DNA of 64,000 bases, taken from contig CBDFLJ010000002.1 in the NCBI GenBank assembly GCA_965248835.1, positions 128,001-192,000 on the forward strand, in the 5' to 3' direction. This stretch comes from Alphaproteobacteria bacterium. GTDB lineage: Bacteria > Pseudomonadota > Alphaproteobacteria > MPNO01. Positions 1-64,000 of this stretch are shown here, one piece after another. The notes under the pieces are model-generated. The model searched no databases. It was given only the letters and a program-made list of their open reading frames with translations, and was not told the origin of the DNA. The translations under genes were made by a program, and so were the position numbers. Within the stretch, counting starts at the first letter, position 1, and every line of letters begins with the position of its first letter.

Positions 1-283
1 CGGGCAGCCTGCGGTTGGCGGCTACCACGCCGACGAACCGCCGGGTCATCTCGCCGATCGCTGCGCGCTCCATCACTGCATCGATCGCCTTGGCCTGGTC
101 GTCGCGGCCGATGATCGGACTGGTCAGCAGGCGGGCGAGATCGCCGGACTCCTCAATCATCGCCTGCAGGCGCGTCAAATCGTCCTTGACCTGATCGAAG
201 GCGTCGCTCTCTCCGGCCAAATCGAATAAAGCGGTCGCGTACCGACCGGCGATACCGGACACGTCAATCGGCTCGGCTGACAC
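1..283 (-). CDS. atpH: F0F1 ATP synthase subunit delta (5' part, runs off window)
   Basis: Not in ORF track. Manual translation from GTG at 283: MSAEPIDVSGIAGRYATALFDLA...LARLLTSPII...RRFVGVVAANRRL, a typical OSCP/delta N-terminus; AGGGG RBS upstream. Confidence 0.92.
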   Translation of the reverse strand, partial: MSAEPIDVSGIAGRYATALFDLAGESDAFDQVKDDLTRLQAMIEESGDLARLLTSPIIGRDDQAKAIDAVMERAAIGEMTRRFVGVVAANRRLP

Positions 284-458
284 CTGAGCTTGCCCCTAAA
301 CCGTCTGGACGGTGACCTGTAATTCTCTCGTAACTGTATGAGAATCAAGGCGGTTTGTGCGCCGCGACGGGCCGGAAGACCCGCCTGCCAGCGCGGCAGG
401 CCTACCTATCACAACCCCAAGACGGTTGCAACCCGCGGCCCCGCGCGCTCCCGGCCTG

Positions 459-2555
459 TCATTGGTGGCCGTGCAGCAGTTCGGAATAGGTCGGCAGCGG
501 CCACAGACGGTGGTCCACGCGCTCCTCCAACCGATCCACCACCGCCCTTGCGGACTGCATCAGCGGTTTCATGGTTTCGTGGGCGTAGGACGCCGATTGC
601 GCCGGGCCATCCTCGGGAAACTCATCGAACGCCTCGGCCAGATTATCGGTCTCGGTAAGCAACTGCTGAACGAGATCCTCCTTCTCGCCGAAAAGCCTGG
701 AAGAAAAACCCGACCCGACGCCCGCGCGGACGTCTTCGATGGCCGCGGGGATGATGAAGGTCCGCAGGATGTTCAACAGCGTCCGCGCCTCGATCCAGAG
801 CTCCGTGGCGTACGCCTCTTGCAGGACGCCCTGACGCGCCGCAATCTCCCGTTCGTTGAAGATGCCCAAATCACCGAACAGTCTGATGTTCTTGACCGAC
901 GTCAGCTCCTGGTATGCCTCGGGGCTGCTCTTCAGATGGATCAGATCCCATCTTGCGGCGTGTTCATACAGCTCCTCGGAGTAGCCGTTGCCGCTGAACA
1001 ACGCGCCCTGGTTTTCCGCGATGGTCTCACGGATGACCTGGTCGACCTCCTTGCCGCCTTCGATCTCGTCGCACATGTGCTTCAGGCTGTCGGCCAGCGC
1101 CGCGTTGACCATCGTGAGCGGGAAGGCGATATGCTGGTTGCCGCCCACCGCCCGGAACTCGAACCGGTTGCCGCACCAGGGGAATGGCGCGGTGCGGTTG
1201 CGGTCCTCCAGATTGGCCCTGATGTCGGCGACCGGCGCCGATATCTCGATCTCCTTGTGCTGGGTTCCGTATGCGGTGAATTTGCCGCCTTCGGCGACCT
1301 TCTTGACATGCTTTTCCAGGAGCTCGCCGAGATGGAGCGTAATGATCGCCGGCGGCGCCTCCTGCGCACCCAGCCGGTGATCGTTGCCGGCGGTGGACAC
1401 CCCGCAACGCAGCAGATCACCGTGCTTGTTCACCCCGCGCAACAGCGCGGCGACGAAGGTGATGAAGCGCCGGTTGTCGTTTTCGGTTTTCCCGGGAACG
1501 AACAGATTGACGCCGGTGTCGGTGTTCAAGCCCCAGTTGTTGTGCTTGCCGTTCCCGTTGATGCCGGCAAACGGTTTTTCGTGGAACAAGATGGCGAAAC
1601 CGTGGTCGAAGGCCAGATCGCGCAGCACGTCCATCGCCAGCACGTTGGTGTCCGCGGCGAGGTTTGCCAAATTGAAGATCGGCGAGATCTCATGTTGCGC
1701 CGGCGCCACTTCGTTGTGGGTGCAGTGGATCGAAATCCCCAGCTCCCACATCTTCTCCCGCGCCGCCGCCATGTAGCGGTTCACCCGCGGCGGCAGCCTG
1801 GAGAAATAGTTGGTCGACATCTCCTGACCGCGAAGCGGCTTGGCCCCCACCAGAGTGCGTCCGGTGGCCACCAGATCGGGCCGCGCCAGATACTTCTCCC
1901 GGTCGATCAGGAAGAACTCCTGCTCCCAACCGACATTGCACACGACTTCCTTGGTGTCGGTGTCCCCGAGATGTTGCAACAACCGGAGGCTTTGTTCATT
2001 GACCGCAAGGTCGGCGCGCAACAGCGGGGTTTTCTGGTCGAGCGCCTCGCCGGTCCATGACACGAAGGCGGACGGGATGTACAGCGTTTGCCGGTAGACA
2101 AAGGGCGGTGATCCCGTATCCCAGCCCATATAAGCCGCCGCTTCGTGGGTTTCGCGGAGGCCTCCGTTGGGGAATGACGACCCATCGGTCTCGGTCTGGA
2201 ACAGTTGTGAGCCCGTCAAGTCTATGATCAACTTGTCGGTCGCGAAATCCACCGCCACGAATGTTTCGAGTTTCTCGCCGTGAATCGGCCCTCGTATGGG
2301 CGAGAACCAATGCGAATAGCCGATGCAGCCCTTCGACTGCGCCCACTCCAGGATGGATTTCGCCAACGCATCGGCGAAGTTCCTGTCCATCTGCAGCCCG
2401 GTCGCTCGGCACCGCGCGAACGCGTAATAGACGTCCGGATCGACCAGCTTTTTCAGGATCGCGTCGTCCAGCACATTGCTGTTCATGTTCGCCAATGCCT
2501 CGGGCAGGGCGACCGTCTGCGCCGGTGCGTCGTAGGTCGAATGCATCATGGCCAC
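459..2555 (-). CDS. glnN: Glutamine synthetase type III
   Basis: About 700 aa; motifs ETDGSSFPNGGLR, GWEQEFFL, HNEVAPAQHE, HEKPFAGINGNGKHNNW, HRLGAQEAPPAI, DRNRTAPF, C-terminal WPLPTY. Start moved to GTG 2555 (or ATG 2549) after GGAGG. Confidence 0.93.
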   Translation of the reverse strand: MAMMHSTYDAPAQTVALPEALANMNSNVLDDAILKKLVDPDVYYAFARCRATGLQMDRNFADALAKSILEWAQSKGCIGYSHWFSPIRGPIHGEKLETFVAVDFATDKLIIDLTGSQLFQTETDGSSFPNGGLRETHEAAAYMGWDTGSPPFVYRQTLYIPSAFVSWTGEALDQKTPLLRADLAVNEQSLRLLQHLGDTDTKEVVCNVGWEQEFFLIDREKYLARPDLVATGRTLVGAKPLRGQEMSTNYFSRLPPRVNRYMAAAREKMWELGISIHCTHNEVAPAQHEISPIFNLANLAADTNVLAMDVLRDLAFDHGFAILFHEKPFAGINGNGKHNNWGLNTDTGVNLFVPGKTENDNRRFITFVAALLRGVNKHGDLLRCGVSTAGNDHRLGAQEAPPAIITLHLGELLEKHVKKVAEGGKFTAYGTQHKEIEISAPVADIRANLEDRNRTAPFPWCGNRFEFRAVGGNQHIAFPLTMVNAALADSLKHMCDEIEGGKEVDQVIRETIAENQGALFSGNGYSEELYEHAARWDLIHLKSSPEAYQELTSVKNIRLFGDLGIFNEREIAARQGVLQEAYATELWIEARTLLNILRTFIIPAAIEDVRAGVGSGFSSRLFGEKEDLVQQLLTETDNLAEAFDEFPEDGPAQSASYAHETMKPLMQSARAVVDRLEERVDHRLWPLPTYSELLHGHQ

Positions 2556-2797
2556 CGGTTCTTCCTCCCCGATAGGTTCGCTGGTCGAGCCGAAACTACT
2601 GCATAACGCGACCGGCCGCCAAGGAGAACGATCCGCGCCGACGGCGCTGTCTGGCGCTGCGGGGCGGCGAGTATGAAGCTCCAATCAACTTGACCCTTGC
2701 GACGAAACCGGACAACAATTGTAGCGAACACTATGGACAACCGGATGCATGGCGATCGATCCGGAGCCGACATCTCGGACTGTCCGACACCGGGTGA

Positions 2798-3253
2798 AAC
2801 GTCGGTCCAGGGTTTGCTGAAATCGCTGTCCTCGAAATCTCGCTGACCAACGATCTTCAGGAGATCGCCGTCACGGCGGCGCAAATCGACGAATTTTGCG
2901 CTGCACGAGACCTGTCGCCGGCCATCGCCTTCGCCGTCAACCTGTCGGTCGATGAACTGCTGACCAACACGATCAGCTACGGCTACGACGACGGCACGCC
3001 CCATCGGATCGATATCGTGGTCCGCATGGACGGCAGCGTAATCGTCGTCGAGATCACCGACGATGCCAAGCCGTTCGATCCGTTCGAGGTCCAGAAACCC
3101 GATACCGACGCCGCGCTCGAGGATCGGCCGATCGGCGGATTGGGCGTCCACTTCGTCCGCGAGATGATGGACGGGTATCAGTACCGCCGCAGTCGGGGAC
3201 GCAACATCGTGACCTTGACCAAGGATACAAGGGGCGCCGCCGCCGGGACCTGA
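2798..3253 (+). CDS. RsbW/SpoIIAB-like anti-sigma factor Ser kinase (HATPase); start codon unresolved
   Basis: Frame open from 2798: ...LEISLTNDLQEI...VDELLTNTISYGY...DDAKPFDP...RPIGGLGVHFVREMMD; no in-frame ATG/GTG/TTG before 3017. Confidence 0.85.
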   Translation, partial: NVGPGFAEIAVLEISLTNDLQEIAVTAAQIDEFCAARDLSPAIAFAVNLSVDELLTNTISYGYDDGTPHRIDIVVRMDGSVIVVEITDDAKPFDPFEVQKPDTDAALEDRPIGGLGVHFVREMMDGYQYRRSRGRNIVTLTKDTRGAAAGT

Positions 3254-3294
3254 AGGATGAGGCGCCGGGCATCGGGCATGCCGGCGCCGCGCGG

Positions 3295-5241
3295 TCAGGC
3301 GGGCCCGCCGTTGTACCTCAGCACCAGACAGGTGATGTCGTCGGATTGCGGCGCCTCGCCGACGAATTCGGCGACCGCAAGGGTCACGTTTTCGATCACG
3401 ATGTCGACGGGGATCTCGTGGCCGACAGACAGCGCGGTTCGAATGCGTGCCTCTTCGAACATTTCGCCATCGCTGTTCATGGCTTCGGATATACCGTCGG
3501 TATACATGAACAGCGTGTCCCCCGCGGCAAGCGTCAGGCTTTTCTCTTCGTATGGCAGTTCCGGCAGGACGCCGATCGCGACCCCTCCGGTCAACGGCAA
3601 CACCTCGATCCCGCCGTCTTGTCGAACCAGGTACGGCGGATTGTGACCGCCATTGGCGTAGCTGAAATGGCCCGTTGACGGATCCAGAATGCCGTAGAAC
3701 AGCGTCACGAACAGATCGTGGGGGTTCTGCGAGCAGATCCCGTCATTGACCAGGCGCAGGCAGTCACCGGCCCGGTCGGTGTCCTGCGCGGTGGTGCGCG
3801 TAACCGTCCTTGCGATCGCCATGAAGAACGCCGCGGAGACGCCCTTGCCGGAGACATCGGCGATCACCACGCCGAGGCGGCCGTCCGGCAGGGTGAAGAA
3901 ATCGTAGAAGTCGCCGCCCATCTCGCGCGCCGGAGTCATCAGGGCGTGCCCCGAATAAGCGGTGTTTCGCGGCAAGGTCTTCGGCAGAATCGCGCCCTGG
4001 AGGGAATGCGCGATGGCGAGCTCGTCGTCCATGCGCTGTTTGGCCTGATCGAGTTGCGCGTTCTTCTGCTCCAGGTCCAACGTGCGCTCAGCGACCAGGG
4101 CTTCAAGATGTTCCTCGCGTGCCTGGACTTCGCGCGCCATCGTCTGGAAGACGCGGATCAGCCGTCCCAGCTCGTCCCGCCGGTGGCCGACGCGGTCGAG
4201 CGACTCCGGGGCGAAACTGCGCCGGTCCATCTCCTCGGCTGCCCGGGTCAGAGCCATGACCGGCCGCGTGATGCGGCGGGCCGACAATATTGCCGTCACC
4301 GAGCCGATCAGGAAGGCGGCGGCCGCAACGACCAGACCGAACATGAGGTAATCGGCGAGCAACCGGTCGAGCTGGTCACGCGGCATGTGGATGATCGCAA
4401 CGCCGGTGGCAACGCCGCCGCGGTCCAGGATGGGCGCGCCGACATGGAGCTCGTCCCGGCTCAGAAAGGACTGTGCGCCCGCACCGAGTACGCGGCCGGC
4501 GAGCGCCCTGTCGGCGGCCATAAACACCGGTTCCGGCGCGCCGCCGTGCGTGCCGCTGGCGACCGCGGCATTCACCTGAAGTGAATCGTCGACCACCCAG
4601 ATCGCCCGGACTCCGGGTTGCCCGGCCAGCGAGCCCAGCGTCGCCGCGAGGCTGATGATCTCGCGCAGGTGCGTGGTCTTGTCCACCAGGCTGCCGACCA
4701 GCACCGGCCCGCCGCCGCGGGTGCGGACGCCGACATATCGCAAGGGGCGCTCCAACCCGTCCCGCGGCACCGACTGGAGGGTGACGGAGAAACGGCGTCC
4801 CGACAGGAGGGTTTGCAAGACCGGTCCGTCGATATCCTCCAGAGCCATGTCGGTGCCGGCCTGGCTGAGCCCGTTGATGGCGCGCGCCGACGGCGTTCCG
4901 CTTTCGTCCAATATCCAGATGTCGTCGATAACGCTGTTCGCGGTAATCTCGGCGAGGTGAATGGCCAGCGCGCCGGCGTCGGGGCCGACGACCTCCGCCA
5001 AGTGGGCCAGCGCGATCGCCTGTGCCTCTTTCTCTTGCGCGACGACGCGGTCGATCTCGTCGGATATCAGCCCGGCTCGGTTGGCCTCGCCCGCGATCAG
5101 GCCGGCGACAAGCCGCGCTTGGTTCTCGGCCTGGCCGATCAGCGCATCGCGGGCCAGGAGGCCCAACGCTATCGCCACGCCGAGGATGGCAACGCCGACC
5201 GACGCCGAGACGATCAGGACCAGATGCCGGGACAGACTCAC
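3295..5241 (-). CDS. Membrane sensor with HAMP domain and SpoIIE/RsbU-type PP2C phosphatase
   Basis: Two TM segments flanking a large periplasmic region, HAMP (RRDELGRL), PP2C motifs MGGDFYD, VIADVSGKG, YTDGISEA, QSDDIT; GTGA overlap with upstream permease. Confidence 0.92.
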   Translation of the reverse strand: MSLSRHLVLIVSASVGVAILGVAIALGLLARDALIGQAENQARLVAGLIAGEANRAGLISDEIDRVVAQEKEAQAIALAHLAEVVGPDAGALAIHLAEITANSVIDDIWILDESGTPSARAINGLSQAGTDMALEDIDGPVLQTLLSGRRFSVTLQSVPRDGLERPLRYVGVRTRGGGPVLVGSLVDKTTHLREIISLAATLGSLAGQPGVRAIWVVDDSLQVNAAVASGTHGGAPEPVFMAADRALAGRVLGAGAQSFLSRDELHVGAPILDRGGVATGVAIIHMPRDQLDRLLADYLMFGLVVAAAAFLIGSVTAILSARRITRPVMALTRAAEEMDRRSFAPESLDRVGHRRDELGRLIRVFQTMAREVQAREEHLEALVAERTLDLEQKNAQLDQAKQRMDDELAIAHSLQGAILPKTLPRNTAYSGHALMTPAREMGGDFYDFFTLPDGRLGVVIADVSGKGVSAAFFMAIARTVTRTTAQDTDRAGDCLRLVNDGICSQNPHDLFVTLFYGILDPSTGHFSYANGGHNPPYLVRQDGGIEVLPLTGGVAIGVLPELPYEEKSLTLAAGDTLFMYTDGISEAMNSDGEMFEEARIRTALSVGHEIPVDIVIENVTLAVAEFVGEAPQSDDITCLVLRYNGGPA

Positions 5242-5870
5242 GTGTGCTGCTCCGCCAGGTGGACGCGCAAGCCCCGCATCACCAAGGTCACCGCGGCCGC
5301 GAAAGCGAGGAACCAGATCATTGCGTAAAGATAGACCCAGAACGAGAAATCGTTCCTGCCGATCGCGCCGATCACGGTCTCGGCCCGGTGGACGAGTTCC
5401 GGCACGCCAATGACCGAGGCGGTAGCGGAGGCCATGACGATGATCAGGAAATAGCTGGTCCAGGACGGCAGGAACAGCAGCGCTTCTGCGGTCTCTCGGC
5501 GTCTGAGGTGCCGCAGCGCGGCGAGCGCGTTGTCGGACACATAGCCGGCCACCGCGATCGCCAGCGCGAGCGATGCCTTGATCCAGGCCGGCACGGTCAC
5601 GACGACGCCAAGGAGTTCGAAGGTTCCGGGGACGGCATAGGCGAGATAGAACAGCATCACGAAGGTCGGCGCGCTGCGGGCGAACACCGTCAGCGCGCCG
5701 CCGCCCCGGCTGACGCCCGAAACGGAGCCGGCCCGCATCAACGCCAGCAGCAGCCCGATCGGCGTACCGATCGCCATCGCGGCCAGCGAGACGGCCATGT
5801 TCCAGCCGAACCCGCCCGCGAGGTAGGGCGTCCAGGTTATCAGCACGTCGGCAACATCGAGCATCGTCAT
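5238..5870 (-). CDS. Polar amino acid ABC-type permease (HisM/GlnP-like), degenerate EAA loop
   Basis: Hydrophobic protein, FARSAPTFVMLF (cf. RGTPLLVQLF), ASVIGVPEL; ATGA overlap with upstream gene. Confidence 0.8.
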   Translation of the reverse strand: MTMLDVADVLITWTPYLAGGFGWNMAVSLAAMAIGTPIGLLLALMRAGSVSGVSRGGGALTVFARSAPTFVMLFYLAYAVPGTFELLGVVVTVPAWIKASLALAIAVAGYVSDNALAALRHLRRRETAEALLFLPSWTSYFLIIVMASATASVIGVPELVHRAETVIGAIGRNDFSFWVYLYAMIWFLAFAAAVTLVMRGLRVHLAEQHT

Positions 5871-7477
5871 GACGCGTGGCCCCGCTGTTCCCAAAGGCGG
5901 AAGAGCTGGACCGTGAGGAAGACCAGTACGAAGTAGCAGATCAGCAGCAGGTTCATCATCACGTCGTCATTGCCTTTTTCGGCAACGATGGCGGTGCTGG
6001 CGTGCACCAGCTCCGGCAATGCCAGGGTGCTGGCCATCCCGGTCGCCTTGACGATGTTGACCGAATTGCCCATCACCGCGGCGTGGCACAGGCGCAGCGC
6101 CCGGCGGAACTCCCGGATTCTGAAGCCCAGCGCGCCGCCCGTGCCGGCGGCGACGTCCGCCGCCAGGGCGAACGAAACGGCATTGCTGGCTGCGGCGTAT
6201 AGCGACAACACCACGGATGTGACGGTGAATGCGTCGAGCGAGAAGCCGAGCGCCAGAATGACACCGCCAAGCCCGAAAAAGACGACATAGAGTTGCAGCA
6301 ACGGCGGCGTCATCCGCAAGACCGCGCAAAACGCATGCAGAAACCCACCGACGACCGGCACGCGCCGATGCATCAGCCAACCGAACACCGCGCCCAGGAC
6401 GATGCTGCCCATGACCGTCACGATCGACAGCGCGGCCGTCAGGGCCAGGCCGAAGAGAAAGACGTTGCGGTCCAGCGGGTCGTAGAGCAGGCTGACGTCC
6501 AGACCCGTCGCCTCCATCAGCATCAGGGATACCCCGGAAATGCCACCCAGTTCGCGGCCCGCGACCAGCGCGACCTCGCGGCATGCCAGCGGCCATCTTC
6601 CGGCGTCGTCGCGCCGGCAGACCAATTCGCCGGCCGCGTCGGTCTGCTGCCAAGTCGACCGGGCGCGCCGCAAATAGGGTGAGGGCGGCAACCCCCACCG
6701 CTTCTCCAGCTCTTGCAGGAAGCCGCCGCGGTGCCATCCGGCCAGCGTGTCGCCCAGCAGTCGATCCAGGCGGCTGCCCGCCTCTTCCTTGGCGATGGCG
6801 ATCGCCCAGGGTGAAACGAAACGCGTAGGCAAGGACACGCTGTAGCCGTCCCAGTCTCCGCTCGCCAGCTCATTCAACAGGTTGACTTCGTCGTACAGCC
6901 AACCGATGCAGTGCCCGTTGCGCAAGGCCAGCAAGGCCTCCCGCGTGGAGTTGAGGGAGATCGGCTCGACCAGGAGACGTTCGCGGGCGAGGCGATTCCA
7001 CAGCGAGCCCTGGACGCTGCACAGCGTCCGGCCCCGCAGGTCCTGCCAATCGGAGATCCGCGCATCCGGCCGCAACAGGACGTTGGCGCCGTCGCCGTAA
7101 TATTGCGGCTCGACCATGGTAACGAGCTCGCGGCGGCTGCGGGTGTCGCCCAGCGTGGCGACGATGACGTCGATTTCTCCGCGCTGGAGCTTCTGCAGCC
7201 GGTTGGCGCTGGTCACTGGTTTCAACCGCAGCGACACGCCGATGGCTTCGGCCAAGGCGCGGGCGACATCGGTATCGTAGCCGACCAGGGCGCCGCTGGC
7301 GTCGCGGAAGCCGAAGGGTCGGTAGTCGGCCTTGACCCCGGCAACCAGATAGCCGCGGCCGCGGATCTCCTCAAGCCGGTCGGCTGCGGCCGCGCCGACG
7401 CTGCACAGCCACACGCCGAATGCGATAAGCACGAAACCTGCATAGGGGCATGGGCGGTGCCGGCCAGAAGTGCTCAC
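5867..7477 (-). CDS. Fusion of family-3 amino acid binding protein and ABC permease
   Basis: Signal peptide, GVKADYRPFGF, GYDTDVA, LQRGEIDVIVAT, then TM domain with LRMTPPLLQLYVVFFGL and NIVKATGMAS; GTG start overlaps methyltransferase stop (GTGA). Confidence 0.85.
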   Translation of the reverse strand: MSTSGRHRPCPYAGFVLIAFGVWLCSVGAAAADRLEEIRGRGYLVAGVKADYRPFGFRDASGALVGYDTDVARALAEAIGVSLRLKPVTSANRLQKLQRGEIDVIVATLGDTRSRRELVTMVEPQYYGDGANVLLRPDARISDWQDLRGRTLCSVQGSLWNRLARERLLVEPISLNSTREALLALRNGHCIGWLYDEVNLLNELASGDWDGYSVSLPTRFVSPWAIAIAKEEAGSRLDRLLGDTLAGWHRGGFLQELEKRWGLPPSPYLRRARSTWQQTDAAGELVCRRDDAGRWPLACREVALVAGRELGGISGVSLMLMEATGLDVSLLYDPLDRNVFLFGLALTAALSIVTVMGSIVLGAVFGWLMHRRVPVVGGFLHAFCAVLRMTPPLLQLYVVFFGLGGVILALGFSLDAFTVTSVVLSLYAAASNAVSFALAADVAAGTGGALGFRIREFRRALRLCHAAVMGNSVNIVKATGMASTLALPELVHASTAIVAEKGNDDVMMNLLLICYFVLVFLTVQLFRLWEQRGHAS

Positions 7478-8322
7478 GGAGCGCCCGGAGCCCGAGGTCG
7501 GCTCACGATCAAGAAACCGTAGCCGCTGGCCACGGGCGCGAGCCGGCACGCCAGGTCGTCCAGTCGGCCGAGCAACGGCTTGCCGACAACAAGACTTTCG
7601 GGCAGCAGGCTCTCGGGTTCCATGCTCTCGATGCGGAAACCTGCGGCCGAGAGGTCGCGGTGTACCTCCGGCGGACGGAAGAGGTGGTAGAACAGCCGGA
7701 TCTCGTCGCGGCCGCGGCCGCGCGTATAGAGTATGTCGCCGGGCTCGAGTTCGCCGGCCCGCACCAGCGGGTCCGCCGCGCGTTGTTCGGCGCGAAACCG
7801 CCGTCGCGCATTCGGCAGGCCAAGGATCAGGACGCCGTCCGGTTTCAGCATTTCGCGCACCGCTCCGAGCAGGCGCATGCGCTCCGCCCGTCCGGCGACG
7901 TGCCCCAGAACCCCGAAAGTCAAAAGCGTGAGATCGAACGCGCAACGATACTTCTCGGCCAGCGCGGTCAGGTCGCCGTTCCGGATGACGAGCCGTCCGT
8001 CGCCCACGAACGCGCGCAGGCGCTCCGCCATCGTCTGGCACGCCGCCGGACAGACATCGTAGGCCACCCCGTTCGCCCGGGTCAGTTCCATCAGCGGCAG
8101 CGTGTAACGTCCCGTGCCCGCGCCAAAGTCGAGGAAGCGGCCTTCGGCGGGCAGACAGCGCAGCGACGTCCTCAGCGTGCGCCGGTTCGGGCGTGGATAG
8201 CGCTGGTCGTAAAGGCCGGAGGAGATGTAGGCCTCGTAACTGCCGGCCATGTCGGGCACTTCCGCCTGCGGTGCGGGCGTGTCGTGGTCCGGGACGCTAG
8301 CGGCGTCCCTGGGTGCGATCAT
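7474..8322 (-). CDS. Class I SAM-dependent methyltransferase
   Basis: Motif I FLDFGAGTGRY, LKPDGVLIL; start may be the later ATG at 8250. Confidence 0.85.
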   Translation of the reverse strand: MIAPRDAASVPDHDTPAPQAEVPDMAGSYEAYISSGLYDQRYPRPNRRTLRTSLRCLPAEGRFLDFGAGTGRYTLPLMELTRANGVAYDVCPAACQTMAERLRAFVGDGRLVIRNGDLTALAEKYRCAFDLTLLTFGVLGHVAGRAERMRLLGAVREMLKPDGVLILGLPNARRRFRAEQRAADPLVRAGELEPGDILYTRGRGRDEIRLFYHLFRPPEVHRDLSAAGFRIESMEPESLLPESLVVGKPLLGRLDDLACRLAPVASGYGFLIVSRPRAPGAP

Positions 8323-8411
8323 TGTCCCTCCGTCGGCCTCGGCTCATTGGGGGCTTGTCTCCGAAGCGACGACATCATTATGCTGCCGACATCGGGTCAA
8401 CCCTAATATTG

Positions 8412-8489
8412 GCGGTCCCGGTTGGCAATGCATTACGCAGTCCCGGTCGGCAATGCATAGTATTGCGGCGGTCCCGTTGGGCAAATTGC
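8412..8489. repeat. Three imperfect direct repeats GTCCCG(G)TYGGCAATGCAT in a divergent promoter region
   Basis: gtcccggttggcaatgcat 8415-8433, gtcccggtcggcaatgcat 8440-8458, gtcccgttgggcaaattgc 8471-8489. Confidence 0.8.
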
Positions 8490-8575
8490 GCGCTGGAATC
8501 GGCTCTGGAAGGGGCGGGCATGAGGACTTGCGGACGCGCAACGCCTGGATTGCCGATGGCGAAAAGGGGCAAAGG

Positions 8576-9478
8576 TTGAGACCGCGAGTCAAGGATCCGT
8601 TGCGACGCTGGTCGATGGCGGCGGTGCTGGTGTTGGCCGGGCTGGCGGCCCACGCCGGAGCGCACGCGGCCGATGGCGTCCTGGAACGGGTCGCGGCCGA
8701 GGGGGTGATTCGCGCGGGCACCCGGGCAAGCGCGGCGCCCTTCGCCCAGAAGACGGCCTCCGGAGAGTTCGAGGGATTTTCGGTCGACCTGCTCGAGGAG
8801 ATCCGCGCAGCCGCCCAGAGGACGGTCGGCCGGGCCGTCCGGCTTGCGCTTTTCGAAGTTACCCCGGCCGATCGGCTGCAGCGCGTCGCAGCCGGCGAGA
8901 TCGACATCGTCTGTGGCATCACCACGCCGACCTGGAAGCGGGAAGGTCTGGTGGATTTCTCCCTGCCGTTCTTCCGCGACGGGACCCGTGTGATGGTCTA
9001 TCGTGGGCGTGCTGGGCGCGTCGCAGACATCCACCGGCTCAAGATCGGCGTGGTCCAGGGCACCACCACCGTAGCGGTTGTCAAAGATCGGCTGCCCGCG
9101 GCCAGTCTGCGCGTTTACGCCAACATGGGCAATGCGATGCGCGGGCTGGAGACCGGCGAGGTCGAGGGCGTGGCCAATGTCGGCGTCGTGCTGCTCGGGC
9201 TGAGTGCACGCAGCAAGCCGCGGCGCAGCGTCGTGTTGTTGCCCAGGACCCGCGCGTTGGCGACGGAAACTCTGGCCTGTGTCCTGCCGCAGAACGACAG
9301 CCGTTGGCGGGATCTGATCAACCGGACCTTGGTCGAGATGTATCTCGACGTGGAAGACTTCCGCGGCCGTTACGAGGAAATCTACAACCGCTGGTTCGGT
9401 CGCGACAGTGCGCTGTTCTATCCGCTCGACCGCGGTACCCGCGCCTACCTTGCCGATATCTCGGTCTGGGCCAGGTGA
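8576..9478 (+). CDS. Family-3 amino acid ABC substrate-binding protein (Glu/Asp-binding-like)
   Basis: Signal peptide ...AAHAGAHA; GTRASAAPF, EGFSVDL, GEIDIVCGITT, VDFSLPFF; start TTG 8576 or ATG 8615. Confidence 0.85.
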   Translation: MRPRVKDPLRRWSMAAVLVLAGLAAHAGAHAADGVLERVAAEGVIRAGTRASAAPFAQKTASGEFEGFSVDLLEEIRAAAQRTVGRAVRLALFEVTPADRLQRVAAGEIDIVCGITTPTWKREGLVDFSLPFFRDGTRVMVYRGRAGRVADIHRLKIGVVQGTTTVAVVKDRLPAASLRVYANMGNAMRGLETGEVEGVANVGVVLLGLSARSKPRRSVVLLPRTRALATETLACVLPQNDSRWRDLINRTLVEMYLDVEDFRGRYEEIYNRWFGRDSALFYPLDRGTRAYLADISVWAR

Positions 9479-9501
9479 TCGCCTCGATGTGCGCCGGCCG
9501 C

Positions 9502-9539
9502 GTTCGATCCGGATCCCGGATCCCGGGATCGAATCGAAC
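9502..9539. repeat. GATC-rich inverted repeat/hairpin between binding-protein gene and amtB
   Basis: gttcgat-ccggatcccggatcccgggatcga-atcgaac. Confidence 0.6.
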
Positions 9540-9579
9540 AACATGGGGCTGCCGTCGGCTGCCAGGACGCAGACCTGAA

Positions 9580-10968
9580 ATGAACCGCCGCAAGGTTGGC
9601 CCTCCGGGGTCCAGGGCGCGGCTTGGTGCAGCTCTGCCCTTCGGCTTCGCGGCCGCACTCTCCCTGGCGCTCTTCTCCTCGGAAGCGCGCGCCGCGCTCG
9701 ATAGCGAGACCCAGTTCGTCCTGAACAGTTTTTCGTTCCTGGTGTGGGGCGCACTCGTGATGTGGATGTGCGCCGGCTTTACCATGCTCGAAGCGGGTTC
9801 GGTGCGCACCAAGAACGCCTCCGTGATCTGCCTCAAGAACATCGGCCTCTATTCTATCGCCGGGCTGATGTTTTACTTGGTCGGCTACAACATCATGTAT
9901 GTTGACGTCGAGGCGGGCGGCTGGTTCGGCTCCCTCGCACTCCTTTACGAGACCTCGGCCGAAGAAGTCGCCATGTTGCAGGGCGGGGCGGAGACGACGG
10001 CCGCGGTCGTCAAGACCGGCCATGCGACGATGTCGGGCTGAATTTTCCAGATGGTGTTCGTGGCCACGACGGCCTCGATCGTGTCCGGCGCCTTGGCCGA
10101 ACGGGCAAAGCTGTGGTCGTTTCTGGTCTTCGTTACCGTGCTCACGACGATCATCTATCCGGTCGTCGGCGCCTGGACGTGGGGCGGCGGATGGCTCGCC
10201 GAAATGGGTTTCAAGGACTTCGCCGGATCGACCATCGTGCACTCGACCGGCGGCTGGGCGGCGTTGGCCGGCGCCCTCGTCGTCGGCGCGCGGAAAGGCA
10301 AGTTCCGCCAAGATGGCAGCGTCAAGGCGACCCCGCCGTCGAACGTACCCGCGGTGACGCTGGGCGTGTTCATTCTCTGGCTCGGTTGGTTCGGTTTCAA
10401 CGGCGGTTCGCAGTTGGCGCTCGCCGGTGTCGTCGACGCGGTGGCGATCAGCAATATCCTGGCCAACACGAACCTCGCCGCGGCCGCGGGCGTGATGTCG
10501 GCGATGTGCTTGTCGCGGCCCATCCTGGGGCGCCTCGATCTGCTCGCGAGCCTGAACGGCGCTATCGCCGGACTGGTGGCGATTACCGCGGGGCCCGACA
10601 TCGTCGATCACTATTGGGCTGTCGTCATCGGCGCGGTCGGCGGCGCCGTATGCGTCGCCGGTCTGAAGCTCCTGGAGCGCTTCAAGATCGACGATGTCGT
10701 CGGCGCAATCCCGGCCCATCTGTTCGCCGGCATCTGGGGGACGCTCGCGGTTTGCATTGCAGGCGGCGGCGATCTGCTGGTACAAATTGCCGGAATCGCG
10801 GCCATCGGCGCCGCGGTATTCGGTGCCTCTTGGTTGACGTGGTCGGTCATAAAGTGGACGATTGGCGTGCGTACCACGCCGATCGTCGAGCAGTTGGGTC
10901 AGGATGTGGCGGAGTTGGGCATCGAGGCCTATCCGGAATTCGTGGTCGTGCCAGACGCCGATGACTGA
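9580..10968 (+). pseudogene. amtB: Ammonium transporter interrupted by an in-frame TGA at 10039-10041
   Basis: ORFs 9304-10041 and 10051-10968 share one frame: GFTMLEAGSVRTKN...MSG*IFQMVFVATTASIVSGALAER, DFAGSTIVH, WLGWFGFNGGS, IDDVVGAIPAH, AYPEF. Confidence 0.88.
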
Positions 10969-11069
10969 GGGCCGAACAGCCCGCCCAAGCGGGGCGGTAC
11001 CGCGTGTGGCCTGCCGCCGGACGGACATGGGATGTAATTCGAAGGGGGCGACCCCGGGAGACGAAGACG

Positions 11070-11408
11070 ATGGACGTTACGACCGAACGGCATGACGATG
11101 TTCTGTCCGCCGACGTGGGCGGGCGCATCGACGGATCCAATGTCGTCCAGTTCGAGGAAGCGATCAGAACCGCGATCGAGGACAGCGACCGCGCCGTGAT
11201 CATGGATTTCGGGAAGCTGGTATATATCAGCAGCGCGGGCCTTCGCGCCGTCCTGTTGACGGCCAAGTCCCTCCACAGCCGTGACGCCAAGCTGTTGCTT
11301 TGCTCGCTTTCGGGGCCGATCCGCGAGGTCTTCGAGATAAGCGGTTTTGACAAGATCCTGCCCATTCACCCGTCCCGGGCCGAAGCTCTCTCGTCTCTGG
11401 GCGGCTGA
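11070..11408 (+). CDS. STAS anti-sigma factor antagonist (RsbV/SpoIIAA-like)
   Basis: GRIDG, MDFGKLVYISSAGLR with phosphoacceptor Ser, EVFEISGF. Confidence 0.92.
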   Translation: MDVTTERHDDVLSADVGGRIDGSNVVQFEEAIRTAIEDSDRAVIMDFGKLVYISSAGLRAVLLTAKSLHSRDAKLLLCSLSGPIREVFEISGFDKILPIHPSRAEALSSLGG

Positions 11409-11561
11409 TGCCGGAGATACCGATCGCTTGCAGCGCCTGGCCTGGAGCGCGACGACGCCGTCCCGGATCGGGGATATCTCGTTGCGAGCCACCCTTTCGC
11501 CCGCTAGCTTCGAAGTGCCGGATCGAACGTCTATTCTCTATTTCGGAGATAACCAGACAGC

Positions 11562-11918
11562 ATGCTGAACGTTACAGAAGAAAAAGCCGCCTCTGTGGCC
11601 ATCGTCTTGATCGACGGCCGTGCCGATGGCGTGACGGCGCCGGACCTTGAAGACCGGATCGTGAAAATTGTCGAACGCGGCGATGTCGATGTGTTGCTTG
11701 ATTGTGAAAAGATGGAATACATCAGCAGCGCAGGGTTGCGTGTCCTTCTCATAGGCGCCAGAAAATGCGAACAGAACGGCGGCAAGCTGTCGATTTGTGC
11801 GCTGCAGCCCGATTGTAGATCGGTCATCGAAATCGGCGGATTTCAAACGGTAATCGATTGTTATGACACACGCGAAGCCGCCCTCGCGGCCGCAGCGCAG
11901 CGGAGCGCAACATGCTGA
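11562..11918 (+). CDS. STAS anti-sigma factor antagonist, second copy
   Basis: LDCEKMEYISSAGLRVLL, VIEIGGF. Confidence 0.92.
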   Translation: MLNVTEEKAASVAIVLIDGRADGVTAPDLEDRIVKIVERGDVDVLLDCEKMEYISSAGLRVLLIGARKCEQNGGKLSICALQPDCRSVIEIGGFQTVIDCYDTREAALAAAAQRSATC

Positions 11919-12568
11919 CATTTGCGGAAGAGATTTTGTTGCTGATGCTGGATGACGAGGACGGTTCGTTTCTGCCGGTTCGTGAAAGCGCTGTCGAATA
12001 TGCCCTCGCAGGCGCTGTGCTGATGGACTTGGCGTTCTCGAACCGGATCGACACCGACCCGGATCAACTCGTTCTTCTGGACAACAAACCGACCGGCCAC
12101 CCGGTCCATGACAGAGTTCTTGATCACATTGCGCGCTCGTCCGAGACCAAGGACACGAAGACATGGATCGAGACGATTGCCCGGCTTGAATCCGCGGATA
12201 TCAGGAACCAGGCTCTTTCCAGCCTGATCGACCAGAATATTCTCGAATCACAAGAGGAAAAATTCCTTTGGGTCTTCCGCGCACGGCGATATCCGACGAT
12301 TGACGGGCGCACGGAACGCGAAGTGAAGCGGCGCATCACCGATGTCCTGCTGTCCGAAGCGGTGCCGGACCCCAGGGATGTAGCAATCGTCGGCCTGGCC
12401 GATGCCTGCGATCTGCTGCGCGAGGTGTTTTCCGACCGGGAGATCAACCGGATACGCCCGCGCATCGATCAGATCCGCAACCTGGATCTCCTCGGTCGCG
12501 AGGTTAGCGGCGCCGTCCTGGAAATCGAACGTTCGATCGCCATGGCGATGATGCATGCACCGCACTGA
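11912..12568 (+). CDS. GPP34/GOLPH3 (Vps74)-family protein
   Basis: LTFAEEILLLMLDDE, LAGAVLMDL, KFLWVF..RRYP, PDPRD pattern of bacterial GPP34 proteins; overlaps STAS stop. Confidence 0.8.
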   Translation: MLTFAEEILLLMLDDEDGSFLPVRESAVEYALAGAVLMDLAFSNRIDTDPDQLVLLDNKPTGHPVHDRVLDHIARSSETKDTKTWIETIARLESADIRNQALSSLIDQNILESQEEKFLWVFRARRYPTIDGRTEREVKRRITDVLLSEAVPDPRDVAIVGLADACDLLREVFSDREINRIRPRIDQIRNLDLLGREVSGAVLEIERSIAMAMMHAPH

Positions 12569-12600
12569 AACACCGCACCGAAACACCAACTGAAACACCG
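12564..12600 (+). repeat. Three tandem 12-13 bp repeats ACYGAAACACCR at the island end
   Basis: actgaaacaccgc / accgaaacacca / actgaaacaccg. Confidence 0.8.
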
Positions 12601-12685
12601 ACCGGCATTTTCCCTCAGGCATCCTAAGGCAATTTCCAATCGGGTCGACTCGAGCCGATACGGTTCCCGGCCGGCCTGATCGGCG

Positions 12686-14203
12686 TCAACCCTCGGTCTC
12701 GAAGGTGCGGATGTCGGGGGGCTCTCCGGGCAGGCCGAGAGACCGCCAGGCCCCGGCGACTTCCTCGTAGACCTCACGGCGCAGCGTCGTGCGTTTGGCG
12801 AATTCCGTCAGGTGTTTGTGCGGCTTGCAGACGTTGATCAGCGCCTTCGAGCCGTAGGGCCGGTTCTCCGGCGGATGCTGGCTCGGGTCGAGCTGGGTGC
12901 TCCAGGTGTTGCGCAGGAAATCGATATCCTCGATAGGGTTGCACCGGCTGCCCATCGCCCACAGCACCTCGTCCATGTTCGACGGGTCGATGTCCTCATC
13001 CACGGCGATGATCCACTTGGTGAAATAGGCTCCGCCCGGCATCTGGGCGGCGAGCGCCAGCGCCTGGGCGGCGTGTCCGGCATAGAGCTGCTCCAGACTG
13101 ATCACTGTCATCCCCAGCCCGCCCGAGACCGCGGGGTGGGCATAGACCCCCTTGATGCCCGGGATCCCCAGTGAATCGAAATCGTCCCATACCCGGGCCG
13201 AGCGGATGACGGCGAAGAAGCCGCTCTGCTCGCACGAGGGGTAATCGGCCATCAGCGCGTTGGTCAGGATCGGGTTGTCGCGGAAGTGGACCGCGGTCAC
13301 CTCCATCAGCGGTGCCTGGCCGCCGGGCTTGCCGTAATAGCCGGTGAACTCGCCGAACGGGCCTTCCTCGGCGGTGGCGTTGGGGCGGATCACCCCTTCG
13401 AGGACCAGGTCCGCGTTGGCCGGCAGGAGCAGATCGGTGGTCTTGCCGCGCACCACCGGCACGGGCTGGCCTTTCAGGCCGCCGATATACTCATACTCGG
13501 AGACGTTCTTGGGGAAGCCCTGCGAGCCGACCAGCATGAACAGCGGGTCGATCCCCCAGGCGGCGGCGACCTGGACCTCTTCGCCGCGCGCCCAGCCCCG
13601 CGCGATGTGCAACCGCGCGTCCTTGCCGGGCGACAGGTAGAGCCCGGCCTGGCGCTTGCCTTGCTGCATCATCCGGTAGGTCCCGATATTGAGGTGGCCG
13701 CTGTCCGGATCGCGTGTGATCACCGCGTCCCCGGTGCCGCCGTAGCGTCCGCCGTCGAGCGGCCAGTGCTTGGGGATCGGCAGCAGGTCGAGGTCGATCT
13801 CATCGCCGATCAGCGTGTTCTGGAAGATCGGCGCCTCGTCGGGCTGCACTTCGGCGGGCGGCGTGCGGTTCTTCATCTTCGACTTGACCCGGCCGATCAG
13901 GTCGATCGCCGGCGTGTCGACCGGCTCCTCCAAGGTGAGCGCGACCCGGCGCAGGCTGGGGCCGACCAGGTTCCACAACAGCCGGGCGCCGACCGGGCTT
14001 TCCTCGAACCCGGCCGGATTCTCGAACAGCACCGTGGGCGAGGGCCGGCGCTTGGCCAGCATGTAGACCACTGCGCTCATCACCTCGTCGCGGCTCACCG
14101 GCGCGTCGATGCGCACCAGTTCGCCGATCTCCTCGACCTCTTCGATCCATTGCCGGAGATCCTGGATCGGCTCGTTGCGCGTGCGCTGTTCGATGTCGTT
14201 CAT
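12686..14203 (-). CDS. UbiD-family (prFMN-dependent) decarboxylase
   Basis: DGGRY, NIGTYRM, EGPFGEFTGYY, IAVDEDIDP, STQLDPS. Confidence 0.92.
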   Translation of the reverse strand: MNDIEQRTRNEPIQDLRQWIEEVEEIGELVRIDAPVSRDEVMSAVVYMLAKRRPSPTVLFENPAGFEESPVGARLLWNLVGPSLRRVALTLEEPVDTPAIDLIGRVKSKMKNRTPPAEVQPDEAPIFQNTLIGDEIDLDLLPIPKHWPLDGGRYGGTGDAVITRDPDSGHLNIGTYRMMQQGKRQAGLYLSPGKDARLHIARGWARGEEVQVAAAWGIDPLFMLVGSQGFPKNVSEYEYIGGLKGQPVPVVRGKTTDLLLPANADLVLEGVIRPNATAEEGPFGEFTGYYGKPGGQAPLMEVTAVHFRDNPILTNALMADYPSCEQSGFFAVIRSARVWDDFDSLGIPGIKGVYAHPAVSGGLGMTVISLEQLYAGHAAQALALAAQMPGGAYFTKWIIAVDEDIDPSNMDEVLWAMGSRCNPIEDIDFLRNTWSTQLDPSQHPPENRPYGSKALINVCKPHKHLTEFAKRTTLRREVYEEVAGAWRSLGLPGEPPDIRTFETEG

Positions 14204-14222
14204 GTCGTCGGGCCCATCCTGT

Positions 14223-15407
14223 TCACAGAATCGCGTTCGTCGCCGGCAGGCCGACGGCGATGCGGCCGAACTCCGCGCCGTTGATGTCCCAGGACAGGTG
14301 GATCTGGTGGGCGGCGGCGTGGATGTCGCGGAACTGGCGCTGCAGGTCCGCCGTCAGATAGTTCGCCGTCGCACCGCGGACGGCATGGAGCAGATCGACC
14401 GCCCGCACCGCGCAGGACGCGGCGTGCGAGGCATCGCGACGCCAGCGCGCCCGATCGACCAGCGCCGGCCGTCTTTGCTCGGCGATCAGGCGGTGGCACT
14501 CCATCCAGTTCTCGCGCACCAGCAGCCGCGCGGTGTCGACCAGCAGACCCGCCTCGGCGACCTTGAGCTGCACCGTGACGTGTTCGCCCACCTTGGAGCG
14601 GTTGTAGACCGAGGTCTGCTCGGCCAGGAACGCGACGTAGTCGTCATAGGCGGCTTGCGCGATGCCGATCATGGGTGCGGCAACGAGGTGCGGGATGAAC
14701 GGGATCAGCGGGAATTTGTAGGCATCGGCGAGGTCCTCGGTGCCCGGCGTATAGCCTTCGCGCGAATAGAGCGGATCGAACACCATGTGTTCGGCGATCA
14801 AGACGTTCTCGCAGGCGACATCCTTGCTGCCGGTGCCGCTGAGCCCGCAGACATGCCAGGTATCGATCACCGTGAGGTCCGAGGCGCGGATCAGGATGAC
14901 CCGCGGGCTCGGCCGGTCCTCGCCTTCACGGGTTGCCATCGCGCCCAGCATCAGCCAGTCGCTGGCATCGACCCCGCTGGCATAGGGCCAGCGCCCGGAG
15001 CACAGATAGCCGCCGTCCGTCCGCTCCAGCCGCCCGGCGGGAAACACCAGAGTCGAGCCGATCAGCGCCTCGGGGTTCTCACCCCAGATGTCATCCTCGG
15101 CCGGTCTCGGCCAGTAGGGCAGCATCCAGTTATGGGCGATCAGGTTGATGTAGACCCACGAGGTCGAGCCGCAGCCGCGGCCGAGCTCGATCGCGACATC
15201 GATCATCAGCCCGAAATCGGTCACGCAGCCGCCGAACCGTTCCGGGCGTAGGATGCGCCACAACCCCGCCGCGCGCAGATCGGCGATGGTTTGGTCGGGG
15301 ATTCGCCGGATGCGCTCGGCCTCCGCCGCACGTTCGCGCAGCACCGGGATCATCTCGCGTGCCTTTGCGATGAAGGACTCGCGCGGTGCCGGCGAGGTCG
15401 CGTCCAT
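14223..15407 (-). CDS. Flavin-dependent monooxygenase, acyl-CoA dehydrogenase-like fold (HsaA/C2-HpaH type oxygenase component)
   Basis: MDATSPAPRESF..., LRPERFGG, ELGRGCGSTSW, SGRWPYASG, DTWHVCGLSGTGS, LQRQFRDIH. Confidence 0.88.
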   Translation of the reverse strand: MDATSPAPRESFIAKAREMIPVLRERAAEAERIRRIPDQTIADLRAAGLWRILRPERFGGCVTDFGLMIDVAIELGRGCGSTSWVYINLIAHNWMLPYWPRPAEDDIWGENPEALIGSTLVFPAGRLERTDGGYLCSGRWPYASGVDASDWLMLGAMATREGEDRPSPRVILIRASDLTVIDTWHVCGLSGTGSKDVACENVLIAEHMVFDPLYSREGYTPGTEDLADAYKFPLIPFIPHLVAAPMIGIAQAAYDDYVAFLAEQTSVYNRSKVGEHVTVQLKVAEAGLLVDTARLLVRENWMECHRLIAEQRRPALVDRARWRRDASHAASCAVRAVDLLHAVRGATANYLTADLQRQFRDIHAAAHQIHLSWDINGAEFGRIAVGLPATNAIL

Positions 15408-16471
15408 CAGCTCTCCACCGGAACATCGGCGGATTGGATCGGGTCCAGCAGGACCTTGCCCACGGCCTCGCGCGCCTCGATCAGCCTGTGGGCGTCGGCG
15501 GCCCGGTGCAGCGGCAGGGTCCGGTCGATGATCGGGGCACGGACCGTGCCGTCTCGGGCCGCCTCGAGCGCCCAGTGAATATCGTCGAAATCGCAGGCCG
15601 GCATGGCGATGATGCGTTGGCGCTTGAGATAGAGCTGGCGTAGATCGAGGCTCACCTGGCCGCCGGCGTGCGCACCGGCGGTTACCAGCCGGCCGAGCAC
15701 GGCCAGGCTGCCCACCGCGCCGGGCCAAAGATCGGGGTCGCCGATGCTTTCCGTGACCACGTCGGCGCCGTGGCCGTCGGTGATCGCCATCACTTCCGCG
15801 GCGAGATCCTGGCTGCGGTAGTTCACGCCGTGATCGGCGCCGAATCGCTCGATCGCTGCGGCGACCCGTGCGTCGGCGCCGGCGGCGGCGATCACCCTGG
15901 CCCCCATCCGCTTTGCGACCTGGACGCAGCAGCTTGCGAGCCCGCCGGTCGCGCCCATCACCAGCACCCATTCGCCCGGCTCGAGCCCGGCCTGCTTGTG
16001 CAGCAGATGGCGTGCGGTCGGCAGGTGGCGGACGATCGCGGTGGCGTCCGGATAGCTCAGCCCGTCCGGCAGGACGAAGCAGTTCGCCGCCCTGATCGCC
16101 GCGTATTCCGCATAGCCGCCCCAGCAGGTGATGCCGACCAGCCCGAAGGGACCGCGATCGCGGGATTCCTGCCCCGGGACGCAAATATCGCTGTGCAGCG
16201 AGGTGTGGACCCCGACCCGGTCGCCGATCCTGAGCCCCCTCGCCTCGGTGCCCAACGCTACGACTTCGCCCACCGGGTCGGTGCCCATCACATGCGGCAG
16301 GGCAGGCTTTCGCGCATAGAGCCCCTTGCGCAGCAGGACATCGAGCGTGACGTTGACGGAAACGTTGTGCACCCGGATCAGCGCCTCGTCCGGCGCAGGC
16401 GCCGGGGTTGCGATCTCCTCGAATCGCAACCTCTCGGGTCCGCCGAATGCCTCCAGAACGATCGCCTTCAT
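15407..16471 (-). CDS. Medium-chain (zinc-binding/quinone) oxidoreductase
   Basis: MKAIVLEAFGGPE, GGYAEY, VLVMGATGGLA, GADHGVNY, GKVLL. Confidence 0.88.
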   Translation of the reverse strand: MKAIVLEAFGGPERLRFEEIATPAPAPDEALIRVHNVSVNVTLDVLLRKGLYARKPALPHVMGTDPVGEVVALGTEARGLRIGDRVGVHTSLHSDICVPGQESRDRGPFGLVGITCWGGYAEYAAIRAANCFVLPDGLSYPDATAIVRHLPTARHLLHKQAGLEPGEWVLVMGATGGLASCCVQVAKRMGARVIAAAGADARVAAAIERFGADHGVNYRSQDLAAEVMAITDGHGADVVTESIGDPDLWPGAVGSLAVLGRLVTAGAHAGGQVSLDLRQLYLKRQRIIAMPACDFDDIHWALEAARDGTVRAPIIDRTLPLHRAADAHRLIEAREAVGKVLLDPIQSADVPVES

Positions 16472-16629
16472 CGCCGCCTACCAAAGAGGGCTTCTGTCCC
16501 GGCGAAGTTTAAGGTTCGACCGCCGCCCGGTCCATCGTCGGGTGCCCGACCGCGTGCCGGACCGACTCGATCCGATCGAAACATGCTCTAGGATGGCCGT
16601 ATGCGTAGGCGGGATCGCAGGCGGGATCC

Positions 16630-17316
16630 ATGTGCGGCCGATACAGTTTGATCGCCACACCCGAGGTGATGCGCGGGCTTTTCCTGTTCGACAACCGGCC
16701 CAACCTTGCCGCGCGCTACAACATCGCCCCCACCCAGCAAGCGCCGGTGGTCCGGATCGGCGCCACCGGCCGCGAGCTCGCGCTGCTGCGCTGGGGGCTG
16801 GTCCCTCCCTGGGCCAAGGACACGGCGATGGGCGCGAAGATGATCAACGCGCGCGCCGAGACGGTTGCCGAGAAGCCCGCCTTCCGGGCCGCCTACCGCA
16901 AGCGGCGCTGCCTGGTTCCGGCCGACGGCTTCTACGAATGGCGGACCGAGAACGGCGCCAAGCAGCCCTTCCGCATCGGTATGAAGGGCGGCGCGCTGTT
17001 TGCCTTCGCCGGACTTTGGGAGCATTGGACCGACCCCGCCGATGCCGCACGAACCGTGGAGACATTCACCATCCTGACCACCGCGGCCAACGCCAAGCTG
17101 CGTCCGATCCACCCGCGAATGCCGGTGATCCTGTCTGCCGACCGCTTCGCGGCCTGGCTCGACGCCGACGCCGGGCCCGCCGATGTCCCGCTCGGCCCCC
17201 ACCCTGTCGAGTCGATGGCGTTCTACAGGGTCGGCACGCGGGTCAACAACGTGCGCAACGACGATCCGGCCTGCATCGAACCGCTCAACCCGCCGTCCGC
17301 CCGCCGCGTCCCGTAA
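16630..17316 (+). CDS. SOS response-associated peptidase (SRAP, YedK/HMCES family)
   Basis: MCGRY N-terminus, RYNIAPTQ, RWGLVP, INARAET, RRCLVPADGFYEW, HPRMPVIL. Confidence 0.95.
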   Translation: MCGRYSLIATPEVMRGLFLFDNRPNLAARYNIAPTQQAPVVRIGATGRELALLRWGLVPPWAKDTAMGAKMINARAETVAEKPAFRAAYRKRRCLVPADGFYEWRTENGAKQPFRIGMKGGALFAFAGLWEHWTDPADAARTVETFTILTTAANAKLRPIHPRMPVILSADRFAAWLDADAGPADVPLGPHPVESMAFYRVGTRVNNVRNDDPACIEPLNPPSARRVP

Positions 17317-17354
17317 TCGCCGCAACTTTTCCCCGGAAATCGGCGCGAATCCTC

Positions 17355-17415
17355 TTGCGCCCACTTTACCACGACATATAGTGGTTAATTATGACACGTA
17401 CACGACATCTGGGAT
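17355..17415 (+). promoter_or_regulatory. Putative sigma70 promoter (TTGCGC-16-TATAGT) overlapped by two NrdR-box-like sites
   Basis: CCACGACATATAGTGG 17369-17384 and ACACGACATCTGGGAT 17400-17415, 31 bp apart; GANTC site just upstream at 17347-17351. Confidence 0.5.
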
Positions 17416-17436
17416 GCGTGAACGGAGGGCTAGACG

Positions 17437-17802
17437 ATGACGTGGACATCCGAGAGAGTCGACAGCTTGGTGCGGCTGTGGTCCCAGGGTTGGTCAGCCC
17501 GTCAGATCGCCGACAAGCTGGGCGGCGTGACCCGTAACGCGGTCATCGGAAAGGCGCACCGCTTGAACCTTCAGCGCGGCGTGCCGGGACCTGCGCCCGC
17601 GTTGGAACCGCCTCCGCCGGTGGTTCCCTACCAGCCGATCATGCCGATGCCGGAGGTCAAGGGCTGGATGTGCCGCTGGCCGCTTGAAGAGCCCGGCCGG
17701 TTCGGCCTGCATATATGCGGCAAGACCGCCCAGCCCGGCCGGCATTACTGCGCCGAGCACCTGACGGCGGCCTATCTGATGCGCAGGCGCACCGCCGCCT
17801 GA
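17437..17802 (+). CDS. gcrA: GcrA cell cycle regulator (short form)
   Basis: MTWTSERVDSLVRLWSQGWSARQIADKLGGVTRNAVIGKAHRL; C-terminal CRWP...CG...YCAEH. Confidence 0.9.
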   Translation: MTWTSERVDSLVRLWSQGWSARQIADKLGGVTRNAVIGKAHRLNLQRGVPGPAPALEPPPPVVPYQPIMPMPEVKGWMCRWPLEEPGRFGLHICGKTAQPGRHYCAEHLTAAYLMRRRTAA

Positions 17803-17818
17803 AGACCGCGCACGGGGC

Positions 17819-17908
17819 GGCAACGCCCGGTCGCCGCCGTTGCCACGGCAGCGGAAAAGGGCCACCATCGCCGCGTCCGGGCGCAACGGCCGGCCGGCCG
17901 TTGCGCCC
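17819..17908. repeat. Two related GCAACG...CGTTGC hairpins; the second is a perfect 30-bp palindrome
   Basis: ggcaacg..cgttgcc 17819-17844; gggcgcaacggccggccggccgttgcgccc 17879-17908. Confidence 0.75.
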
Positions 17909-17927
17909 CGTATAGGAAAGGCCGCGC

Positions 17928-19160
17928 GTGTTCGTCCAAACAATCCGGGCCAATCCGTACGGCTGGCTCGTCGTCGCGGCCTGCTTTCTTTCATTGATGG
18001 CATCATATGCCGCACGCAGCTCGATCGGGCTGATGATGCCGTTGTGGGAGAAGGACCCCGGATGGACCCGCGACTTCACTTCGGGCGCGGGTGCGATGGT
18101 GCTGGTCCTGATGGCGGTGGTCTCGCCCGCCGCCGGCGCCCTCATCGACCGGTTCGGGCCGCGCGCGGTTTGTGCGGCCGGGTTGGCTTCGATCGGCGCC
18201 GGCCTGCTGCTGACCTCGGTCGGCTCGGCGGACTGGCAGCTCTTCGCCTTCTACGGCGGGTTGCTCGGGCTCGGGTCGGGCGCGATCGCGATGCCGATGG
18301 TCTCGGCCGCGGTGGCGCATTATTTCTCGACCAACCAAGGGCTTGCCAGCGGTATCGGGTTCTCGGGCGCGACCGGCGGACAGCTCATCGCGCTGCCGGC
18401 GCTCGGCCTGCTGGTCACCGCGCTCGGCTGGCGCGGCACCTATGTCAGCCTCGGCCTGACGATCCTGGTCCTGGCCGCGCTGGCCTGGGCGGTGCTGCGG
18501 GGCTGGACGCCACGCGCGGATGCCGGCGATGCCCGGGCCGCCGACCCGATCGGCAGCCGGCTCTCCTACCTTTTCGGGAACGCGACCTTCTGGCTGCTTC
18601 TGGGCGGCTTCCTGGTCTGCGGGTTCACCACCGCCGGCGTGATCGAGGTCCACCTGATCCCCTATGCCGCCTATTGCGGGTTCGGCCCTCTCGAGGGCGC
18701 GACCGCCTACGGCGTCCATGGCGGCTTCAACATGATCGGCGTGATCCTGGCCGGTGCGCTTGCCGACCGGCTCCACCGGCCGCGGATGCTGGCCGGGATC
18801 TTCTTCCTGCGGGCGGTCCTGTTCGTGCTGCTGCTCCATGTCGGGACCGACTTGCCGCTCCTGTTCCTGTTCGCAGCCCTGTACGGCTTCATGAACTTCG
18901 CCACCCTGCCGATCATCGCCAGCATCGTCGCCGCGCGGCTGGGAGTCGGGGTGATCGGGCTCGCGCTGGGGTTGATCTTCGGCGCGCACTGGCTGGGCGC
19001 GGCCGCCGGCGCCTTCCTCGGCGGCCATCTCTACCAACTGTTCGCGCGCTATGACGAGCTGTGGCTGGTCAGCATCGCCTCGGTGATCGTGGCCGGTTTC
19101 CTGATGCTGCTTATCCCCGAGGACAGGACCGGCGCCAGACCGATCGCGGTGCCGGCCTAG
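17928..19160 (+). CDS. MFS transporter
   Basis: About 12 TM; GALIDRFGPR motif A, GALADR repeat. Confidence 0.9.
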   Translation: MFVQTIRANPYGWLVVAACFLSLMASYAARSSIGLMMPLWEKDPGWTRDFTSGAGAMVLVLMAVVSPAAGALIDRFGPRAVCAAGLASIGAGLLLTSVGSADWQLFAFYGGLLGLGSGAIAMPMVSAAVAHYFSTNQGLASGIGFSGATGGQLIALPALGLLVTALGWRGTYVSLGLTILVLAALAWAVLRGWTPRADAGDARAADPIGSRLSYLFGNATFWLLLGGFLVCGFTTAGVIEVHLIPYAAYCGFGPLEGATAYGVHGGFNMIGVILAGALADRLHRPRMLAGIFFLRAVLFVLLLHVGTDLPLLFLFAALYGFMNFATLPIIASIVAARLGVGVIGLALGLIFGAHWLGAAAGAFLGGHLYQLFARYDELWLVSIASVIVAGFLMLLIPEDRTGARPIAVPA

Positions 19161-19608
19161 CGCGTTCCGACCGGATCGCGCCGTGCTTGGCGGCCTGGTT
19201 ATGGCGCAGCGCGCGGAACGTGTCCTCCTCGGCCCAGGCCTCGAACTGGCCGGGATCGATCGGCGAGGTGCCTTGCGGGCACATCGCATCGTAGATGTCG
19301 GCGAACAGCACGTAGTGCGAGAACTCGTCGCGCATCAGGTCCAGAACGTCGTGCCGGCCGAAGCCGCGGTCGATCTGATCGAATCTTTCCTGGATCTCGA
19401 CGCAGGGTCCGAGAAGGATGCCGAGGTTTCTGTAATCGCCGGAGCCGGAGCCGTTGAACTCCTTGATGCATTGCCGGCGCAGCCAGTCGAGGTCGGTCTG
19501 GACGGTGCGCAGCGGCGAATCCCAATTGGTATGCACGACCTCCGCTTCGCCGGCCCAGTAGGGCGCCGATACCGCAATCAGCCGTTCGAGGTTCGCGCTT
19601 GCTGCCAT
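19111..19608 (-). pseudogene. C-terminally truncated ferritin-like protein, paralogue of 60515-61288
   Basis: PYWAGEAEV, KEFNG, DEFSHYVLFADIY match PYWEAEGEI, KELNP, DEFNHYVLLADVF; second half missing and frame runs into the MFS 3' end. Confidence 0.7.
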
Positions 19609-19691
19609 CGCCGGACCCCCATTCTGCGGCCGGGGCGATATTAGGGTCTGTGCGGAAGCCCTGCCATATTGGCCGCTGCCCTGGTTCGGAG

Positions 19692-20603
19692 ATGGCGGTG
19701 GCCTCAGTCCTGCGTGCATACCGAGCGATCGGCCGGTGGCCGCCGGCGGTTCAGTGCGCCGGTCTGATCGTCATCTCCAGCCTGCTCATGGTCCTCCAGC
19801 TCGCGATCGTGAGGATGATCGCCGACGGTGTGCCGGTCTTCGAGATCGTCCTTTTCCGCGGGCTGTTCGGCGCGCTGGCGATGGCGCCGCTGCTCGTCCG
19901 CGGCGGCGGGATCCATCTGCGGCCCAACCGGCCGGGGCTGATCTGGCTCACCGGCTCGCTCGCCTTCCTGGCTGCGGTCCTGTTCTATCTGTCGGCCAAA
20001 CACCTGCCGATCGCCGACATCACCGCGATCCACCTGTCCCGGCCCATCTGCGCGGCCCTTGTCGCCGCGGTCGTGCTGGACGAGGCGCTGCGGCGCAACC
20101 GGCTGCTGGCGATCGGCCTCGGTCTGGTCGGGGCCGCGATCGTCATCCGGCCGGACCAGGTGGCGTTCAATATCGGGGTCGTCTATGTCCTGGGCGTGGT
20201 TGCGGTGCAGAGTTGGAACCCGATCAACCGCAAGCTGCTCGCGATGAGCGAGCATCCCGACACGGTGGCCGTCTGGAACGTCTTGACCATCATCCCGTTC
20301 GGGCTGGTGGCGACGGTCTTCGTCTGGACCCCGCCGTCGTTCGGCCAGCTTGGCTGGATGGCGGTGATCGGCCTGCTGGAACTGCTCAACCAGCGGGTCC
20401 TGGCCCGCGCCTATGTGCGCGGTGCCGCGATGGCCGTCGTCGGGCTGCAATATACGCGGCTGCCGATCGCGGCCGTCGTCGGTTATGCGCTGTTCGGCGA
20501 GGCGCCGACCATCTGGGTGTGGATCGGCGCAGCCGTGATCGCTCTGGCCGCGGTCATCCTCGCCCGCGGCGAGGGTGCATCAGGCGCCAAGCAGCCGCGC
20601 TGA
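19692..20603 (+). CDS. DMT/EamA family transporter
   Basis: About 10 TM; FEIVLFRG, LPIADITAI, LQYTRLPIAA..GYALFGE. Confidence 0.88.
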   Translation: MAVASVLRAYRAIGRWPPAVQCAGLIVISSLLMVLQLAIVRMIADGVPVFEIVLFRGLFGALAMAPLLVRGGGIHLRPNRPGLIWLTGSLAFLAAVLFYLSAKHLPIADITAIHLSRPICAALVAAVVLDEALRRNRLLAIGLGLVGAAIVIRPDQVAFNIGVVYVLGVVAVQSWNPINRKLLAMSEHPDTVAVWNVLTIIPFGLVATVFVWTPPSFGQLGWMAVIGLLELLNQRVLARAYVRGAAMAVVGLQYTRLPIAAVVGYALFGEAPTIWVWIGAAVIALAAVILARGEGASGAKQPR

Positions 20604-21859
20604 GACCCAATCCGCGTGTTGCAGCAGCCGGTCGTCGGCACCGACGGGCGCGACGAGCTGGATGCCGACCGGCGCGCCCGTCGGCCCGGAGAACGCCGGC
20701 ACGTTGAGGCACGGGGTGTGCATCAAGGTCCAGACCCGGTTGAAGTTCGAGGCCTGGACGCCGACGAGATCGGTGGTCGGCTCGCCGGGCGCGCTCGGCG
20801 CCAGGATCAGATCGATGCCGGCGAACTTCCGGGCCAGCGCCCGGCGGAAGGTCTCGGCCGTCGCGCATGCGGCATCATAGGCCGCTTCGTCGCAGCGCTC
20901 GCCGAACGCGATTTGATCGCGGATCCACGCGTTGAGCGAATCGCGGTGCCGGGCGACCTCGCTGGCCAGCGCCCGGCCGCCCTCGACGGTCGAGATCACC
21001 TGGAAGGCCTCCTCGATCGCATCGAAGCCTTCCGGCAGGTCGAAGTCGACGACAGCGGCACCGGCAGCGCGCAGGATGCGTTCCGCCTCCTCGATCGCGG
21101 TCCGCGTTGCCGGTTCGGCGACCTCCCAGGCCGGGGTGCAGCACAGGCCGATCCGCGGTGCGGGCTGATCGGCGCCGATCGGCGCCAGCGGACTGCCGGT
21201 GATCGCCGCGCGCGCACGCGCGATGTCGGCCAGGCTGCGGGCGAAGATGCCGATGGTATCGAGCGTGGGGCGGAGGTGGCGCAGCCCGGTGCGCGCGATC
21301 CCGTCAAGGCTCGCCTTGTAGCCGAACACCCCGCAAGACGACGCCGGCATGATCATCGAGCCGCCGGTCTGGCTGCCCAGCGCGATCGGCACCATGTCGT
21401 CGGCCACCGCGGCCGCCGAGCCCGAGGACGAAACCCCGGGGCTGCGCGCCCGATCACGCGGGTTCAGGACGCCGACCGGCACCGGGCTCGCGAACTCGGT
21501 GGTGGTGGTCTTGCCGAGGATCACCGCGCCGGCCGCGCGCAGGGCGGCGACACAGGCTGTGTCGCGTGCCGGCCGGTGGCCTTTGTGGATCGCCGAGCCG
21601 TATTCGGTCGGCATGTCGGCGGTATCGAAAATGTCCTTGATTCCGACCGGGATGCCGCGCAGCAGGCCGCCTTCGGAAGCATCGGCATCGCGCGCCTGGG
21701 CCAGGGCGTGGGCCGGATCGACATGGGTCCAGGCGCCGACCTCGCCGTCGCGCTCGGCGATACGCTCCAGGCAGGCCGCAACCAGGGCTTCGGAAGTGAT
21801 CGCCCCGGCGGCGATCTCCGCTGCCGCTTCGGTCGCATCGAGGGTGTTGAGCGCCCGGC

Positions 21860-21863
<4 letters not shown>
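20580..21863 (-). CDS. Amidase-signature family amidase
   Basis: GIPVGIKD, GKTTTTEF, PGVSSSGSAAAV, GSQTGGS; GTG start overlaps ligase stop. Confidence 0.9.
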
Positions 21864-23443
<1,580 letters not shown>

Positions 23444-23452
23444 TGCGCGCAA

Positions 23453-24886
23453 TCAGTTGAAGTGGATGTATTCGAAGGTCTCGGGGTCCTCATGGTTGAT
23501 GCCGCGCGCCGGCGGGGCGACCCAGCCGGCGATCTTGCCCGGCTCGACCACGCGGTGCATCAGGGACAGGACGAAGGCGCGGTCGTCCTCATCGGGCAGC
23601 CAGTCGTCGTGGCTGCGGGTCCACTCGGCTTCGGAAACGATCTTGCCCTTGGGCGAGATCTTGTTGTCGGAGAAGTGACCGATCCGGCGGTGGAAGCCGC
23701 GGTGGGGCAGCTTGAACTGGAAGTCGATGCCGTGCTTCTTGATGTTGCGGTTCCAGCGTGTCATGCCGCGCTTGCAGTCGGCGATGTACTCATCGCGCAG
23801 CCGTTCGTTGACCGCGTTCAGCGCCGGCTGGTCCACGGTGCGGACCGCATCGCCGTCGACCATCTCGACCGGCCAGGTGCCGTCCAGCAGGCGGTGGTCG
23901 TCGTCGATCTGGGTCTCCAGGAACCGGCCCTTGAGGCTCTGGTTGAAGTAGTTCGCGGCGTTGGTCGACAGTTCCTGGCCGAACAGGTCGACCGAGACGC
24001 TGAAGTGGAAGTTCATGAACTTCTGCAGGGTCGGCATGTCGACCGCGCCGGCCGCGCGCACCCGCTCGGGGTCGTCGGTCTTGAGCTCGTTCATCACCTG
24101 GCAGGTACGCTCGATCACCCGTCCGACCCCGGTCTCGCCGATGAACATATGATGGCCTTCCTCGGTCAGCATGAACTGACAGGTCCGCGCCAGCGGGTCG
24201 AAGCCGGACTCCGCGAGCGAGGCGAGCTGGTACTTGCCGTCGCGGTCGGTGAAGTAGGTGAACATGAAGAAGGACAGCCAGTCCGGCGTCTTCTCGTTGA
24301 AGGCGCCGAGGATGCGCGGCTTGTCGGCGTCCCCCGAATGGCGTTCCAGCATCGCCTCGGCCTCCTCGCGGCCGTCGCGGCCGAAATAGGCGTGCAGCAG
24401 ATAGACCATCGCCCACAGATGGCGGCCTTCCTCGACATTGACCTGGAAGATGTTGCGCAGGTCGTAGAGCGACGGCGCGGTCAGGCCGAGCATGCGCTGC
24501 TGCTCGACCGAGGCGGGCTCGGTATCGCCCTGGGTGACGATCAACCGGCGCAGGGTCGAGCGGTACTCGCCCGGCACCTCCTGCCAGACGTCCTCGCCCC
24601 TGTGCTCGCCGAAGCTGATTTTCTTGTCCTCGATCAAGGGGCTGACGAAGATCCCCCAGCGGTAGTCCGGCATCTTGACGAAGTCGTAATGGGCCCAGCC
24701 CTCAGGCTCGACGCTGATCGCGGTGCGCAAATAGATGTCGAAGTTCTTGCTCCCCTCAGGGCCGAGCTCGCGCCACCAGTCGAGGAAGCGCGGCTGCCAG
24801 TTCTCCAGCGCCCGCTGTAGGCGGCGGTTGTCGCCCAGATCGACGTTGTTGGGGATGCGCTCGTTGTAGTTGATCGCCATGATCAA
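23453..24886 (-). CDS. boxB: Benzoyl-CoA 2,3-epoxidase subunit
   Basis: INYNERIPNNVDL, QGDTEPASVEQQ, VNVEEGRHLWAM, MLTEEGHHMF di-iron motifs. Confidence 0.96.
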   Translation of the reverse strand: MIMAINYNERIPNNVDLGDNRRLQRALENWQPRFLDWWRELGPEGSKNFDIYLRTAISVEPEGWAHYDFVKMPDYRWGIFVSPLIEDKKISFGEHRGEDVWQEVPGEYRSTLRRLIVTQGDTEPASVEQQRMLGLTAPSLYDLRNIFQVNVEEGRHLWAMVYLLHAYFGRDGREEAEAMLERHSGDADKPRILGAFNEKTPDWLSFFMFTYFTDRDGKYQLASLAESGFDPLARTCQFMLTEEGHHMFIGETGVGRVIERTCQVMNELKTDDPERVRAAGAVDMPTLQKFMNFHFSVSVDLFGQELSTNAANYFNQSLKGRFLETQIDDDHRLLDGTWPVEMVDGDAVRTVDQPALNAVNERLRDEYIADCKRGMTRWNRNIKKHGIDFQFKLPHRGFHRRIGHFSDNKISPKGKIVSEAEWTRSHDDWLPDEDDRAFVLSLMHRVVEPGKIAGWVAPPARGINHEDPETFEYIHFN

Positions 24887-26574
24887 ACCCTTCGCTTGTC
24901 GAATTGGCTCTTGCGCCCGGAGCCGTAGAGCTTGAGTGCGCCCTGTTCACCGGCCGCGTTGGGCCGCTGGAATATCCAGTTCTGCCAGGCGCTGAGCCGG
25001 CCGAAGATCTTGGTCTCCAGGGTCTCCGGTCCGGCGAAGCGCAGGCTCGCCTCCATGCCGGTCAGCGCATCGGGCGAGAAGCTTGCGCGCTCCTCGATCG
25101 CGATCCGGACCTCGTCTTGCCAGTCGATGTCGTCGGGGGTGAAGGTGACCAGCCCGAGTTCCTCGGCGTCGGCGGCCTCCAGCTTGTCGCCGATGCGCGC
25201 CCGGGCGGTCTCGACCCTGGCCGGCTCGGACAGGAACCGGGATTCCAGCCTGGTGATGCCGCTGGACATGGTCAGCGGGCCGAAGTTCATGCCGGTCAGG
25301 GCGACGGCCGCCACCTCGTTGCCGCCTTCGAAAGTGCCGTCCAGCATGTAAACCCGGTCGGCGGCCAGCATCAGCTCGACCAGCGTGCCGGCAAAGCAGC
25401 TTCCCGGCTCGACCAGGGCGATCAGGCTGCGCGAGGAGACATCGACGCGCTTGAGCACGCGCTTGAGATAGAGCGTGGTCTCGCGCACCAGCCAGTCGCC
25501 TTCATTGTCCAGGAGCGCCTGGTCGGCGGCGGCTATCAGCGCGGAATCGCCGGTCGACTTGAAGACCCAGGTGCCGATCTCCTGCTCGTTCAGCCGGAGT
25601 TCCATGATCGCATCGTCGAGTTCGCGGGCGAGCGCCAGCGGCCAGAAGCCGACCCCCTGGGCGTGGATGTCGGCAATATCGCCCGGCGGTTCCCGATCGG
25701 GCGCGCGGATGGTGATCGTCGCCGTCGAATCGCCGCGGTCGAGCACGACGTCGAGGTGGGAATAGACGATCCGATCGGCCTCGATCGACTTGTCCAGCGC
25801 GGTGAGCGCGATGCCTTTGGCGTCGGCCGGCCGGTCGGACCGGCCGGCGAATTCCTTGGCGCGCTCGGCGACCGTCTCGGCGAAGCGGGAGCGGGGAACC
25901 AGCTCGTCGATCAGCCGCCAGTCGACCGCGCGCTGGCCGCGCATGCCCTCCGACGTGGTGCAGAAGAAATCGGCGTGGTCATGGCGGACCTTGCGCTTGT
26001 CGACCAGCCGGGTGAGCCCGCCGGTCCCCGGCAGTACCGCGAGCAGCGGAAGCTCGGGCAGCGAGACCGTGGACGAGCCGTCGTCGATCAGCATGATGTA
26101 GTCGCAAGCCAGGGCGAGCTCGTAGCCGCCGCCGGCCGCGGTTCCGTTGATCGCGCAGATATAGGTCTGGTGCGAGTTCCCGGTGGCGTCCTCGATGCCG
26201 TTGCGGGTCTCGTTGGTGAACTTGCAGAAATTGACCTTGTGAGCGTGGCTCGACCGGCCCAGCATGTTGATGTTGGCCCCGGCGCAGAAGACCCGCGGTT
26301 TGTCCGAGGTCACGACCACGCAGCCGACCTCCGGGTGCTCGAACCGGAGCCGCTGGATCGCATCGTAGAGCTCGATGTCGACGCCGAGATCGTAGGAGTT
26401 GAGCTTCAGCGCGTAGCCCGGCATCAGCGTCGCGTCTTCGTCGACGTCCATGGCAAGGCGCGCGACGCTGCCCTCGACGGTGAGCTTCCAATGGCGGTAC
26501 CGATCCGGGCTGGTCTGGATGTCGATCCGTCCCGCGCCTTCGGCCTGCGTGACGTCTTGTGCCGTTTCCGCCAT
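24883..26574 (-). CDS. boxC: 2,3-epoxybenzoyl-CoA dihydrolase
   Basis: LKLNSYDLGVDIEL, HKVNFCKFTNETR, LPGTGGLTR, RLSAWQNWIFQRPNA. Confidence 0.96.
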   Translation of the reverse strand: MAETAQDVTQAEGAGRIDIQTSPDRYRHWKLTVEGSVARLAMDVDEDATLMPGYALKLNSYDLGVDIELYDAIQRLRFEHPEVGCVVVTSDKPRVFCAGANINMLGRSSHAHKVNFCKFTNETRNGIEDATGNSHQTYICAINGTAAGGGYELALACDYIMLIDDGSSTVSLPELPLLAVLPGTGGLTRLVDKRKVRHDHADFFCTTSEGMRGQRAVDWRLIDELVPRSRFAETVAERAKEFAGRSDRPADAKGIALTALDKSIEADRIVYSHLDVVLDRGDSTATITIRAPDREPPGDIADIHAQGVGFWPLALARELDDAIMELRLNEQEIGTWVFKSTGDSALIAAADQALLDNEGDWLVRETTLYLKRVLKRVDVSSRSLIALVEPGSCFAGTLVELMLAADRVYMLDGTFEGGNEVAAVALTGMNFGPLTMSSGITRLESRFLSEPARVETARARIGDKLEAADAEELGLVTFTPDDIDWQDEVRIAIEERASFSPDALTGMEASLRFAGPETLETKIFGRLSAWQNWIFQRPNAAGEQGALKLYGSGRKSQFDKRRV

Positions 26575-26633
26575 CTCCGTTCTCCAAAGCCCAGCCTCTC
26601 GGGAGCCGCGGCAACCGGCCGCGCCGAACCCGC

Positions 26634-26684
26634 ATTCTTTTTAGGTTTATAATTGTTTTTATGTCAACAATATGATTCTCAACC
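26634..26684. promoter_or_regulatory. AT-rich divergent promoter region between boxC and an acyl-CoA synthetase
   Basis: ttctttttaggtttataattgtttttatgtcaacaatatgattctcaa in GC-rich context; TTGACA on the - strand. Confidence 0.6.
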
Positions 26685-26757
26685 AATCCCGGCTTGAGGA
26701 CCTCCAGCCGCGCAATGTACCCTGTCCGGCGTGCAAATCGTAGGGCTGTCGAAGACC

Positions 26758-28335
26758 ATGCCGCAATCCGAAGCGCCGATGTCCGCCGCGCCCGACCAGC
26801 CCGTCGAGCACGTCCTGCTGGCATGGCTGGAGCGCAACGCGGCGCGGCATCCGGATAAGGTCTTCGTGCATTCGATCGATCAGGACAAGGCGATCACCTA
26901 TCGCCAGGCGCGGCTTGCGGTGGGCCGCCTGGCCTGCGAAATGGCTGCGCGCGGCCTCGGTGCCAACGACCGCGTAGTCCTGCTGGCGAACAACTCGATC
27001 GAGCATCTGATGGCCTATCTCGGCGTGATGGTCCACGGCGCGACGGTCTGCACGGTCCATGTCGAGATGAACGCGGCGTATTTCGAAGACATCCTGGGCT
27101 CGCTCGATGCCCGGCTGGTGCTGTTCGAGGAAGGGCTGGGCCTGGAGCGGCTCAAAGGCACGGCGGGCGGGGAATGGATCCCTCTGGGCGACTGGCGGCC
27201 CGACCGGGGCGCGGGGTTGTTTGCCGATATCGCGCGCCACGCAGAGGCGGGACCGTTCCGGCCGCTCAATGGCTATGGCGATATCGCGTCGATCTTCTAC
27301 ACATCGGGCACGGCGGCCAGGCCAAAGGGCGTTGTGTGCACCTTCGCCGAGCTGATCGACAACATCGAGCCTACCGCCGATGCGTTCGGCATCACCGGGC
27401 GCGACCGCGTGCTCGACTTCCGGTCCTACAACTGGATGTCTGCGCAGGTCCTGAGCTTCCTCGGCGTGCTGTGCAGGGGCGCGACGCTGTTCATGGCCCG
27501 CAAGTTTTCCCAAAGCCGTTATTTCGACTGGATCCGCGACTTCGAGATCTCCGTCGGCGTGTGCAATCCCACGGCCATCAACATGTTCATCAACCGGCCG
27601 ATCGCGGTCACCGGCGCCGATGTGCCGCATCTCCGCTTTCTCACCTCGAGCTCGGCGCCCCTGATGGTCGCCGACTGGAAGGCCTTCGAGGAGATGTATG
27701 CGATCCCCGTCGCCCAGGGCTACGGCTCGTCGGAGACCGGCTGGATCGCCGGCTCGAACGAGCACACCCGCCGGATGGGGACGGTGGGCAAGCCGCATGC
27801 CTATCAGAACCTCGCCGTGGTCGACGATGCCGGCCGGCCGCTGCCGCCGGGCGAGATCGGCGCGATCGAGCTCGGCCGCGCGCCGGACAACGCGTTCCGC
27901 TACCTGGCCGAGGACGGGACGTTCCGCGTCAATGCCAGGGGTCGGGCCAGGACCGGCGATCTCGGCTATCTCGATGCGGACGGGTATCTCCACGTCACCG
28001 GCCGGACCAAGGACCTGATCATCCGCGGCGGGGTCAACATCGCGCCCACCGAGATCGACAATCTGGTGCTCGGCATGCCCGAGGTCGCCGAGGCCGCCGC
28101 CGTGGGTGTCCCCGACAAGATCTACGGCGAGGAGGTCGTGGTCTATGTCGCCGCCAAGCCCGGCGTCGCGCTGACCGGCGAAGCGGTGCTCGCCCATTGC
28201 GGTGCTGCCCTGCCGCGCGCCAAGATGCCCAAGGAAGTCGTCTTCCGCGACGCGCTGCCCAAGACCGAGCGCGGCAAGTTGGACCGCAACGCGCTTGCCG
28301 CCGACTGGCGGGCGCACCATGCCGAACAGCCCTGA
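26758..28335 (+). CDS. AMP-dependent acyl-CoA synthetase (class I adenylate-forming)
   Basis: FYTSGTAARPKG, QGYGSSE, TGDLG, GRTKDLIIRGG, LPKTERGK. Confidence 0.9.
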   Translation: MPQSEAPMSAAPDQPVEHVLLAWLERNAARHPDKVFVHSIDQDKAITYRQARLAVGRLACEMAARGLGANDRVVLLANNSIEHLMAYLGVMVHGATVCTVHVEMNAAYFEDILGSLDARLVLFEEGLGLERLKGTAGGEWIPLGDWRPDRGAGLFADIARHAEAGPFRPLNGYGDIASIFYTSGTAARPKGVVCTFAELIDNIEPTADAFGITGRDRVLDFRSYNWMSAQVLSFLGVLCRGATLFMARKFSQSRYFDWIRDFEISVGVCNPTAINMFINRPIAVTGADVPHLRFLTSSSAPLMVADWKAFEEMYAIPVAQGYGSSETGWIAGSNEHTRRMGTVGKPHAYQNLAVVDDAGRPLPPGEIGAIELGRAPDNAFRYLAEDGTFRVNARGRARTGDLGYLDADGYLHVTGRTKDLIIRGGVNIAPTEIDNLVLGMPEVAEAAAVGVPDKIYGEEVVVYVAAKPGVALTGEAVLAHCGAALPRAKMPKEVVFRDALPKTERGKLDRNALAADWRAHHAEQP

Positions 28336-28349
28336 GACGGAGAACCGCA

Positions 28350-28790
28350 ATGCCAGAGACCGCAACCGCTTCCGGCCGCGTCCGGGCACCCCAGACCTTC
28401 CGCTACGAGAAGCCTCGGGACCAATCCTCCGACAAGGCGATCGTATCCCTGTGCCAGACCGACATCATCCGCGGCGCGGTCCAGGTGGTGCGCGAGGGCG
28501 GCGACAACAACCTCCATTCCCACACCGGGATGGACGGGTTCTGGATGGTGCTCAAGGGCCGGGTGCGCTGGTGGGGCCCCGGCGAGGAGGTGCTGGGCGA
28601 GTTCGGTGTGCACGAAGGGATCGTGATGCCGAGGAATTCCCAGTACTGGTTCGAATCGATCGGCGAGGAGCCGCTGGAACTGCTCCAGGTGGTTGCCTTC
28701 GACCGCTCGGTGAGGAATCAGCGGATCGATGTCGATGCCCGGAAATTCGACATCGACGCCACCCAGCGCTTCAGCGGCCGGGCGTCGTAA
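28350..28790 (+). CDS. Cupin-domain protein
   Basis: MPETATASG...; NLHSHTGMDGFWMVLKGRV, GIVMPRNSQYWF; GGAG RBS. Confidence 0.8.
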   Translation: MPETATASGRVRAPQTFRYEKPRDQSSDKAIVSLCQTDIIRGAVQVVREGGDNNLHSHTGMDGFWMVLKGRVRWWGPGEEVLGEFGVHEGIVMPRNSQYWFESIGEEPLELLQVVAFDRSVRNQRIDVDARKFDIDATQRFSGRAS

Positions 28791-28921
28791 ATCCGCGTCC
28801 GGACCGTCGGATCATCCGACAGTGGTTGCGCCGCCAGGTTGCAGGATCGCGTCAAATTCTTGCTCCGGCCGGCCGGGACCGCCATCATGGCGCCTTCGGT
28901 CGATCAGCCGGGAGACCAGGC

Positions 28922-29779
28922 GTGGCGCCATTCCAGACCAGACCTCTGTCGGATGCCCTGGGGGCCGAGATCGTCGGGCTGGACATCCTGGCCCCGATCG
29001 ATGCCGAGACCGCGGCGGCGCTGCGCGAGGCGTGGACCAGGCATATCGTCTTGCTGGTCCGTGCCCCGGAGCTCTCGCAGGACGACCAGCTTCGCTTCGC
29101 CCAATGCTTCGGCGAGGTCGGCCGGCGCCCGCGCCCGGCCGCGGAACGGCCGGAGGATGCCCAGAGCGTCCACCCGGCGATGATGCTGATCTCGAACGTG
29201 CGGGTCGACGGCAAGCCGATCGGCTCGCTGCCCGACGGCGAGATGTACTTCCACCACGACACCATCTTCAAAGCCCAGCCCAACCGCGGCACCATGCTCT
29301 ACGCGATCGAGATCCCGAGCGTCGGCGGCAACACCAGGTTCGCCAATCTCTACAAGGCCTATGACGCGCTGCCCGAACGTATCAAGTCGCGGATCGCCGG
29401 GCGCAAGGCCCATCACGTCTACGACTACGTCGTCTACAACAGCCGCGAGGGCAAGGGCCGGCACGCCACGACCGTCGACGGCTATTCCCACCCTGTCGCG
29501 ATCACCCATCCGGCCAGCGGCCGCAAGGCGCTCTATGTCGACCGGCTGATGACCATGCGGATCGAGGGCCTGCCCGAGGACGAAAGCGATGCGCTGCTGG
29601 CGGAGATGTTCGACATCGCCGAGCGCGAGGACCTCGTCTACGAGCACGCCTGGACGCCGGGCGACCTGTTGATCTGGGACAATCTGTGCTCGGCCCACGC
29701 CCGCACCGACTTCTCCTCCGGTGAACGGCGGCTGCTGCGCCGCTGCCAGATGGCTTCGCAGACCGTCCCCGTGGAGTAG
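28922..29779 (+). CDS. TauD/TfdA family Fe(II)/2-oxoglutarate dioxygenase
   Basis: LGAEIVGLD, FHHDT, GGNTRFAN, HPVAITHP, IWDNLCSAHAR. Confidence 0.9.
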   Translation: MAPFQTRPLSDALGAEIVGLDILAPIDAETAAALREAWTRHIVLLVRAPELSQDDQLRFAQCFGEVGRRPRPAAERPEDAQSVHPAMMLISNVRVDGKPIGSLPDGEMYFHHDTIFKAQPNRGTMLYAIEIPSVGGNTRFANLYKAYDALPERIKSRIAGRKAHHVYDYVVYNSREGKGRHATTVDGYSHPVAITHPASGRKALYVDRLMTMRIEGLPEDESDALLAEMFDIAEREDLVYEHAWTPGDLLIWDNLCSAHARTDFSSGERRLLRRCQMASQTVPVE

Positions 29780-29787
29780 GCCACGGC

Positions 29788-30555
29788 TCAGGCCCCGGTC
29801 GGATTCTCGTGCAGCGAGCGCCGTGACAGAAGCGGATGGCCGGCCGCTTCGGCCCGGGCGAGGCCGCGGCAGTAGTAGTCGTAGAGCGGGCTGCCGCGGC
29901 CCTTGCTCTTGACGTCGGCCGATTTGCGCTGCGCCTCCGCCGCGTCCGGCCACGACCAGTCGTAGCCCGATCCGTTGGCGGCGAGCACTTGGCTGCAATT
30001 GTGCTCCAGCTCGATGCCCGTGAGCACGAGATCGACCGCGTCGACGCCGCAGAACGCGACCCCGTGATTGCGCATGAACACCGCCGGCGCCCGGCCCAGC
30101 GCCGCGGCGAGCGCGCGGCCCTCGTCGCGGCGCACGATCAGCTCCGATGAACCTTCGTAGCGCGGCGGCGCGCCGGTTATGGTTACCTTGATCGGCTTCA
30201 GCGGCTCGGGGATCGCCGAATAGATCACCGCGTTGAACGGATGGGTGTGGGCGGTGAAGTGGATATCCGGCCGCGCCAGCAGGATCTCGCCATGAATCGG
30301 CCATTCGCTGTGGCTGCGGCCCTCGCCCGCCAGCACCGCGCCGTCGAAGCTCAGCAGCAGGAAGTCGCGGTGGTCCCAGACCTCGCCCAGGCCGATCATG
30401 TGGCGCTTCATCCAGAAGCCGCGCCCCAGCGGGTCGCGCATCGCGACATGGCCGAAGATCTTGTCGCCGTGGCCGTTGAGTTCGAGGATGCGGCAGGCCC
30501 GGGCCGCCTCGTCCAGCGCCTCGGTGATCTCGGGCTCGTTCGTCCGGTCGGTCAT
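29788..30555 (-). CDS. Class II aldolase/adducin family protein
   Basis: GHVAMR, EWPIHGEI..ARPD, AHTHP, MRNHG. Confidence 0.88.
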   Translation of the reverse strand: MTDRTNEPEITEALDEAARACRILELNGHGDKIFGHVAMRDPLGRGFWMKRHMIGLGEVWDHRDFLLLSFDGAVLAGEGRSHSEWPIHGEILLARPDIHFTAHTHPFNAVIYSAIPEPLKPIKVTITGAPPRYEGSSELIVRRDEGRALAAALGRAPAVFMRNHGVAFCGVDAVDLVLTGIELEHNCSQVLAANGSGYDWSWPDAAEAQRKSADVKSKGRGSPLYDYYCRGLARAEAAGHPLLSRRSLHENPTGA

Positions 30556-30566
30556 CGCTTGCTCCC

Positions 30567-31376
30567 TTATTTCCGCGACCACGGCGTCACCGGCTTCTCG
30601 ACCGCGATCCCCTCCACGCTGATCGCATCCACGTTCTCGCCGTAGAAGCACATCAGGTCCCTTATCTTCGGGCATTCGGAGATCGGGTCGGGATAGGACC
30701 AGACGATGTCCTCGAACGTCTCGCCGTCGATCTCGGCCGACCAGTAGACCGCCTCGCCCTTGTAAGGGCAGCGCGTGCGGCTGTCGCTCGGCCTCAGCAG
30801 GTCCATCCGGACATCCTCGCGCAGCAGGTAGTAGCGGACCGGCAAACCGGTCTCGAACAGGAAATGTGCGCGCGTGCTCTCGGCAACCGTGCGGCCGCCC
30901 AGCCTCACCTGCACCGCGCGGGAGGACGCGATGGTGTCGATCCGCTTGTAGGGATCGCGCGCATGGACGAAGACCTCCTCGTCCTCTTCGTACCAGCGGT
31001 CGAGCCTGCCCCAGTAGAACGCGCCGTGACCGGCCATGTCGGGGTGTTCGTCGAACGGGGTCTCGTAACTCCACATGATGTTCTCTTCGCACCGCTCGCC
31101 GACGCCGATCGACCAATAGGACGCATCGCCCTTGTAGGGACAGTGGGTGCTGTGGTCGGTCCGGCTCATCAGCTCCATCCGCACGTCCTCCAGCGGAAAG
31201 TAGTAGACCGGCAGGTGGCGGCTCTCGTGCATCAGCTTCATGCGGGCCGAATCCGCGACGGTCTCGCCGTTGAACACCACCCGGACCCGGCGCGGGCTGG
31301 GCTCCAGGGTGATTCGATGGCCGGGGTTCCTGGCATAGCCCGGTGCCCGGCCGGCGGTCCTGACCTGCGCCATCAT
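30567..31376 (-). CDS. Tandem DUF427 domain protein
   Basis: Two repeats of YY.P..DV and CPYKG.A.YW. Confidence 0.88.
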   Translation of the reverse strand: MMAQVRTAGRAPGYARNPGHRITLEPSPRRVRVVFNGETVADSARMKLMHESRHLPVYYFPLEDVRMELMSRTDHSTHCPYKGDASYWSIGVGERCEENIMWSYETPFDEHPDMAGHGAFYWGRLDRWYEEDEEVFVHARDPYKRIDTIASSRAVQVRLGGRTVAESTRAHFLFETGLPVRYYLLREDVRMDLLRPSDSRTRCPYKGEAVYWSAEIDGETFEDIVWSYPDPISECPKIRDLMCFYGENVDAISVEGIAVEKPVTPWSRK

Positions 31377-31497
31377 CCCTCTCCCCTTGCTTCGACCGGC
31401 CGGAGTCTCACCGCTTGAACCCGGCCGCGCAAGCGCGATTGCCGCGGTGTCCGGCCGGACCTAACATCGGCGTCGAGCGGCATTGAGGAGCTCGTCG

Positions 31498-33057
31498 ATG
31501 GCCAGCGTCTTGAGAGAGGGCACCGTGGCGGCGAACGCGCCCGACATGGAGACCTACCGGCTGCGCCGCTTCATCGAGCAGCTTGTCGAAATGGACTTGG
31601 CCGAGATCCACGAGGACCCGATCGATCTGATCGACCTCGCCCGCGTGCTCGACGGCAACCCGAAGGCGGTGCTGTTCAAGAACGCCGGATCCGAAGGGGC
31701 CGAACTGGTCGGCGGTGTGACCGGCAGCCGGGCGCGGATCGCGGCCGCGTTCGGTGTCGCGCCGGGCGCGTTGCTCCAGACGGTGCGCAGTCGGCTCGCC
31801 CAGCCGCAGCCTCTGGTCGAGGTCGCGAGCGTCGAGGCACCGGTCCACGCGGTGATCCTGCGCGGCGAGGAGGCCGATCTGACGCGCCTGCCCGTCCATG
31901 TGCAGCACGAACGCGACGGCGGACCCTATATCTCGTCCTCGCTCGACCATGTGGTCGATCCCGAGACCGGCCTGACCAATCTCGGCTGCCGCCGGATGAT
32001 GCTGCGCGGCAAGCGGGAGGCCGGTGTCGACCTCAACGCGCCGAGCGATTTGAAGGCGATCTACGAACGGGCCGCGGCGCGCGGCGAAACGCTGCCGGTG
32101 AGCTTCGTGGTCGGTGCCCACCCGACCGACCACGTTGCCGCCTCGATGCGCGTGCCGACCAACGAGATCGAGCTGATCGCCCGGCTGCGCGGCCAGCCGC
32201 TGGCGGTCGTCCGGGGCGTGACCAACGATGTCCTGGTGCCGGCCGATGCCGAGATCGTGCTGGAGGGCTATTTCGATTCGCGCGGCCATGTCGAGCCGGA
32301 AGCACCCTACGGCGAGTTCCTCGGCTATTACGGCGTCATGAAGCAGAACCCCGTCTTTCACCTCGAAGCGATCACCATGCGTTCCGACGCGTTGTTCCAG
32401 ACATCGACCATCAGCGGCCAGACGATCGAGCACACCGACACCGCGCAGATCGGTGCGCTGCGCGCCGAGGCGACGGCCTGGGGGGCGCTGGAGACTGCTG
32501 TCCGCGAGCCCGTGGCGATCTGCGCGAGCGCGTCTTCGGGCGGCAGCTTCAACATGCGCGTCGCCCTGCGCCAGCGCGTGCCAGGCGAGGCGCGCAACGC
32601 GATCGCGGCCGTCTTCGCCTCGCTGTCCAACACCAAGAACGTTTTCGTGGTCGACGCGGACATCGACGTGTTCTCCGATTCGCAAATCGACTGGGCGCTC
32701 GCCACCCGGTTCCAGCCCGACCGGGACCTGGTCATCGATTCGGGGTTTCGGACGCTGCCGCTCGATCCTTCGCTGGACGGCAAACGGACGGGTGGGAAGG
32801 CCGGCTTCGATCTGACGCGGCCGTTCGGCAGCGACCTGCCGCTCCATTACACCGTCCCGGACCCGCCGTCCTTGGGCGCGCCCGAATTCGCATCGGTGCG
32901 CGAGGCGCTGGCCGATGGGCCTAAATATTTCGGCACCCTGGTCGCAGCGCTGGGCAGCCGCGACGGCCGCGAGGTCGTGCTGGCGCTCGACGACCTCCGC
33001 GCGCAAGGCGCCCTTATGCGCGCCGGCGACGGCATGTATGCGCTGAGCGGGGGCTGA
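31498..33057 (+). CDS. UbiD-family decarboxylase with C-terminal extension
   Basis: DGGPYISS, NLGCRRMM, EAPYGEFLGYY, VVDADID, WALATRFQPDRD. Confidence 0.9.
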   Translation: MASVLREGTVAANAPDMETYRLRRFIEQLVEMDLAEIHEDPIDLIDLARVLDGNPKAVLFKNAGSEGAELVGGVTGSRARIAAAFGVAPGALLQTVRSRLAQPQPLVEVASVEAPVHAVILRGEEADLTRLPVHVQHERDGGPYISSSLDHVVDPETGLTNLGCRRMMLRGKREAGVDLNAPSDLKAIYERAAARGETLPVSFVVGAHPTDHVAASMRVPTNEIELIARLRGQPLAVVRGVTNDVLVPADAEIVLEGYFDSRGHVEPEAPYGEFLGYYGVMKQNPVFHLEAITMRSDALFQTSTISGQTIEHTDTAQIGALRAEATAWGALETAVREPVAICASASSGGSFNMRVALRQRVPGEARNAIAAVFASLSNTKNVFVVDADIDVFSDSQIDWALATRFQPDRDLVIDSGFRTLPLDPSLDGKRTGGKAGFDLTRPFGSDLPLHYTVPDPPSLGAPEFASVREALADGPKYFGTLVAALGSRDGREVVLALDDLRAQGALMRAGDGMYALSGG

Positions 33058-33058
33058 T

Positions 33059-35344
<2,286 letters not shown>

Positions 35345-35388
35345 GCTTGGCGTGGGGGCTTGGCGCGGGCAGGTTTGGGGGTGCGGTC

Positions 35389-36474
35389 ATGACGGAGCTT
35401 CTCGAAGACGGGCTGGCGATCGATGCGGACGGCCATGTCCATGAGTCCAACCTGCTGTTCTCCCGACTTCTGGCGCCGGAGATGCGGGCAAGGACCAAGG
35501 GCTGGGCGTTGAACGCCGATCGCAACCGGCGGTTCATCGTCGACGGCATCGAGCACCCGCCGTTTCCGCGCGAGATTTCGGTGCGCAAGCCGATGGCCGC
35601 CGCGGACCGGCTGAAGGTGCTCGACAAGGAGGGGATCGAGGCGGCGGTGCTCTTCCCGTCCGCGGCGCTGGTTTCGGGCTACCTTGACGGCGGTTTCGCC
35701 TTCGCGGTCGCCGAGGCCTACCAGGACTGGATGCAGGACTACGTTGCAACCGATCCCCGGCGGCTGTTCTATGCCGCGCCGATCCCGCTCCATGATATCG
35801 CCCGCGCGGTCGAGCTCGCCGAGCGCGGCGTCCGCCGCAAGGGCGCGATCGCGGTCTGCGTGCGGCCCAACCCGACCGAGGGCAGACGGCTCGACGACCC
35901 CGGCTACGCACCGCTGTTCGAGGCCCTGTCCGCGCTCCGCGTGCCGCTGATCGTCCACGAGTCCACCGGCTGTCCCGAGACCGCCGGCGGCGACCGTTAC
36001 GGCGGGATGATGGATCCCCCGAGCTATGCCTACAACCATGTCATCAGCCATCCCTTCGAACAGATGATGGCCGCCATGGCGCTGATCTGCGGCGGGGTGC
36101 TGGAGCGGTTCCCGCGCTTGCGGGTCGGGTTCATGGAGGCCGGTTGCAGCTGGGTCCCCTATTGGCTGTCGCGGCTGGACGAGCATCTGAGCAACCGCAA
36201 GCTCCGGCCCTATTACGGCACGCTCACCCTGGGTGCTGGCGAATACTTCGCCCGGCAATGCGTGGTGAGCTGCGATCCGGCCGATGAGACCATCCCGCTC
36301 GCGGTCGCCGGGCTGGGCGCCGACAGGATCGTGTTCGCGACCGACTACCCGCATTTCGACAGCGAGGGCGGTGTGGTCAACGCCTTCCGCGCCGTGGCCG
36401 ATATCGACCCGGCCGATCAGCGCAAGCTGCTGCGCGACAACGCGATCGCCTTCTACCGCCTGCCTATCGCTTAG
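35389..36474 (+). CDS. Amidohydrolase-2 family protein
   Basis: IDADGHVHE, GVLERFPRLRVGFMEAG, FATDYPH. Confidence 0.88.
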   Translation: MTELLEDGLAIDADGHVHESNLLFSRLLAPEMRARTKGWALNADRNRRFIVDGIEHPPFPREISVRKPMAAADRLKVLDKEGIEAAVLFPSAALVSGYLDGGFAFAVAEAYQDWMQDYVATDPRRLFYAAPIPLHDIARAVELAERGVRRKGAIAVCVRPNPTEGRRLDDPGYAPLFEALSALRVPLIVHESTGCPETAGGDRYGGMMDPPSYAYNHVISHPFEQMMAAMALICGGVLERFPRLRVGFMEAGCSWVPYWLSRLDEHLSNRKLRPYYGTLTLGAGEYFARQCVVSCDPADETIPLAVAGLGADRIVFATDYPHFDSEGGVVNAFRAVADIDPADQRKLLRDNAIAFYRLPIA

Positions 36475-36496
36475 CGCAGGCGCCATATCGTCGGGC

Positions 36497-37378
36497 TCAC
36501 CGGCCGGCGCCGAGTCCGCGCTGGGCCAGGAAATGCCGGGTGATCTCCTCGCCGGTGGCGAGCCACACCCCGTCATGGCCGCAGATATGCGCCAGCGTCC
36601 GGTCGAGCGCGCCGATCCGATGCGGCACGCCGATGATGTAGGGGTGCAGCGAGATCGCCGCGACCCGGCCGGTGCGCGCGCCTTCCTCGTAGAGCACATC
36701 GAAAGCGCGCCGCGCCATGGTCTCGAACGCGTCGGCGGTGAAATTCATACCCTCGAAGGCCTGCTTGTCGCTCACGCCTGCGCCGTAGGGCAGCGAGACC
36801 AGCGGCATGCCATCGACATCCATCAGCACCGGTTGATCGTCGCTGTCCCAATCCACGACATAGGTGCAGCCCTCCGCGACCAGGCGTTCGAGCGTGCCCC
36901 AGGTCTCCTGCCGCCCGGCACCGAGCCAGCCGCGGGGCCGTACGCCGGTGGCCCGCCCGATCCGTTCCAGCGTGGCGGCGATGATCCGCCCGGCCTCGTC
37001 CTCCGAGCCGGCCTCGTTGAGCCGCCGCGTGTTGGATTGGCAATGGCCCATGATCTCCCAGCCCGCGGCCAGGCACTCCTCGACGATCCGCGGGTGGGCA
37101 TCGCACACCTCGCTGTTGAGGGCGACGGTCCCGCGCACCCCGTGCCGGGCCATGACCTCGATCATGCGGAAGACGCCCACGCGGTTGCCGTAATCGCGTT
37201 TGCCCCAGGCCGAGACGTCGGGGATCAGCCCCGGGCCGTCGGGCATCGGTTCATTCAGCGCAAAGACCTCGATATTGGGGATCACCCAGAACGCGACCCG
37301 CGCCCCGTCGGGCCAGGCGAGCGGCGCGCGGTCGATGATCGGCTCATAGGGGTAGGGGCCGTATGCGCGCGGTTCCAT
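36497..37378 (-). CDS. Polysaccharide deacetylase / PuuE allantoinase-like protein
   Basis: WPDGARVAFW, DYGNRVG, WEIMGH, RPRGWLG, ISLHPYIIG. Confidence 0.85.
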   Translation of the reverse strand: MEPRAYGPYPYEPIIDRAPLAWPDGARVAFWVIPNIEVFALNEPMPDGPGLIPDVSAWGKRDYGNRVGVFRMIEVMARHGVRGTVALNSEVCDAHPRIVEECLAAGWEIMGHCQSNTRRLNEAGSEDEAGRIIAATLERIGRATGVRPRGWLGAGRQETWGTLERLVAEGCTYVVDWDSDDQPVLMDVDGMPLVSLPYGAGVSDKQAFEGMNFTADAFETMARRAFDVLYEEGARTGRVAAISLHPYIIGVPHRIGALDRTLAHICGHDGVWLATGEEITRHFLAQRGLGAGR

Positions 37379-37522
37379 GGACTCGCCTTGCGGTTTGATG
37401 GAAGGGCAGCCGATTGTGCCGATCGCCTCGGCGCCGGCAAGGCCCGCCTTGCGTTGCCACCCGCCGTGCGATCGAGCGACAATGCGGCCCCGATCCGCTC
37501 ATGAGAACCCGGGGAGACACCG

Positions 37523-38569
37523 ATGCCGACGATCGATTCCGACGCCCACGTGCTCGAGACGCCCGAGACCTGGCGGTACCTTGAGGAGTCCGAGCAGCGC
37601 TTCATGCCGATGGTCGTCAGCCGAACCGCGGGCGCGGTCGAGCGCGGCCTGTCCGGCGCTGAAGTCGAGGAATATTGGGTCATCGACGGAAGGCTGATGC
37701 CCAAGGAGGACAATACCGGGCCCGACACCACGGCGGGCGCGCGCGAGATGCGCGACATCCCCGCGCGGCTCGCGCACATGGACGCGCTCGGCGTCGACAT
37801 TCAGGTGCTCTACCCGACGCTGTTCCTGCGCCCGACCACGGTCAATGTCGCGCTCGAATTCGCTCTGTGCCGCAGCTACAACCGCTGGCTCGCCGATGTC
37901 TGGGCACAGGCGCCCGACCGGCTGAAATGGGTCGCCGCCCCGCCGATGATGTCGATGGACAAAATCGCCGACGAGCTGGCGTTCGCCAAGGACCACGGCG
38001 CGGTCGGCGTCTTCCTGCGCGGACTCGAATGCGACCGCCAGTTGTCGGACCCCTATTTCTTTCCGCTGTACGAGACCGCTTCCCGGCTGGATCTTGCAGT
38101 CTGCATCCACTCGGCGACCAACAGCCCGACGATGCACGACTTCTTCCTCCACGACCCGGGGTTCAACAAGTTCAAGCTCGCGACCATCGGCGCTTTCCAC
38201 GTGCTGGTCTTCCACGGCGTACCGGCCCGGTTCCCCGATGTCCGCTGGGGTTTCATCGAGGTGTCCAGCCAGTGGATCCCGTATGTGATCAACGACCTGT
38301 CGCTGCGCCTGAAGCGCCGGGGCGAACCGCTGGGCGATGACGTGCTGGCGCGCAACAACATCTACGTCGCCTGCCAGGTGACGGACGATCTGCCCTACAT
38401 TCTGGGTTATTCGGGCGAGGACCATCTGGTCATCGGCACCGATTACGGCCATGCCGATACCGCGACAGAGATCGAGGCGCTCCGCAAGCTCAAGGCCGAC
38501 GGAAGGGTGCCGGCGCATGTCGTCGACAAGATTCTCGACGACAATGCGCGCGCGCTCTATGCGCTGTAA
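37523..38569 (+). CDS. Amidohydrolase-2 family protein
   Basis: IDSDAHVLE, DIQVLYPT, IGTDYGH. Confidence 0.88.
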   Translation: MPTIDSDAHVLETPETWRYLEESEQRFMPMVVSRTAGAVERGLSGAEVEEYWVIDGRLMPKEDNTGPDTTAGAREMRDIPARLAHMDALGVDIQVLYPTLFLRPTTVNVALEFALCRSYNRWLADVWAQAPDRLKWVAAPPMMSMDKIADELAFAKDHGAVGVFLRGLECDRQLSDPYFFPLYETASRLDLAVCIHSATNSPTMHDFFLHDPGFNKFKLATIGAFHVLVFHGVPARFPDVRWGFIEVSSQWIPYVINDLSLRLKRRGEPLGDDVLARNNIYVACQVTDDLPYILGYSGEDHLVIGTDYGHADTATEIEALRKLKADGRVPAHVVDKILDDNARALYAL

Positions 38570-38638
38570 TCCACACGCGTCCGCACGGCGGGCCTCCGAT
38601 AGACCGGGCAGGGTTTGCAGAATAGGCTCGACGGTGCG

Positions 38639-39508
38639 ATGACTCTCCGGGCAATCCCGCTGCACGATCTGTTCGCCGCCGAACTTCCGGGCATTGACCT
38701 GCGCACGCTGGCCGAGGTCGCGGAACTGCTCGAGGCGATGGATGCGTTCGCGGTCTGCGTCGTCCGCCATCCGGTGCCGCTGAGCGATGAAGAACACATC
38801 GCCTTCAGCCGCCGGCTCGGCCCGATCGAGGACCGGCCGGTGCTGGTGACGACCGGCCACCGGGCGATGCGGGTCCCCCATCACGAGATCATCGATCAGA
38901 GCAACCTGGACGATGGTGGAAGGATCTATGCCGAGGACGACCGCCGGCTCGGCTTCAAGCGCGCCAACCGGCTGTGGCACACCGACATGTCCTTTCACCC
39001 GATCCGCGCGACCTATTCGTTGCTGTCGGCCCACATCGTCCCGCCGGTTCCGGCCGATACCGAGTTCGCCGACATGCGGGCGGTCTATGATGCGCTGCCC
39101 GCGGCGATGAAGGCGCCGCTCGAGCCCCTGGTGGCCGAGCATTCCTACTGGCATTCCCGAGTCCTCGGCGGCGGGCCGGAACCGACGGAAGAAGAGCAGC
39201 GTTCGCGCCCGCCGGCGCGCCACAGGCTGGTCCACGTCCATCCGCGCTCGGGCCGCAAGGCGCTCTATCTCGCCTCGCATATCCGCCGGATCGAAGGCAT
39301 GCCCGACGATGAGGCCCGCGCGCTGCTCGACGAGCTGACCGTGTTCGCCACCCAGCCGCGGTTCGTCTTCGCTCACCGCTGGCGGGTGGGCGATGTCGTG
39401 ATCTGGGACAACCTCGCGACCATGCACCGCGCCACCGCGTTCGACGACCGCAACCACATCCGCGATATGCGCCGCACCACCTGCCGCGAGGCACCGGTTT
39501 CGGGCTGA
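38639..39508 (+). CDS. TfdA-like Fe(II)/2-oxoglutarate dioxygenase
   Basis: ANRLWHTDMSF, TEFADMRA, GRKALYLASH, WDNLATMHRA. Confidence 0.9.
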   Translation: MTLRAIPLHDLFAAELPGIDLRTLAEVAELLEAMDAFAVCVVRHPVPLSDEEHIAFSRRLGPIEDRPVLVTTGHRAMRVPHHEIIDQSNLDDGGRIYAEDDRRLGFKRANRLWHTDMSFHPIRATYSLLSAHIVPPVPADTEFADMRAVYDALPAAMKAPLEPLVAEHSYWHSRVLGGGPEPTEEEQRSRPPARHRLVHVHPRSGRKALYLASHIRRIEGMPDDEARALLDELTVFATQPRFVFAHRWRVGDVVIWDNLATMHRATAFDDRNHIRDMRRTTCREAPVSG

Positions 39509-39559
39509 CACGCTACGCCGTGACGACCAGCGCCCGGGCCGCGCTTGCCGGCGGGTCGG

Positions 39560-40153
39560 CTAACGGCGCTTGGCGTCGCGGGCCTCGATCATCGGGGCGA
39601 TGGCGTCGCGGAACGCCGCGCGAACGGCCGGACCATGGATGTAAGGGTAGTCGTAGGTGACCGGCCCGCCCGACGCGACCTTGAGCCGCCCGAACATCGG
39701 GCCCGGGGCGCCCAGCACCTCGGGCAGCAGCGCGGCGAACCGGTTCATCCCGTCGAAGTCGTAGACCCTGGCGTAGCCTGCGGCGCGCGCCATCGCGGCG
39801 AAGTCCACCCGGCCGGCACCCGGGATCGGATGGCTGCCGTTGGCCTCGTAGCCGCCGTTCTCGACGACGAAATGGACGAGGTTCGCCGGCGCGGCCTCGG
39901 CGATGGTCACCAGACTGCCCAGGTTCATCAGCAGGCTGCCGTCGCCGTCGAGCACGATGATCTTCTGGTCGGGCAGGCCGATCGCGAGCCCCAGCGCGTG
40001 CGAGGACGCCTGGCCCATCGAGCCGACGCTGAGGAAGTTGAGCGGGCTCGGGTCGATCGCGATCCACTCGAAGGCCGAGGTGTATGTCGCCACGACGATC
40101 GCCTCGCCCCGCAGGTGGGCAATCTTTCGGAAGCATTCGTCGCGGCGCATCAT
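39560..40153 (-). CDS. TPP-dependent decarboxylase beta subunit (ComE/sulfopyruvate-phosphonopyruvate decarboxylase-like)
   Basis: GSMGQASSHALG, DGDGSLLMNLG, ENGGYE. Confidence 0.85.
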   Translation of the reverse strand: MMRRDECFRKIAHLRGEAIVVATYTSAFEWIAIDPSPLNFLSVGSMGQASSHALGLAIGLPDQKIIVLDGDGSLLMNLGSLVTIAEAAPANLVHFVVENGGYEANGSHPIPGAGRVDFAAMARAAGYARVYDFDGMNRFAALLPEVLGAPGPMFGRLKVASGGPVTYDYPYIHGPAVRAAFRDAIAPMIEARDAKRR

Positions 40154-40665
40154 GGCTCGACCGACCTCCCGATCAGCGCCGCCAACGGCCGCGAGGTCTC
40201 ATAGGCACGGCCGATCGCCGGCGCCAGCAGGCCGACGTCGTCAGGGCCTTCGATCAGCAGCCGGTCGATCCCCATCGCATCGAGGATCGGCTCGACGATG
40301 CGCACGCCATAGCTTGCCGACTCGCTCGGCTTCCGGTCGGGCTCCTTCTGCAGCAGCCCGATCAACATGCAGATCGGCTGCGCATACTCGACCCCGATCG
40401 CTCGGATCGCGTTGATCGAATCGAGGAACCCCGTCTGCTGCATCAGCAGCACGCTGCGCAGTTTGCAGAACGCCAGCCCGGCGCAGATCGAGACCCCCTC
40501 ATCCTCCTTGCACAGCCGGATCAGCCGCAGCCCGGGATCCTGCGACAGCGGCCACAACAGCCCGGCGCTGGTGGTGATGTCGGGAAGCGCGGCGACATGG
40601 CCGACGCCCGCCGCCTTCAAAGCGGCGATGATATCGCTGCCGCGCGGTCCCGATCCGTGGTCCAT
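40150..40665 (-). CDS. TPP-dependent decarboxylase alpha subunit (ComD-like)
   Basis: ALPD, KEDEGVSICAGL, LMQQTG; ATGA overlap with beta subunit. Confidence 0.82.
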   Translation of the reverse strand: MDHGSGPRGSDIIAALKAAGVGHVAALPDITTSAGLLWPLSQDPGLRLIRLCKEDEGVSICAGLAFCKLRSVLLMQQTGFLDSINAIRAIGVEYAQPICMLIGLLQKEPDRKPSESASYGVRIVEPILDAMGIDRLLIEGPDDVGLLAPAIGRAYETSRPLAALIGRSVEP

Positions 40666-40828
40666 GTCTGCGTCATCCCGAGCCAGCCACCCGGCGAGGC
40701 TACCACCGCAGGCACGCCGGAGACAGCCGCCGCCGGCTGGTCCGGACCAGGCTCAGACGCGGACATGGACCGGCGCGTGGGGTTTCGCTAGCCTCGGCTC
40801 CGACAGCCCAACCGAAGGGAGCCGGGGC

Positions 40829-41977
40829 ATGACCGGGACTTTCGATCGCTCGGCATTCGCCAATGTGTTCAAGGCCGTCGAAGAGGCGGAATCCTTGCCG
40901 CCGTGGTGCTACACCGCCCGGGACTATTTCGACCTGGAGGTGGAGAACCTGTTCACGCGGGTGTGGAACTTTTTCGGCCACGTCGATCAGGTCGCCGCGC
41001 CCGGCGACTTCGTGACGGTCGACTATCTCGGCATGCCGCTGGTCATCGTGCGCGGCAATGACGGCGAGATTCGCGCCTTCGCCAACAATTGCCGGCACCG
41101 CGGCACGCCGGTCGCGGACGGTCAAGGCAACTGCCGGGCATTCACATGCCCCTATCACGGCTGGGTCTACGACCTTGACGGCAAGCTCCACAGCGCGCCC
41201 GGGATGGAGAAGACCACGGGGTTCGATCCTGCGGCCAATGGCCTGCGCCCGCTGCGGCTGGAGGTGTTCGGCTGCTTCATGTTCATCAACTTCTCCGGCG
41301 ATGCGGAGCCGCTGGCAGACTATCTCGGCGACTTCCCCGCACTGATGGGCTCCTACGATCTGGACAACCTCGTGCTGGTCCGCAAGCTGGTCCACGAGGT
41401 GCCGTGCAACTGGAAGGTCCATATCGAGAACGCGATGGAGGAATACCATCTGCCGATGGTCCACAAGGCGACGCTCAACCCCAAGGAGATGGAGCACTCC
41501 GCCGCGCCCACCTCGGAGAACTGGCTCGACCTCCGCGAGCATCACGACGAGCACACCCGCTCGCTGCTGATCGAGGATCTGGCCCACGAGCTGCCCCATA
41601 TCGAGGGGCTGGAGGGGCGCGCGGCGAGCGGCACCAACTATGTCTGCCTCAACCCCTCGACCATGCTTGGGATGACGCTCGATTCGGTCTGGTACCTGGA
41701 GCTCCATCCGCAGGACCCCGACCACACGCGGGTGATCCACGGCGCATGCTTTCCGAAGGAGACCGTCGCCCGGGCCGATTTCGAGGACAAGGTCCGCTAC
41801 TACTACAAGCGCTGGGACACCACGCTCGAGGAGGACAACGCGATCGCCGCGCTCCAGCAAAAGGGGCTGAGGTCGCGTTTCGCCCGGCCGGGCCGGTTCT
41901 CCCATCTCGAGCCGCTGATTCCGCGGCTGGCTCAGTGGTGGGTCCGGCGCACGCTGCCGGCCGAGGCGCCGCAATGA
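40829..41977 (+). CDS. Rieske non-heme iron oxygenase alpha subunit
   Basis: CRHRG...CPYHGW Rieske motif; NWKVHIENAMEEYHLPMVH. Confidence 0.92.
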   Translation: MTGTFDRSAFANVFKAVEEAESLPPWCYTARDYFDLEVENLFTRVWNFFGHVDQVAAPGDFVTVDYLGMPLVIVRGNDGEIRAFANNCRHRGTPVADGQGNCRAFTCPYHGWVYDLDGKLHSAPGMEKTTGFDPAANGLRPLRLEVFGCFMFINFSGDAEPLADYLGDFPALMGSYDLDNLVLVRKLVHEVPCNWKVHIENAMEEYHLPMVHKATLNPKEMEHSAAPTSENWLDLREHHDEHTRSLLIEDLAHELPHIEGLEGRAASGTNYVCLNPSTMLGMTLDSVWYLELHPQDPDHTRVIHGACFPKETVARADFEDKVRYYYKRWDTTLEEDNAIAALQQKGLRSRFARPGRFSHLEPLIPRLAQWWVRRTLPAEAPQ

Positions 41978-42967
41978 CCGGGGAAAGGGTCCGCCTGCAT
42001 ATCGACAACGACCGGTCGCTGGGCGAGGTCTTCGAAATTTCCGAGGAGTCGGCTGGCGGCGGCCTTCGAGCGGTTCCCCGACCTCACCCGGCGTATCGAC
42101 TGGACGATCGGCTACGACTGCGAGCGGTTCGACGAGCTTGTCGCCGACGCCGATGCCCTGGTGTGCTGGAAGATTCCCCTCGAAGGGATGGCCGAGCGCG
42201 CCCCGCGGCTGCGCTGGATCCATGTCACCGGGGCCGGCAACGAATATTTCACCCCTTTCGATTGGCTGCCCGCGCAGGTCACCTTTACGAACAACCGCGG
42301 CGTCCACGGCGCGCGCGCCGACGAATACGCCATCATGGCGGTCCTGATGCTCAACAACCGGGTGCCGGAGATGGTCACCCACCAGCGCGCCGGAAACTGG
42401 CAACAGACTTTCAACACCGGGATCGCCGGCAAGACGCTCCTTGTCATCGGTGTCGGCAATGTCGGCGGCGGGGTGGCCGAATGGGCCAAGCGCTTCGGAT
42501 TGCAGGTGATCGGCGTCCGCCGCACGGCTGCACCCCACCCGGCGGTCGATGAAATGCACGGCCCGGAGGCAATTCCCGCGCTGATCCCGCGCGCGGACTT
42601 CATCATCGTCACGGCGCCGGCGACCGCGCAGACCCGCCACCTGATCGGCCGTGCGGAGGTCGCGGCTATGCGTCCCGGCACCGGGATCATCAATTACAGC
42701 CGTGCCCGTCTGGTCGATTACCAGGCCCTGGCCGAACGGCTGGAGCGCCGCGAGATCAGCGCGATCCTCGATGTCTTCGAGCCCGAGCCGCTTGCCGCGG
42801 ACTCGCCTCTTTGGCGGACCCCGAACCTGATCATCACGCCGCATTGCTCATCCGATGACACGGCGCTCTACATCCCGCGCACTCTGGACCTGGTGTGCGC
42901 CAACCTGCTCCGCTTCGTGGCCGGCGAGCCGCTCGCCAACCGCGTCGACCCGGTGCTGGAGTATTAG
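41974..42967 (+). pseudogene. D-isomer 2-hydroxyacid dehydrogenase with a +1 frameshift near 42049
   Basis: ATGA-coupled start MTGERVRLHIDND...SEE, then continues in another frame RLAAAFERFP...LRWIHVTGAG, IGVGNVG, LDVFEPEPL, ITPH. Confidence 0.8.
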
Positions 42968-43046
42968 AGCCCTTCCCAGCCGGCTCGACCCGGCACGGCC
43001 GGCGTTGCTTGACTCCCACTGACGGGTTCACGAACTTGGGGCCGTT

Positions 43047-44471
43047 ATGACCGGCGCGCGCAGCGATCGGACCCGCACGACTTGGCTGGAGACGCTTGCT
43101 CGGCACAAGCGCGATGTGGCGGGGCCGGCCTCCCAACGATACTGGTCCGAGGCGCTCGAGACCTGCTCGCGCGACGAGCTGATGGGCATCCAGAACGACA
43201 AGCTCGCCGCACTCACGCCGTTTCTGTACGAGAACAGCGGCTTCTACAAGGCGCGGTTCGACCGGCTGGGGCTGGTGCCGAGCGATATCGCCTCGGTGGA
43301 CGACCTGCCCAAATGGCCGGTGGTCGACAAGTCCGAGATGATGCAGGACGCCGCCCTCAACCCGCCCTATGGCACCTATTCCACCATCGGCGAGGCGGAA
43401 TGGACGGACCGCGGCTGGATGCTGTTCTCGTCTTCCGGCAGCACCGGGACGCCGCGGGTGTTCCGCTACACTCATGAGGACCGCGCACTATGGGAGTGGG
43501 CAAACGCGCGGGCGCTCTATTCGATGGGCATCCGGCGCGGCGACTCGGTCTTCCCGATGGTGGGGTTCGGTCCGCACGTCTGGATCTGGGGTGCGATGTA
43601 CGCGTTCGCCCACATGGGCATCGCCGTCATTCCCGGCGGCGGCATGGACGCCCAGGCGCGCGGCAGGATCATCGACCGGTTCAAGCCGACCGTTATCGCC
43701 TGCACCCCGTCCTACGCGCTCTATCTCGGGCGTGCCATGCAGGGTCTGGGGCTCGATCCGGCCGCGAGTTCGGTGCGCACCCTGTTCACCGGCGGCGAGC
43801 CGGCGATGGGGATCGACCGCACCCGCGAGCGGCTCGCCGCGTTGTGGGGCTGCCGGGTCGTGGAGTTCTACGGCTGCACCGAAGCCTCGCCCCATGTCGG
43901 CGGATATTCGTGCGAGGCCTCGGTGCGGCCGGGCGAGACGACGTTCACCCACCTGATGGAGGACGTCCAGATCTGGGAGCTGGTCGACCCCGAGGACGGA
44001 AAACCCGTGGCCGAGGGCGCGCGCGGGCTGACGGTGTGCACCTCGCTCAACTCCGAAAGCTCGCCCCAGCTCCGCTTTCTGGTCGGCGACTACACCGTCT
44101 ATGACACCGGCCGCTGCGCCTGCGGCCGCAGCCACGTCAAGGCGATGGGCTCGTTCACCGGCCGCGCCGACGATCTGATCAATTTGCGCGGGGTGAAGTT
44201 CTTTCCGAGCCAGATCGAGCAGGCGGTGCGCTCGATCAACGGCGTGGGGGACGAGTTCGAGATCGTGCTGTCGGCCGACCAGGGCGGGCTGGACGTCATG
44301 ACGCTGCGGGTCGAGCATCCCGAGCACGGCGCCGGCGGCGGTCTCGGCGCACGGCTCGAAGCCGAAATCCGCAGCCGCTGCGAGGTCCGCGTCAGCGTCG
44401 AGGTGCTGGCGCCCGACACCCTTCCCAAGACCGAATTCAAGGCCAAGCGCGTGCGCGACGAGCGCCGCTGA
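43047..44471 (+). CDS. Phenylacetate-CoA ligase (PaaK) family protein
   Basis: SSSGSTGTP, TPSYALYL, FYGCTE, GRADDLI.RGV.FFPSQIE, FKAKRV.D.R. Confidence 0.88.
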   Translation: MTGARSDRTRTTWLETLARHKRDVAGPASQRYWSEALETCSRDELMGIQNDKLAALTPFLYENSGFYKARFDRLGLVPSDIASVDDLPKWPVVDKSEMMQDAALNPPYGTYSTIGEAEWTDRGWMLFSSSGSTGTPRVFRYTHEDRALWEWANARALYSMGIRRGDSVFPMVGFGPHVWIWGAMYAFAHMGIAVIPGGGMDAQARGRIIDRFKPTVIACTPSYALYLGRAMQGLGLDPAASSVRTLFTGGEPAMGIDRTRERLAALWGCRVVEFYGCTEASPHVGGYSCEASVRPGETTFTHLMEDVQIWELVDPEDGKPVAEGARGLTVCTSLNSESSPQLRFLVGDYTVYDTGRCACGRSHVKAMGSFTGRADDLINLRGVKFFPSQIEQAVRSINGVGDEFEIVLSADQGGLDVMTLRVEHPEHGAGGGLGARLEAEIRSRCEVRVSVEVLAPDTLPKTEFKAKRVRDERR

Positions 44472-44492
44472 ACCAAACGAGGACGAGCGGGT

Positions 44493-44873
44493 ATGAATGT
44501 CGATTACGTCAACGGCGACTCCGAGAAAATCACCGGCTATCACGCCCACATCTATTACGACGCCGAGACCCGCGAGACCGCCGCCCGGCTGCGCCAGGAA
44601 ATCTGGCGCAAGTGGGAGTTCGCCGTCACCATGGGCCGGTTCCGCGACCGCCCGGTCGGCCCGCACCCCGAATGGATGTTCCAGGTCGCGTTCGACAAGG
44701 ACCTGTTCGCCGAGATCGTGCCCTGGCTGATGTACAACCGCGACGGGCTGGTGATCCTTGTCCACCCCGAGGCCGGAGACGCCTACGACGACCACGCCCA
44801 CTACCCGTTGTGGCTGGGCGGCCGCTACGATCTCAGGCTGGGGTTCCTGGCCGCCGGCAACAGCCAGGCCTGA
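44493..44873 (+). CDS. DOPA 4,5-dioxygenase family protein
   Basis: YHAHIYY, PVGPHP, FQVAF, LVHP, HYPLWLG. Confidence 0.9.
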   Translation: MNVDYVNGDSEKITGYHAHIYYDAETRETAARLRQEIWRKWEFAVTMGRFRDRPVGPHPEWMFQVAFDKDLFAEIVPWLMYNRDGLVILVHPEAGDAYDDHAHYPLWLGGRYDLRLGFLAAGNSQA

Positions 44874-44909
44874 GACACAAGACCCCTCGGCTTCGGCAGG
44901 AGTTTCGGT

Positions 44910-46055
44910 TCAGATCGTGCGCTGACCGGCGGTCCGCAGGCACCGGGCAAGCACCAGTGCGCCGAGCCCGCCGGCCGCCGACAGGGAGGTCATCGCGAGG
45001 AAGGCGGTCGCCGGGGCCGCGGCATCGAACAGCGTACCGCCGAGGATTGTCGCACCGCCCATCACCAGACCCATCGCGACGCCGGCATACAGCGCCTGGG
45101 CGCTGGCCGAATGCTCTGGCGCGACCGCACGGGCGAGGAACAGCATCGCACCCAGATGGGCCGCGCCGAAGCTCAACGCATGGAGCGCCTGGGATGCGGC
45201 GAGGACCGGAAGCGCCGGCGAAAGCGCCAGCACCGACCAGCGGATGATCCCGGCAACCGCACCGATCACAAGGAGCCGGGCCGGGCCCAGCCGGGCTGCC
45301 AGCGCGCCGCCGAAGGCGAACAGGATGATCTCGGCCAGCACGCCCTCGGCCCACAGAAGCCCGATCACCTGGTCGTCGATCCCGGCCGCGCGCCAGGCGA
45401 GCGTGGCGAATCCGTAATAGGCGGCGTGGCTTGCCTGAATCAACGAGGACGCGGCCAGGAAGACCAGCATCGTCGGGCTCGCGAGAAGCGAAGCGATCGG
45501 CACGCGGCGCCGGGCCGGCGGCGGGCGCGTATCGGGCAGCGTGAGCGCCGCGAGCACGCCCAGCGCAAGGCTCGCAAGCACCATGGTCAGGATCACCGGC
45601 GGACCCGTCCCACCCAGGAGGCGCCCGCCGAGCGTCGCGCCTGCGATAAAGGCGATCGAGCCCCACAGCCGTACCCTGCCGTAGTCGATGCGCCCCGCGC
45701 GGGCAAGCAGCAGGGCAAGGTTCTCGCCCATCGGGATGATCGGGGTGAACGCGACCGCCGCCAGGATGCTGATCGCCAGCAGGGCGGCAAACCCCTCCGC
45801 CGCCAGGAACAGCAGGTGGACCGCGAACGCGGCCACCGCCAACAGGACCATGACCTGCTTGCGCTCGCCCCGCCGGTCCGCGACATGGGCAACCAGTGCG
45901 GGCACCGCGATGCGGACCCAGGTGCCGGCGGTGATCAACAGCCCGATCTGCGCCGCATCCAACCCCTTGTCAGCCAGCCAGACCGGCCAGAACGGCAGCG
46001 AGACGCCGACGAAGCCGAACGCCGCGGCGTAGAAGAACGCAAGGCGCAACGCCAT
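44910..46055 (-). CDS. MFS transporter, HcaT (3-phenylpropionate permease)-like
   Basis: LPFWPVWL, DYGRVRLWGSIAF, QASHAAYYGF, LHALSFGAAHL. Confidence 0.88.
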   Translation of the reverse strand: MALRLAFFYAAAFGFVGVSLPFWPVWLADKGLDAAQIGLLITAGTWVRIAVPALVAHVADRRGERKQVMVLLAVAAFAVHLLFLAAEGFAALLAISILAAVAFTPIIPMGENLALLLARAGRIDYGRVRLWGSIAFIAGATLGGRLLGGTGPPVILTMVLASLALGVLAALTLPDTRPPPARRRVPIASLLASPTMLVFLAASSLIQASHAAYYGFATLAWRAAGIDDQVIGLLWAEGVLAEIILFAFGGALAARLGPARLLVIGAVAGIIRWSVLALSPALPVLAASQALHALSFGAAHLGAMLFLARAVAPEHSASAQALYAGVAMGLVMGGATILGGTLFDAAAPATAFLAMTSLSAAGGLGALVLARCLRTAGQRTI

Positions 46056-46152
46056 CGCCGATCCCGTCCAGACTGCCCGGCGCCGATTTCACTCGATCGG
46101 CGCGCCAACTATAGTGGTCCCGACGCGCACCCACGCGCACCGGAGGTCCCCC

Positions 46153-47901
46153 ATGCCACAGCAAACCATCCAGGTCGATAGCCTGGCCGAAGCCTATCTC
46201 AGCCTTCTCCGCGACCGTGGAGTCGACTACCTGTTCGGCAACGCCGGCACCGACTTCGCCACGGTGATCGAGGCGCTTTCGAAGTCGGTCATGGAGGGCA
46301 CGCAAGCGCCGGTGCCGGTCACCGTACCGCACGAGAACCTCGCGGTCTCGATGGCGCACGGCTATTTCCTGGCGACCGGCCGGCCGCAGGCGGTGATGGT
46401 CCATGTCAATGTCGGCACCGCCAATGGCATCTGCGGCATCATGAACGCCGCGCGCGAGAACGTGCCGATCATTTTCACCTCCGGCCGGACGCCGTTGACC
46501 GAGGAAGGCGCGCCGGGCGCGCGGTCGATTTACATCCACTGGGGGCAGGAGATGTTCGATCAGGCCGGCGTGGTGCGCGAGATGGTCAAGTGGGACTACG
46601 AGCTGCGCAACGCCCGCCAGCTCGAGACCATCGTCGACCGCGCGGTCACGGTGGCGATGAGCGAGCCGCGCGGGCCGGTTTACCTGACCCTGCCGCGCGA
46701 AGTGCTGGCCGAGAAACCGGACGGGTTCACCTTCCAATCGCCCACTCGGCGCCAGGCGGCGACCCCGCCCGCCGCCGACCCCGACGCGATCGACCGATGC
46801 GCGGACTGGATCGCCGCGGCCAAAAACCCATTGATCATCACCGCCAGCAACGGTCAGGACCGGACCAGCACGGACGCGCTCGGCGCGCTTGCCGAGCGCT
46901 TCGCGCTGCCGGTGGTGAGCTACCGGCCGCGTTATGTCTGTCTGCCGAGCGATCATCCGATGCATGTCGGCTTCGAGCCCGGCGCGCTGATCCAGGACGC
47001 CGATCTGATCCTGGTGCTCGACTGCGACGTGCCGTGGATCCCGAGCCTGCACACGCCGAATCCGGACGCCAAAATCGTCCAGATCGGCGTCGATCCGCTG
47101 TTCAGCAAGTATCCGGTGCGCGGGTTCCCCTGCGATCTCGCGATCACCGCGGCGACCGGCGGGGCACTGCGGGCGCTAGCCGAGGCGATCGAGGTGCGCG
47201 GCAAGCCGGGGGCGGCGCGCATCGGTGCAAGGCGCAAACGCGCCGCTGCGTTGCGCGCCGGGCTGGCCGAGGCCAGCGCTGCCCGGCTTGAGGCCGGGCG
47301 CGCCGGCGGGACACCGGACGCAGCCTGGATCGCCCACTGCCTCGACGAGGTCAAGGGCGAGGACGATGCGCTGGTCAGCGAATCCCAGCTCTCTCTCGGC
47401 AACATCTCGCTGACCAGGCCCGGCACGTTCTTCGCCACCAGCCCGTCGGGCGGGCTCGGTTGGGGGCTCGGCGCCGCACTCGGGGTCAAGCTCGGCTACG
47501 GCGACCGGCGGGTGTTCTGCGTCGTCGGCGACGGCTCCTACATGTTCGGCAACCCCACCCCGGCCCATTTCGTGTCCGCGGCCAACGACCTGCCGACTTT
47601 GACGGTGATCATGAACAACCGCATGTGGGGATCGGTCCGCAAGGCGACCCTCGGCCTCCACCCCGACGGCGCCGCATCCCGGATCAACCGGGCACCGTTG
47701 ACCTATCTGGAACCGGCGCCGGCCTACCACCAGGTCGTTGCGGCCTCCGGCGGGTATGGCGAGGAGGTCGGCGAGGCGCATGCGCTGCCCGGCGCGCTCG
47801 AGCGCGCGCTCAAGGCGGTCGATGTCGAGAAGCGCCAGGCAGTGCTGAACGTCCATACCAGCTACGACGACTCCGCGGCGCTCGCCGATGCCAAGCGCTG
47901 A
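46153..47901 (+). CDS. TPP-binding enzyme (acetolactate synthase / benzoylformate decarboxylase superfamily)
   Basis: FGNAGTDF, PHENLA, GDGSYMF...NN motif; GGAGG RBS. Confidence 0.9.
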   Translation: MPQQTIQVDSLAEAYLSLLRDRGVDYLFGNAGTDFATVIEALSKSVMEGTQAPVPVTVPHENLAVSMAHGYFLATGRPQAVMVHVNVGTANGICGIMNAARENVPIIFTSGRTPLTEEGAPGARSIYIHWGQEMFDQAGVVREMVKWDYELRNARQLETIVDRAVTVAMSEPRGPVYLTLPREVLAEKPDGFTFQSPTRRQAATPPAADPDAIDRCADWIAAAKNPLIITASNGQDRTSTDALGALAERFALPVVSYRPRYVCLPSDHPMHVGFEPGALIQDADLILVLDCDVPWIPSLHTPNPDAKIVQIGVDPLFSKYPVRGFPCDLAITAATGGALRALAEAIEVRGKPGAARIGARRKRAAALRAGLAEASAARLEAGRAGGTPDAAWIAHCLDEVKGEDDALVSESQLSLGNISLTRPGTFFATSPSGGLGWGLGAALGVKLGYGDRRVFCVVGDGSYMFGNPTPAHFVSAANDLPTLTVIMNNRMWGSVRKATLGLHPDGAASRINRAPLTYLEPAPAYHQVVAASGGYGEEVGEAHALPGALERALKAVDVEKRQAVLNVHTSYDDSAALADAKR

Positions 47902-49063
47902 CCGGCTCAACGCGGTCCTCGATCGCCTCGCCGATCACCCGTTCTACGCCAGCCGGCTACCGAGGAGCGTCACCGACGAGGCCGAGTTCGCCGCAGCGGT
48001 CCCGCTGATGTCCCGGCCCGATCTGGTGGCCGAGATGGCCAAGCCGGGCTATGGCGCCTTCGGCGACGCAGGCGCGGTGCGTATCAACATGACGCCGATG
48101 GGCACGGGTCTGGTCCCGGTCCTTCAGACCCGTGCGGACCTCGACCACCTGGTCGCGGCCTGCGGTACGCATCTGGCGGCCTGCGGGATCCAGCCGGGCG
48201 ATGTCTGCGCGGTCACCTTCGGCTACCACCTGTTCGTCGCCGGCCTGTTCTACCAGACCCAGATGGAGGCGCATGGCATCGCCTGCATCCCGCTCGGCCC
48301 TGGCGACGCCGAGCGGTCGGCGGCGATCTGCCGCGACCACGGGGTGAGCGTTCTGGCCGGCAATCCGAGTTTCGCGCTGCGGCTGATCGACACCGGCATG
48401 CCGCCGCCCAGGGTCTTCTTCGCCGGCGGTGAGGCGTTCACCGGCAACGCCGCGCTTCATGCCGCGGTCCGGGCGGCGATGCCGGGAACGATCCTGGTCG
48501 ATTCGTTCTCGCTGTCGGAGTTCCTGCCGGTCGGCCGGACGTTTCCCGGCGGCACGGGCGTCCACGTCTTCGACGAGCTGGTCCATGCCGAGGTGATCGA
48601 GCCCGAGACCGGCGCGCCGGTGGCCGATGGCGAGCGGGGCGAGCTGGTGCTGACCCACCTGGTCAAGGAGGCCCAGCCGCTGGTGCGTTACCGCACCGGC
48701 GATCTGACGCTGAAACGGACGACCGAGCCGGTCCATGGCCGCACCGTCAATCTGCCGCGGGTGGTGTTCGGCCGGACCGACGAGATGGTCAAGGTCAAGG
48801 GCGTGAAAGTCTACCCTTCGGAGATCCGGGCCGTTCTGCTAGGCCTCGACGGGCTCAGCGGGCGCTACCGCCTGACGGTCGAGGCGCCGTCCGGCCGCGA
48901 CCGGCTGGCGCTCCTGCTCGAAGGCAGCGGCGGCGAGGACACGCTGGCGGAGGTCGCCCGGCGGTTCAAGGGCCAGACCCTGATCGCCGCCGACGAGATC
49001 ACTCTCGCCGATGCCGTGGAAGACGGCCCCGACATGATCGACCGGCGGACGGGCGGCCCGTGA
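47888..49063 (+). CDS. Divergent PaaK-like adenylate-forming protein
   Basis: FGYHLFVAGL, GELVLT, PLVRYRTGD, GRTDEMVKVKGVKVYP; canonical SSG(T/S)TG loop replaced by NMTPMGTG. Confidence 0.8.
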   Translation: MPSADRLNAVLDRLADHPFYASRLPRSVTDEAEFAAAVPLMSRPDLVAEMAKPGYGAFGDAGAVRINMTPMGTGLVPVLQTRADLDHLVAACGTHLAACGIQPGDVCAVTFGYHLFVAGLFYQTQMEAHGIACIPLGPGDAERSAAICRDHGVSVLAGNPSFALRLIDTGMPPPRVFFAGGEAFTGNAALHAAVRAAMPGTILVDSFSLSEFLPVGRTFPGGTGVHVFDELVHAEVIEPETGAPVADGERGELVLTHLVKEAQPLVRYRTGDLTLKRTTEPVHGRTVNLPRVVFGRTDEMVKVKGVKVYPSEIRAVLLGLDGLSGRYRLTVEAPSGRDRLALLLEGSGGEDTLAEVARRFKGQTLIAADEITLADAVEDGPDMIDRRTGGP

Positions 49064-50172
49064 GCGGCTGGCGGCTGGTTGTCGATCGGGGCTCCTATGC
49101 GGATTTCTCGATCTCGGTCTCGCCGGCGGTCGAGAAGGCGGTGGTGCGCGGCGAGTCCCCGCCGACCGTCTTCCTGACCGTCTTCGATTCGGATTCGATC
49201 ACCATCGGCGTCAACGAGGACCCCGAGCAGGTTCTCGACCTCGCCTTCTGTCGCAAGCACGGCATCAACTTCCGCCGAAGGGTGAACGGCGGCGGTCCGA
49301 TCTATGCCGGTGCCGGCTCGTGCTTCCTGGTGTTCTTCCTGCCGGTCACCCACCCGGAAGTGCCCGAGACCACCGCGGAGGCCTTTCCCAAGCTGCTCGG
49401 CGCCGTCGCCGAGGTGTTTGCCGAGCGTTACGGGTTTCCCGCCGAATACCGCCCGCTCAACGACATCCAGGTCGAAGGCCGCAAGCTGGTGCCGACCTCG
49501 CTGAAGATCGAGAACGGCGTGATGACCTTCCGCATCGTCATCAACGTCAAGCCGATCGATACCGTGCTCGCCGGCAAGGCGATGCCGATGGCACCGGAGA
49601 AGGTCCGCGACAAGCCGCTCAAGGACCTGACCGCCCGGTTCACCTGGCTGGAGCGCGAGGCGGGCCGCAAGATCGACGCCGACGAGCTCGCGGAGTTCTC
49701 GATTGCCGCGACCGCGCGCACGTTCGGCGAGACCGGGCTGGTGCGCGACCGGCTGTCGGAGCGCGAGCTGGGATATGCCAAGGCTTTCCGGGCCGAGCTC
49801 GCGACCGAAGAATGGCTCTATGGCAAGTCCGAAAGCACCCGGCTGGCCGGCCTGCTCCGGCCCGGCGATACCATCGGCCGCGGCCGCGAGAAGGCGGTGG
49901 GCGGCATGATCTGGGCCACCCTTGCGGTCGGCGCGGGGCTGGTGCGCGCGGCGATCATCAACGGCGACTGGCACCCGCGGCCGATCGGCTCCGTCGCCTG
50001 GCTCGAAGACGCGCTGACAGGAACCCAAGCCGCGCCCGGCCCGTTGCGCGCCGCTGTGGAGGGGTTCCTTGCGCGCGGCGAGGTCGAGTTCGCCGGTGTT
50101 ACGGCCGAGGACCTGATGGCGGCGCTGCAAAAAGCCCTCGATGATCAGACACCCGCCGGAGGCCCGCCCTGA
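49060..50172 (+). CDS. Lipoate-protein ligase A family protein
   Basis: RRVNGGGPIY, NDIQVEGRK, TEEWLYG; GTGA overlap with upstream gene. Confidence 0.85.
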   Translation: MSGWRLVVDRGSYADFSISVSPAVEKAVVRGESPPTVFLTVFDSDSITIGVNEDPEQVLDLAFCRKHGINFRRRVNGGGPIYAGAGSCFLVFFLPVTHPEVPETTAEAFPKLLGAVAEVFAERYGFPAEYRPLNDIQVEGRKLVPTSLKIENGVMTFRIVINVKPIDTVLAGKAMPMAPEKVRDKPLKDLTARFTWLEREAGRKIDADELAEFSIAATARTFGETGLVRDRLSERELGYAKAFRAELATEEWLYGKSESTRLAGLLRPGDTIGRGREKAVGGMIWATLAVGAGLVRAAIINGDWHPRPIGSVAWLEDALTGTQAAPGPLRAAVEGFLARGEVEFAGVTAEDLMAALQKALDDQTPAGGPP

Positions 50173-50600
50173 GGGATGATGCACATGGCGCCTACGCGAT
50201 CGTGATCGCGCTCGATCGACCGGCGCGGCTCGCGATTCCGCGCCTCGGTTCGCCGATCCTGACCGCCGGTCTGTACCTCTATGCCGGCAGCGCGTGGGGA
50301 CCCGGCGGTATCGCGGCACGGCTCGGCCGCCACCTGCGGCGCACCGGCCGGCTTCACTGGCATGTCGACCACCTGATCGCTGCCGGCACCATCGAAGCAA
50401 CGGTCGCTTGGCCCGGCGCGCGCGAATGCGAGATCCTCGCCCGGGCGCTCGCCGGCGCCGCTGCTTCCGTGCCGGTGCCGCGCTTCGGTGCCAGCGATTG
50501 CCGGACCTGTCCCGCCCACCTGCTGGCGGTCGACCGCGCGCTTGTCCGGGCTTTGCGGAACCATGATGGCGCATGTTCAACGGGAGGGCTTGTACAATGA
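50169..50600 (+). CDS. DUF123 / GIY-YIG-like nuclease, probable CTG start
   Basis: GAYAIVI, YLYAGSA, RLGRH, HWHVDHL, FGASDC..C..HL; CTGA overlap and GGAGG at 50158-50162. Confidence 0.75.
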   Translation: MRDDAHGAYAIVIALDRPARLAIPRLGSPILTAGLYLYAGSAWGPGGIAARLGRHLRRTGRLHWHVDHLIAAGTIEATVAWPGARECEILARALAGAAASVPVPRFGASDCRTCPAHLLAVDRALVRALRNHDGACSTGGLVQ

Positions 50601-51379
50601 CCGAAAAACCGGCGGTCTTGACCATCGAGCGGCCGGAGACCGGGATCGTCCGCATCGGGCTCAACCGGCCGGAGAAGCGCAACGCGCTGGACCCCGAGCT
50701 CCGCCTGGCGCTGATCGAGGCGCTGGCTCAGGCGGCAACCGATGAGACCGTGCACGCGATCATGCTGGCCGGCAATGGCGGGCATTTCTGCGCCGGCGGG
50801 GATATCGCCTCGATGAGCGGGCTCGATCCGCGTTCGGGGCGGGCGCGGATGAAGTCGAACCACCGGATGGTCCGGCTGATCGCCGACTCCGAAAAGCCGG
50901 TCGTCGCCGCGGTCGAAGGCTATGCGGTGGGTGCCGGCGCAGGCCTCGCGCTGCTCGCCGACACGGTGGTGTTGGCCGAGACCGGGGCGATCGGCTTTCC
51001 GTTCTTCAAGGTCGGGCTGGTGCCCGACTACGGCATCCTGTTTTCGCTGCCCCGCCGCGTCGGCCAGGCGCGGGCGCGCCAGATCCTGCTCTATGCCCGT
51101 ATGCTGCGCGGCCGCGATGCGCTGGAGGCGGGGCTTGCCGACGAGATCGCACCGGAGGGCGGGTCCGAGGCGCTGGCGCTCGAGCGCGCGCGTGAACTGG
51201 CTGCGATGCCGGCCTACGCCTTCGCGCTGTGCAAGCGTCAGATCGGGCTCGCGCCGGTGAGCCTCGATGCGGCGCTCGAGATGGAGGCGTTGGCTCAGGC
51301 CTCGTGCTTCGCGACCGAGGACTTCAGCGAGGGCAAGGCGGCCTTCGCCGAAAAGCGCGCGCCCGATTTCCGGCGCTGA
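50597..51379 (+). CDS. Enoyl-CoA hydratase/isomerase
   Basis: LNRPEKRNAL, FCAGGD, AVGAG, GLVPDYG, EGKAAFAEKRAP. Confidence 0.92.
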   Translation: MTEKPAVLTIERPETGIVRIGLNRPEKRNALDPELRLALIEALAQAATDETVHAIMLAGNGGHFCAGGDIASMSGLDPRSGRARMKSNHRMVRLIADSEKPVVAAVEGYAVGAGAGLALLADTVVLAETGAIGFPFFKVGLVPDYGILFSLPRRVGQARARQILLYARMLRGRDALEAGLADEIAPEGGSEALALERARELAAMPAYAFALCKRQIGLAPVSLDAALEMEALAQASCFATEDFSEGKAAFAEKRAPDFRR

Positions 51380-51393
51380 AGGAGGGACAAGCC

Positions 51394-52923
51394 ATGGCGG
51401 TCGACCCGCACTCGCCCGACCTCGTGATCGGCGTCGTCGGCACCGGAACCATGGGCCGCGGGATCGCCCAGATCGCTGCCGCCGCCGGCTACCGCGTGCT
51501 GATCTTCGATTCCCGCGATGGCGCCGCGGCCGAGGCGTCGGACTTCATCGCCCGCATGCTGCGCCGCGCGGCCGAGAAGGGATCGATGTCCGAAGCCGAT
51601 GCCGAGGCCGGGATCGCCCGGATTGCGATCGTTGACGGCTTCGGCGCGCTTGCCCCGTGTGACGTCGTGGTCGAGGCGATCGTCGAGGATCTGGAAGCCA
51701 AGCAGGCCCTGTTCGGCGCGCTCGAAGCCATCGTTTCCGGGCACTGCATCCTCGCGTCCAACACCTCCTCTCTGTCGGTCACCGCGATCGCGGCCGGCTG
51801 CAAGTCGCCGGGCCGGGTCGCCGGCTACCACTTCTTCAACCCGGTCCCGCTGCTCAAGGTGGTCGAGGTGGTCGACGGGCTGCTGACCGAGCCCTATGTC
51901 GGCGAGACTCTCGATGCCATCGCGCGGGCTTGCGGACACAACCCGGTGCGCGCCAAGGACAGCCCGGGCTTCCTGGTCAACCATGCCGGGCGCGGCTTCT
52001 ATACCGAGGGGCTGCGGATCGTCCAGGAGGGCATCGCCGATCCCCAGACCGTCGATGAGATCCTGCGCGAGGGCGGCACACGGTTCCGTATGGGTCCGTT
52101 CGAGCTTATGGACACTACCGGGCTCGACGTCTCGGGCGTCGTGATGGAATCGATCTATCACCAGTTCTACGGTGAGCCGCGCTTCCGCCCCGTTGCGCTG
52201 ACCCGCCAGCGCATGGCGGCCGGGTTGTTCGGGCGCAAGAACGGGCGCGGCTATTACGTCTACCAGGACAACAAGAAGATCGTCTCGCCGCCGCCGCCGG
52301 TGCCCGATGCGCGGCCCAAGGCGGTCTGGGTCAGCCCGACCGAGCCGGCCGGCCAGGAAGCCGTGATGTCGGTAATCGCCGAGATCGCATCGATCGAAAG
52401 CGGCGCAGCACCCGGGCCCGAGACCCTGTGCCTGATCACGCCGCTCGGCCAGGACGCGACGACGACAGCCCTTTCTCAAGGGCTCGCGCCCGAGCGGACC
52501 GTCGCGGTCGATACCGCCTTCGGGCTGGCGGGCCGGCGGACGCTGATGACCACGCCGGTGACCGATCCCGGCTTCCGCGACCAGGCCCATGCGCTGTTCG
52601 CCGCCGACGGCACGCCGGTGAGCGTCATCCACGACAGCCCGGGCTTCGTCGCCCAGAGGGTGATCGCCACGATCGTCAATATCGGCTGCGAGATCGCCCA
52701 GCAGCGCATCGCCACGCCGATGGACATCAACATGGCGGTCGAGCTCGGCCTCGCCTACCCGCGCGGGCCGATCGCCTGGGGCGACCACCTGGGGCCGGCC
52801 CGCGTGCTCGCGATTCTGGAAGCGCTATGGTCGTTCTACAGGGACCCGCGCTACCGCTCCAGCCCCTGGCTGATCCGCCGCGCCAGGCTCGGCGTTCCGC
52901 TGACCACCGCGGAAGCGGAATAG
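51394..52923 (+). CDS. 3-hydroxyacyl-CoA dehydrogenase (PaaH-like)
   Basis: GTGTMGRG, EAIVEDL, SNTSSL, HFFNPV, RMGPFEL, LGLAYPRGP. Confidence 0.92.
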   Translation: MAVDPHSPDLVIGVVGTGTMGRGIAQIAAAAGYRVLIFDSRDGAAAEASDFIARMLRRAAEKGSMSEADAEAGIARIAIVDGFGALAPCDVVVEAIVEDLEAKQALFGALEAIVSGHCILASNTSSLSVTAIAAGCKSPGRVAGYHFFNPVPLLKVVEVVDGLLTEPYVGETLDAIARACGHNPVRAKDSPGFLVNHAGRGFYTEGLRIVQEGIADPQTVDEILREGGTRFRMGPFELMDTTGLDVSGVVMESIYHQFYGEPRFRPVALTRQRMAAGLFGRKNGRGYYVYQDNKKIVSPPPPVPDARPKAVWVSPTEPAGQEAVMSVIAEIASIESGAAPGPETLCLITPLGQDATTTALSQGLAPERTVAVDTAFGLAGRRTLMTTPVTDPGFRDQAHALFAADGTPVSVIHDSPGFVAQRVIATIVNIGCEIAQQRIATPMDINMAVELGLAYPRGPIAWGDHLGPARVLAILEALWSFYRDPRYRSSPWLIRRARLGVPLTTAEAE

Positions 52924-53080
52924 GCCCACCGGTCTCCGAAAGGGCTTGCATCGGGCGGGCGGCGGGGACACATTGCTGCGCCTTTCCGGGCCGTGATCCG
53001 GCCCATCCAACCCGCGCGCGACCGAGTCCCCGGGCCTGACTTCGGCACAGCCGGGCCCGGACCAGCCAGGGCAGAACCAC

Positions 53081-55090
53081 ATGCCGTCCGCCAACCCTCC
53101 CGCAAGTCCGGTGACGCACGCGCAGATGGCCAACGCGATCCGCGCGCTGGCGATGGATGCGGTCGAAGCGGCCCGGTCCGGCCATCCGGGCATGCCGATG
53201 GGCATGGCCGATGCGGCCACCGTGCTGTTCACACGGTTCCTGAAGTTCGACCCGACGGCGCCGGATTGGCCGGACCGCGACCGCTTCGTGCTGTCGGCCG
53301 GTCACGGGTCGATGCTGCTCTACGCGCTGCTCCACCTGACCGGATATCCGGACATGACCATGGACGAGCTGCGTGCCTTCCGCCAGCTCGGCGCGCGCAC
53401 CGCCGGCCATCCCGAATACGGCCACACGCCGGGAATCGAGACCACGACCGGCCCGCTCGGCCAGGGATTCGCGAATGCGGTCGGCATGGCTCTGGCAGAA
53501 CGGCTGCTGGCGGCCCGGTTCGGCGCGGAGATGGTCGATCACCGCACCTATGCGATCGCCAGCGACGGCGACCTGATGGAGGGGATCAGCCACGAGGCGG
53601 CATCGCTGGCCGGCCATCTCGAGCTCGGCAGGCTGATCGTGCTCTACGACGACAACCACATCTCGATCGACGGGCCGACCGCGCTCGCCCTGGGCGATGA
53701 CGCTCTCGCCCGTTTCGAATCCTATGGCTGGCAGGTCTCCTCCGTCGACGGCCACGATCCGGATGCGGTCGCGGCGGCGATCGAGGCCGCGCAGGTCTGC
53801 GAACAGCCTTCGCTGATCGCCTGCCGGACGACCATCGGGTTCGGCGCGCCGGCCAAGGCGGGCACCGCCGCCGCACACGGTGCGCCGCTGGGTGCGGACG
53901 AGATCGCCGCGACCAGGACGGCGCTGGGCTGGGACTCGCCGCCCTTCGAGGTGCCTGCGGACATCGTGGCCGCGTGGCGCGCGGCAGGCGCGCGCGGCGC
54001 CGCGGACCGCGCCGCGTGGACGGCACGGCTTCAAGCCCAGCCGGCCGCACGCAGGGCCGAATTCACCAGGCTGGCAGAGGGACGGCTGCCCGACGGCTGG
54101 AAGGAGAGGCTTGCCGAAGTCAAGCAGACCGCGCTTGCCGAGGCGCCCAAACGTGCCACGCGCCAGTCCTCGGGGCTGACCCTGGATGCGCTCGCCCCGG
54201 TGATCCCCGAGCTGATCGGCGGTTCGGCCGATCTGACCGGATCGAACAACACGATGCCCAAGGGGGCGGCCATCGTCGGTCCGGGCGACTTCTCCGGTCG
54301 TTACATCCATTACGGCGTGCGCGAGCACGCCATGGCGGGCGCGATGAACGGCATGGCGCTGCACGGCGGGGTGATCCCCTATGGCGGCACCTTCCTGATC
54401 TTCGCCGATTACATGCGGCCGTCCCTGCGCCTGGCCGCGCTGACGGGAAAGCGGGTCATCTTCGTTCTCACCCACGATTCGATCGGGCTCGGCGAGGACG
54501 GACCAACCCATCAGCCGGTCGAACATCTTGCGAGCCTGCGGGCGATGCCCAACGTCCTGGTCCTGCGCCCGGCCGATGCGGTCGAGACCGCGGAATGCTG
54601 GGAGCTGGCGCTGGAGAATGCGTCCGGGCCGTCGGTGCTGGCGCTGACCCGCCAGGGCCTGCCGACGGTCCGCACTGCCGATGCCGGGGAGAACCTGGCG
54701 GCCAGGGGCGGCTATGTCCTCGCCGGCGCCGAGGGCAGCGCGGCGCAGGCGGCAATCCTCGCCACCGGCTCGGAGGTCGAGATCGCGCTCGCCGCGCGGA
54801 CGGCGCTCCAGGCCGGCGGCGTTCCGACCCAGGTGGCCTCGATCCCGTGCCGGGAACTGTTCGACCGGCAGCCGGCGGACTACCGCGAGACGGTTCTGGG
54901 CGGGGCGGCCGTACGCGTCGCCGTCGAGGCGGCGGTCGGCGACGGCTGGGAGCGCTATCTCGGCACGCGCGGGGCGTTCATCGGCATGAGCGGGTTCGGC
55001 GCCTCCGCGCCCTTTGATGCGCTCTATCGGCATTTCGGGATCACGGCGGATGCGGTCGCGGATGCGGCGCGGGCGCTGTTGGCGACTTAG
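53081..55090 (+). CDS. tkt: Transketolase
   Basis: [44 protein letters not shown]. Confidence 0.98.
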
Positions 55091-55102
55091 ACGGAGGCGA
55101 TC

Positions 55103-56113
<1,011 letters not shown>

Positions 56114-56120
56114 GACCGCG

Positions 56121-57311
56121 ATGGCGGCCTCGATCGAGGATCTCGATTGCGCCGGCAAGCGGGTTCTGCTGCGCGCCGACCTCAACGTGCCGGTGCGCGA
56201 CGGGGCGGTAAGCGATACCACCCGGATCGACCGGCTGGCCCCGACCATCGAAGAGCTCTGCACCAAGGGTGCCGCCATCGTGGTGATGTCCCATTTCGGC
56301 CGGCCGCAGGGCAAGCGCGAGCCTTCCATGTCGCTCGCACCCCTGGTCGCACCGTTGAGCAGGGCGCTCGGCGGCAAGAACGTGGTTTTCGCCGACGACT
56401 GCATCGGCGATGCGGCCCGTGCGGCGGTCCAGCGGTTGGGCCCCGGCGATGTAGCGCTGCTCGAGAACCTGCGGTTCCATCCGGGCGAGGAGGCCAACGA
56501 CCCGGATTTCGCCCGCGCCCTCGCAGACCTCGGCGATCTCTACGTCAATGACGCCTTTTCGGCCGCCCACCGGACGCATGCCTCGACCGAGGCGATCGCC
56601 CGTCTGCTGCCGTCCGCGGCCGGACGGCTGATGCGGGCAGAGCTCGACGCGCTGGCCGGCGCCCTGGAGAGCCCCGCCCGCCCGGTGGCCGCAATCGTCG
56701 GCGGGGCCAAGGTCTCCACCAAGCTCGACGTTCTGGACAATTTGCTGGACAAGGTCGACCTCCTGGTGATCGGCGGGGCAATGGCCAACACGTTCCTGCA
56801 CGCGCTCGGCACCGATGTCGGCGCCTCGCTGTGCGAGGCCGGGATGGCCGACAGTGCGCGCGGCATTCTCGCCAGGGCTGACGAGATCGGCTGCGAGATG
56901 GCGCTGCCGTCCGATGTCGTCGTCGCCCGGAAACTCGAGGCCGGTGCGGCCGCCGAGACGGTTCCGGTGGCCGCGGTCCCGGCCGCCATGATGATCCTCG
57001 ACCTCGGCCCGGCCACCGCAAAGGGTCTCGCGGCACGGCTTGCGGATTGCGCTACGCTTGTGTGGAACGGCCCGCTCGGCGCTTTCGAGGTCCCGCCGTT
57101 CGACGCCGCGACCAATACGGTCGCCCGCGCGGCCGCCGATCTGACCGGATCGGGCGCGCTGCTCAGCGTCGCCGGCGGCGGCGACACGGTGGCGGCGCTT
57201 TCCCACGCCGGCGTGCTCGCTGAGTTCAGCTACGTCTCGACCGCCGGCGGCGCCTTCCTCGAATGGCTCGAGGGCAGGACACTCCCCGGAGTCGCGGCGC
57301 TGGAAAGCTGA
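56121..57311 (+). CDS. pgk: Phosphoglycerate kinase
   Basis: [40 protein letters not shown]. Confidence 0.98.
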
Positions 57312-57348
57312 GGCGAACCGGTTCCGCCCAGGTGCGCCGATTCCGTCT

Positions 57349-57897
57349 TCAGGACGGGTCGGGCTTGTAGATCCCCTGGGACTCGACCAGGAAGGCCCGG
57401 TTCAGGCGCGCGCGGTAGTTCTCCATCGCAGCGGTGGCGGCGAGCTCGACAAGCTGTGCGTCGCTGAAATGCGCCTTGGCGGCCCCGTAGACCTCATCGC
57501 TCAGGTCGGCGGGCGTCTGGGTCAGCGCCTCGGCGAAGGCAAGGGCGGTCTTCTCGGCATCGCTGAACAGATCGCTGTTCCACCAGTGTCCGACCGCGGC
57601 AATCTTTTCGTCCGAGCTTCCCGCAGCGCTGCTCCCGGCAGCGTTGGAGTCAATTCAGAACGGACAGGTGACGATCTGGGCGACGCGGACGCAAACCAGC
57701 GAGCGCAACTCGGCCGGCAGCAGCCCGGACCTGGCCGGCGCCGCGCCGAGCGCACGGCTCGCCTCCAGGATCGGCGGGCAGTGCGCCTGGATCCCGGCGG
57801 GGACCGATGGCTGGCCGATCATGCGTTCGGCGGCTTCCATCAGCGGACGCGCCGCGTCGGCCGCCTCGTCCTTGCCCAGGGGCCTGACCCTTGTCAT
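57349..57897 (-). CDS. AhpD/carboxymuconolactone decarboxylase-like protein with in-frame UGA (probable selenocysteine, CxxU)
   Basis: ...VAQIVTCPF-UGA(57655-57657)-IDSNAAG...FSDAEKTALAFAEALT...HFSDAQLVEL..ENYRARLNRAF; frame stays open 101 codons past the UGA. Confidence 0.85.
57617..57654 (-). promoter_or_regulatory. Putative bacterial SECIS hairpin
   Basis: mRNA CGCUGC-CGGGA-GCAGCG stem-loop, loop 18-22 nt after the UGA with G at loop position 2; possible lower UCC/GGA pairing. Confidence 0.7.
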
Positions 57898-58187
57898 TCG
57901 ATTCCCTCCACCAGCATCAGCTTGCTGATCGTCCCGCTCTGGCGCAGGGCGATCAAGGGGGCATGTTCGGGATCGCCGTAATAGGTCTCCGCAGCCTCGA
58001 GGCTGGGAAACTCCAGGACCACCGCGCGGTCCGGCAACTCCCAGTCGCCTTCGAGCTTGCGGGCCGGCTTGGCGCCGACGATCTGGCGCCCGCCGTGCTT
58101 GTCCAGCAGCCGCTTGATGCCCCTGCGGTATTCCTCGACGTGGCTGTCGTCGGTGAAGACGAGCTGGGCGATGATGTAGGCCGGCAT
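57894..58187 (-). CDS. DUF1330 domain protein
   Basis: MPAYII, KHGGR, LEGDW, VVLEFPS.EAA..YY; ATGA overlap with the AhpD-like gene. Confidence 0.88.
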   Translation of the reverse strand: MPAYIIAQLVFTDDSHVEEYRRGIKRLLDKHGGRQIVGAKPARKLEGDWELPDRAVVLEFPSLEAAETYYGDPEHAPLIALRQSGTISKLMLVEGIE

Positions 58188-58296
58188 TCGTCGTCTCCTT
58201 CGTCTTTGCAAACCAAGAACAGGCCCGGTTTGCGCCGGCCCTTTCCTCATTCCGGCCCGTTCCCGATCGCTGGCACCGTCTTTTTGGTGCTGCAGC

Positions 58297-58581
58297 TCAC
58301 CCCTTGTCCTGCTCCGCGGCCTCGGCGCTCGCGTCCGCGATCATGGCGGCCTCCGCCGTTTCCACCGCGTCCGCGTCTTGCTCGTCGTCCTGCAGACGGT
58401 CTTCGAGCGCGGCGAGCTTCTTGTCGGTCTTGAACTGACCCAACGCGTAGACCGCCCAGATGGCCGCGGGGAGCCAGCCGACGACGGTGAGCTGCAGCAA
58501 CAAACAGATGATGCCGGCGATCGGCCGCTTGATGGTGAAAAACAAGAACCACGGGATCAGCAGGGCGAGGATCAGGCGCAT
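58297..58581 (-). CDS. YqaE/Pmp3-family small membrane protein
   Basis: MRLILALLIPW...GIICLLLQLTVVGWLPAAIWAVYAL plus acidic tail. Confidence 0.8.
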   Translation of the reverse strand: MRLILALLIPWFLFFTIKRPIAGIICLLLQLTVVGWLPAAIWAVYALGQFKTDKKLAALEDRLQDDEQDADAVETAEAAMIADASAEAAEQDKG

Positions 58582-58653
58582 CGCAACGGTCTCCTTTCGG
58601 GGGCTTCAATCCGCGTATGCGCCCGGCCCAGTCTCGAGCTATTCGTCAACGGA

Positions 58654-59409
58654 TCATATCATCCGTTCGAGGCGGACGCTGCGCAGGTCCATCTCGTACT
58701 CCAGCCCCTCGACCGGCGGGCGGGCGTAGTGCCAGGTGAGCCCCGCCGGTGCGGCGCCGCGGGCGATGATCTCCTCGGCGAGGAAGGGGTGGATGTTCTG
58801 GACGGTATAGACCTGGGTGGCGGTCGCATCGGCCCAGCCGAGGCCGAGCGCGGCCAGCCTGGTTTCCATCGCCGCCAGCACGAAGCGCGCCTTCTCCAGC
58901 ATCGCGTCCGGACCGGTCTCGCCCGGACGGACGATACCCGACTCGTAGGTCGCCTGTCCCTCCGGTGATTCCGCCGAGCCGGCGATGACGAAGCCCGGCG
59001 CGGCTGCCCGGTCGGCCTGCGGCACGGTATAGCAGAACGCCTCGAAGCTCGGCTCGGGCGGCGGCGCGATCGCCGGACAGACGTTGGAGCGCGCGACCGG
59101 GTTCTCGTCATTGCGGAACAGCCCCCAGCGCTCGAGCGTTCCGACATAGACCCGGTTGAAGTCGACGAACCCGGCCTCGGTGAACGGCGCGGGCGAGCGC
59201 AGTTCGCAGGCGCAAAAGGCGGTCATCGGCCGGCCGAGCGCGGTGACATGGGCCTCGATTGCCGCAAAGCCCTGCTCTATGGGCAGCGGCGCGGCGAAGC
59301 GGGCGCGCTCGATCGTGAAGCCGGGCTCGGCTGCGACTCCGCCCGAGTACTGAAAAGGGCCGCGGACATAGCGATAGCCACCCGCCCCGAACACCGCCGT
59401 CTCAACCAT
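58654..59409 (-). CDS. RidA-like deaminase (CnbZ 2-aminomuconate deaminase-like)
   Basis: FQYSGGVAA, CACELRSPAPF, NPVARSNVCP, TQVYTV, RPPVEGLEYEMD. Confidence 0.72.
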   Translation of the reverse strand: MVETAVFGAGGYRYVRGPFQYSGGVAAEPGFTIERARFAAPLPIEQGFAAIEAHVTALGRPMTAFCACELRSPAPFTEAGFVDFNRVYVGTLERWGLFRNDENPVARSNVCPAIAPPPEPSFEAFCYTVPQADRAAAPGFVIAGSAESPEGQATYESGIVRPGETGPDAMLEKARFVLAAMETRLAALGLGWADATATQVYTVQNIHPFLAEEIIARGAAPAGLTWHYARPPVEGLEYEMDLRSVRLERMI

Positions 59410-59544
59410 TGCGCGCTCCGATCTCCGCCGTTTCCGACAACGCTCGACCAACGCCGGCCGGCCGATCGATCCGCCGCCGCGTTGTCCCGCGCCACCGCGA
59501 TGCCTACAGTCCGGCTTCCGGTAACCGACCGCAAGAGGCACAGG

Positions 59545-60447
59545 ATGAAATACCGCTATCTCGACTGGAAGGTCGAATCCTCGCAGCAGAACCCCGGCGA
59601 CAACGCCATCGGCGTGCTCACGCTCAACCGGCCCGATCACGCCAACGCGATGGGGCCGCGGATGACGATGGAGCTCCACCAGATGGTCGACGAGATCAAG
59701 CATTCGCCGGTCCGGGTGGTGATCATCACCGGCGCCGGCGGCAACTTCTCCGGCGGCGGCGATCTTCAGGTCGAGACCTTGCCGATGGAGGACCAGAGGG
59801 ACGAGTGGGGCGATTACGGCGTCAAGGGGGAGTACGGCGAGATGCTGGTCTGGTTCGCCAACGACTACTTCCACATCATCGCCCAGCGCATGTGCCGGAA
59901 CCTCGAGGACCTGCCCCAGCCGACGATCGCCGCGGTCGACGGAATCGCGGTCGGCATCGGGCTCGAGATGGCGGTGAGCTGCGATCTGCGGATCGCCTCC
60001 GACCGGGTGCGGTTGGCCGAAATCGCGGTGCCGGCAGGTTTCATGAGCGAATGGTCGGCACCGCGCAGCCTGCCGGGGCTGATCGGCCAGACCAAGGCCA
60101 ACGAGATGATCCTGACCGGCCGGTTCGTGCTGGCCGAGGAGGCCGAGAGGATCGGCCTGGTCAACAAAATCGTCCCCGCCGATTCGCTGCTCGACGAGGC
60201 GCGCGCCTGGGCCGGGCGGATGTGCACCTATCCTGCGCTGGGGCTCAGATACGCCAAGGAGACCATCCGGCTCTACCAGAACCAGAACCGGCTGAAGGAG
60301 CACGGCGAGGTCGAGATGGAGCGCATCTTCGAGATCACCCGCACGCCCGACTGCGCCGAAGGGATCGCGGCGTTCCTGGATAAGCGCGCGCCGGTATACC
60401 ACCCGGGCGCTCCGGTCGACAAGCGCGCGCGCTGGCACGACGAATAG
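59545..60447 (+). CDS. Enoyl-CoA hydratase/isomerase
   Basis: LNRPDHANAM, FSGGGD, AVGIGLE, CDLRIAS, EGIAAFLDKRAP. Confidence 0.9.
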   Translation: MKYRYLDWKVESSQQNPGDNAIGVLTLNRPDHANAMGPRMTMELHQMVDEIKHSPVRVVIITGAGGNFSGGGDLQVETLPMEDQRDEWGDYGVKGEYGEMLVWFANDYFHIIAQRMCRNLEDLPQPTIAAVDGIAVGIGLEMAVSCDLRIASDRVRLAEIAVPAGFMSEWSAPRSLPGLIGQTKANEMILTGRFVLAEEAERIGLVNKIVPADSLLDEARAWAGRMCTYPALGLRYAKETIRLYQNQNRLKEHGEVEMERIFEITRTPDCAEGIAAFLDKRAPVYHPGAPVDKRARWHDE

Positions 60448-60514
60448 GGCTTGGTCCGAGCAGGCTGGGCCGGCCCGCCATCGGGAAGCGGGGCGCGGCT
60501 CGGAGGCCGCGGCG

Positions 60515-61288
60515 TCAGGCGGTTCTGGTGAACGCGGCCTCCGCGTCGGTCTTTCCGGCGGCGAACGCGGCCTCGGCTTCGGTCACGAAGTCCTCGATCT
60601 CGGGCCCGGTCATCGCGCCGCGGAACATCTCCGCGCGCATGGCGACCCGCTGGTCGCTGATCGCGCGGATCGCCGCGGTCATCCGTGCCAGGTCGTCCTC
60701 CGAGCCGATCAGCCCGACCGCCTCCTTCGCCATCTCCTTGTAGTGGTCGCGCTCGTCGTCGTAGATCACCTGCATCGCCGCTGCGGTCATGTCTTCCAGC
60801 GTGCCGCCGGACAGCTTCGCCCCTTCACGGAACAGCCGTGCGCCGCCGCCCTCCGTGAACCCCACCGCGGCGCGCTCGATCGGCGAGCCCGACCCGGCAT
60901 AGGCACGCCGCATCTCGCCCAGCTTCCTCTCCTCGGGTAGCTGGACGGTGTCTTCGGGCGAAATCGGCCGACCCGCCAGGTGCTCGAAGACATCGGCCAA
61001 CAGGACATAGTGGTTGAACTCGTCGGTAAGCTGCGACAGTCGGAAGTGGAATTCGTGGCGGTCGAGCGTCTTGTCGACTTCGGGGAAGGCCTCGACCAGG
61101 GATGCGAGCTCGCGGTGCAGGCCGTTGAAATAGCCGTCGACCGGGTTGAGCTCCTTCCAGAGCTGCGCCTTGAGATAGAAGATATGGTCCTGCGGGCTCG
61201 CCTTGGCGAAGAATCGCCGGGCGATCTCGCCTTCGGCCTCCCAGTAGGGCCACGCCGCCGCCAAGAGCCTGTGCTCGATATCCACCAT
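60515..61288 (-). CDS. Uncharacterised ferritin-like (di-iron carboxylate) protein
   Basis: Helical protein with KE...DEFNH and TEGGG...DERDH ligand pattern; GGGGAG RBS before ATG 61288. Confidence 0.7.
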   Translation of the reverse strand: MVDIEHRLLAAAWPYWEAEGEIARRFFAKASPQDHIFYLKAQLWKELNPVDGYFNGLHRELASLVEAFPEVDKTLDRHEFHFRLSQLTDEFNHYVLLADVFEHLAGRPISPEDTVQLPEERKLGEMRRAYAGSGSPIERAAVGFTEGGGARLFREGAKLSGGTLEDMTAAAMQVIYDDERDHYKEMAKEAVGLIGSEDDLARMTAAIRAISDQRVAMRAEMFRGAMTGPEIEDFVTEAEAAFAAGKTDAEAAFTRTA

Positions 61289-61418
61289 GTCTCTCCCCGT
61301 CGCCATCGCGCGATGATATCCGCCCGCCTCATCCGGGCAAGCGTTGCCGTGATGGCCGGGCTCTGAGAAGATGCGCCCGCGCGATGAACCGACCCCAACC
61401 TGGAGGACGCCGCCGCCG

Positions 61419-63134
61419 ATGGCGCATCTGGAGACCGATGTCCTGGTCATCGGTGCCGGTGGCGCGGGCATGTATGCCGCCGTCGCCGCCGAGCGCGCGG
61501 GTGCGGCCGTGGTGCTGGTGGACAAGTCGATGATCGGGCGCGGCGGAGCGACGATCATGGCTCAGATGACGGTGGCCGCCGCCGTGGGCGAGTGGGCTCC
61601 GGACCACTGGACCCATCATTTCGCCGACACCGTCGCCGCCGGGCGCGGGCTTTGCAACGAGCGCCTGTCGGCGATCCTGTGCGAGGAAGCGCCGATCCGC
61701 ATCCGCGAGATGGACGGCTGGAAAGTCGGCTGGGCGCGCGAGGACGGCCGCATGCGGGCGGTGATGGCGCCCGGCCACCACATCCCACGGTGCGTCTATG
61801 TCGATTTCCTCAATACCGGGCCGGCGGTCGCCAAGACCCTGCGGACCCGGGTCGCTCGGGGCAGCGGCATCAGGCGGGTGAGCGGGCTTTCGATCCTCGA
61901 TCTCGTCGTCCATGACGGCCGGGTGGCCGGCGCGCTGGGGATCAACCTCGAGGACGGTGCGCCGGTCGACATCGCCGCACGCGCGGTGGTGCTGGCCGCA
62001 GGCGGGCTTACCCGGCTCTATCGCCGCAACAGCGCTTCGGCCAATATGGGCGGGGATGCCTACGCGCTGGCGCTCGGCGCCGGGGCCGAGTTGATCGACA
62101 TGGAGTTCCCGCAATTCTTCCCGATCGGCCACCTCGCGCCGCGGCTGGTCGGCATGGACCCCATCATGTGGGACCCCTTCCGATACAAGCTCGGCGGGCG
62201 GCTGCTCAACGGCAATCTCGAAGAGTTCATCGAGAACTACGGCGCGCAGGATTCCGGCGTCTATACCGCACCGCGGGATATCACCTCCTATGCCATTTTC
62301 AAGGAGGCCGAAGCCGGCCGCGCCTCGCCGAACGGCGGCGCATATCTCAGCTTCCAGCACATCTCCGAGCCCGACCTGCGTGAAGCCTTCGGCCCGGTGA
62401 TCGACCGGTTGGCCAGCAACGGCATCGACCTGACCGAACGCCCGATCGAGGTCGCGCCGATCGCCCACTACCACATGGGCGGCATCCGGGTTGACGAGAC
62501 CATGGCGACCCGGATCGACGGCCTGTTCGCCGCCGGCGAAGCGGTCGGCGGGGCCAACGGCGCCAACCGGCTGTCCGGCAACGCCATTCCGGAGGCCTTC
62601 GTCTTCGGCGAGCGGGCCGGCCGGTTCGCCGCGTCCCGTGCGGCCGGGAGCGGCTCGTCCTGGCGCAAGGCCGATGACGGACGCGCGGCGGCGCATATCG
62701 GCGCGGTCCATGGCACCGGTACTGCCGATGCCGGGCTCGGCGCGCTGATGACCGAGCTTCAGACGCTGATGTGGGACGATGTCGGGCTGCTGCGGACCGG
62801 GCAGGGCCTGGGCCGGGCGCTCGCAAGACTCCAAGAGATGCGCAGCGGGGATCTGCCTGCGCTTGCACCGGTGCGGACCGGCCATTTCAGCCACGCGCTG
62901 CTCGACTGGTTCGACCTGCGGGCATCGCTGGTCTGCGCGGAATCGGTTGCGCTCACCGCACGCAACCGCAAGGAAAGCCGCGGCGCCCATCAGCGCGAGG
63001 ACCATGCGGCCACCGATCCCGCCTTGGCGCGCAACCAGGTCGTGCGCCAGGCCGGCGACGGCACGCTCGAATGCGACTGGGCGGCGGTGGTCGAGGACCG
63101 CCACGAGCCGACGCCGCTCGAGGCCGCCGAATGA
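61419..63134 (+). CDS. SdhA/FrdA/NadB-family flavoprotein, non-canonical
   Basis: VLVIGAGGAG, HYHMGG, GANRLSGN, ESRGAH; GGAGG RBS. Confidence 0.88.
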   Translation: MAHLETDVLVIGAGGAGMYAAVAAERAGAAVVLVDKSMIGRGGATIMAQMTVAAAVGEWAPDHWTHHFADTVAAGRGLCNERLSAILCEEAPIRIREMDGWKVGWAREDGRMRAVMAPGHHIPRCVYVDFLNTGPAVAKTLRTRVARGSGIRRVSGLSILDLVVHDGRVAGALGINLEDGAPVDIAARAVVLAAGGLTRLYRRNSASANMGGDAYALALGAGAELIDMEFPQFFPIGHLAPRLVGMDPIMWDPFRYKLGGRLLNGNLEEFIENYGAQDSGVYTAPRDITSYAIFKEAEAGRASPNGGAYLSFQHISEPDLREAFGPVIDRLASNGIDLTERPIEVAPIAHYHMGGIRVDETMATRIDGLFAAGEAVGGANGANRLSGNAIPEAFVFGERAGRFAASRAAGSGSSWRKADDGRAAAHIGAVHGTGTADAGLGALMTELQTLMWDDVGLLRTGQGLGRALARLQEMRSGDLPALAPVRTGHFSHALLDWFDLRASLVCAESVALTARNRKESRGAHQREDHAATDPALARNQVVRQAGDGTLECDWAAVVEDRHEPTPLEAAE

Positions 63135-63490
63135 GCCCGGCGTCGGTCACTATCCGGGTTCGCCGCGGCACGCCGGAGGAGGCCTCGCGGATCGAGACCT
63201 TCGAGATTCCCTACCGCGACGGGATGTCGGTGCTCGATGCAGTGATGTGGGTGCACGCCAATGTCGATTCGACGCTCGCCGTCCGCTATTCCTGCATCAA
63301 CGCCAATGCGTGCAAGGAATGCATGCTCCAGGTCGACGGCAAGACCGAATATGCCTGCACCGCGCGCCTTGGTGCGGCCGGCGCGCTGATCGAGCCGCTG
63401 TCCAACAAGGCCCTGATCCGCGACCTCGTCACCGACATCGTCCCGCCCAAGGAACGGCTCGCGGCCCACCTCGCCGACTCTTCCGGCTAG
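63131..63490 (+). CDS. 2Fe-2S protein equivalent to the SdhB/FrdB N-terminal domain
   Basis: GMSVLDA, YSCINANACKEC...YAC, IEPL, IRDLV; ATGA overlap with flavoprotein. Confidence 0.85.
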   Translation: MSPASVTIRVRRGTPEEASRIETFEIPYRDGMSVLDAVMWVHANVDSTLAVRYSCINANACKECMLQVDGKTEYACTARLGAAGALIEPLSNKALIRDLVTDIVPPKERLAAHLADSSG

Positions 63491-63672
63491 TCAACAGGAA
63501 CCGAAGCGGGTGACATTATGGACTGTTCATCGGGGTTCGACCTTTGGCGGATCTTTCGGATGGCACGGGGCGCCGGCCGGCCGGTTGCGGCCTTGCTGTT
63601 GCGCGGTGAAGAGCGGTCGTATCTCGAGCGTCGGAGATCCCTGCAATCTCGACACCAAGCCGCGGGACACAA
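63488..63672 (+). mobile_element. Degenerate IS630-family remnant
   Basis: Short frame MARGAGRPVAALLLRGEERSYLER resembles the IS630 transposase N-terminus, then breaks; begins at a TA and has GGGACAC near the right end. Confidence 0.5.
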
Positions 63673-63905
63673 CCCAAGCCTCCTTTGTTCAAAAGCGTGA
63701 CGCATATTCCGCGACAACGCCGAGCCCTCGACTGAGTGCAGAGCCTGGACCACGACCATGGACGGCGCGGTTCGCTTTACCGGGTTTCCGAATGCCAATA
63801 GAATTTGCGCAAAGCCGGTCGTCTCGCGCTTGCGAGGGGACAGGCGGGGCGGCCTTATAAGCCTCGATTAAACGGGCCACGCGCCCACAGAGAGGGAGGA
63901 CTCCC

Positions 63906-64000
63906 ATGAAACGCTTCTTTCAGGCGTTGTTGGCCGGCGTGCTGGCCGGCGTGGTATCGGCCGGCGGGGCGCTTGCCCAGGACAAGCTCAAGATCGGCTG
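63906..64000 (+). CDS. Periplasmic binding protein N-terminus (BMP/PnrA-like), runs off window
   Basis: GGAGG RBS; signal peptide MKRFFQALLAG...ALA then QDKLKIG. Confidence 0.6.
   Translation, partial: MKRFFQALLAGVLAGVVSAGGALAQDKLKIG

Follow-up and report, generated by a model that had tools for sequence, protein, structure and literature searches.

What does a complete partner-switching set regulate when its genes lie among those for ammonium uptake and glutamine synthesis, with no sigma factor gene beside them? This question is raised by positions 459-12568 of the window, the 64,000-nucleotide stretch of alphaproteobacterial DNA that was analysed as a whole. The initial annotation, made from the sequence alone, had listed here a type III glutamine synthetase, an RsbW-like kinase, a PP2C phosphatase, two STAS proteins, two amino-acid-binding domains, an ammonium transporter and a GPP34 protein, and Pfam and NCBIfam domain matches confirm every one of these genes inside 459-12568. 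Absent from that list were three genes of the phosphatase operon, one for a methyltransferase and two that are permease-like but lack an ATPase, and also an in-frame TGA in amt. With these added, the cluster comprises the following features (bit scores in brackets).

459..2552, minus strand: GlnN-type (type III) glutamine synthetase (GSIII), 697 aa; Pfam GSIII_N (161), Gln-synt_C (74), Gln-synt_C-ter (87)
2798..3253, plus strand: RsbW/SpoIIAB-like putative serine kinase (HATPase_c_2), 151-codon stop-to-stop frame; PF13581 (87)
3295..5241, minus strand: membrane phosphatase, TM + dCache-like + TM + HAMP + PP2C (SpoIIE), 648 aa; Pfam SpoIIE (180), HAMP (28)
5238..5894, minus strand: ABC-permease-like membrane protein, 218 aa; sub-threshold TIGR01726 (37.7, cut-off 42.2)
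5867..7432, minus strand: SBP_bac_3 domain fused to an ABC-permease-like C-terminal half; Pfam SBP_bac_3 (80), TIGR01726 (36, on the C-terminal half)
7474..8322, minus strand: class I SAM-dependent methyltransferase, 282 aa; Pfam Methyltransf_12/23/25/11
about 8600..9478, plus strand: orphan periplasmic SBP_bac_3 protein, divergently transcribed; Pfam SBP_bac_3 (77), TIGR04262 'orphan' SBP (135, under the cut-off of 190)
9580..10968, plus strand: ammonium transporter (Amt), in-frame TGA at 10039-10041; TIGR03644, PF00909
11070..11408, plus strand: STAS1, single-domain anti-sigma-antagonist type; Pfam STAS (66)
11562..11918, plus strand: STAS2, STAS1 paralogue; Pfam STAS (61)
11912..12568, plus strand: GPP34 (GOLPH3-like), 218 aa; Pfam PF05719 (166)

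In a search of the whole genome, the two STAS genes, the SpoIIE-type PP2C gene and the strongly matching RsbW-like gene of the window proved to be the only ones of their kinds. No SigB/F/G-type sigma factor exceeds the cut-off in the genome (best match 133 bits against 234), and the five sigma70-family genes that are present all lie outside the 64-kb window. The absence of sigma factor, PII and NtrBC noted in the initial annotation thus holds for the window, where sigma70-family, PII and NtrC-like matches number zero, but not genome-wide for PII and NtrC-like proteins: glnB-glnA, GlnD and one NtrC-like regulator are encoded outside the island.

The kinase weakly matches the NCBIfam RsbW and SpoIIAB models (25-29 bits), and its N-box and GGLG motif are conserved. 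Its G1 motif reads DDA in the window and in all 14 close orthologues, as against DDG in the wider family, and because this alanine replaces a glycine found in 66 of 88 homologues, the putative kinase activity stays uncertain. The start codon is non-canonical or unclear, with no ATG, GTG or TTG ahead of LEISL, the first conserved strand, and several orthologues share this trait. STAS1 begins 101 nt after amt, and its profile aligns to SpoIIAA (1th8_B and 1auz_A, E about 3e-17) with the second serine of ISSAG placed on the serine of the SpoIIAA DSSG motif; the Ser-Ser of the STAS1-type motif is invariant in alignments of 18 and of 25 sequences. The paralogue STAS2, 34% identical to STAS1, also carries YISSAGLR, as the initial annotation had read in both proteins, and its stop codon overlaps the start of the GPP34 gene. 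This STAS2-GPP34 pair is found again in four other loci (L036, L161, L162 and L148).

The putative sensor operon lies on the minus strand and is headed by the methyltransferase gene (Pfam E 7e-10 to 2e-7). The SBP-permease fusion that follows probably starts at a GTG at 7432; BPD_transp_1 was not found in its C-terminal half at E<=10. The 218-aa permease-like gene, left unnamed in the initial annotation, overlaps the PP2C start with its end and gives no Pfam match even at E<=10, and the cluster contains no ABC ATPase. When phosphatase residues 1-330 were modelled (pLDDT 73.6), the top Foldseek matches in the PDB were dCache sensor domains (E 4e-8 to 1e-6, TM 0.3-0.5), and the folds matched by this periplasmic domain include amino-acid chemoreceptors. 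The frame of the orphan SBP is open from 8249, with the true start near 8650. All of these proteins recur in 15 of 15 relatives' loci: the methyltransferase (56-74% identity) directly upstream of the fusion (69-83% in the right reading frame), the 218-aa permease-like protein (61-77%) and the orphan SBP (59-84%). GSIII, whose start is the ATG at 2550-2552 in a frame that extends without a stop as far as a TTG at 2684, is 71-86% identical in relatives' loci over the aligned part, two of the matches being cut by a contig end.

The initial annotation's proposal depended on these genes co-occurring in other genomes, and they are indeed found together in relatives, even when reshuffled. Of 40 relatives, 14 have full-length PP2C orthologues, at 15 places in all, and GSIII, kinase, PP2C, Amt and STAS1 are all kept in nine of these 15 loci, two of which (L036 and L037) hold the set in shuffled order. 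Three further loci are cut by contig ends, one (L034) has Amt without STAS1, and in the 20 kb fetched for the last two (L033 and L035) the sensor operon occurs but Amt, GSIII, STAS and kinase are all missing. Variant clusters in two other genomes (G002 and G230) combine GSIII, two Peripla_BP_6 proteins and a HAMP histidine kinase with a receiver-PP2C protein, an RsbW-like kinase and an amt-PII-STAS array; judged by gene content, they are the same theme with a different sensor.

The pairing of amt with STAS1 reaches further, and STAS1 relatives stand after amt or amt-glnK in several phyla. Among 80 STAS1-type loci, many of them chosen via STAS1 itself and, as kin, not independent, amt lies directly upstream in 18, from several phyla, and within 10 kb in six more; at >=60% identity the figure for direct adjacency is seven of eight. 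The other 56 have no amt within 10 kb, and their upstream genes are heterogeneous, with no other recurring partner. Of the ten closest STAS1 loci from other families of the same class, five directly follow the window's type of Amt, two follow amt-glnK and three adjoin GPP34. The association also appears when the search starts from Amt: across 401 genomes, the window's Amt clade was found in 10 other genomes, with STAS1 downstream in six and no STAS downstream in four. A tree separates this clade, which spans Alpha- and Gammaproteobacteria, Chloroflexota and Binatia, from its sister group with a support of 100/100. Sister Amts of the same class (<=64% identity) have PII/glnK directly upstream in six of seven sampled cases and STAS in none of the seven, whereas the window's clade has lost this usual glnK neighbour. 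In at least seven genomes PII stands between amt and STAS; therefore PII is not generally replaced, and switch and PII may operate jointly.

Because the set co-occurs even when reshuffled, the amt-STAS1 order recurs, the genome holds no other switch set and GSIII keeps returning, genomic context gives good support to a functional link of the switch with the uptake and assimilation of ammonium. The initial annotation had suggested that a serine-phosphorylation switch may regulate both processes; the link stands, strengthened by the lack of a SigB/F/G-type sigma factor, while the lack of PII applies to the island only. The reading we put forward, and consider about an even proposition, is that the region encodes a partner switch that works without a sigma factor and is dedicated to acquiring nitrogen, acting on Amt and perhaps on GSIII. 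The dCache-HAMP-PP2C phosphatase, co-transcribed with the methyltransferase and the two ATPase-less ABC-permease-like proteins, would form the input, and together with the SBP-permease fusion and the divergently encoded orphan SBP it would probably report periplasmic amino acids or other organic nitrogen. The RsbW-like kinase would phosphorylate the conserved serine of STAS1 and STAS2, and the PP2C would dephosphorylate the same serine. STAS1 in one phosphorylation state would then bind or otherwise act on the ammonium channel, in a GlnK-like role or beside GlnK, and the co-clustered GlnN-type glutamine synthetase, through a putative STAS1-GSIII contact, and GPP34 may be further targets.

The amt gene of the window strain belongs to the NCBIfam 'marine subtype' (TIGR03644; 95 bits for the part preceding the stop, 397 bits for the part that follows) and, as the single PF00909 match, is the only Amt of the genome, interrupted by one TGA. 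At 10039-10041 twelve of twelve relatives and the same-genus genome G001 have TGG (Trp) in the motif MSDWFFQ, and in the window four of nine bases are changed around this invariant codon; contigs of four of four runs carry the identical stretch with no differences, these runs being of one sample that may be the window's own source. Because of this TGA, the Amt arm in the window strain is probably inactive or only leaky. The system may be locally defunct, and it is possible, though we doubt it, that the whole module is vestigial here and in the course of being lost, a view compatible with the other readings for intact relatives. Against decay, the remaining cluster genes have open frames with 73-86% identity to G001, and conservation of the rest of amt equals that of the neighbouring genes; moreover, a UGA codon can be leaky, and an ATG lies three codons downstream. 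Intact switch genes beside a broken sole amt may also indicate further outputs besides Amt, or a main output other than Amt. They are intact although amt is broken, which would suit a system in which Amt (or Amt-GlnK) is instead the sensor, reporting the flux of ammonium through capture of STAS1 at the membrane, while the freed kinase or STAS regulates GSIII, GPP34 or others and the SBP/permease-like/dCache-PP2C unit adds an organic-nitrogen signal. Genetic linkage fits either direction of signalling equally; GSIII recurs in three cluster types, and GPP34 recurs both beside STAS (STAS1-type genes adjoin it in L041, L046, L057 and L059) and directly upstream of amt (L036 and L169). Yet within 10 kb of the 80 STAS1-type loci GSIII is found in two and GPP34 in five, as against amt in 24, and loss of an essential Amt sensor should disable the system too; we regard this direction of signalling as rather unlikely.

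A classical anti-sigma system, in which the RsbW-like protein sequesters a distal sigma factor (RpoD, RpoH-like or ECF) and the cluster is its regulon or a passenger, would accord with the anti-sigma kinase family to which the weak model matches point and with the five sigma70-family genes; in Chlamydia, anti-sigma action on the housekeeping sigma factor has been proposed. The tight cross-phylum amt-STAS adjacency would be left unexplained, however, a sigma factor of the SigB/F/G type is absent at the cut-off used, and 16 variant-cluster ORFs run through Pfam include no sigma factor, so that this explanation seems improbable. Just as improbable would be mere co-location on a mobile island, in a shared promoter region or under a common nitrogen regime, with a switch that controls something unrelated. 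Mobility is suggested by the GC3 of the cluster genes (0.75-0.83, against 0.83-0.91 in non-overlapped ORFs of the remaining window), the mixture of phyla in the Amt clade, flanks that vary between genera and 92% DNA identity of the STAS1-STAS2-GPP34 block to a genome of another family. Co-location without coupling is, on the other hand, hard to reconcile with a set that survives reshuffling and recurs with different sensors and a different Amt type, a recurrence that usually marks a functional link, or with amt-less loci that show no alternative upstream partner.

The proposed nitrogen-dedicated module has parts in common with several known systems. Like RsbU/RsbV/RsbW-SigB and SpoIIE/SpoIIAA/SpoIIAB-SigF of Bacillus subtilis, it pairs a STAS antagonist bearing a phosphorylatable serine with a GHKL serine kinase and a SpoIIE-family PP2C, but the genome lacks a cognate group-3 sigma factor, the phosphatase sits in the membrane and carries dCache-like and HAMP domains, the STAS proteins number two, and the surrounding genes encode Amt, GSIII, solute-binding proteins and GPP34. 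Two further systems, Rsb of Chlamydia and the icfG cluster of Synechocystis, likewise consist of a single kinase, a single PP2C and two STAS proteins and read out metabolism instead of stress, and the RsbU protein of Chlamydia carries a sensor domain in the periplasm; sensors and organisms differ from those here, and to our knowledge neither system has been reported beside amt or GSIII. In SiaABCD a TM-HAMP-PP2C phosphatase works with a kinase and a phospho-protein, both small, on an output target that is not a sigma factor. This sigma-independent switch of Pseudomonas aeruginosa (PMC8457831) shows a likeness of design: the best NCBIfam match of the window PP2C is SiaA, but at 114 bits, far under the cut-off of 700, it is not a SiaA orthologue. 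Unlike SiaABCD, the cluster genes scanned include no GGDEF protein, the substrate is a true STAS protein and a transporter or enzyme is proposed as the target. As for GPP34, the short single-domain form in an alphaproteobacterium resembles the sponge-symbiont family for which a role in host phagocytosis has been proposed and cytochrome P450 neighbours noted, and the phyla of STAS1-type loci overlap those given for GPP34 in that study (PMC11706023). Its main text has no mention of STAS, ammonium or anti-sigma, and the window gene differs from the GPP34 genes described there in overlapping STAS2 and recurring beside STAS and amt.

With AmtB-GlnK the cluster shares a small signalling-protein gene next to amt, from which the GlnK-like role is drawn as an analogy. 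STAS is nonetheless an unrelated fold, encoded downstream of amt where glnK lies upstream in sister Amts, and would be governed by serine phosphorylation instead of uridylylation and 2-oxoglutarate; unlike a plain AmtB-GlnK pair, both PII and STAS accompany amt in the genomes with PII between the two. Literature searches turned up no description of such an amt- and GSIII-linked partner switch. With a phospho-switch standing where the usual PII gene would be expected, the cluster hints at a second bacterial way of controlling ammonium uptake.

The reading best supported for the cluster at window 459-12568 is a partner switch that works independently of a sigma factor and is devoted to nitrogen acquisition, in which STAS proteins, an RsbW-like serine kinase and a PP2C phosphatase are encoded among genes for a type III glutamine synthetase (GSIII), an Amt protein and GPP34. 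The genes that the initial annotation had listed for this cluster are correct by ORF listing and family scans, but the inventory had overlooked a methyltransferase and the nature of two permease-like genes.

Genes of the cluster
459-2552, minus strand: GlnN-type glutamine synthetase III
2798-3253, plus strand: RsbW-like kinase frame, convergent with the PP2C gene and divergent from GSIII
3295-5241, minus strand: transmembrane-sensor-HAMP-PP2C protein, last gene of the methyltransferase operon
5238-5894, minus strand: permease-like protein, third gene of the operon
5867-7432, minus strand: SBP_bac_3 domain fused to a permease-like half, second gene of the operon
7474-8322, minus strand: SAM-methyltransferase, first gene of the operon
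~8600-9478, plus strand: orphan SBP_bac_3 protein
9580-10968, plus strand: Amt
11070-11408, plus strand: STAS1
11562-11918, plus strand: STAS2
11912-12568, plus strand: GPP34

Gene ends overlap along the minus-strand operon, which runs from the methyltransferase through the SBP-permease fusion and the permease-like gene to the PP2C gene. GSIII belongs to the ~700-aa class, with all three of its Pfam domains (GSIII_N, catalytic and C-terminal) exceeding their cut-offs; the ~435-aa GlnT type is ruled out by a TIGR03105 score of 40 bits against a cut-off of 470. Third-position G+C is 0.75-0.83 in the cluster genes (459-12568) versus 0.83-0.91 in the non-overlapped ORFs of 12689-63131, and G+C falls to 0.59-0.61 at window 11-13 kb; the composition of the cluster is compatible with a horizontally acquired island. 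Matches to the sigma-54 -24/-12 pattern numbered 20 against 21 expected by chance, none of them in the intergenic regions of the cluster, and scans for sigma-70 promoters and terminators returned sites not in excess of shuffled sequence. The remaining genes of the window are those of ordinary catabolic and central metabolism (acyl-CoA ligases, enoyl-CoA hydratases, two UbiD, a molybdo-enzyme and tkt-gap-pgk). Both UbiD-family decarboxylase genes (12686-14203 and 31465-33054) neighbour acyl-CoA ligase, enoyl-CoA hydratase, Rieske oxygenase and molybdo-enzyme genes, surroundings that suggest an aromatic or acyl-CoA catabolic neighbourhood.

STAS1 and its paralogue STAS2 match the Pfam STAS family at 66 and 61 bits and carry a Ser-Ser pair that is invariant across alignments, the second serine aligning to the serine of the SpoIIAA DSSG motif, the phosphorylated residue of SpoIIAA. 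The PP2C domain scores 180 bits against SpoIIE and covers positions 1-191 of the 192 in the profile. For the kinase, HATPase_c_2 gives 87 bits, with the N-box and GGLG motif conserved; its G1 box reads DDA, the form in 66 of 88 homologues being DDG, and with DDA its activity is putative; a phmmer search of the kinase against PDB sequences gave zero matches. Its frame is unusual in that ATG, GTG and TTG are absent (window 2798-2860) before the first conserved strand. Four orthologues (L024, L025, L032 and L034) likewise offer only ATT, ATC or CTG in the start region, other orthologues having GTG or ATG. The oddity is a shared trait rather than a local defect; the kinase may start at a weak, non-canonical codon. 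Across the genome searched (4.89 Mb, 2 contigs, completeness 100, contamination 9.5), both STAS genes, the sole SpoIIE phosphatase and the sole strong HATPase_c_2 protein all lie inside the cluster, and the partner-switch module is self-contained in this genome. Reversible phosphorylation and mutually exclusive binding among its parts are putative activities.

Textbook partner switches (RsbV/RsbW/RsbU) are built from the same families, but their defining sigma factor is missing here. There are five sigma70-family genes in the genome, zero Sigma70_r2 matches in the 64-kb window, and a best genome-wide match to the SigB/F/G-type model (TIGR02980) of 133 bits against a cut-off of 234; the cognate SigB/F/G sigma factor of an RsbV/RsbW/RsbU system was not found. 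In architecture the cluster comes closest to sigma-independent switches such as SiaABCD, although the cluster PP2C is not a SiaA orthologue (NF038263, 114 bits against a cut-off of 700), and the diguanylate cyclase partner of that system has no counterpart here, GGDEF being absent among the scanned cluster proteins. The initial annotation had also reported sigma factor, PII and ntrBC as missing. This stands for the island, since family searches of the window detected neither a sigma factor nor a PII or NtrC-like gene, but not for the genome. The single PII gene lies ~790 kb from the cluster beside a type I glnA (G000:C2:920779-924201, L001), GlnD is present elsewhere above its cut-off, and one full-length NtrC-like regulator is encoded elsewhere with a score under the NtrC cut-off; the absence of PII is therefore a property of the island only. 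In the window, amt has no PII gene next to it of the kind that defines an AmtB-GlnK pair. An ECF-type sigma70 match lies ~1.5 kb from the PII-glnA site.

The gene set is not peculiar to this genome. A tblastn search with the PP2C protein over 41 genomes, with up to 20 kb fetched around each full-length orthologue, returned 15 places in 14 genomes at 56-82% identity. The methyltransferase, the SBP-permease fusion (69-83% identical), the permease-like gene, PP2C and the divergent SBP are present in all 15 loci; GSIII, the kinase, Amt and STAS1 are kept with PP2C in nine of them (L024, L025, L027-L030, L032, L036, L037), which bears out in other genomes the association first seen in the window. 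Three loci (L023, L026, L031) are truncated at contig ends, the genes missing from the locus of same-genus genome G001 were found on other small contigs, and L034 is without STAS1. In L036 and L037 the same genes stand in another order (amt-STAS1-GSIII in one direction), and this retention of the set despite shuffling argues for selection on the set itself. Only the window, G001 and L036 have STAS2-GPP34 together with the cluster. Two loci, L033 (G035) and L035 (G022), hold only the methyltransferase-to-PP2C operon and the divergent SBP, with the kinase, STAS, Amt and GSIII absent from the 20 kb fetched; the PP2C reading frame of G035 extends to 1428 codons.

Wider searches concern the STAS1-Amt pair. 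STAS1 had matches in 67 of 401 genomes of the class (E≤1e-10). Among the top ten loci of other families, all at 51% identity or above, STAS1 comes straight after a window-type Amt in five (L040, L042-L045), after a different Amt type in two (L047, L048), the intervening ~430 nt being a PII gene, and beside GPP34 in three (L039, L041, L046); 19 weaker loci, none above 46%, are kinase/PP2C triads of the ordinary sort, with amt absent from their 1.5-kb flanks. Scanning species-representative genomes with the STAS alignment gave 80 loci, two of which duplicate loci already found, in Alpha- and Gammaproteobacteria, Chloroflexota, Acidobacteriota, Gemmatimonadota, Latescibacterota, Binatia, Nitrospirales and others. 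In 18 of them amt immediately precedes the STAS gene on the same strand, another 6 have it within 10 kb, and 56 lack it; of the eight loci at 60% identity or more, seven have the two genes adjacent and the eighth begins where its contig does. A PP2C gene is found in 59 of the 80 loci and a kinase gene in 63, whereas GPP34 is present in 5 and GSIII in 2. A general rule whereby STAS genes follow transporters is rejected by the heterogeneity of the upstream genes in 39 amt-less loci (39 of 60 extracted upstream ORFs were scanned), which are mutually unrelated and include sulfatase, DNA polymerase III and RmlD genes.

The same 401 genomes, searched with the C-terminal part of Amt, yielded matches in 111. 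Ten genomes form a close clade, 71-83% identical and aligned through the last residue, with STAS1 immediately downstream by coordinates in six (G053, G407, G230, G282, G113, G249) and no downstream STAS in four (G088, G314, G429, G159). The other Amts, at 64% identity or less, stop about eight residues sooner; of seven sampled loci, six have PII directly upstream and none has a STAS gene, and in none of the ~23 genomes having both do such an Amt and a STAS gene lie within 2 kb by coordinates. A maximum-likelihood tree of 43 Amts splits the glnK-linked group from a clade of all 26 STAS-linked Amts (100/100), a clade that mixes phyla; because many rows were chosen through STAS1, the tree speaks to clustering and not to frequency. 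GPP34 is directly upstream of the window-type Amt clade in L169 (G088) and L036 (G016), making GPP34, STAS and Amt a recurring trio.

Variant clusters in G002, of the same genus, and G230, of another family, have a GSIII that is 84-85% identical together with a receiver-domain PP2C, an RsbW-like kinase, a HAMP histidine kinase and amt-PII-STAS1-like genes, the order amt-PII-STAS being found in at least seven genomes. Between GSIII and PP2C, Pfam identifies two Peripla_BP_6 proteins, an sCache protein and an MFS protein in G002, and the ORFs scanned in G230 include a transposase and an HTH protein. Judged from gene neighbourhoods, the Amt-STAS link, often with GSIII, persists even though the sensors differ. 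A glnK-linked Amt of G002 (L163, G002:C1:3325000-3334000) is split between two reading frames, the shift falling near 'ITAGP'; the gene is frameshifted or the sequence contains an error.

The STAS1-STAS2-GPP34 block (window 11001-12568) is 92% DNA-identical to G339:C4:816087-817653 (L148), from a different family, with protein identities of 96, 91 and 92%; G001, of the same genus, reaches only 80% over this stretch. At L148 amt is not upstream and a STAS fragment follows. The block looks like one moved by recent horizontal transfer.

In the present strain the amt frame is interrupted by an in-frame TGA at 10039-10041. The frame scores 317 bits with PF00909, a strong match to the family. All 12 relatives' genes compared, like that of G001, have TGG at the affected codon, which encodes the invariant Trp of MSDWFFQ; in the window this site has changed from GACTGGTTC to GGCTGAATT. 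An assembler slip is excluded because contigs from four of four runs of one sample, which may be the source sample, reproduce the site with 0 differences; a second, lower-depth variant spans it with 12 other letters and 1 gap. Reading of TGA as Trp under an alternative genetic code was rejected on composition alone (~65% G+C). Given the TGA, the gene does not encode an intact Amt/Rh channel; it is also the sole Amt of the genome, and the Amt arm is probably inactive in this strain. The rest of the cluster is intact despite the stop, which points to a recent loss or else to further outputs, GSIII or GPP34 for instance.

The sensor part of the PP2C protein, modelled over residues 1-330 (14-row alignment, pLDDT 73.6), has a long stalk helix, two PAS-like alpha/beta modules and a second transmembrane helix. 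The top Foldseek matches in the PDB are dCache domains (2p7j, 3lid, 6fu4, 4xmq and 5ltx; probability 1.0, E 4e-8 to 1e-6, TM 0.3-0.5), amino-acid chemoreceptors being among the best of them, and the modelled extracytoplasmic part conforms to the description of a dCache sensor; Pfam dCache gave zero matches in the protein. The two SBP_bac_3 domains score 80 and 77 bits as family-3 solute-binding domains, the type used by polar amino-acid ABC importers of the HisJQMP kind. Their permease-like partners reach 36-38 bits against TIGR01726, below its cut-off of 42.2, and have no Pfam match to the canonical BPD_transp_1 permease at E≤10; a motif search for an ABC ATPase (Walker A to LSGGQ) found none in window 1-13000 or inside the cluster at the 15 relatives' loci. 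We infer that the SBP/permease-like unit is a transporter-derived sensor.

Textbook accounts assign the control of ammonium uptake in bacteria to PII (GlnK), and treat partner switching chiefly as control of sigma factors. Bacterial GPP34, a symbiosis-associated protein, has to our knowledge hitherto been discussed only as a host-interaction factor. A full-text literature search found no paper that connects Amt or GSIII with STAS proteins or partner switching; a term search of the text covered in a STAS review (PMC8256260) gave 0 mentions of ammoni-, nitrogen or glutamine, and the main text of a GPP34 paper (PMC11706023) mentions neither STAS nor ammonium. That the switch is functionally linked to Amt and nitrogen assimilation is probable. 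Direct action of STAS1 on Amt is a tentative and somewhat doubtful proposal. Complex prediction for the intact orthologous Amt of L027 and its STAS1, with a 25-row alignment each, scored 0.14 against a mark of 0.32, which lends the proposal no support but does not decide against it. It is rather unlikely, in its full form, that STAS1 would be a phosphorylation-gated Amt regulator, PII-independent or layered upon PII, acting in an Amt clade that had lost glnK, gained a STAS/RsbW/PP2C switch with swappable extracytoplasmic nutrient sensors and spread with it horizontally over at least five phyla, and with GSIII and GPP34 co-regulated.

The sensors are exchangeable between a dCache-PP2C with an SBP/permease-like unit and a histidine kinase with receiver-PP2C and Peripla_BP_6 proteins, an interchange suggesting that ammonium uptake is coordinated with the supply of organic nitrogen. 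A pairing of amt with STAS that is conserved from phylum to phylum, in a glnK-less Amt clade, would join the fields of PII and partner-switch regulation, and a transporter would join the short list of non-sigma partner-switch outputs. Such a pairing would offer a testable account of Amt gating in organisms with a single PII protein, and nitrogen would become a physiological context for bacterial GPP34.

Follow-up and report, generated by a model that had tools for sequence, protein, structure and literature searches.

An ABC importer relic translationally coupled to a partner-switching phosphatase: a probable membrane receptor in an alphaproteobacterium

The gene unit and its surroundings

Gene and domain calls across the window, by which is meant the whole 64,000-nt stretch analysed, give four genes on the minus strand in the order methyltransferase, binding-domain/permease fusion (FUS), second permease (PERM2) and HAMP-PP2C phosphatase. 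That they are joined by 4-nt stop/start overlaps had been proposed in an earlier, sequence-only reading and is borne out by the junctions themselves, GTGA at 7477-7474 between methyltransferase and FUS, ATGA at 5870-5867 between FUS and PERM2, and GTGA at 5241-5238 between PERM2 and the phosphatase. All three are spanned by short-read contigs (X2 record 10, 2964-6360, and X1 record 5, 7084-8631); since the short-read runs are probably the window's own source, these bridging contigs are not independent support.

The first gene (7474..8322, minus strand) encodes a 282-aa methyltransferase which, on its matches of 32-40 bits to Methyltransf_12/23/25/11, is of generic class I SAM-dependent type and might, as the earlier reading suggested, modify the ligand or the sensor; its PDB matches are weak (5bp9, 3g2m, MfnG and CcbJ), all of them small-molecule N- and O-methyltransferases. 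FUS (5867..7477, minus strand; 536 aa, GTG start) comprises a signal-anchor, a periplasmic SBP_bac_3 domain (81 bits) and a degenerate ABC-importer transmembrane domain (TMD) of 5 TM segments. Arginine- and glutamine-type binding proteins are the best PDB matches of its binding domain, with the GlnPQ binding-domain entry 6h30 also among the matches. PERM2 (5238..5870, minus strand; 210 aa) is a second degenerate TMD of this kind, with its EAA coupling loop excised.

The last gene (3295..5241, minus strand) specifies a 648-aa sensor phosphatase in which TM1 (residues 7-25), a periplasmic double-Cache domain, TM2 (301-319), HAMP (28 bits) and a PP2C domain of the SpoIIE family (179.7 bits) follow one another. 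The PF07228 match spans profile positions 1-191 of 192, and the PP2C Asp/Gly columns are invariant in 26 orthologues. By sequence the phosphatase has no match to Pfam dCache; the assignment comes from an AF2 model of residues 25-310 (pLDDT 82.5) with two PDC modules after a long N-terminal helix, which Foldseek matches at probability 1.0 to 2p7j, 3lid, TlpQ, Tlp3 and PctA (TM 0.35-0.45). Identity with SiaA of the SiaABCD biofilm switch (NF038263) was considered and rejected, since the score of 114 bits falls short of the 700-bit cut-off and only the HAMP-PP2C half is matched.

This double-Cache domain had escaped the sequence-only reading, as had a kinase gene, two STAS genes and an orphan binding protein nearby. 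The kinase, an RsbW-like serine kinase or anti-sigma-type protein (2798..3253, plus strand), is convergent with the phosphatase and matches HATPase_c_2 (PF13581) almost from end to end (positions 2-127 of the 127 in the profile; 87.1 bits). No ordinary start codon precedes the domain: the first ATG, GTG or TTG is the GTG at 3017, and a CTG (2843) occupies the place of the nearest relative's TTG. STAS protein 1 (11070..11408, plus strand; 67.3 bits), of anti-sigma-antagonist type, lies immediately downstream of an ammonium transporter gene and is followed by STAS protein 2 (11562..11918, plus strand; 61.4 bits). The serine of their SSAGLR motif, which by analogy with SpoIIAA and RsbV we take to be the phospho-site, is invariant in 6/6 aligned STAS proteins, both of these included. 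Judged by its domains, the locus appears to hold a full partner-switching set, PP2C, HATPase_c_2 kinase and two STAS proteins with a conserved serine; a scan of 48 window ORFs found no sigma factor or other defined output.

SBP2 (8615..9478, plus strand), the orphan, is a divergently transcribed periplasmic SBP_bac_3 protein (76 bits) whose ORF is open from 8249, the likely start being the ATG at 8615, ahead of the signal peptide; the hydrophobic leader corresponds to ORF residues 123-141. SBP2 does not qualify as the orphan binding protein GrrP (TIGR04262), its 134.6 bits being below the cut-off of 190. Two neighbours relevant to nitrogen are possible outputs: the ammonium transporter Amt (9580..10968, plus strand; Ammonium_transp 272.9 bits), the genome's only Amt, in whose reading frame a TGA (10039-10041) takes the place of a Trp that 11/11 relatives conserve, and a type III glutamine synthetase, GSIII (459..2684, minus strand; GSIII_N 161 bits plus Gln-synt_C). 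The single P-II gene of the genome is 780 kb away. With the kinase lacking an ordinary start and Amt carrying an in-frame stop, the locus as it stands here may be partly in decay.

The coupling loop and the search for an ATPase

What usually defines an ABC importer is that an ATPase is coupled to its membrane domains. That both permeases lack the EAA motif had been claimed earlier, and the strings then quoted, including the passage from GYVSDN to LLFLP, are found exactly so in the window. The motif tested was EAA-x3-G-x9-I-x-LP, between TM3 and TM4. When the suggested alignment to PF00528 was run, neither TMD matched at E<=10 (a Pfam scan of PERM2 yielded no match), and three canonical polar-amino-acid permeases from relatives, the positive controls, scored 71-75 bits. 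Both proteins also score below the curated cut-off of the type I polar-amino-acid permease family (TIGR01726, 42.2 bits), FUS at 36.9 bits and PERM2 at 37.8, the six-frame genome search giving 41.6 and 40.0 bits for the two.

For PERM2 the claim holds. Alignment to the canonical controls leaves gaps of 11 and 9 residues in 81/81 sequences, and a gap of 20-21 residues lies at the EAA loop of the window PERM2 and all 10 PERM2-type representatives; eight canonical near relatives share the PERM2 family motifs and keep the full loop, PF00528 having been confirmed on the four of the eight that were scanned (P0175, P0163, P0189 and P0218). The same deletion is visible in the profile alignment to ArtQ (4yms), which is the sole PDB sequence match (E 4e-8). 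What is left is predicted to have the type I importer transmembrane fold: the AF2 model (pLDDT 83.3) matches ArtQ 4yms_C/D at TM 0.70 with 21-22% identity, and MetI at TM 0.57, the only helix between TM3 and TM4 being one of 4 residues. Conservation of the short loop is 0.71 vs 0.67 for the rest of the protein.

For FUS, whose transmembrane fold is assigned by sequence only (the AF2 model covers PERM2), the claim also stands, with one qualification. An 11-residue gap relative to the canonical controls precedes the EAA position, occupied by L-A-A in the window; all 80 orthologues have this gap. Among these 80 the E position is L in 32, E in 27, H in 10 and D in 9; the +6 Gly is kept in five, and 27 retain E-A-A at the motif site. 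All 80 have the alanine that follows the E position, so a vestige of the motif remains. The loop region is the least conserved part of the protein (0.49 vs 0.66 for the rest). FUS is 69-83% identical in 14/40 related genomes, a sign of strong purifying selection, and in orthologue alignments the transmembrane cores of FUS and PERM2 are highly conserved.

The further claim that the operon and the window encode no ABC ATPase proved correct. None of the genome's 112 PF00005 matches falls within C2:128001-192000, and no ABC_tran match occurs among the 48 window ORFs scanned; the nearest PF00005 matches are at C2:27812-28264 and C2:195121-195603, the latter 3 kb beyond the window end. Some ABC-ATPase match lies within about 9 kb in 29 of 80 related loci. 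Five of the 29 were Pfam-scanned, and in each of these the ATPase match, or else the genes beside it, can be assigned to a different transporter (Zur-ZnuCB, a PotA-like, an iron-type and a MalK-like system, and one separate polar-amino-acid system). The sole full-length polar-amino-acid-type ATPase of the genome (C2:1381852-1382643) is part of a separate, complete Aap-like operon at a distance of 1.25 Mb; it could in principle be shared.

Natural fusions and synteny in relatives

The neighbourhood comparison that had been called for was carried out on 80 related loci and favours a link to the phosphatase. FUS is directly upstream of PERM2 in all 80, with binding domain and TMD in one frame in 79; in none does the module contain an ATPase gene; and of the 71 whose sequence reaches far enough to judge, 66 have PP2C downstream. 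The other five of the 71 have the methyltransferase-FUS-PERM2 unit without an adjacent PP2C: in one of them (L058) PP2C is replaced by an RsbW-like kinase and a STAS gene, and in Azospirillum a Peripla_BP_6/MscS-type protein follows the unit. These cases imply that the FUS/PERM2 pair can work with other partners.

In some relatives PERM2 and its partner are a single polypeptide. PERM2 and PP2C form one reading frame in 12/80 related loci (counted at species level) and one of ~855 aa in 6/10 loci from relatives' genomes; HAMP and SpoIIE were confirmed on one such fused frame (L013:9598-12165), and 22 of 24 protein clusters found are 853-855 aa long and carry PF07228. In 8/80 loci PERM2 is fused in frame to the RsbW-like HATPase_c_2 kinase, and in four further loci of the 80 the kinase gene comes directly after it. 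The PERM2 tree places the window, with good support, in a clade of 16 rows, 12 of them fused and four unfused.

Other components are more loosely associated. An RsbW-like match is found in 40/80 loci and a STAS gene in 52/80; the methyltransferase is somewhere in 60/80 and within 3 kb in 49/80. SBP2 is within 4 kb of PERM2 in 71/80, and in Accumulibacter and Competibacter loci it lies between PERM2 and PP2C, directly before the latter. Amt adjoins the module in 18/80 loci, and GSIII in 15/80 and in 8/10 of the relatives' loci; neighbours differ by lineage, with Amt and GSIII in the window, GlnE in another locus (L032) and a GlgX-like enzyme in Accumulibacter. Carriers in culture include Kaistia, Zavarzinia, Aquamicrobium and Azospirillum, and the family is also present in Accumulibacter, Competibacter and Defluviicoccus, organisms central to phosphorus-removal wastewater treatment. 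A literature search found no description of such an ATPase-less importer relic tied to a phosphatase.

Receptor, pump or anchor

We consider it probable that the locus encodes a membrane receptor derived from a polar-amino-acid ABC importer relic and feeding a partner-switching phospho-relay, FUS/PERM2 being most likely a nutrient receptor rather than a pump. The earlier suggestion of a sensing complex controlling the phosphatase, in place of a transporter, thus gains comparative support from the PERM2-PP2C and PERM2-kinase fusions, the EAA-loop gap, the lack of a module ATPase and the PP2C synteny.

In the mechanism proposed, FUS and PERM2 would be the heterodimeric membrane core of the former importer, with EAA loops shortened or excised and without an ATPase. 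Capture of a periplasmic amino acid or related compound, the ligand class we infer, would fall to the tethered binding domain of FUS, and probably to free SBP2 as well, with docking on the core. The resulting conformational change would pass within the membrane to the adjacent TM1/TM2-HAMP of the phosphatase, which is coupled translationally to PERM2 here and is part of the same polypeptide in close relatives; in the unfused form the two are presumably in physical contact. Such permeases are oriented N-out/C-in, and the models and TM prediction give a compatible topology, a 5-TM core with its C-terminus inside, then an outward-running TM1, the dCache in the periplasm, TM2 and cytoplasmic HAMP-PP2C. 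The receptor would set, upward or downward, phosphatase activity towards phospho-STAS, with the RsbW-like kinase phosphorylating STAS, and the phosphorylation state of STAS would be conveyed to a downstream target, which, because Amt and GSIII are adjacent, may in this lineage be nitrogen assimilation.

Individual parts of this scheme have counterparts. HisQMP2, and GlnPQ with its binding domains fused to the permease, are importers of the PAAT family, and the resemblance extends from the PERM2 model, which superposes on ArtQ of the type I importer Art(QN)2 (4YMS) at the TM value given above, through the match of both permeases to the HEQRo 3-TM N-terminal model just under its cut-off, to binding domains of SBP_bac_3 amino-acid type and a GlnP-like fusion in FUS. 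Unlike PAAT importers, the module has no ATPase partner and no detectable PF00528, PERM2 has lost the EAA loop by excision and FUS has a shortened, variable one, and relatives have PERM2 fused to phosphatase or kinase. Bacillus RsbU/RsbW/RsbV constitute a partner-switching system, and with these, chlamydial RsbU and SiaA of Pseudomonas aeruginosa the locus has in common the SpoIIE-family PP2C, HATPase_c_2 kinase and STAS with conserved serine; the order periplasmic sensor, TM, HAMP, PP2C is that of membrane sensor phosphatases. Known partner switches differ in having no ABC-importer relic as an extra input or fused to phosphatase or kinase, and no SiaC/SiaD-type output, as in SiaABCD, is seen nearby. 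LuxPQ and TorTS are binding-protein-dependent sensor kinases; as there, a free binding protein (SBP2) is encoded beside a membrane sensor with a tandem PAS/Cache-like periplasmic domain; the locus differs in its PP2C output domain and in having a permease relic besides. UhpC and yeast Ssy1 are transporter-derived or transporter-coupled sensors. The chlamydial RsbU is a partner-switching membrane phosphatase with a periplasmic sensor domain (PMC11619594); CbrA has an SLC5 domain fused to a histidine kinase (PMC13022988, PMC7096432), and in BceAB-BceS a transporter senses flux. As in CbrA, BceAB-BceS, UhpC and Ssy1, a transporter fold would serve as a signalling input or be coupled to one, in some cases via gene fusion; unlike them, the module is a type I ABC-importer core with a binding domain, from another superfamily, with a Ser/Thr partner switch and not a two-component kinase as output, and, whereas BceAB still hydrolyses ATP, its motor is lost entirely.

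Could the pair still move something? The conserved cores and the E-A-A retained in a third or so of FUS orthologues are compatible with some substrate passage. A transceptor or facilitator, passing substrate without ATP as uniporter, channel or by binding-protein affinity, with the methyltransferase acting on the imported compound and PP2C reporting flux and not outside concentration, would also suit the translational coupling of that methyltransferase to FUS, its presence in most loci and its resemblance, weak as it is, to small-molecule enzymes, and would have a precedent in the flux sensing just cited. Against it, the methyltransferase is absent from 20/80 loci that keep the remaining module, and transport by a type I ABC-importer core in the absence of its ATPase is not known to us; we regard this reading as unlikely. 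It is highly improbable that the locus is an ordinary importer served by an ATPase elsewhere, such as the Aap-like one, the phosphatase being a co-transcribed and functionally separate sensor: a polar-amino-acid-type ATPase does exist in the genome, the binding domains resemble normal amino-acid binding proteins and FUS keeps its A-A vestige, but the excised loop of PERM2, the shortened, variable loop of FUS, the missing PF00528 signal and the lack of a module ATPase tell against this, and in-frame fusions to PP2C or kinase are hard to square with independence.

The phosphatase has its own double-Cache domain, so the relic is not the sole possible input; as modelled, this domain could sense ligands without it. 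FUS/PERM2 might then be a ligand-unresponsive scaffold that anchors or co-localises kinase and phosphatase, all sensing being left to dCache, perhaps with SBP2 docking there as in binding-protein-dependent sensor kinases. The completeness of the dCache fold, the position of SBP2 directly before PP2C in Accumulibacter- and Competibacter-type loci and the conservation of the short PERM2 loop, as a new docking surface might show, are all in keeping with this, but a binding domain held in frame almost throughout and kept under selection is unexpected for a pure anchor, and we find the idea quite unlikely.

Beyond the receptor reading itself lies a bolder extension, which we rate as rather unlikely: that there are widespread undescribed 'motor-less ABC receptors', with the coupling helix excised and signalling laterally in the membrane to a partner-switch kinase and phosphatase, and that in the window's Defluviicoccus-like lineage the switch replaces the usual GlnK partner of Amt, external amino acids gating ammonium uptake and GSIII via STAS. 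The replacement is suggested because the only Amt precedes two STAS genes and the single P-II gene is so distant.

What is conserved in this family is a binding domain and membrane core from which the coupling loop has been precisely lost and which appears to be wired to a Ser/Thr partner switch. If the receptor reading is true, the family would clearly illustrate how a pump can evolve into a receptor, and it would provide a defined extracellular input for proteobacterial partner-switching systems, the signals of which are, to our knowledge, mostly unknown. With fused, unfused and kinase-fused forms supplied by nature, and carriers in culture, the idea is directly testable, and a response to amino-acid or nitrogen supply would be of practical interest in the wastewater organisms Accumulibacter, Competibacter and Defluviicoccus.

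Permease relics in a four-gene unit

Four genes on the minus strand make up the module: a class I SAM methyltransferase (7474-8322), FUS, which is a 536-aa fusion of an SBP_bac_3 binding domain with a permease-like membrane domain and starts at GTG (5867-7477), PERM2, a second permease-like protein of 210 aa (5238-5870), and a 648-aa HAMP-SpoIIE phosphatase (3295-5241). The sequence-only reading had these genes joined by 4-nt stop/start overlaps, and the gene coordinates bear this out, with junctions GTGA, ATGA and GTGA. All three are bridged by DNA contigs of a single sample (four runs), which is probably the window's own source and not independent of it, and these contigs serve as an assembly check only. 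A look for RNA data over 3295-8322 brought up none beyond these DNA contigs. They lack 13 (or 6) bases at window position 9506 and one base at 11540, both sites being intergenic. On the function of the methyltransferase, an Atlas search and a PDB sequence search returned nothing specific.

Both membrane domains are relics of permeases. Neither matches Pfam BPD_transp_1 even at E<=10; in the same scan three canonical polar-amino-acid permeases taken from relatives scored 71-75 bits. With the HEQRo 3-TM N-terminal model the two domains fall slightly below the cut-off (36.9 and 37.8 versus 42.2 bits; 41.6 and 40.0 bits in a second search). A PERM2 profile has a single PDB sequence match, ArtQ of Art(QN)2 (4yms_D, E 4e-8), compared with which about 20 residues are absent at the EAA region, the segment by which permeases dock their ABC ATPase. 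The AF2 model of PERM2 (pLDDT 83.3) has a TM score of 0.70 against ArtQ, and between TM3 (95-123) and TM4 (133-150) it holds one 4-residue helix only.

A search with the PERM2 profile over 1.84 billion representatives gave 1115 matches at E<=1e-3 and 53 at E<=1e-30, canonical relatives also scoring highly. Eight aligned near relatives have a complete EAA loop together with the family motifs SDN, PPWMNY and MASSTAS, and PF00528 was confirmed in the four of them that were scanned (P0175, P0163, P0189 and P0218). In all ten aligned PERM2-type representatives, and likewise in the window protein, this loop is replaced by a clean gap of 20-21 residues. More distant PERM2-like domains occur fused to a binding-protein-like NMT1_3 domain in proteins of 645-657 aa (P0229, P0242, P0293) and, in P0149, share one protein with a C-terminal SBP_bac_3 domain.

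The EAA loop ranks among the best conserved regions of working permeases. That of FUS is 8-15 residues shorter than in controls and is the least conserved part of its domain (mean top-residue frequency 0.49 versus 0.66); at the motif position 27 of 80 orthologues keep the E and 5 the glycine at +6. The short PERM2 loop is well conserved (0.71 versus 0.67), which suggests that it has a new role. The claim that both permeases lack a recognisable EAA motif is upheld by these comparisons.

Is there an ATPase elsewhere to drive them? As had been claimed, the window has none: the genome's 112 ABC_tran matches all lie outside it, and the domain is missing from the 48 window ORFs scanned. Nor does any of 80 related loci carry an ABC ATPase inside the module, the neighbourhood comparison thereby agreeing with the proposed loss of transport. 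Some ABC-ATPase match lies within about 9 kb in 29 of the 80. In the five of these that were scanned with Pfam, either the match or the genes beside it belong to a different transporter (Zur-ZnuC-ZnuB, PotA-like, iron-type, a MalK-like ATPase, and a separate polar-amino-acid system 4 kb away); the other 24 were set aside on the sole grounds of 23-40% identity to a polar-amino-acid ATPase and a position outside the module. The window's genome has one full-length ATPase of the polar-amino-acid type, which belongs to a complete Aap-like operon (C2:1378326-1382646). Far from the window, a fragment of such an ATPase (G000:C2:1579348-1579707, with an open frame of only 130 aa) shares 55% identity with the Aap-like one along 120 residues. 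By family thresholds, EAA loop and ATPase the module does not pass as a working ABC importer, and an ordinary importer borrowing a distant ATPase is given very little credence.

Synteny and natural fusions

FUS is 69-83% identical across 14 of 40 related genomes, and in all ten loci fetched from such genomes the order is kept, with SBP2, an orphan binding protein, followed by methyltransferase, FUS, PERM2 and phosphatase. PERM2 and the phosphatase form one reading frame of about 855 aa in six of these ten (HAMP and SpoIIE were confirmed in one, L013:9598-12165), and of 24 clusters from a protein search 22 are 853-855 aa long with PF07228.

When one genome per species was scanned, 136 relatives came up, and 80 loci were retained, in Defluviicoccus and other Rhodospirillales, Azospirillum, Zavarzinia, Kaistia, Bosea, Aquamicrobium, Accumulibacter and Competibacter/Contendobacter. 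FUS is upstream of PERM2 in all 80, SBP2 lies no more than 4 kb away in 71, and methyltransferase, STAS and RsbW-like kinase genes occur in 60, 52 and 40. The co-occurrence with a SpoIIE phosphatase sought in gene neighbourhoods is there: of the 71 loci whose sequence extends far enough, 66 carry the same dCache-type PP2C downstream. In Azospirillum rugosum (L076:9698-12643) PERM2 is followed not by a PP2C but by the gene for a 981-aa protein that combines Peripla_BP_6 and MscS-type channel domains. A contig binned as Anaerolineae (Chloroflexota; L056) and an alphaproteobacterial MAG (L059) have nearly the same module, probably through a binning error and not transfer. Several hosts are phosphorus-removal organisms (Accumulibacter, Competibacter, Contendobacter, Defluviicoccus), a distribution that may be due to biased sampling or to the transfer of genes within sludge.

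PERM2 is unfused in 60 loci, fused to the PP2C phosphatase in 12 and to a HATPase_c_2 kinase in 8, with a kinase gene directly after it in four more. In the PERM2 tree each fusion type requires two changes, and the window lies inside a well-supported clade in which 12 members are fused and 4 are not; its overlapping PERM2 and phosphatase genes are therefore the split counterpart of the fusion in its nearest kin. The relic thus appears to be wired to phosphatase and kinase.

Partner-switch genes and a probable motor-less receptor

Several parts of the locus had escaped the sequence-only reading: an RsbW-like gene, two STAS genes, SBP2 and a sensor domain in the phosphatase. The RsbW-like gene (HATPase_c_2, 87.1 bits; 2798-3253, plus strand) is convergent with the phosphatase gene. 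Its frame has no ATG, GTG or TTG ahead of the domain, and CTG at 2843 takes the place of a TTG in the nearest relative; an early ordinary start is also missing in three other close relatives. Both STAS genes (11070-11408 and 11562-11918, plus strand) encode the invariant serine of SSAGLR; the end of the second overlaps by 7 nt a GPP34/GOLPH3-family gene (11912-12568, plus strand). SBP2, an SBP_bac_3 protein, is divergent from the methyltransferase; its identification as GrrP was rejected on too low a score, as was that of the phosphatase as SiaA (114 bits against a cut-off of 700). The periplasmic part of the phosphatase (residues ~25-310) is modelled as a double-Cache sensor fold (AF2, pLDDT 82.5), matching 2p7j, 3lid, TlpQ, Tlp3 and PctA. 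Together these parts give the locus a full partner-switching set, along with extracytoplasmic input of two kinds.

That the module is a ligand-sensing complex controlling the phosphatase, as had been proposed, is the most likely reading, given the fusions, the loss of the EAA loop and the lack of a module ATPase in 80 loci. FUS and PERM2 probably make up the core of a receptor that has no motor. Binding domains loaded with ligand would dock on this core, and its conformational change would pass to the adjacent TM-HAMP unit of the phosphatase or, in some lineages, to the kinase fused to PERM2, so setting the level of STAS phosphorylation. Since the binding domains resemble arginine-, glutamine- and glutamate-binding proteins, the ligand may be an amino acid or a derivative. 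Contact of PERM2 with the phosphatase in the unfused form is inferred, as are the output of the switch and the sign of its regulation. The module would work like the transporter-derived sensors CbrA (PMC13022988, PMC7096432) and BceAB-BceS, and like chlamydial RsbU (PMC11619594), a membrane sensor phosphatase of a partner switch. Searches of open-access papers and bioRxiv found no account of a partner switch with an ABC-permease-like input.

Against the receptor reading, the phosphatase has a dCache domain of its own with which it could sense, a third of FUS orthologues retain a vestigial E-A-A, five of 71 loci have no adjacent PP2C, and the window ORFs scanned yielded no defined output of the switch. 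A facilitator that reports flux and feeds the methyltransferase is an unlikely rival; slightly less likely still is a relic acting as mere membrane scaffold.

Nitrogen neighbours

In the window and in many relatives the receptor-like module is flanked by genes for the ammonium transporter Amt and the type III glutamine synthetase GSIII. GSIII is adjacent in 8 of the 10 fetched and 15 of the 80 species-level loci, and Amt in 7 and 18. A further nitrogen-assimilation neighbour is the gene for GlnE, the glutamine synthetase adenylyltransferase, which in one locus (L032:12694-15702) is convergent with the phosphatase gene and lies roughly 1 kb beyond its downstream end. In Accumulibacter (L085:12636-18527) the module is followed in turn by genes for a GlcNAc-2-epimerase-like protein, a STAS protein, a GlgX-like isoamylase, another STAS protein and an RsbW-like kinase.

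The window's Amt gene (9580-10968, plus strand) has an in-frame TGA at 10039-10041, a position where 11 of 11 relatives have a conserved tryptophan (SDWFFQ, against SG*IFQ in the window); contigs of two runs from the same sample cover the site with no difference seen. As the genome has no other Amt, the choice lies between a pseudogene of recent origin and an error common to one sample's assemblies.

At 9580-11918 that sole Amt is followed by two STAS genes instead of glnK, and the single P-II gene (G000:C2:922256-922573) is 780 kb away. The Amt-STAS adjacency is seen again in relatives, and the same searches of open-access papers and bioRxiv turned up no description of the pairing. This arrangement prompts a bolder reading, that the STAS proteins have a putative GlnK-like role.
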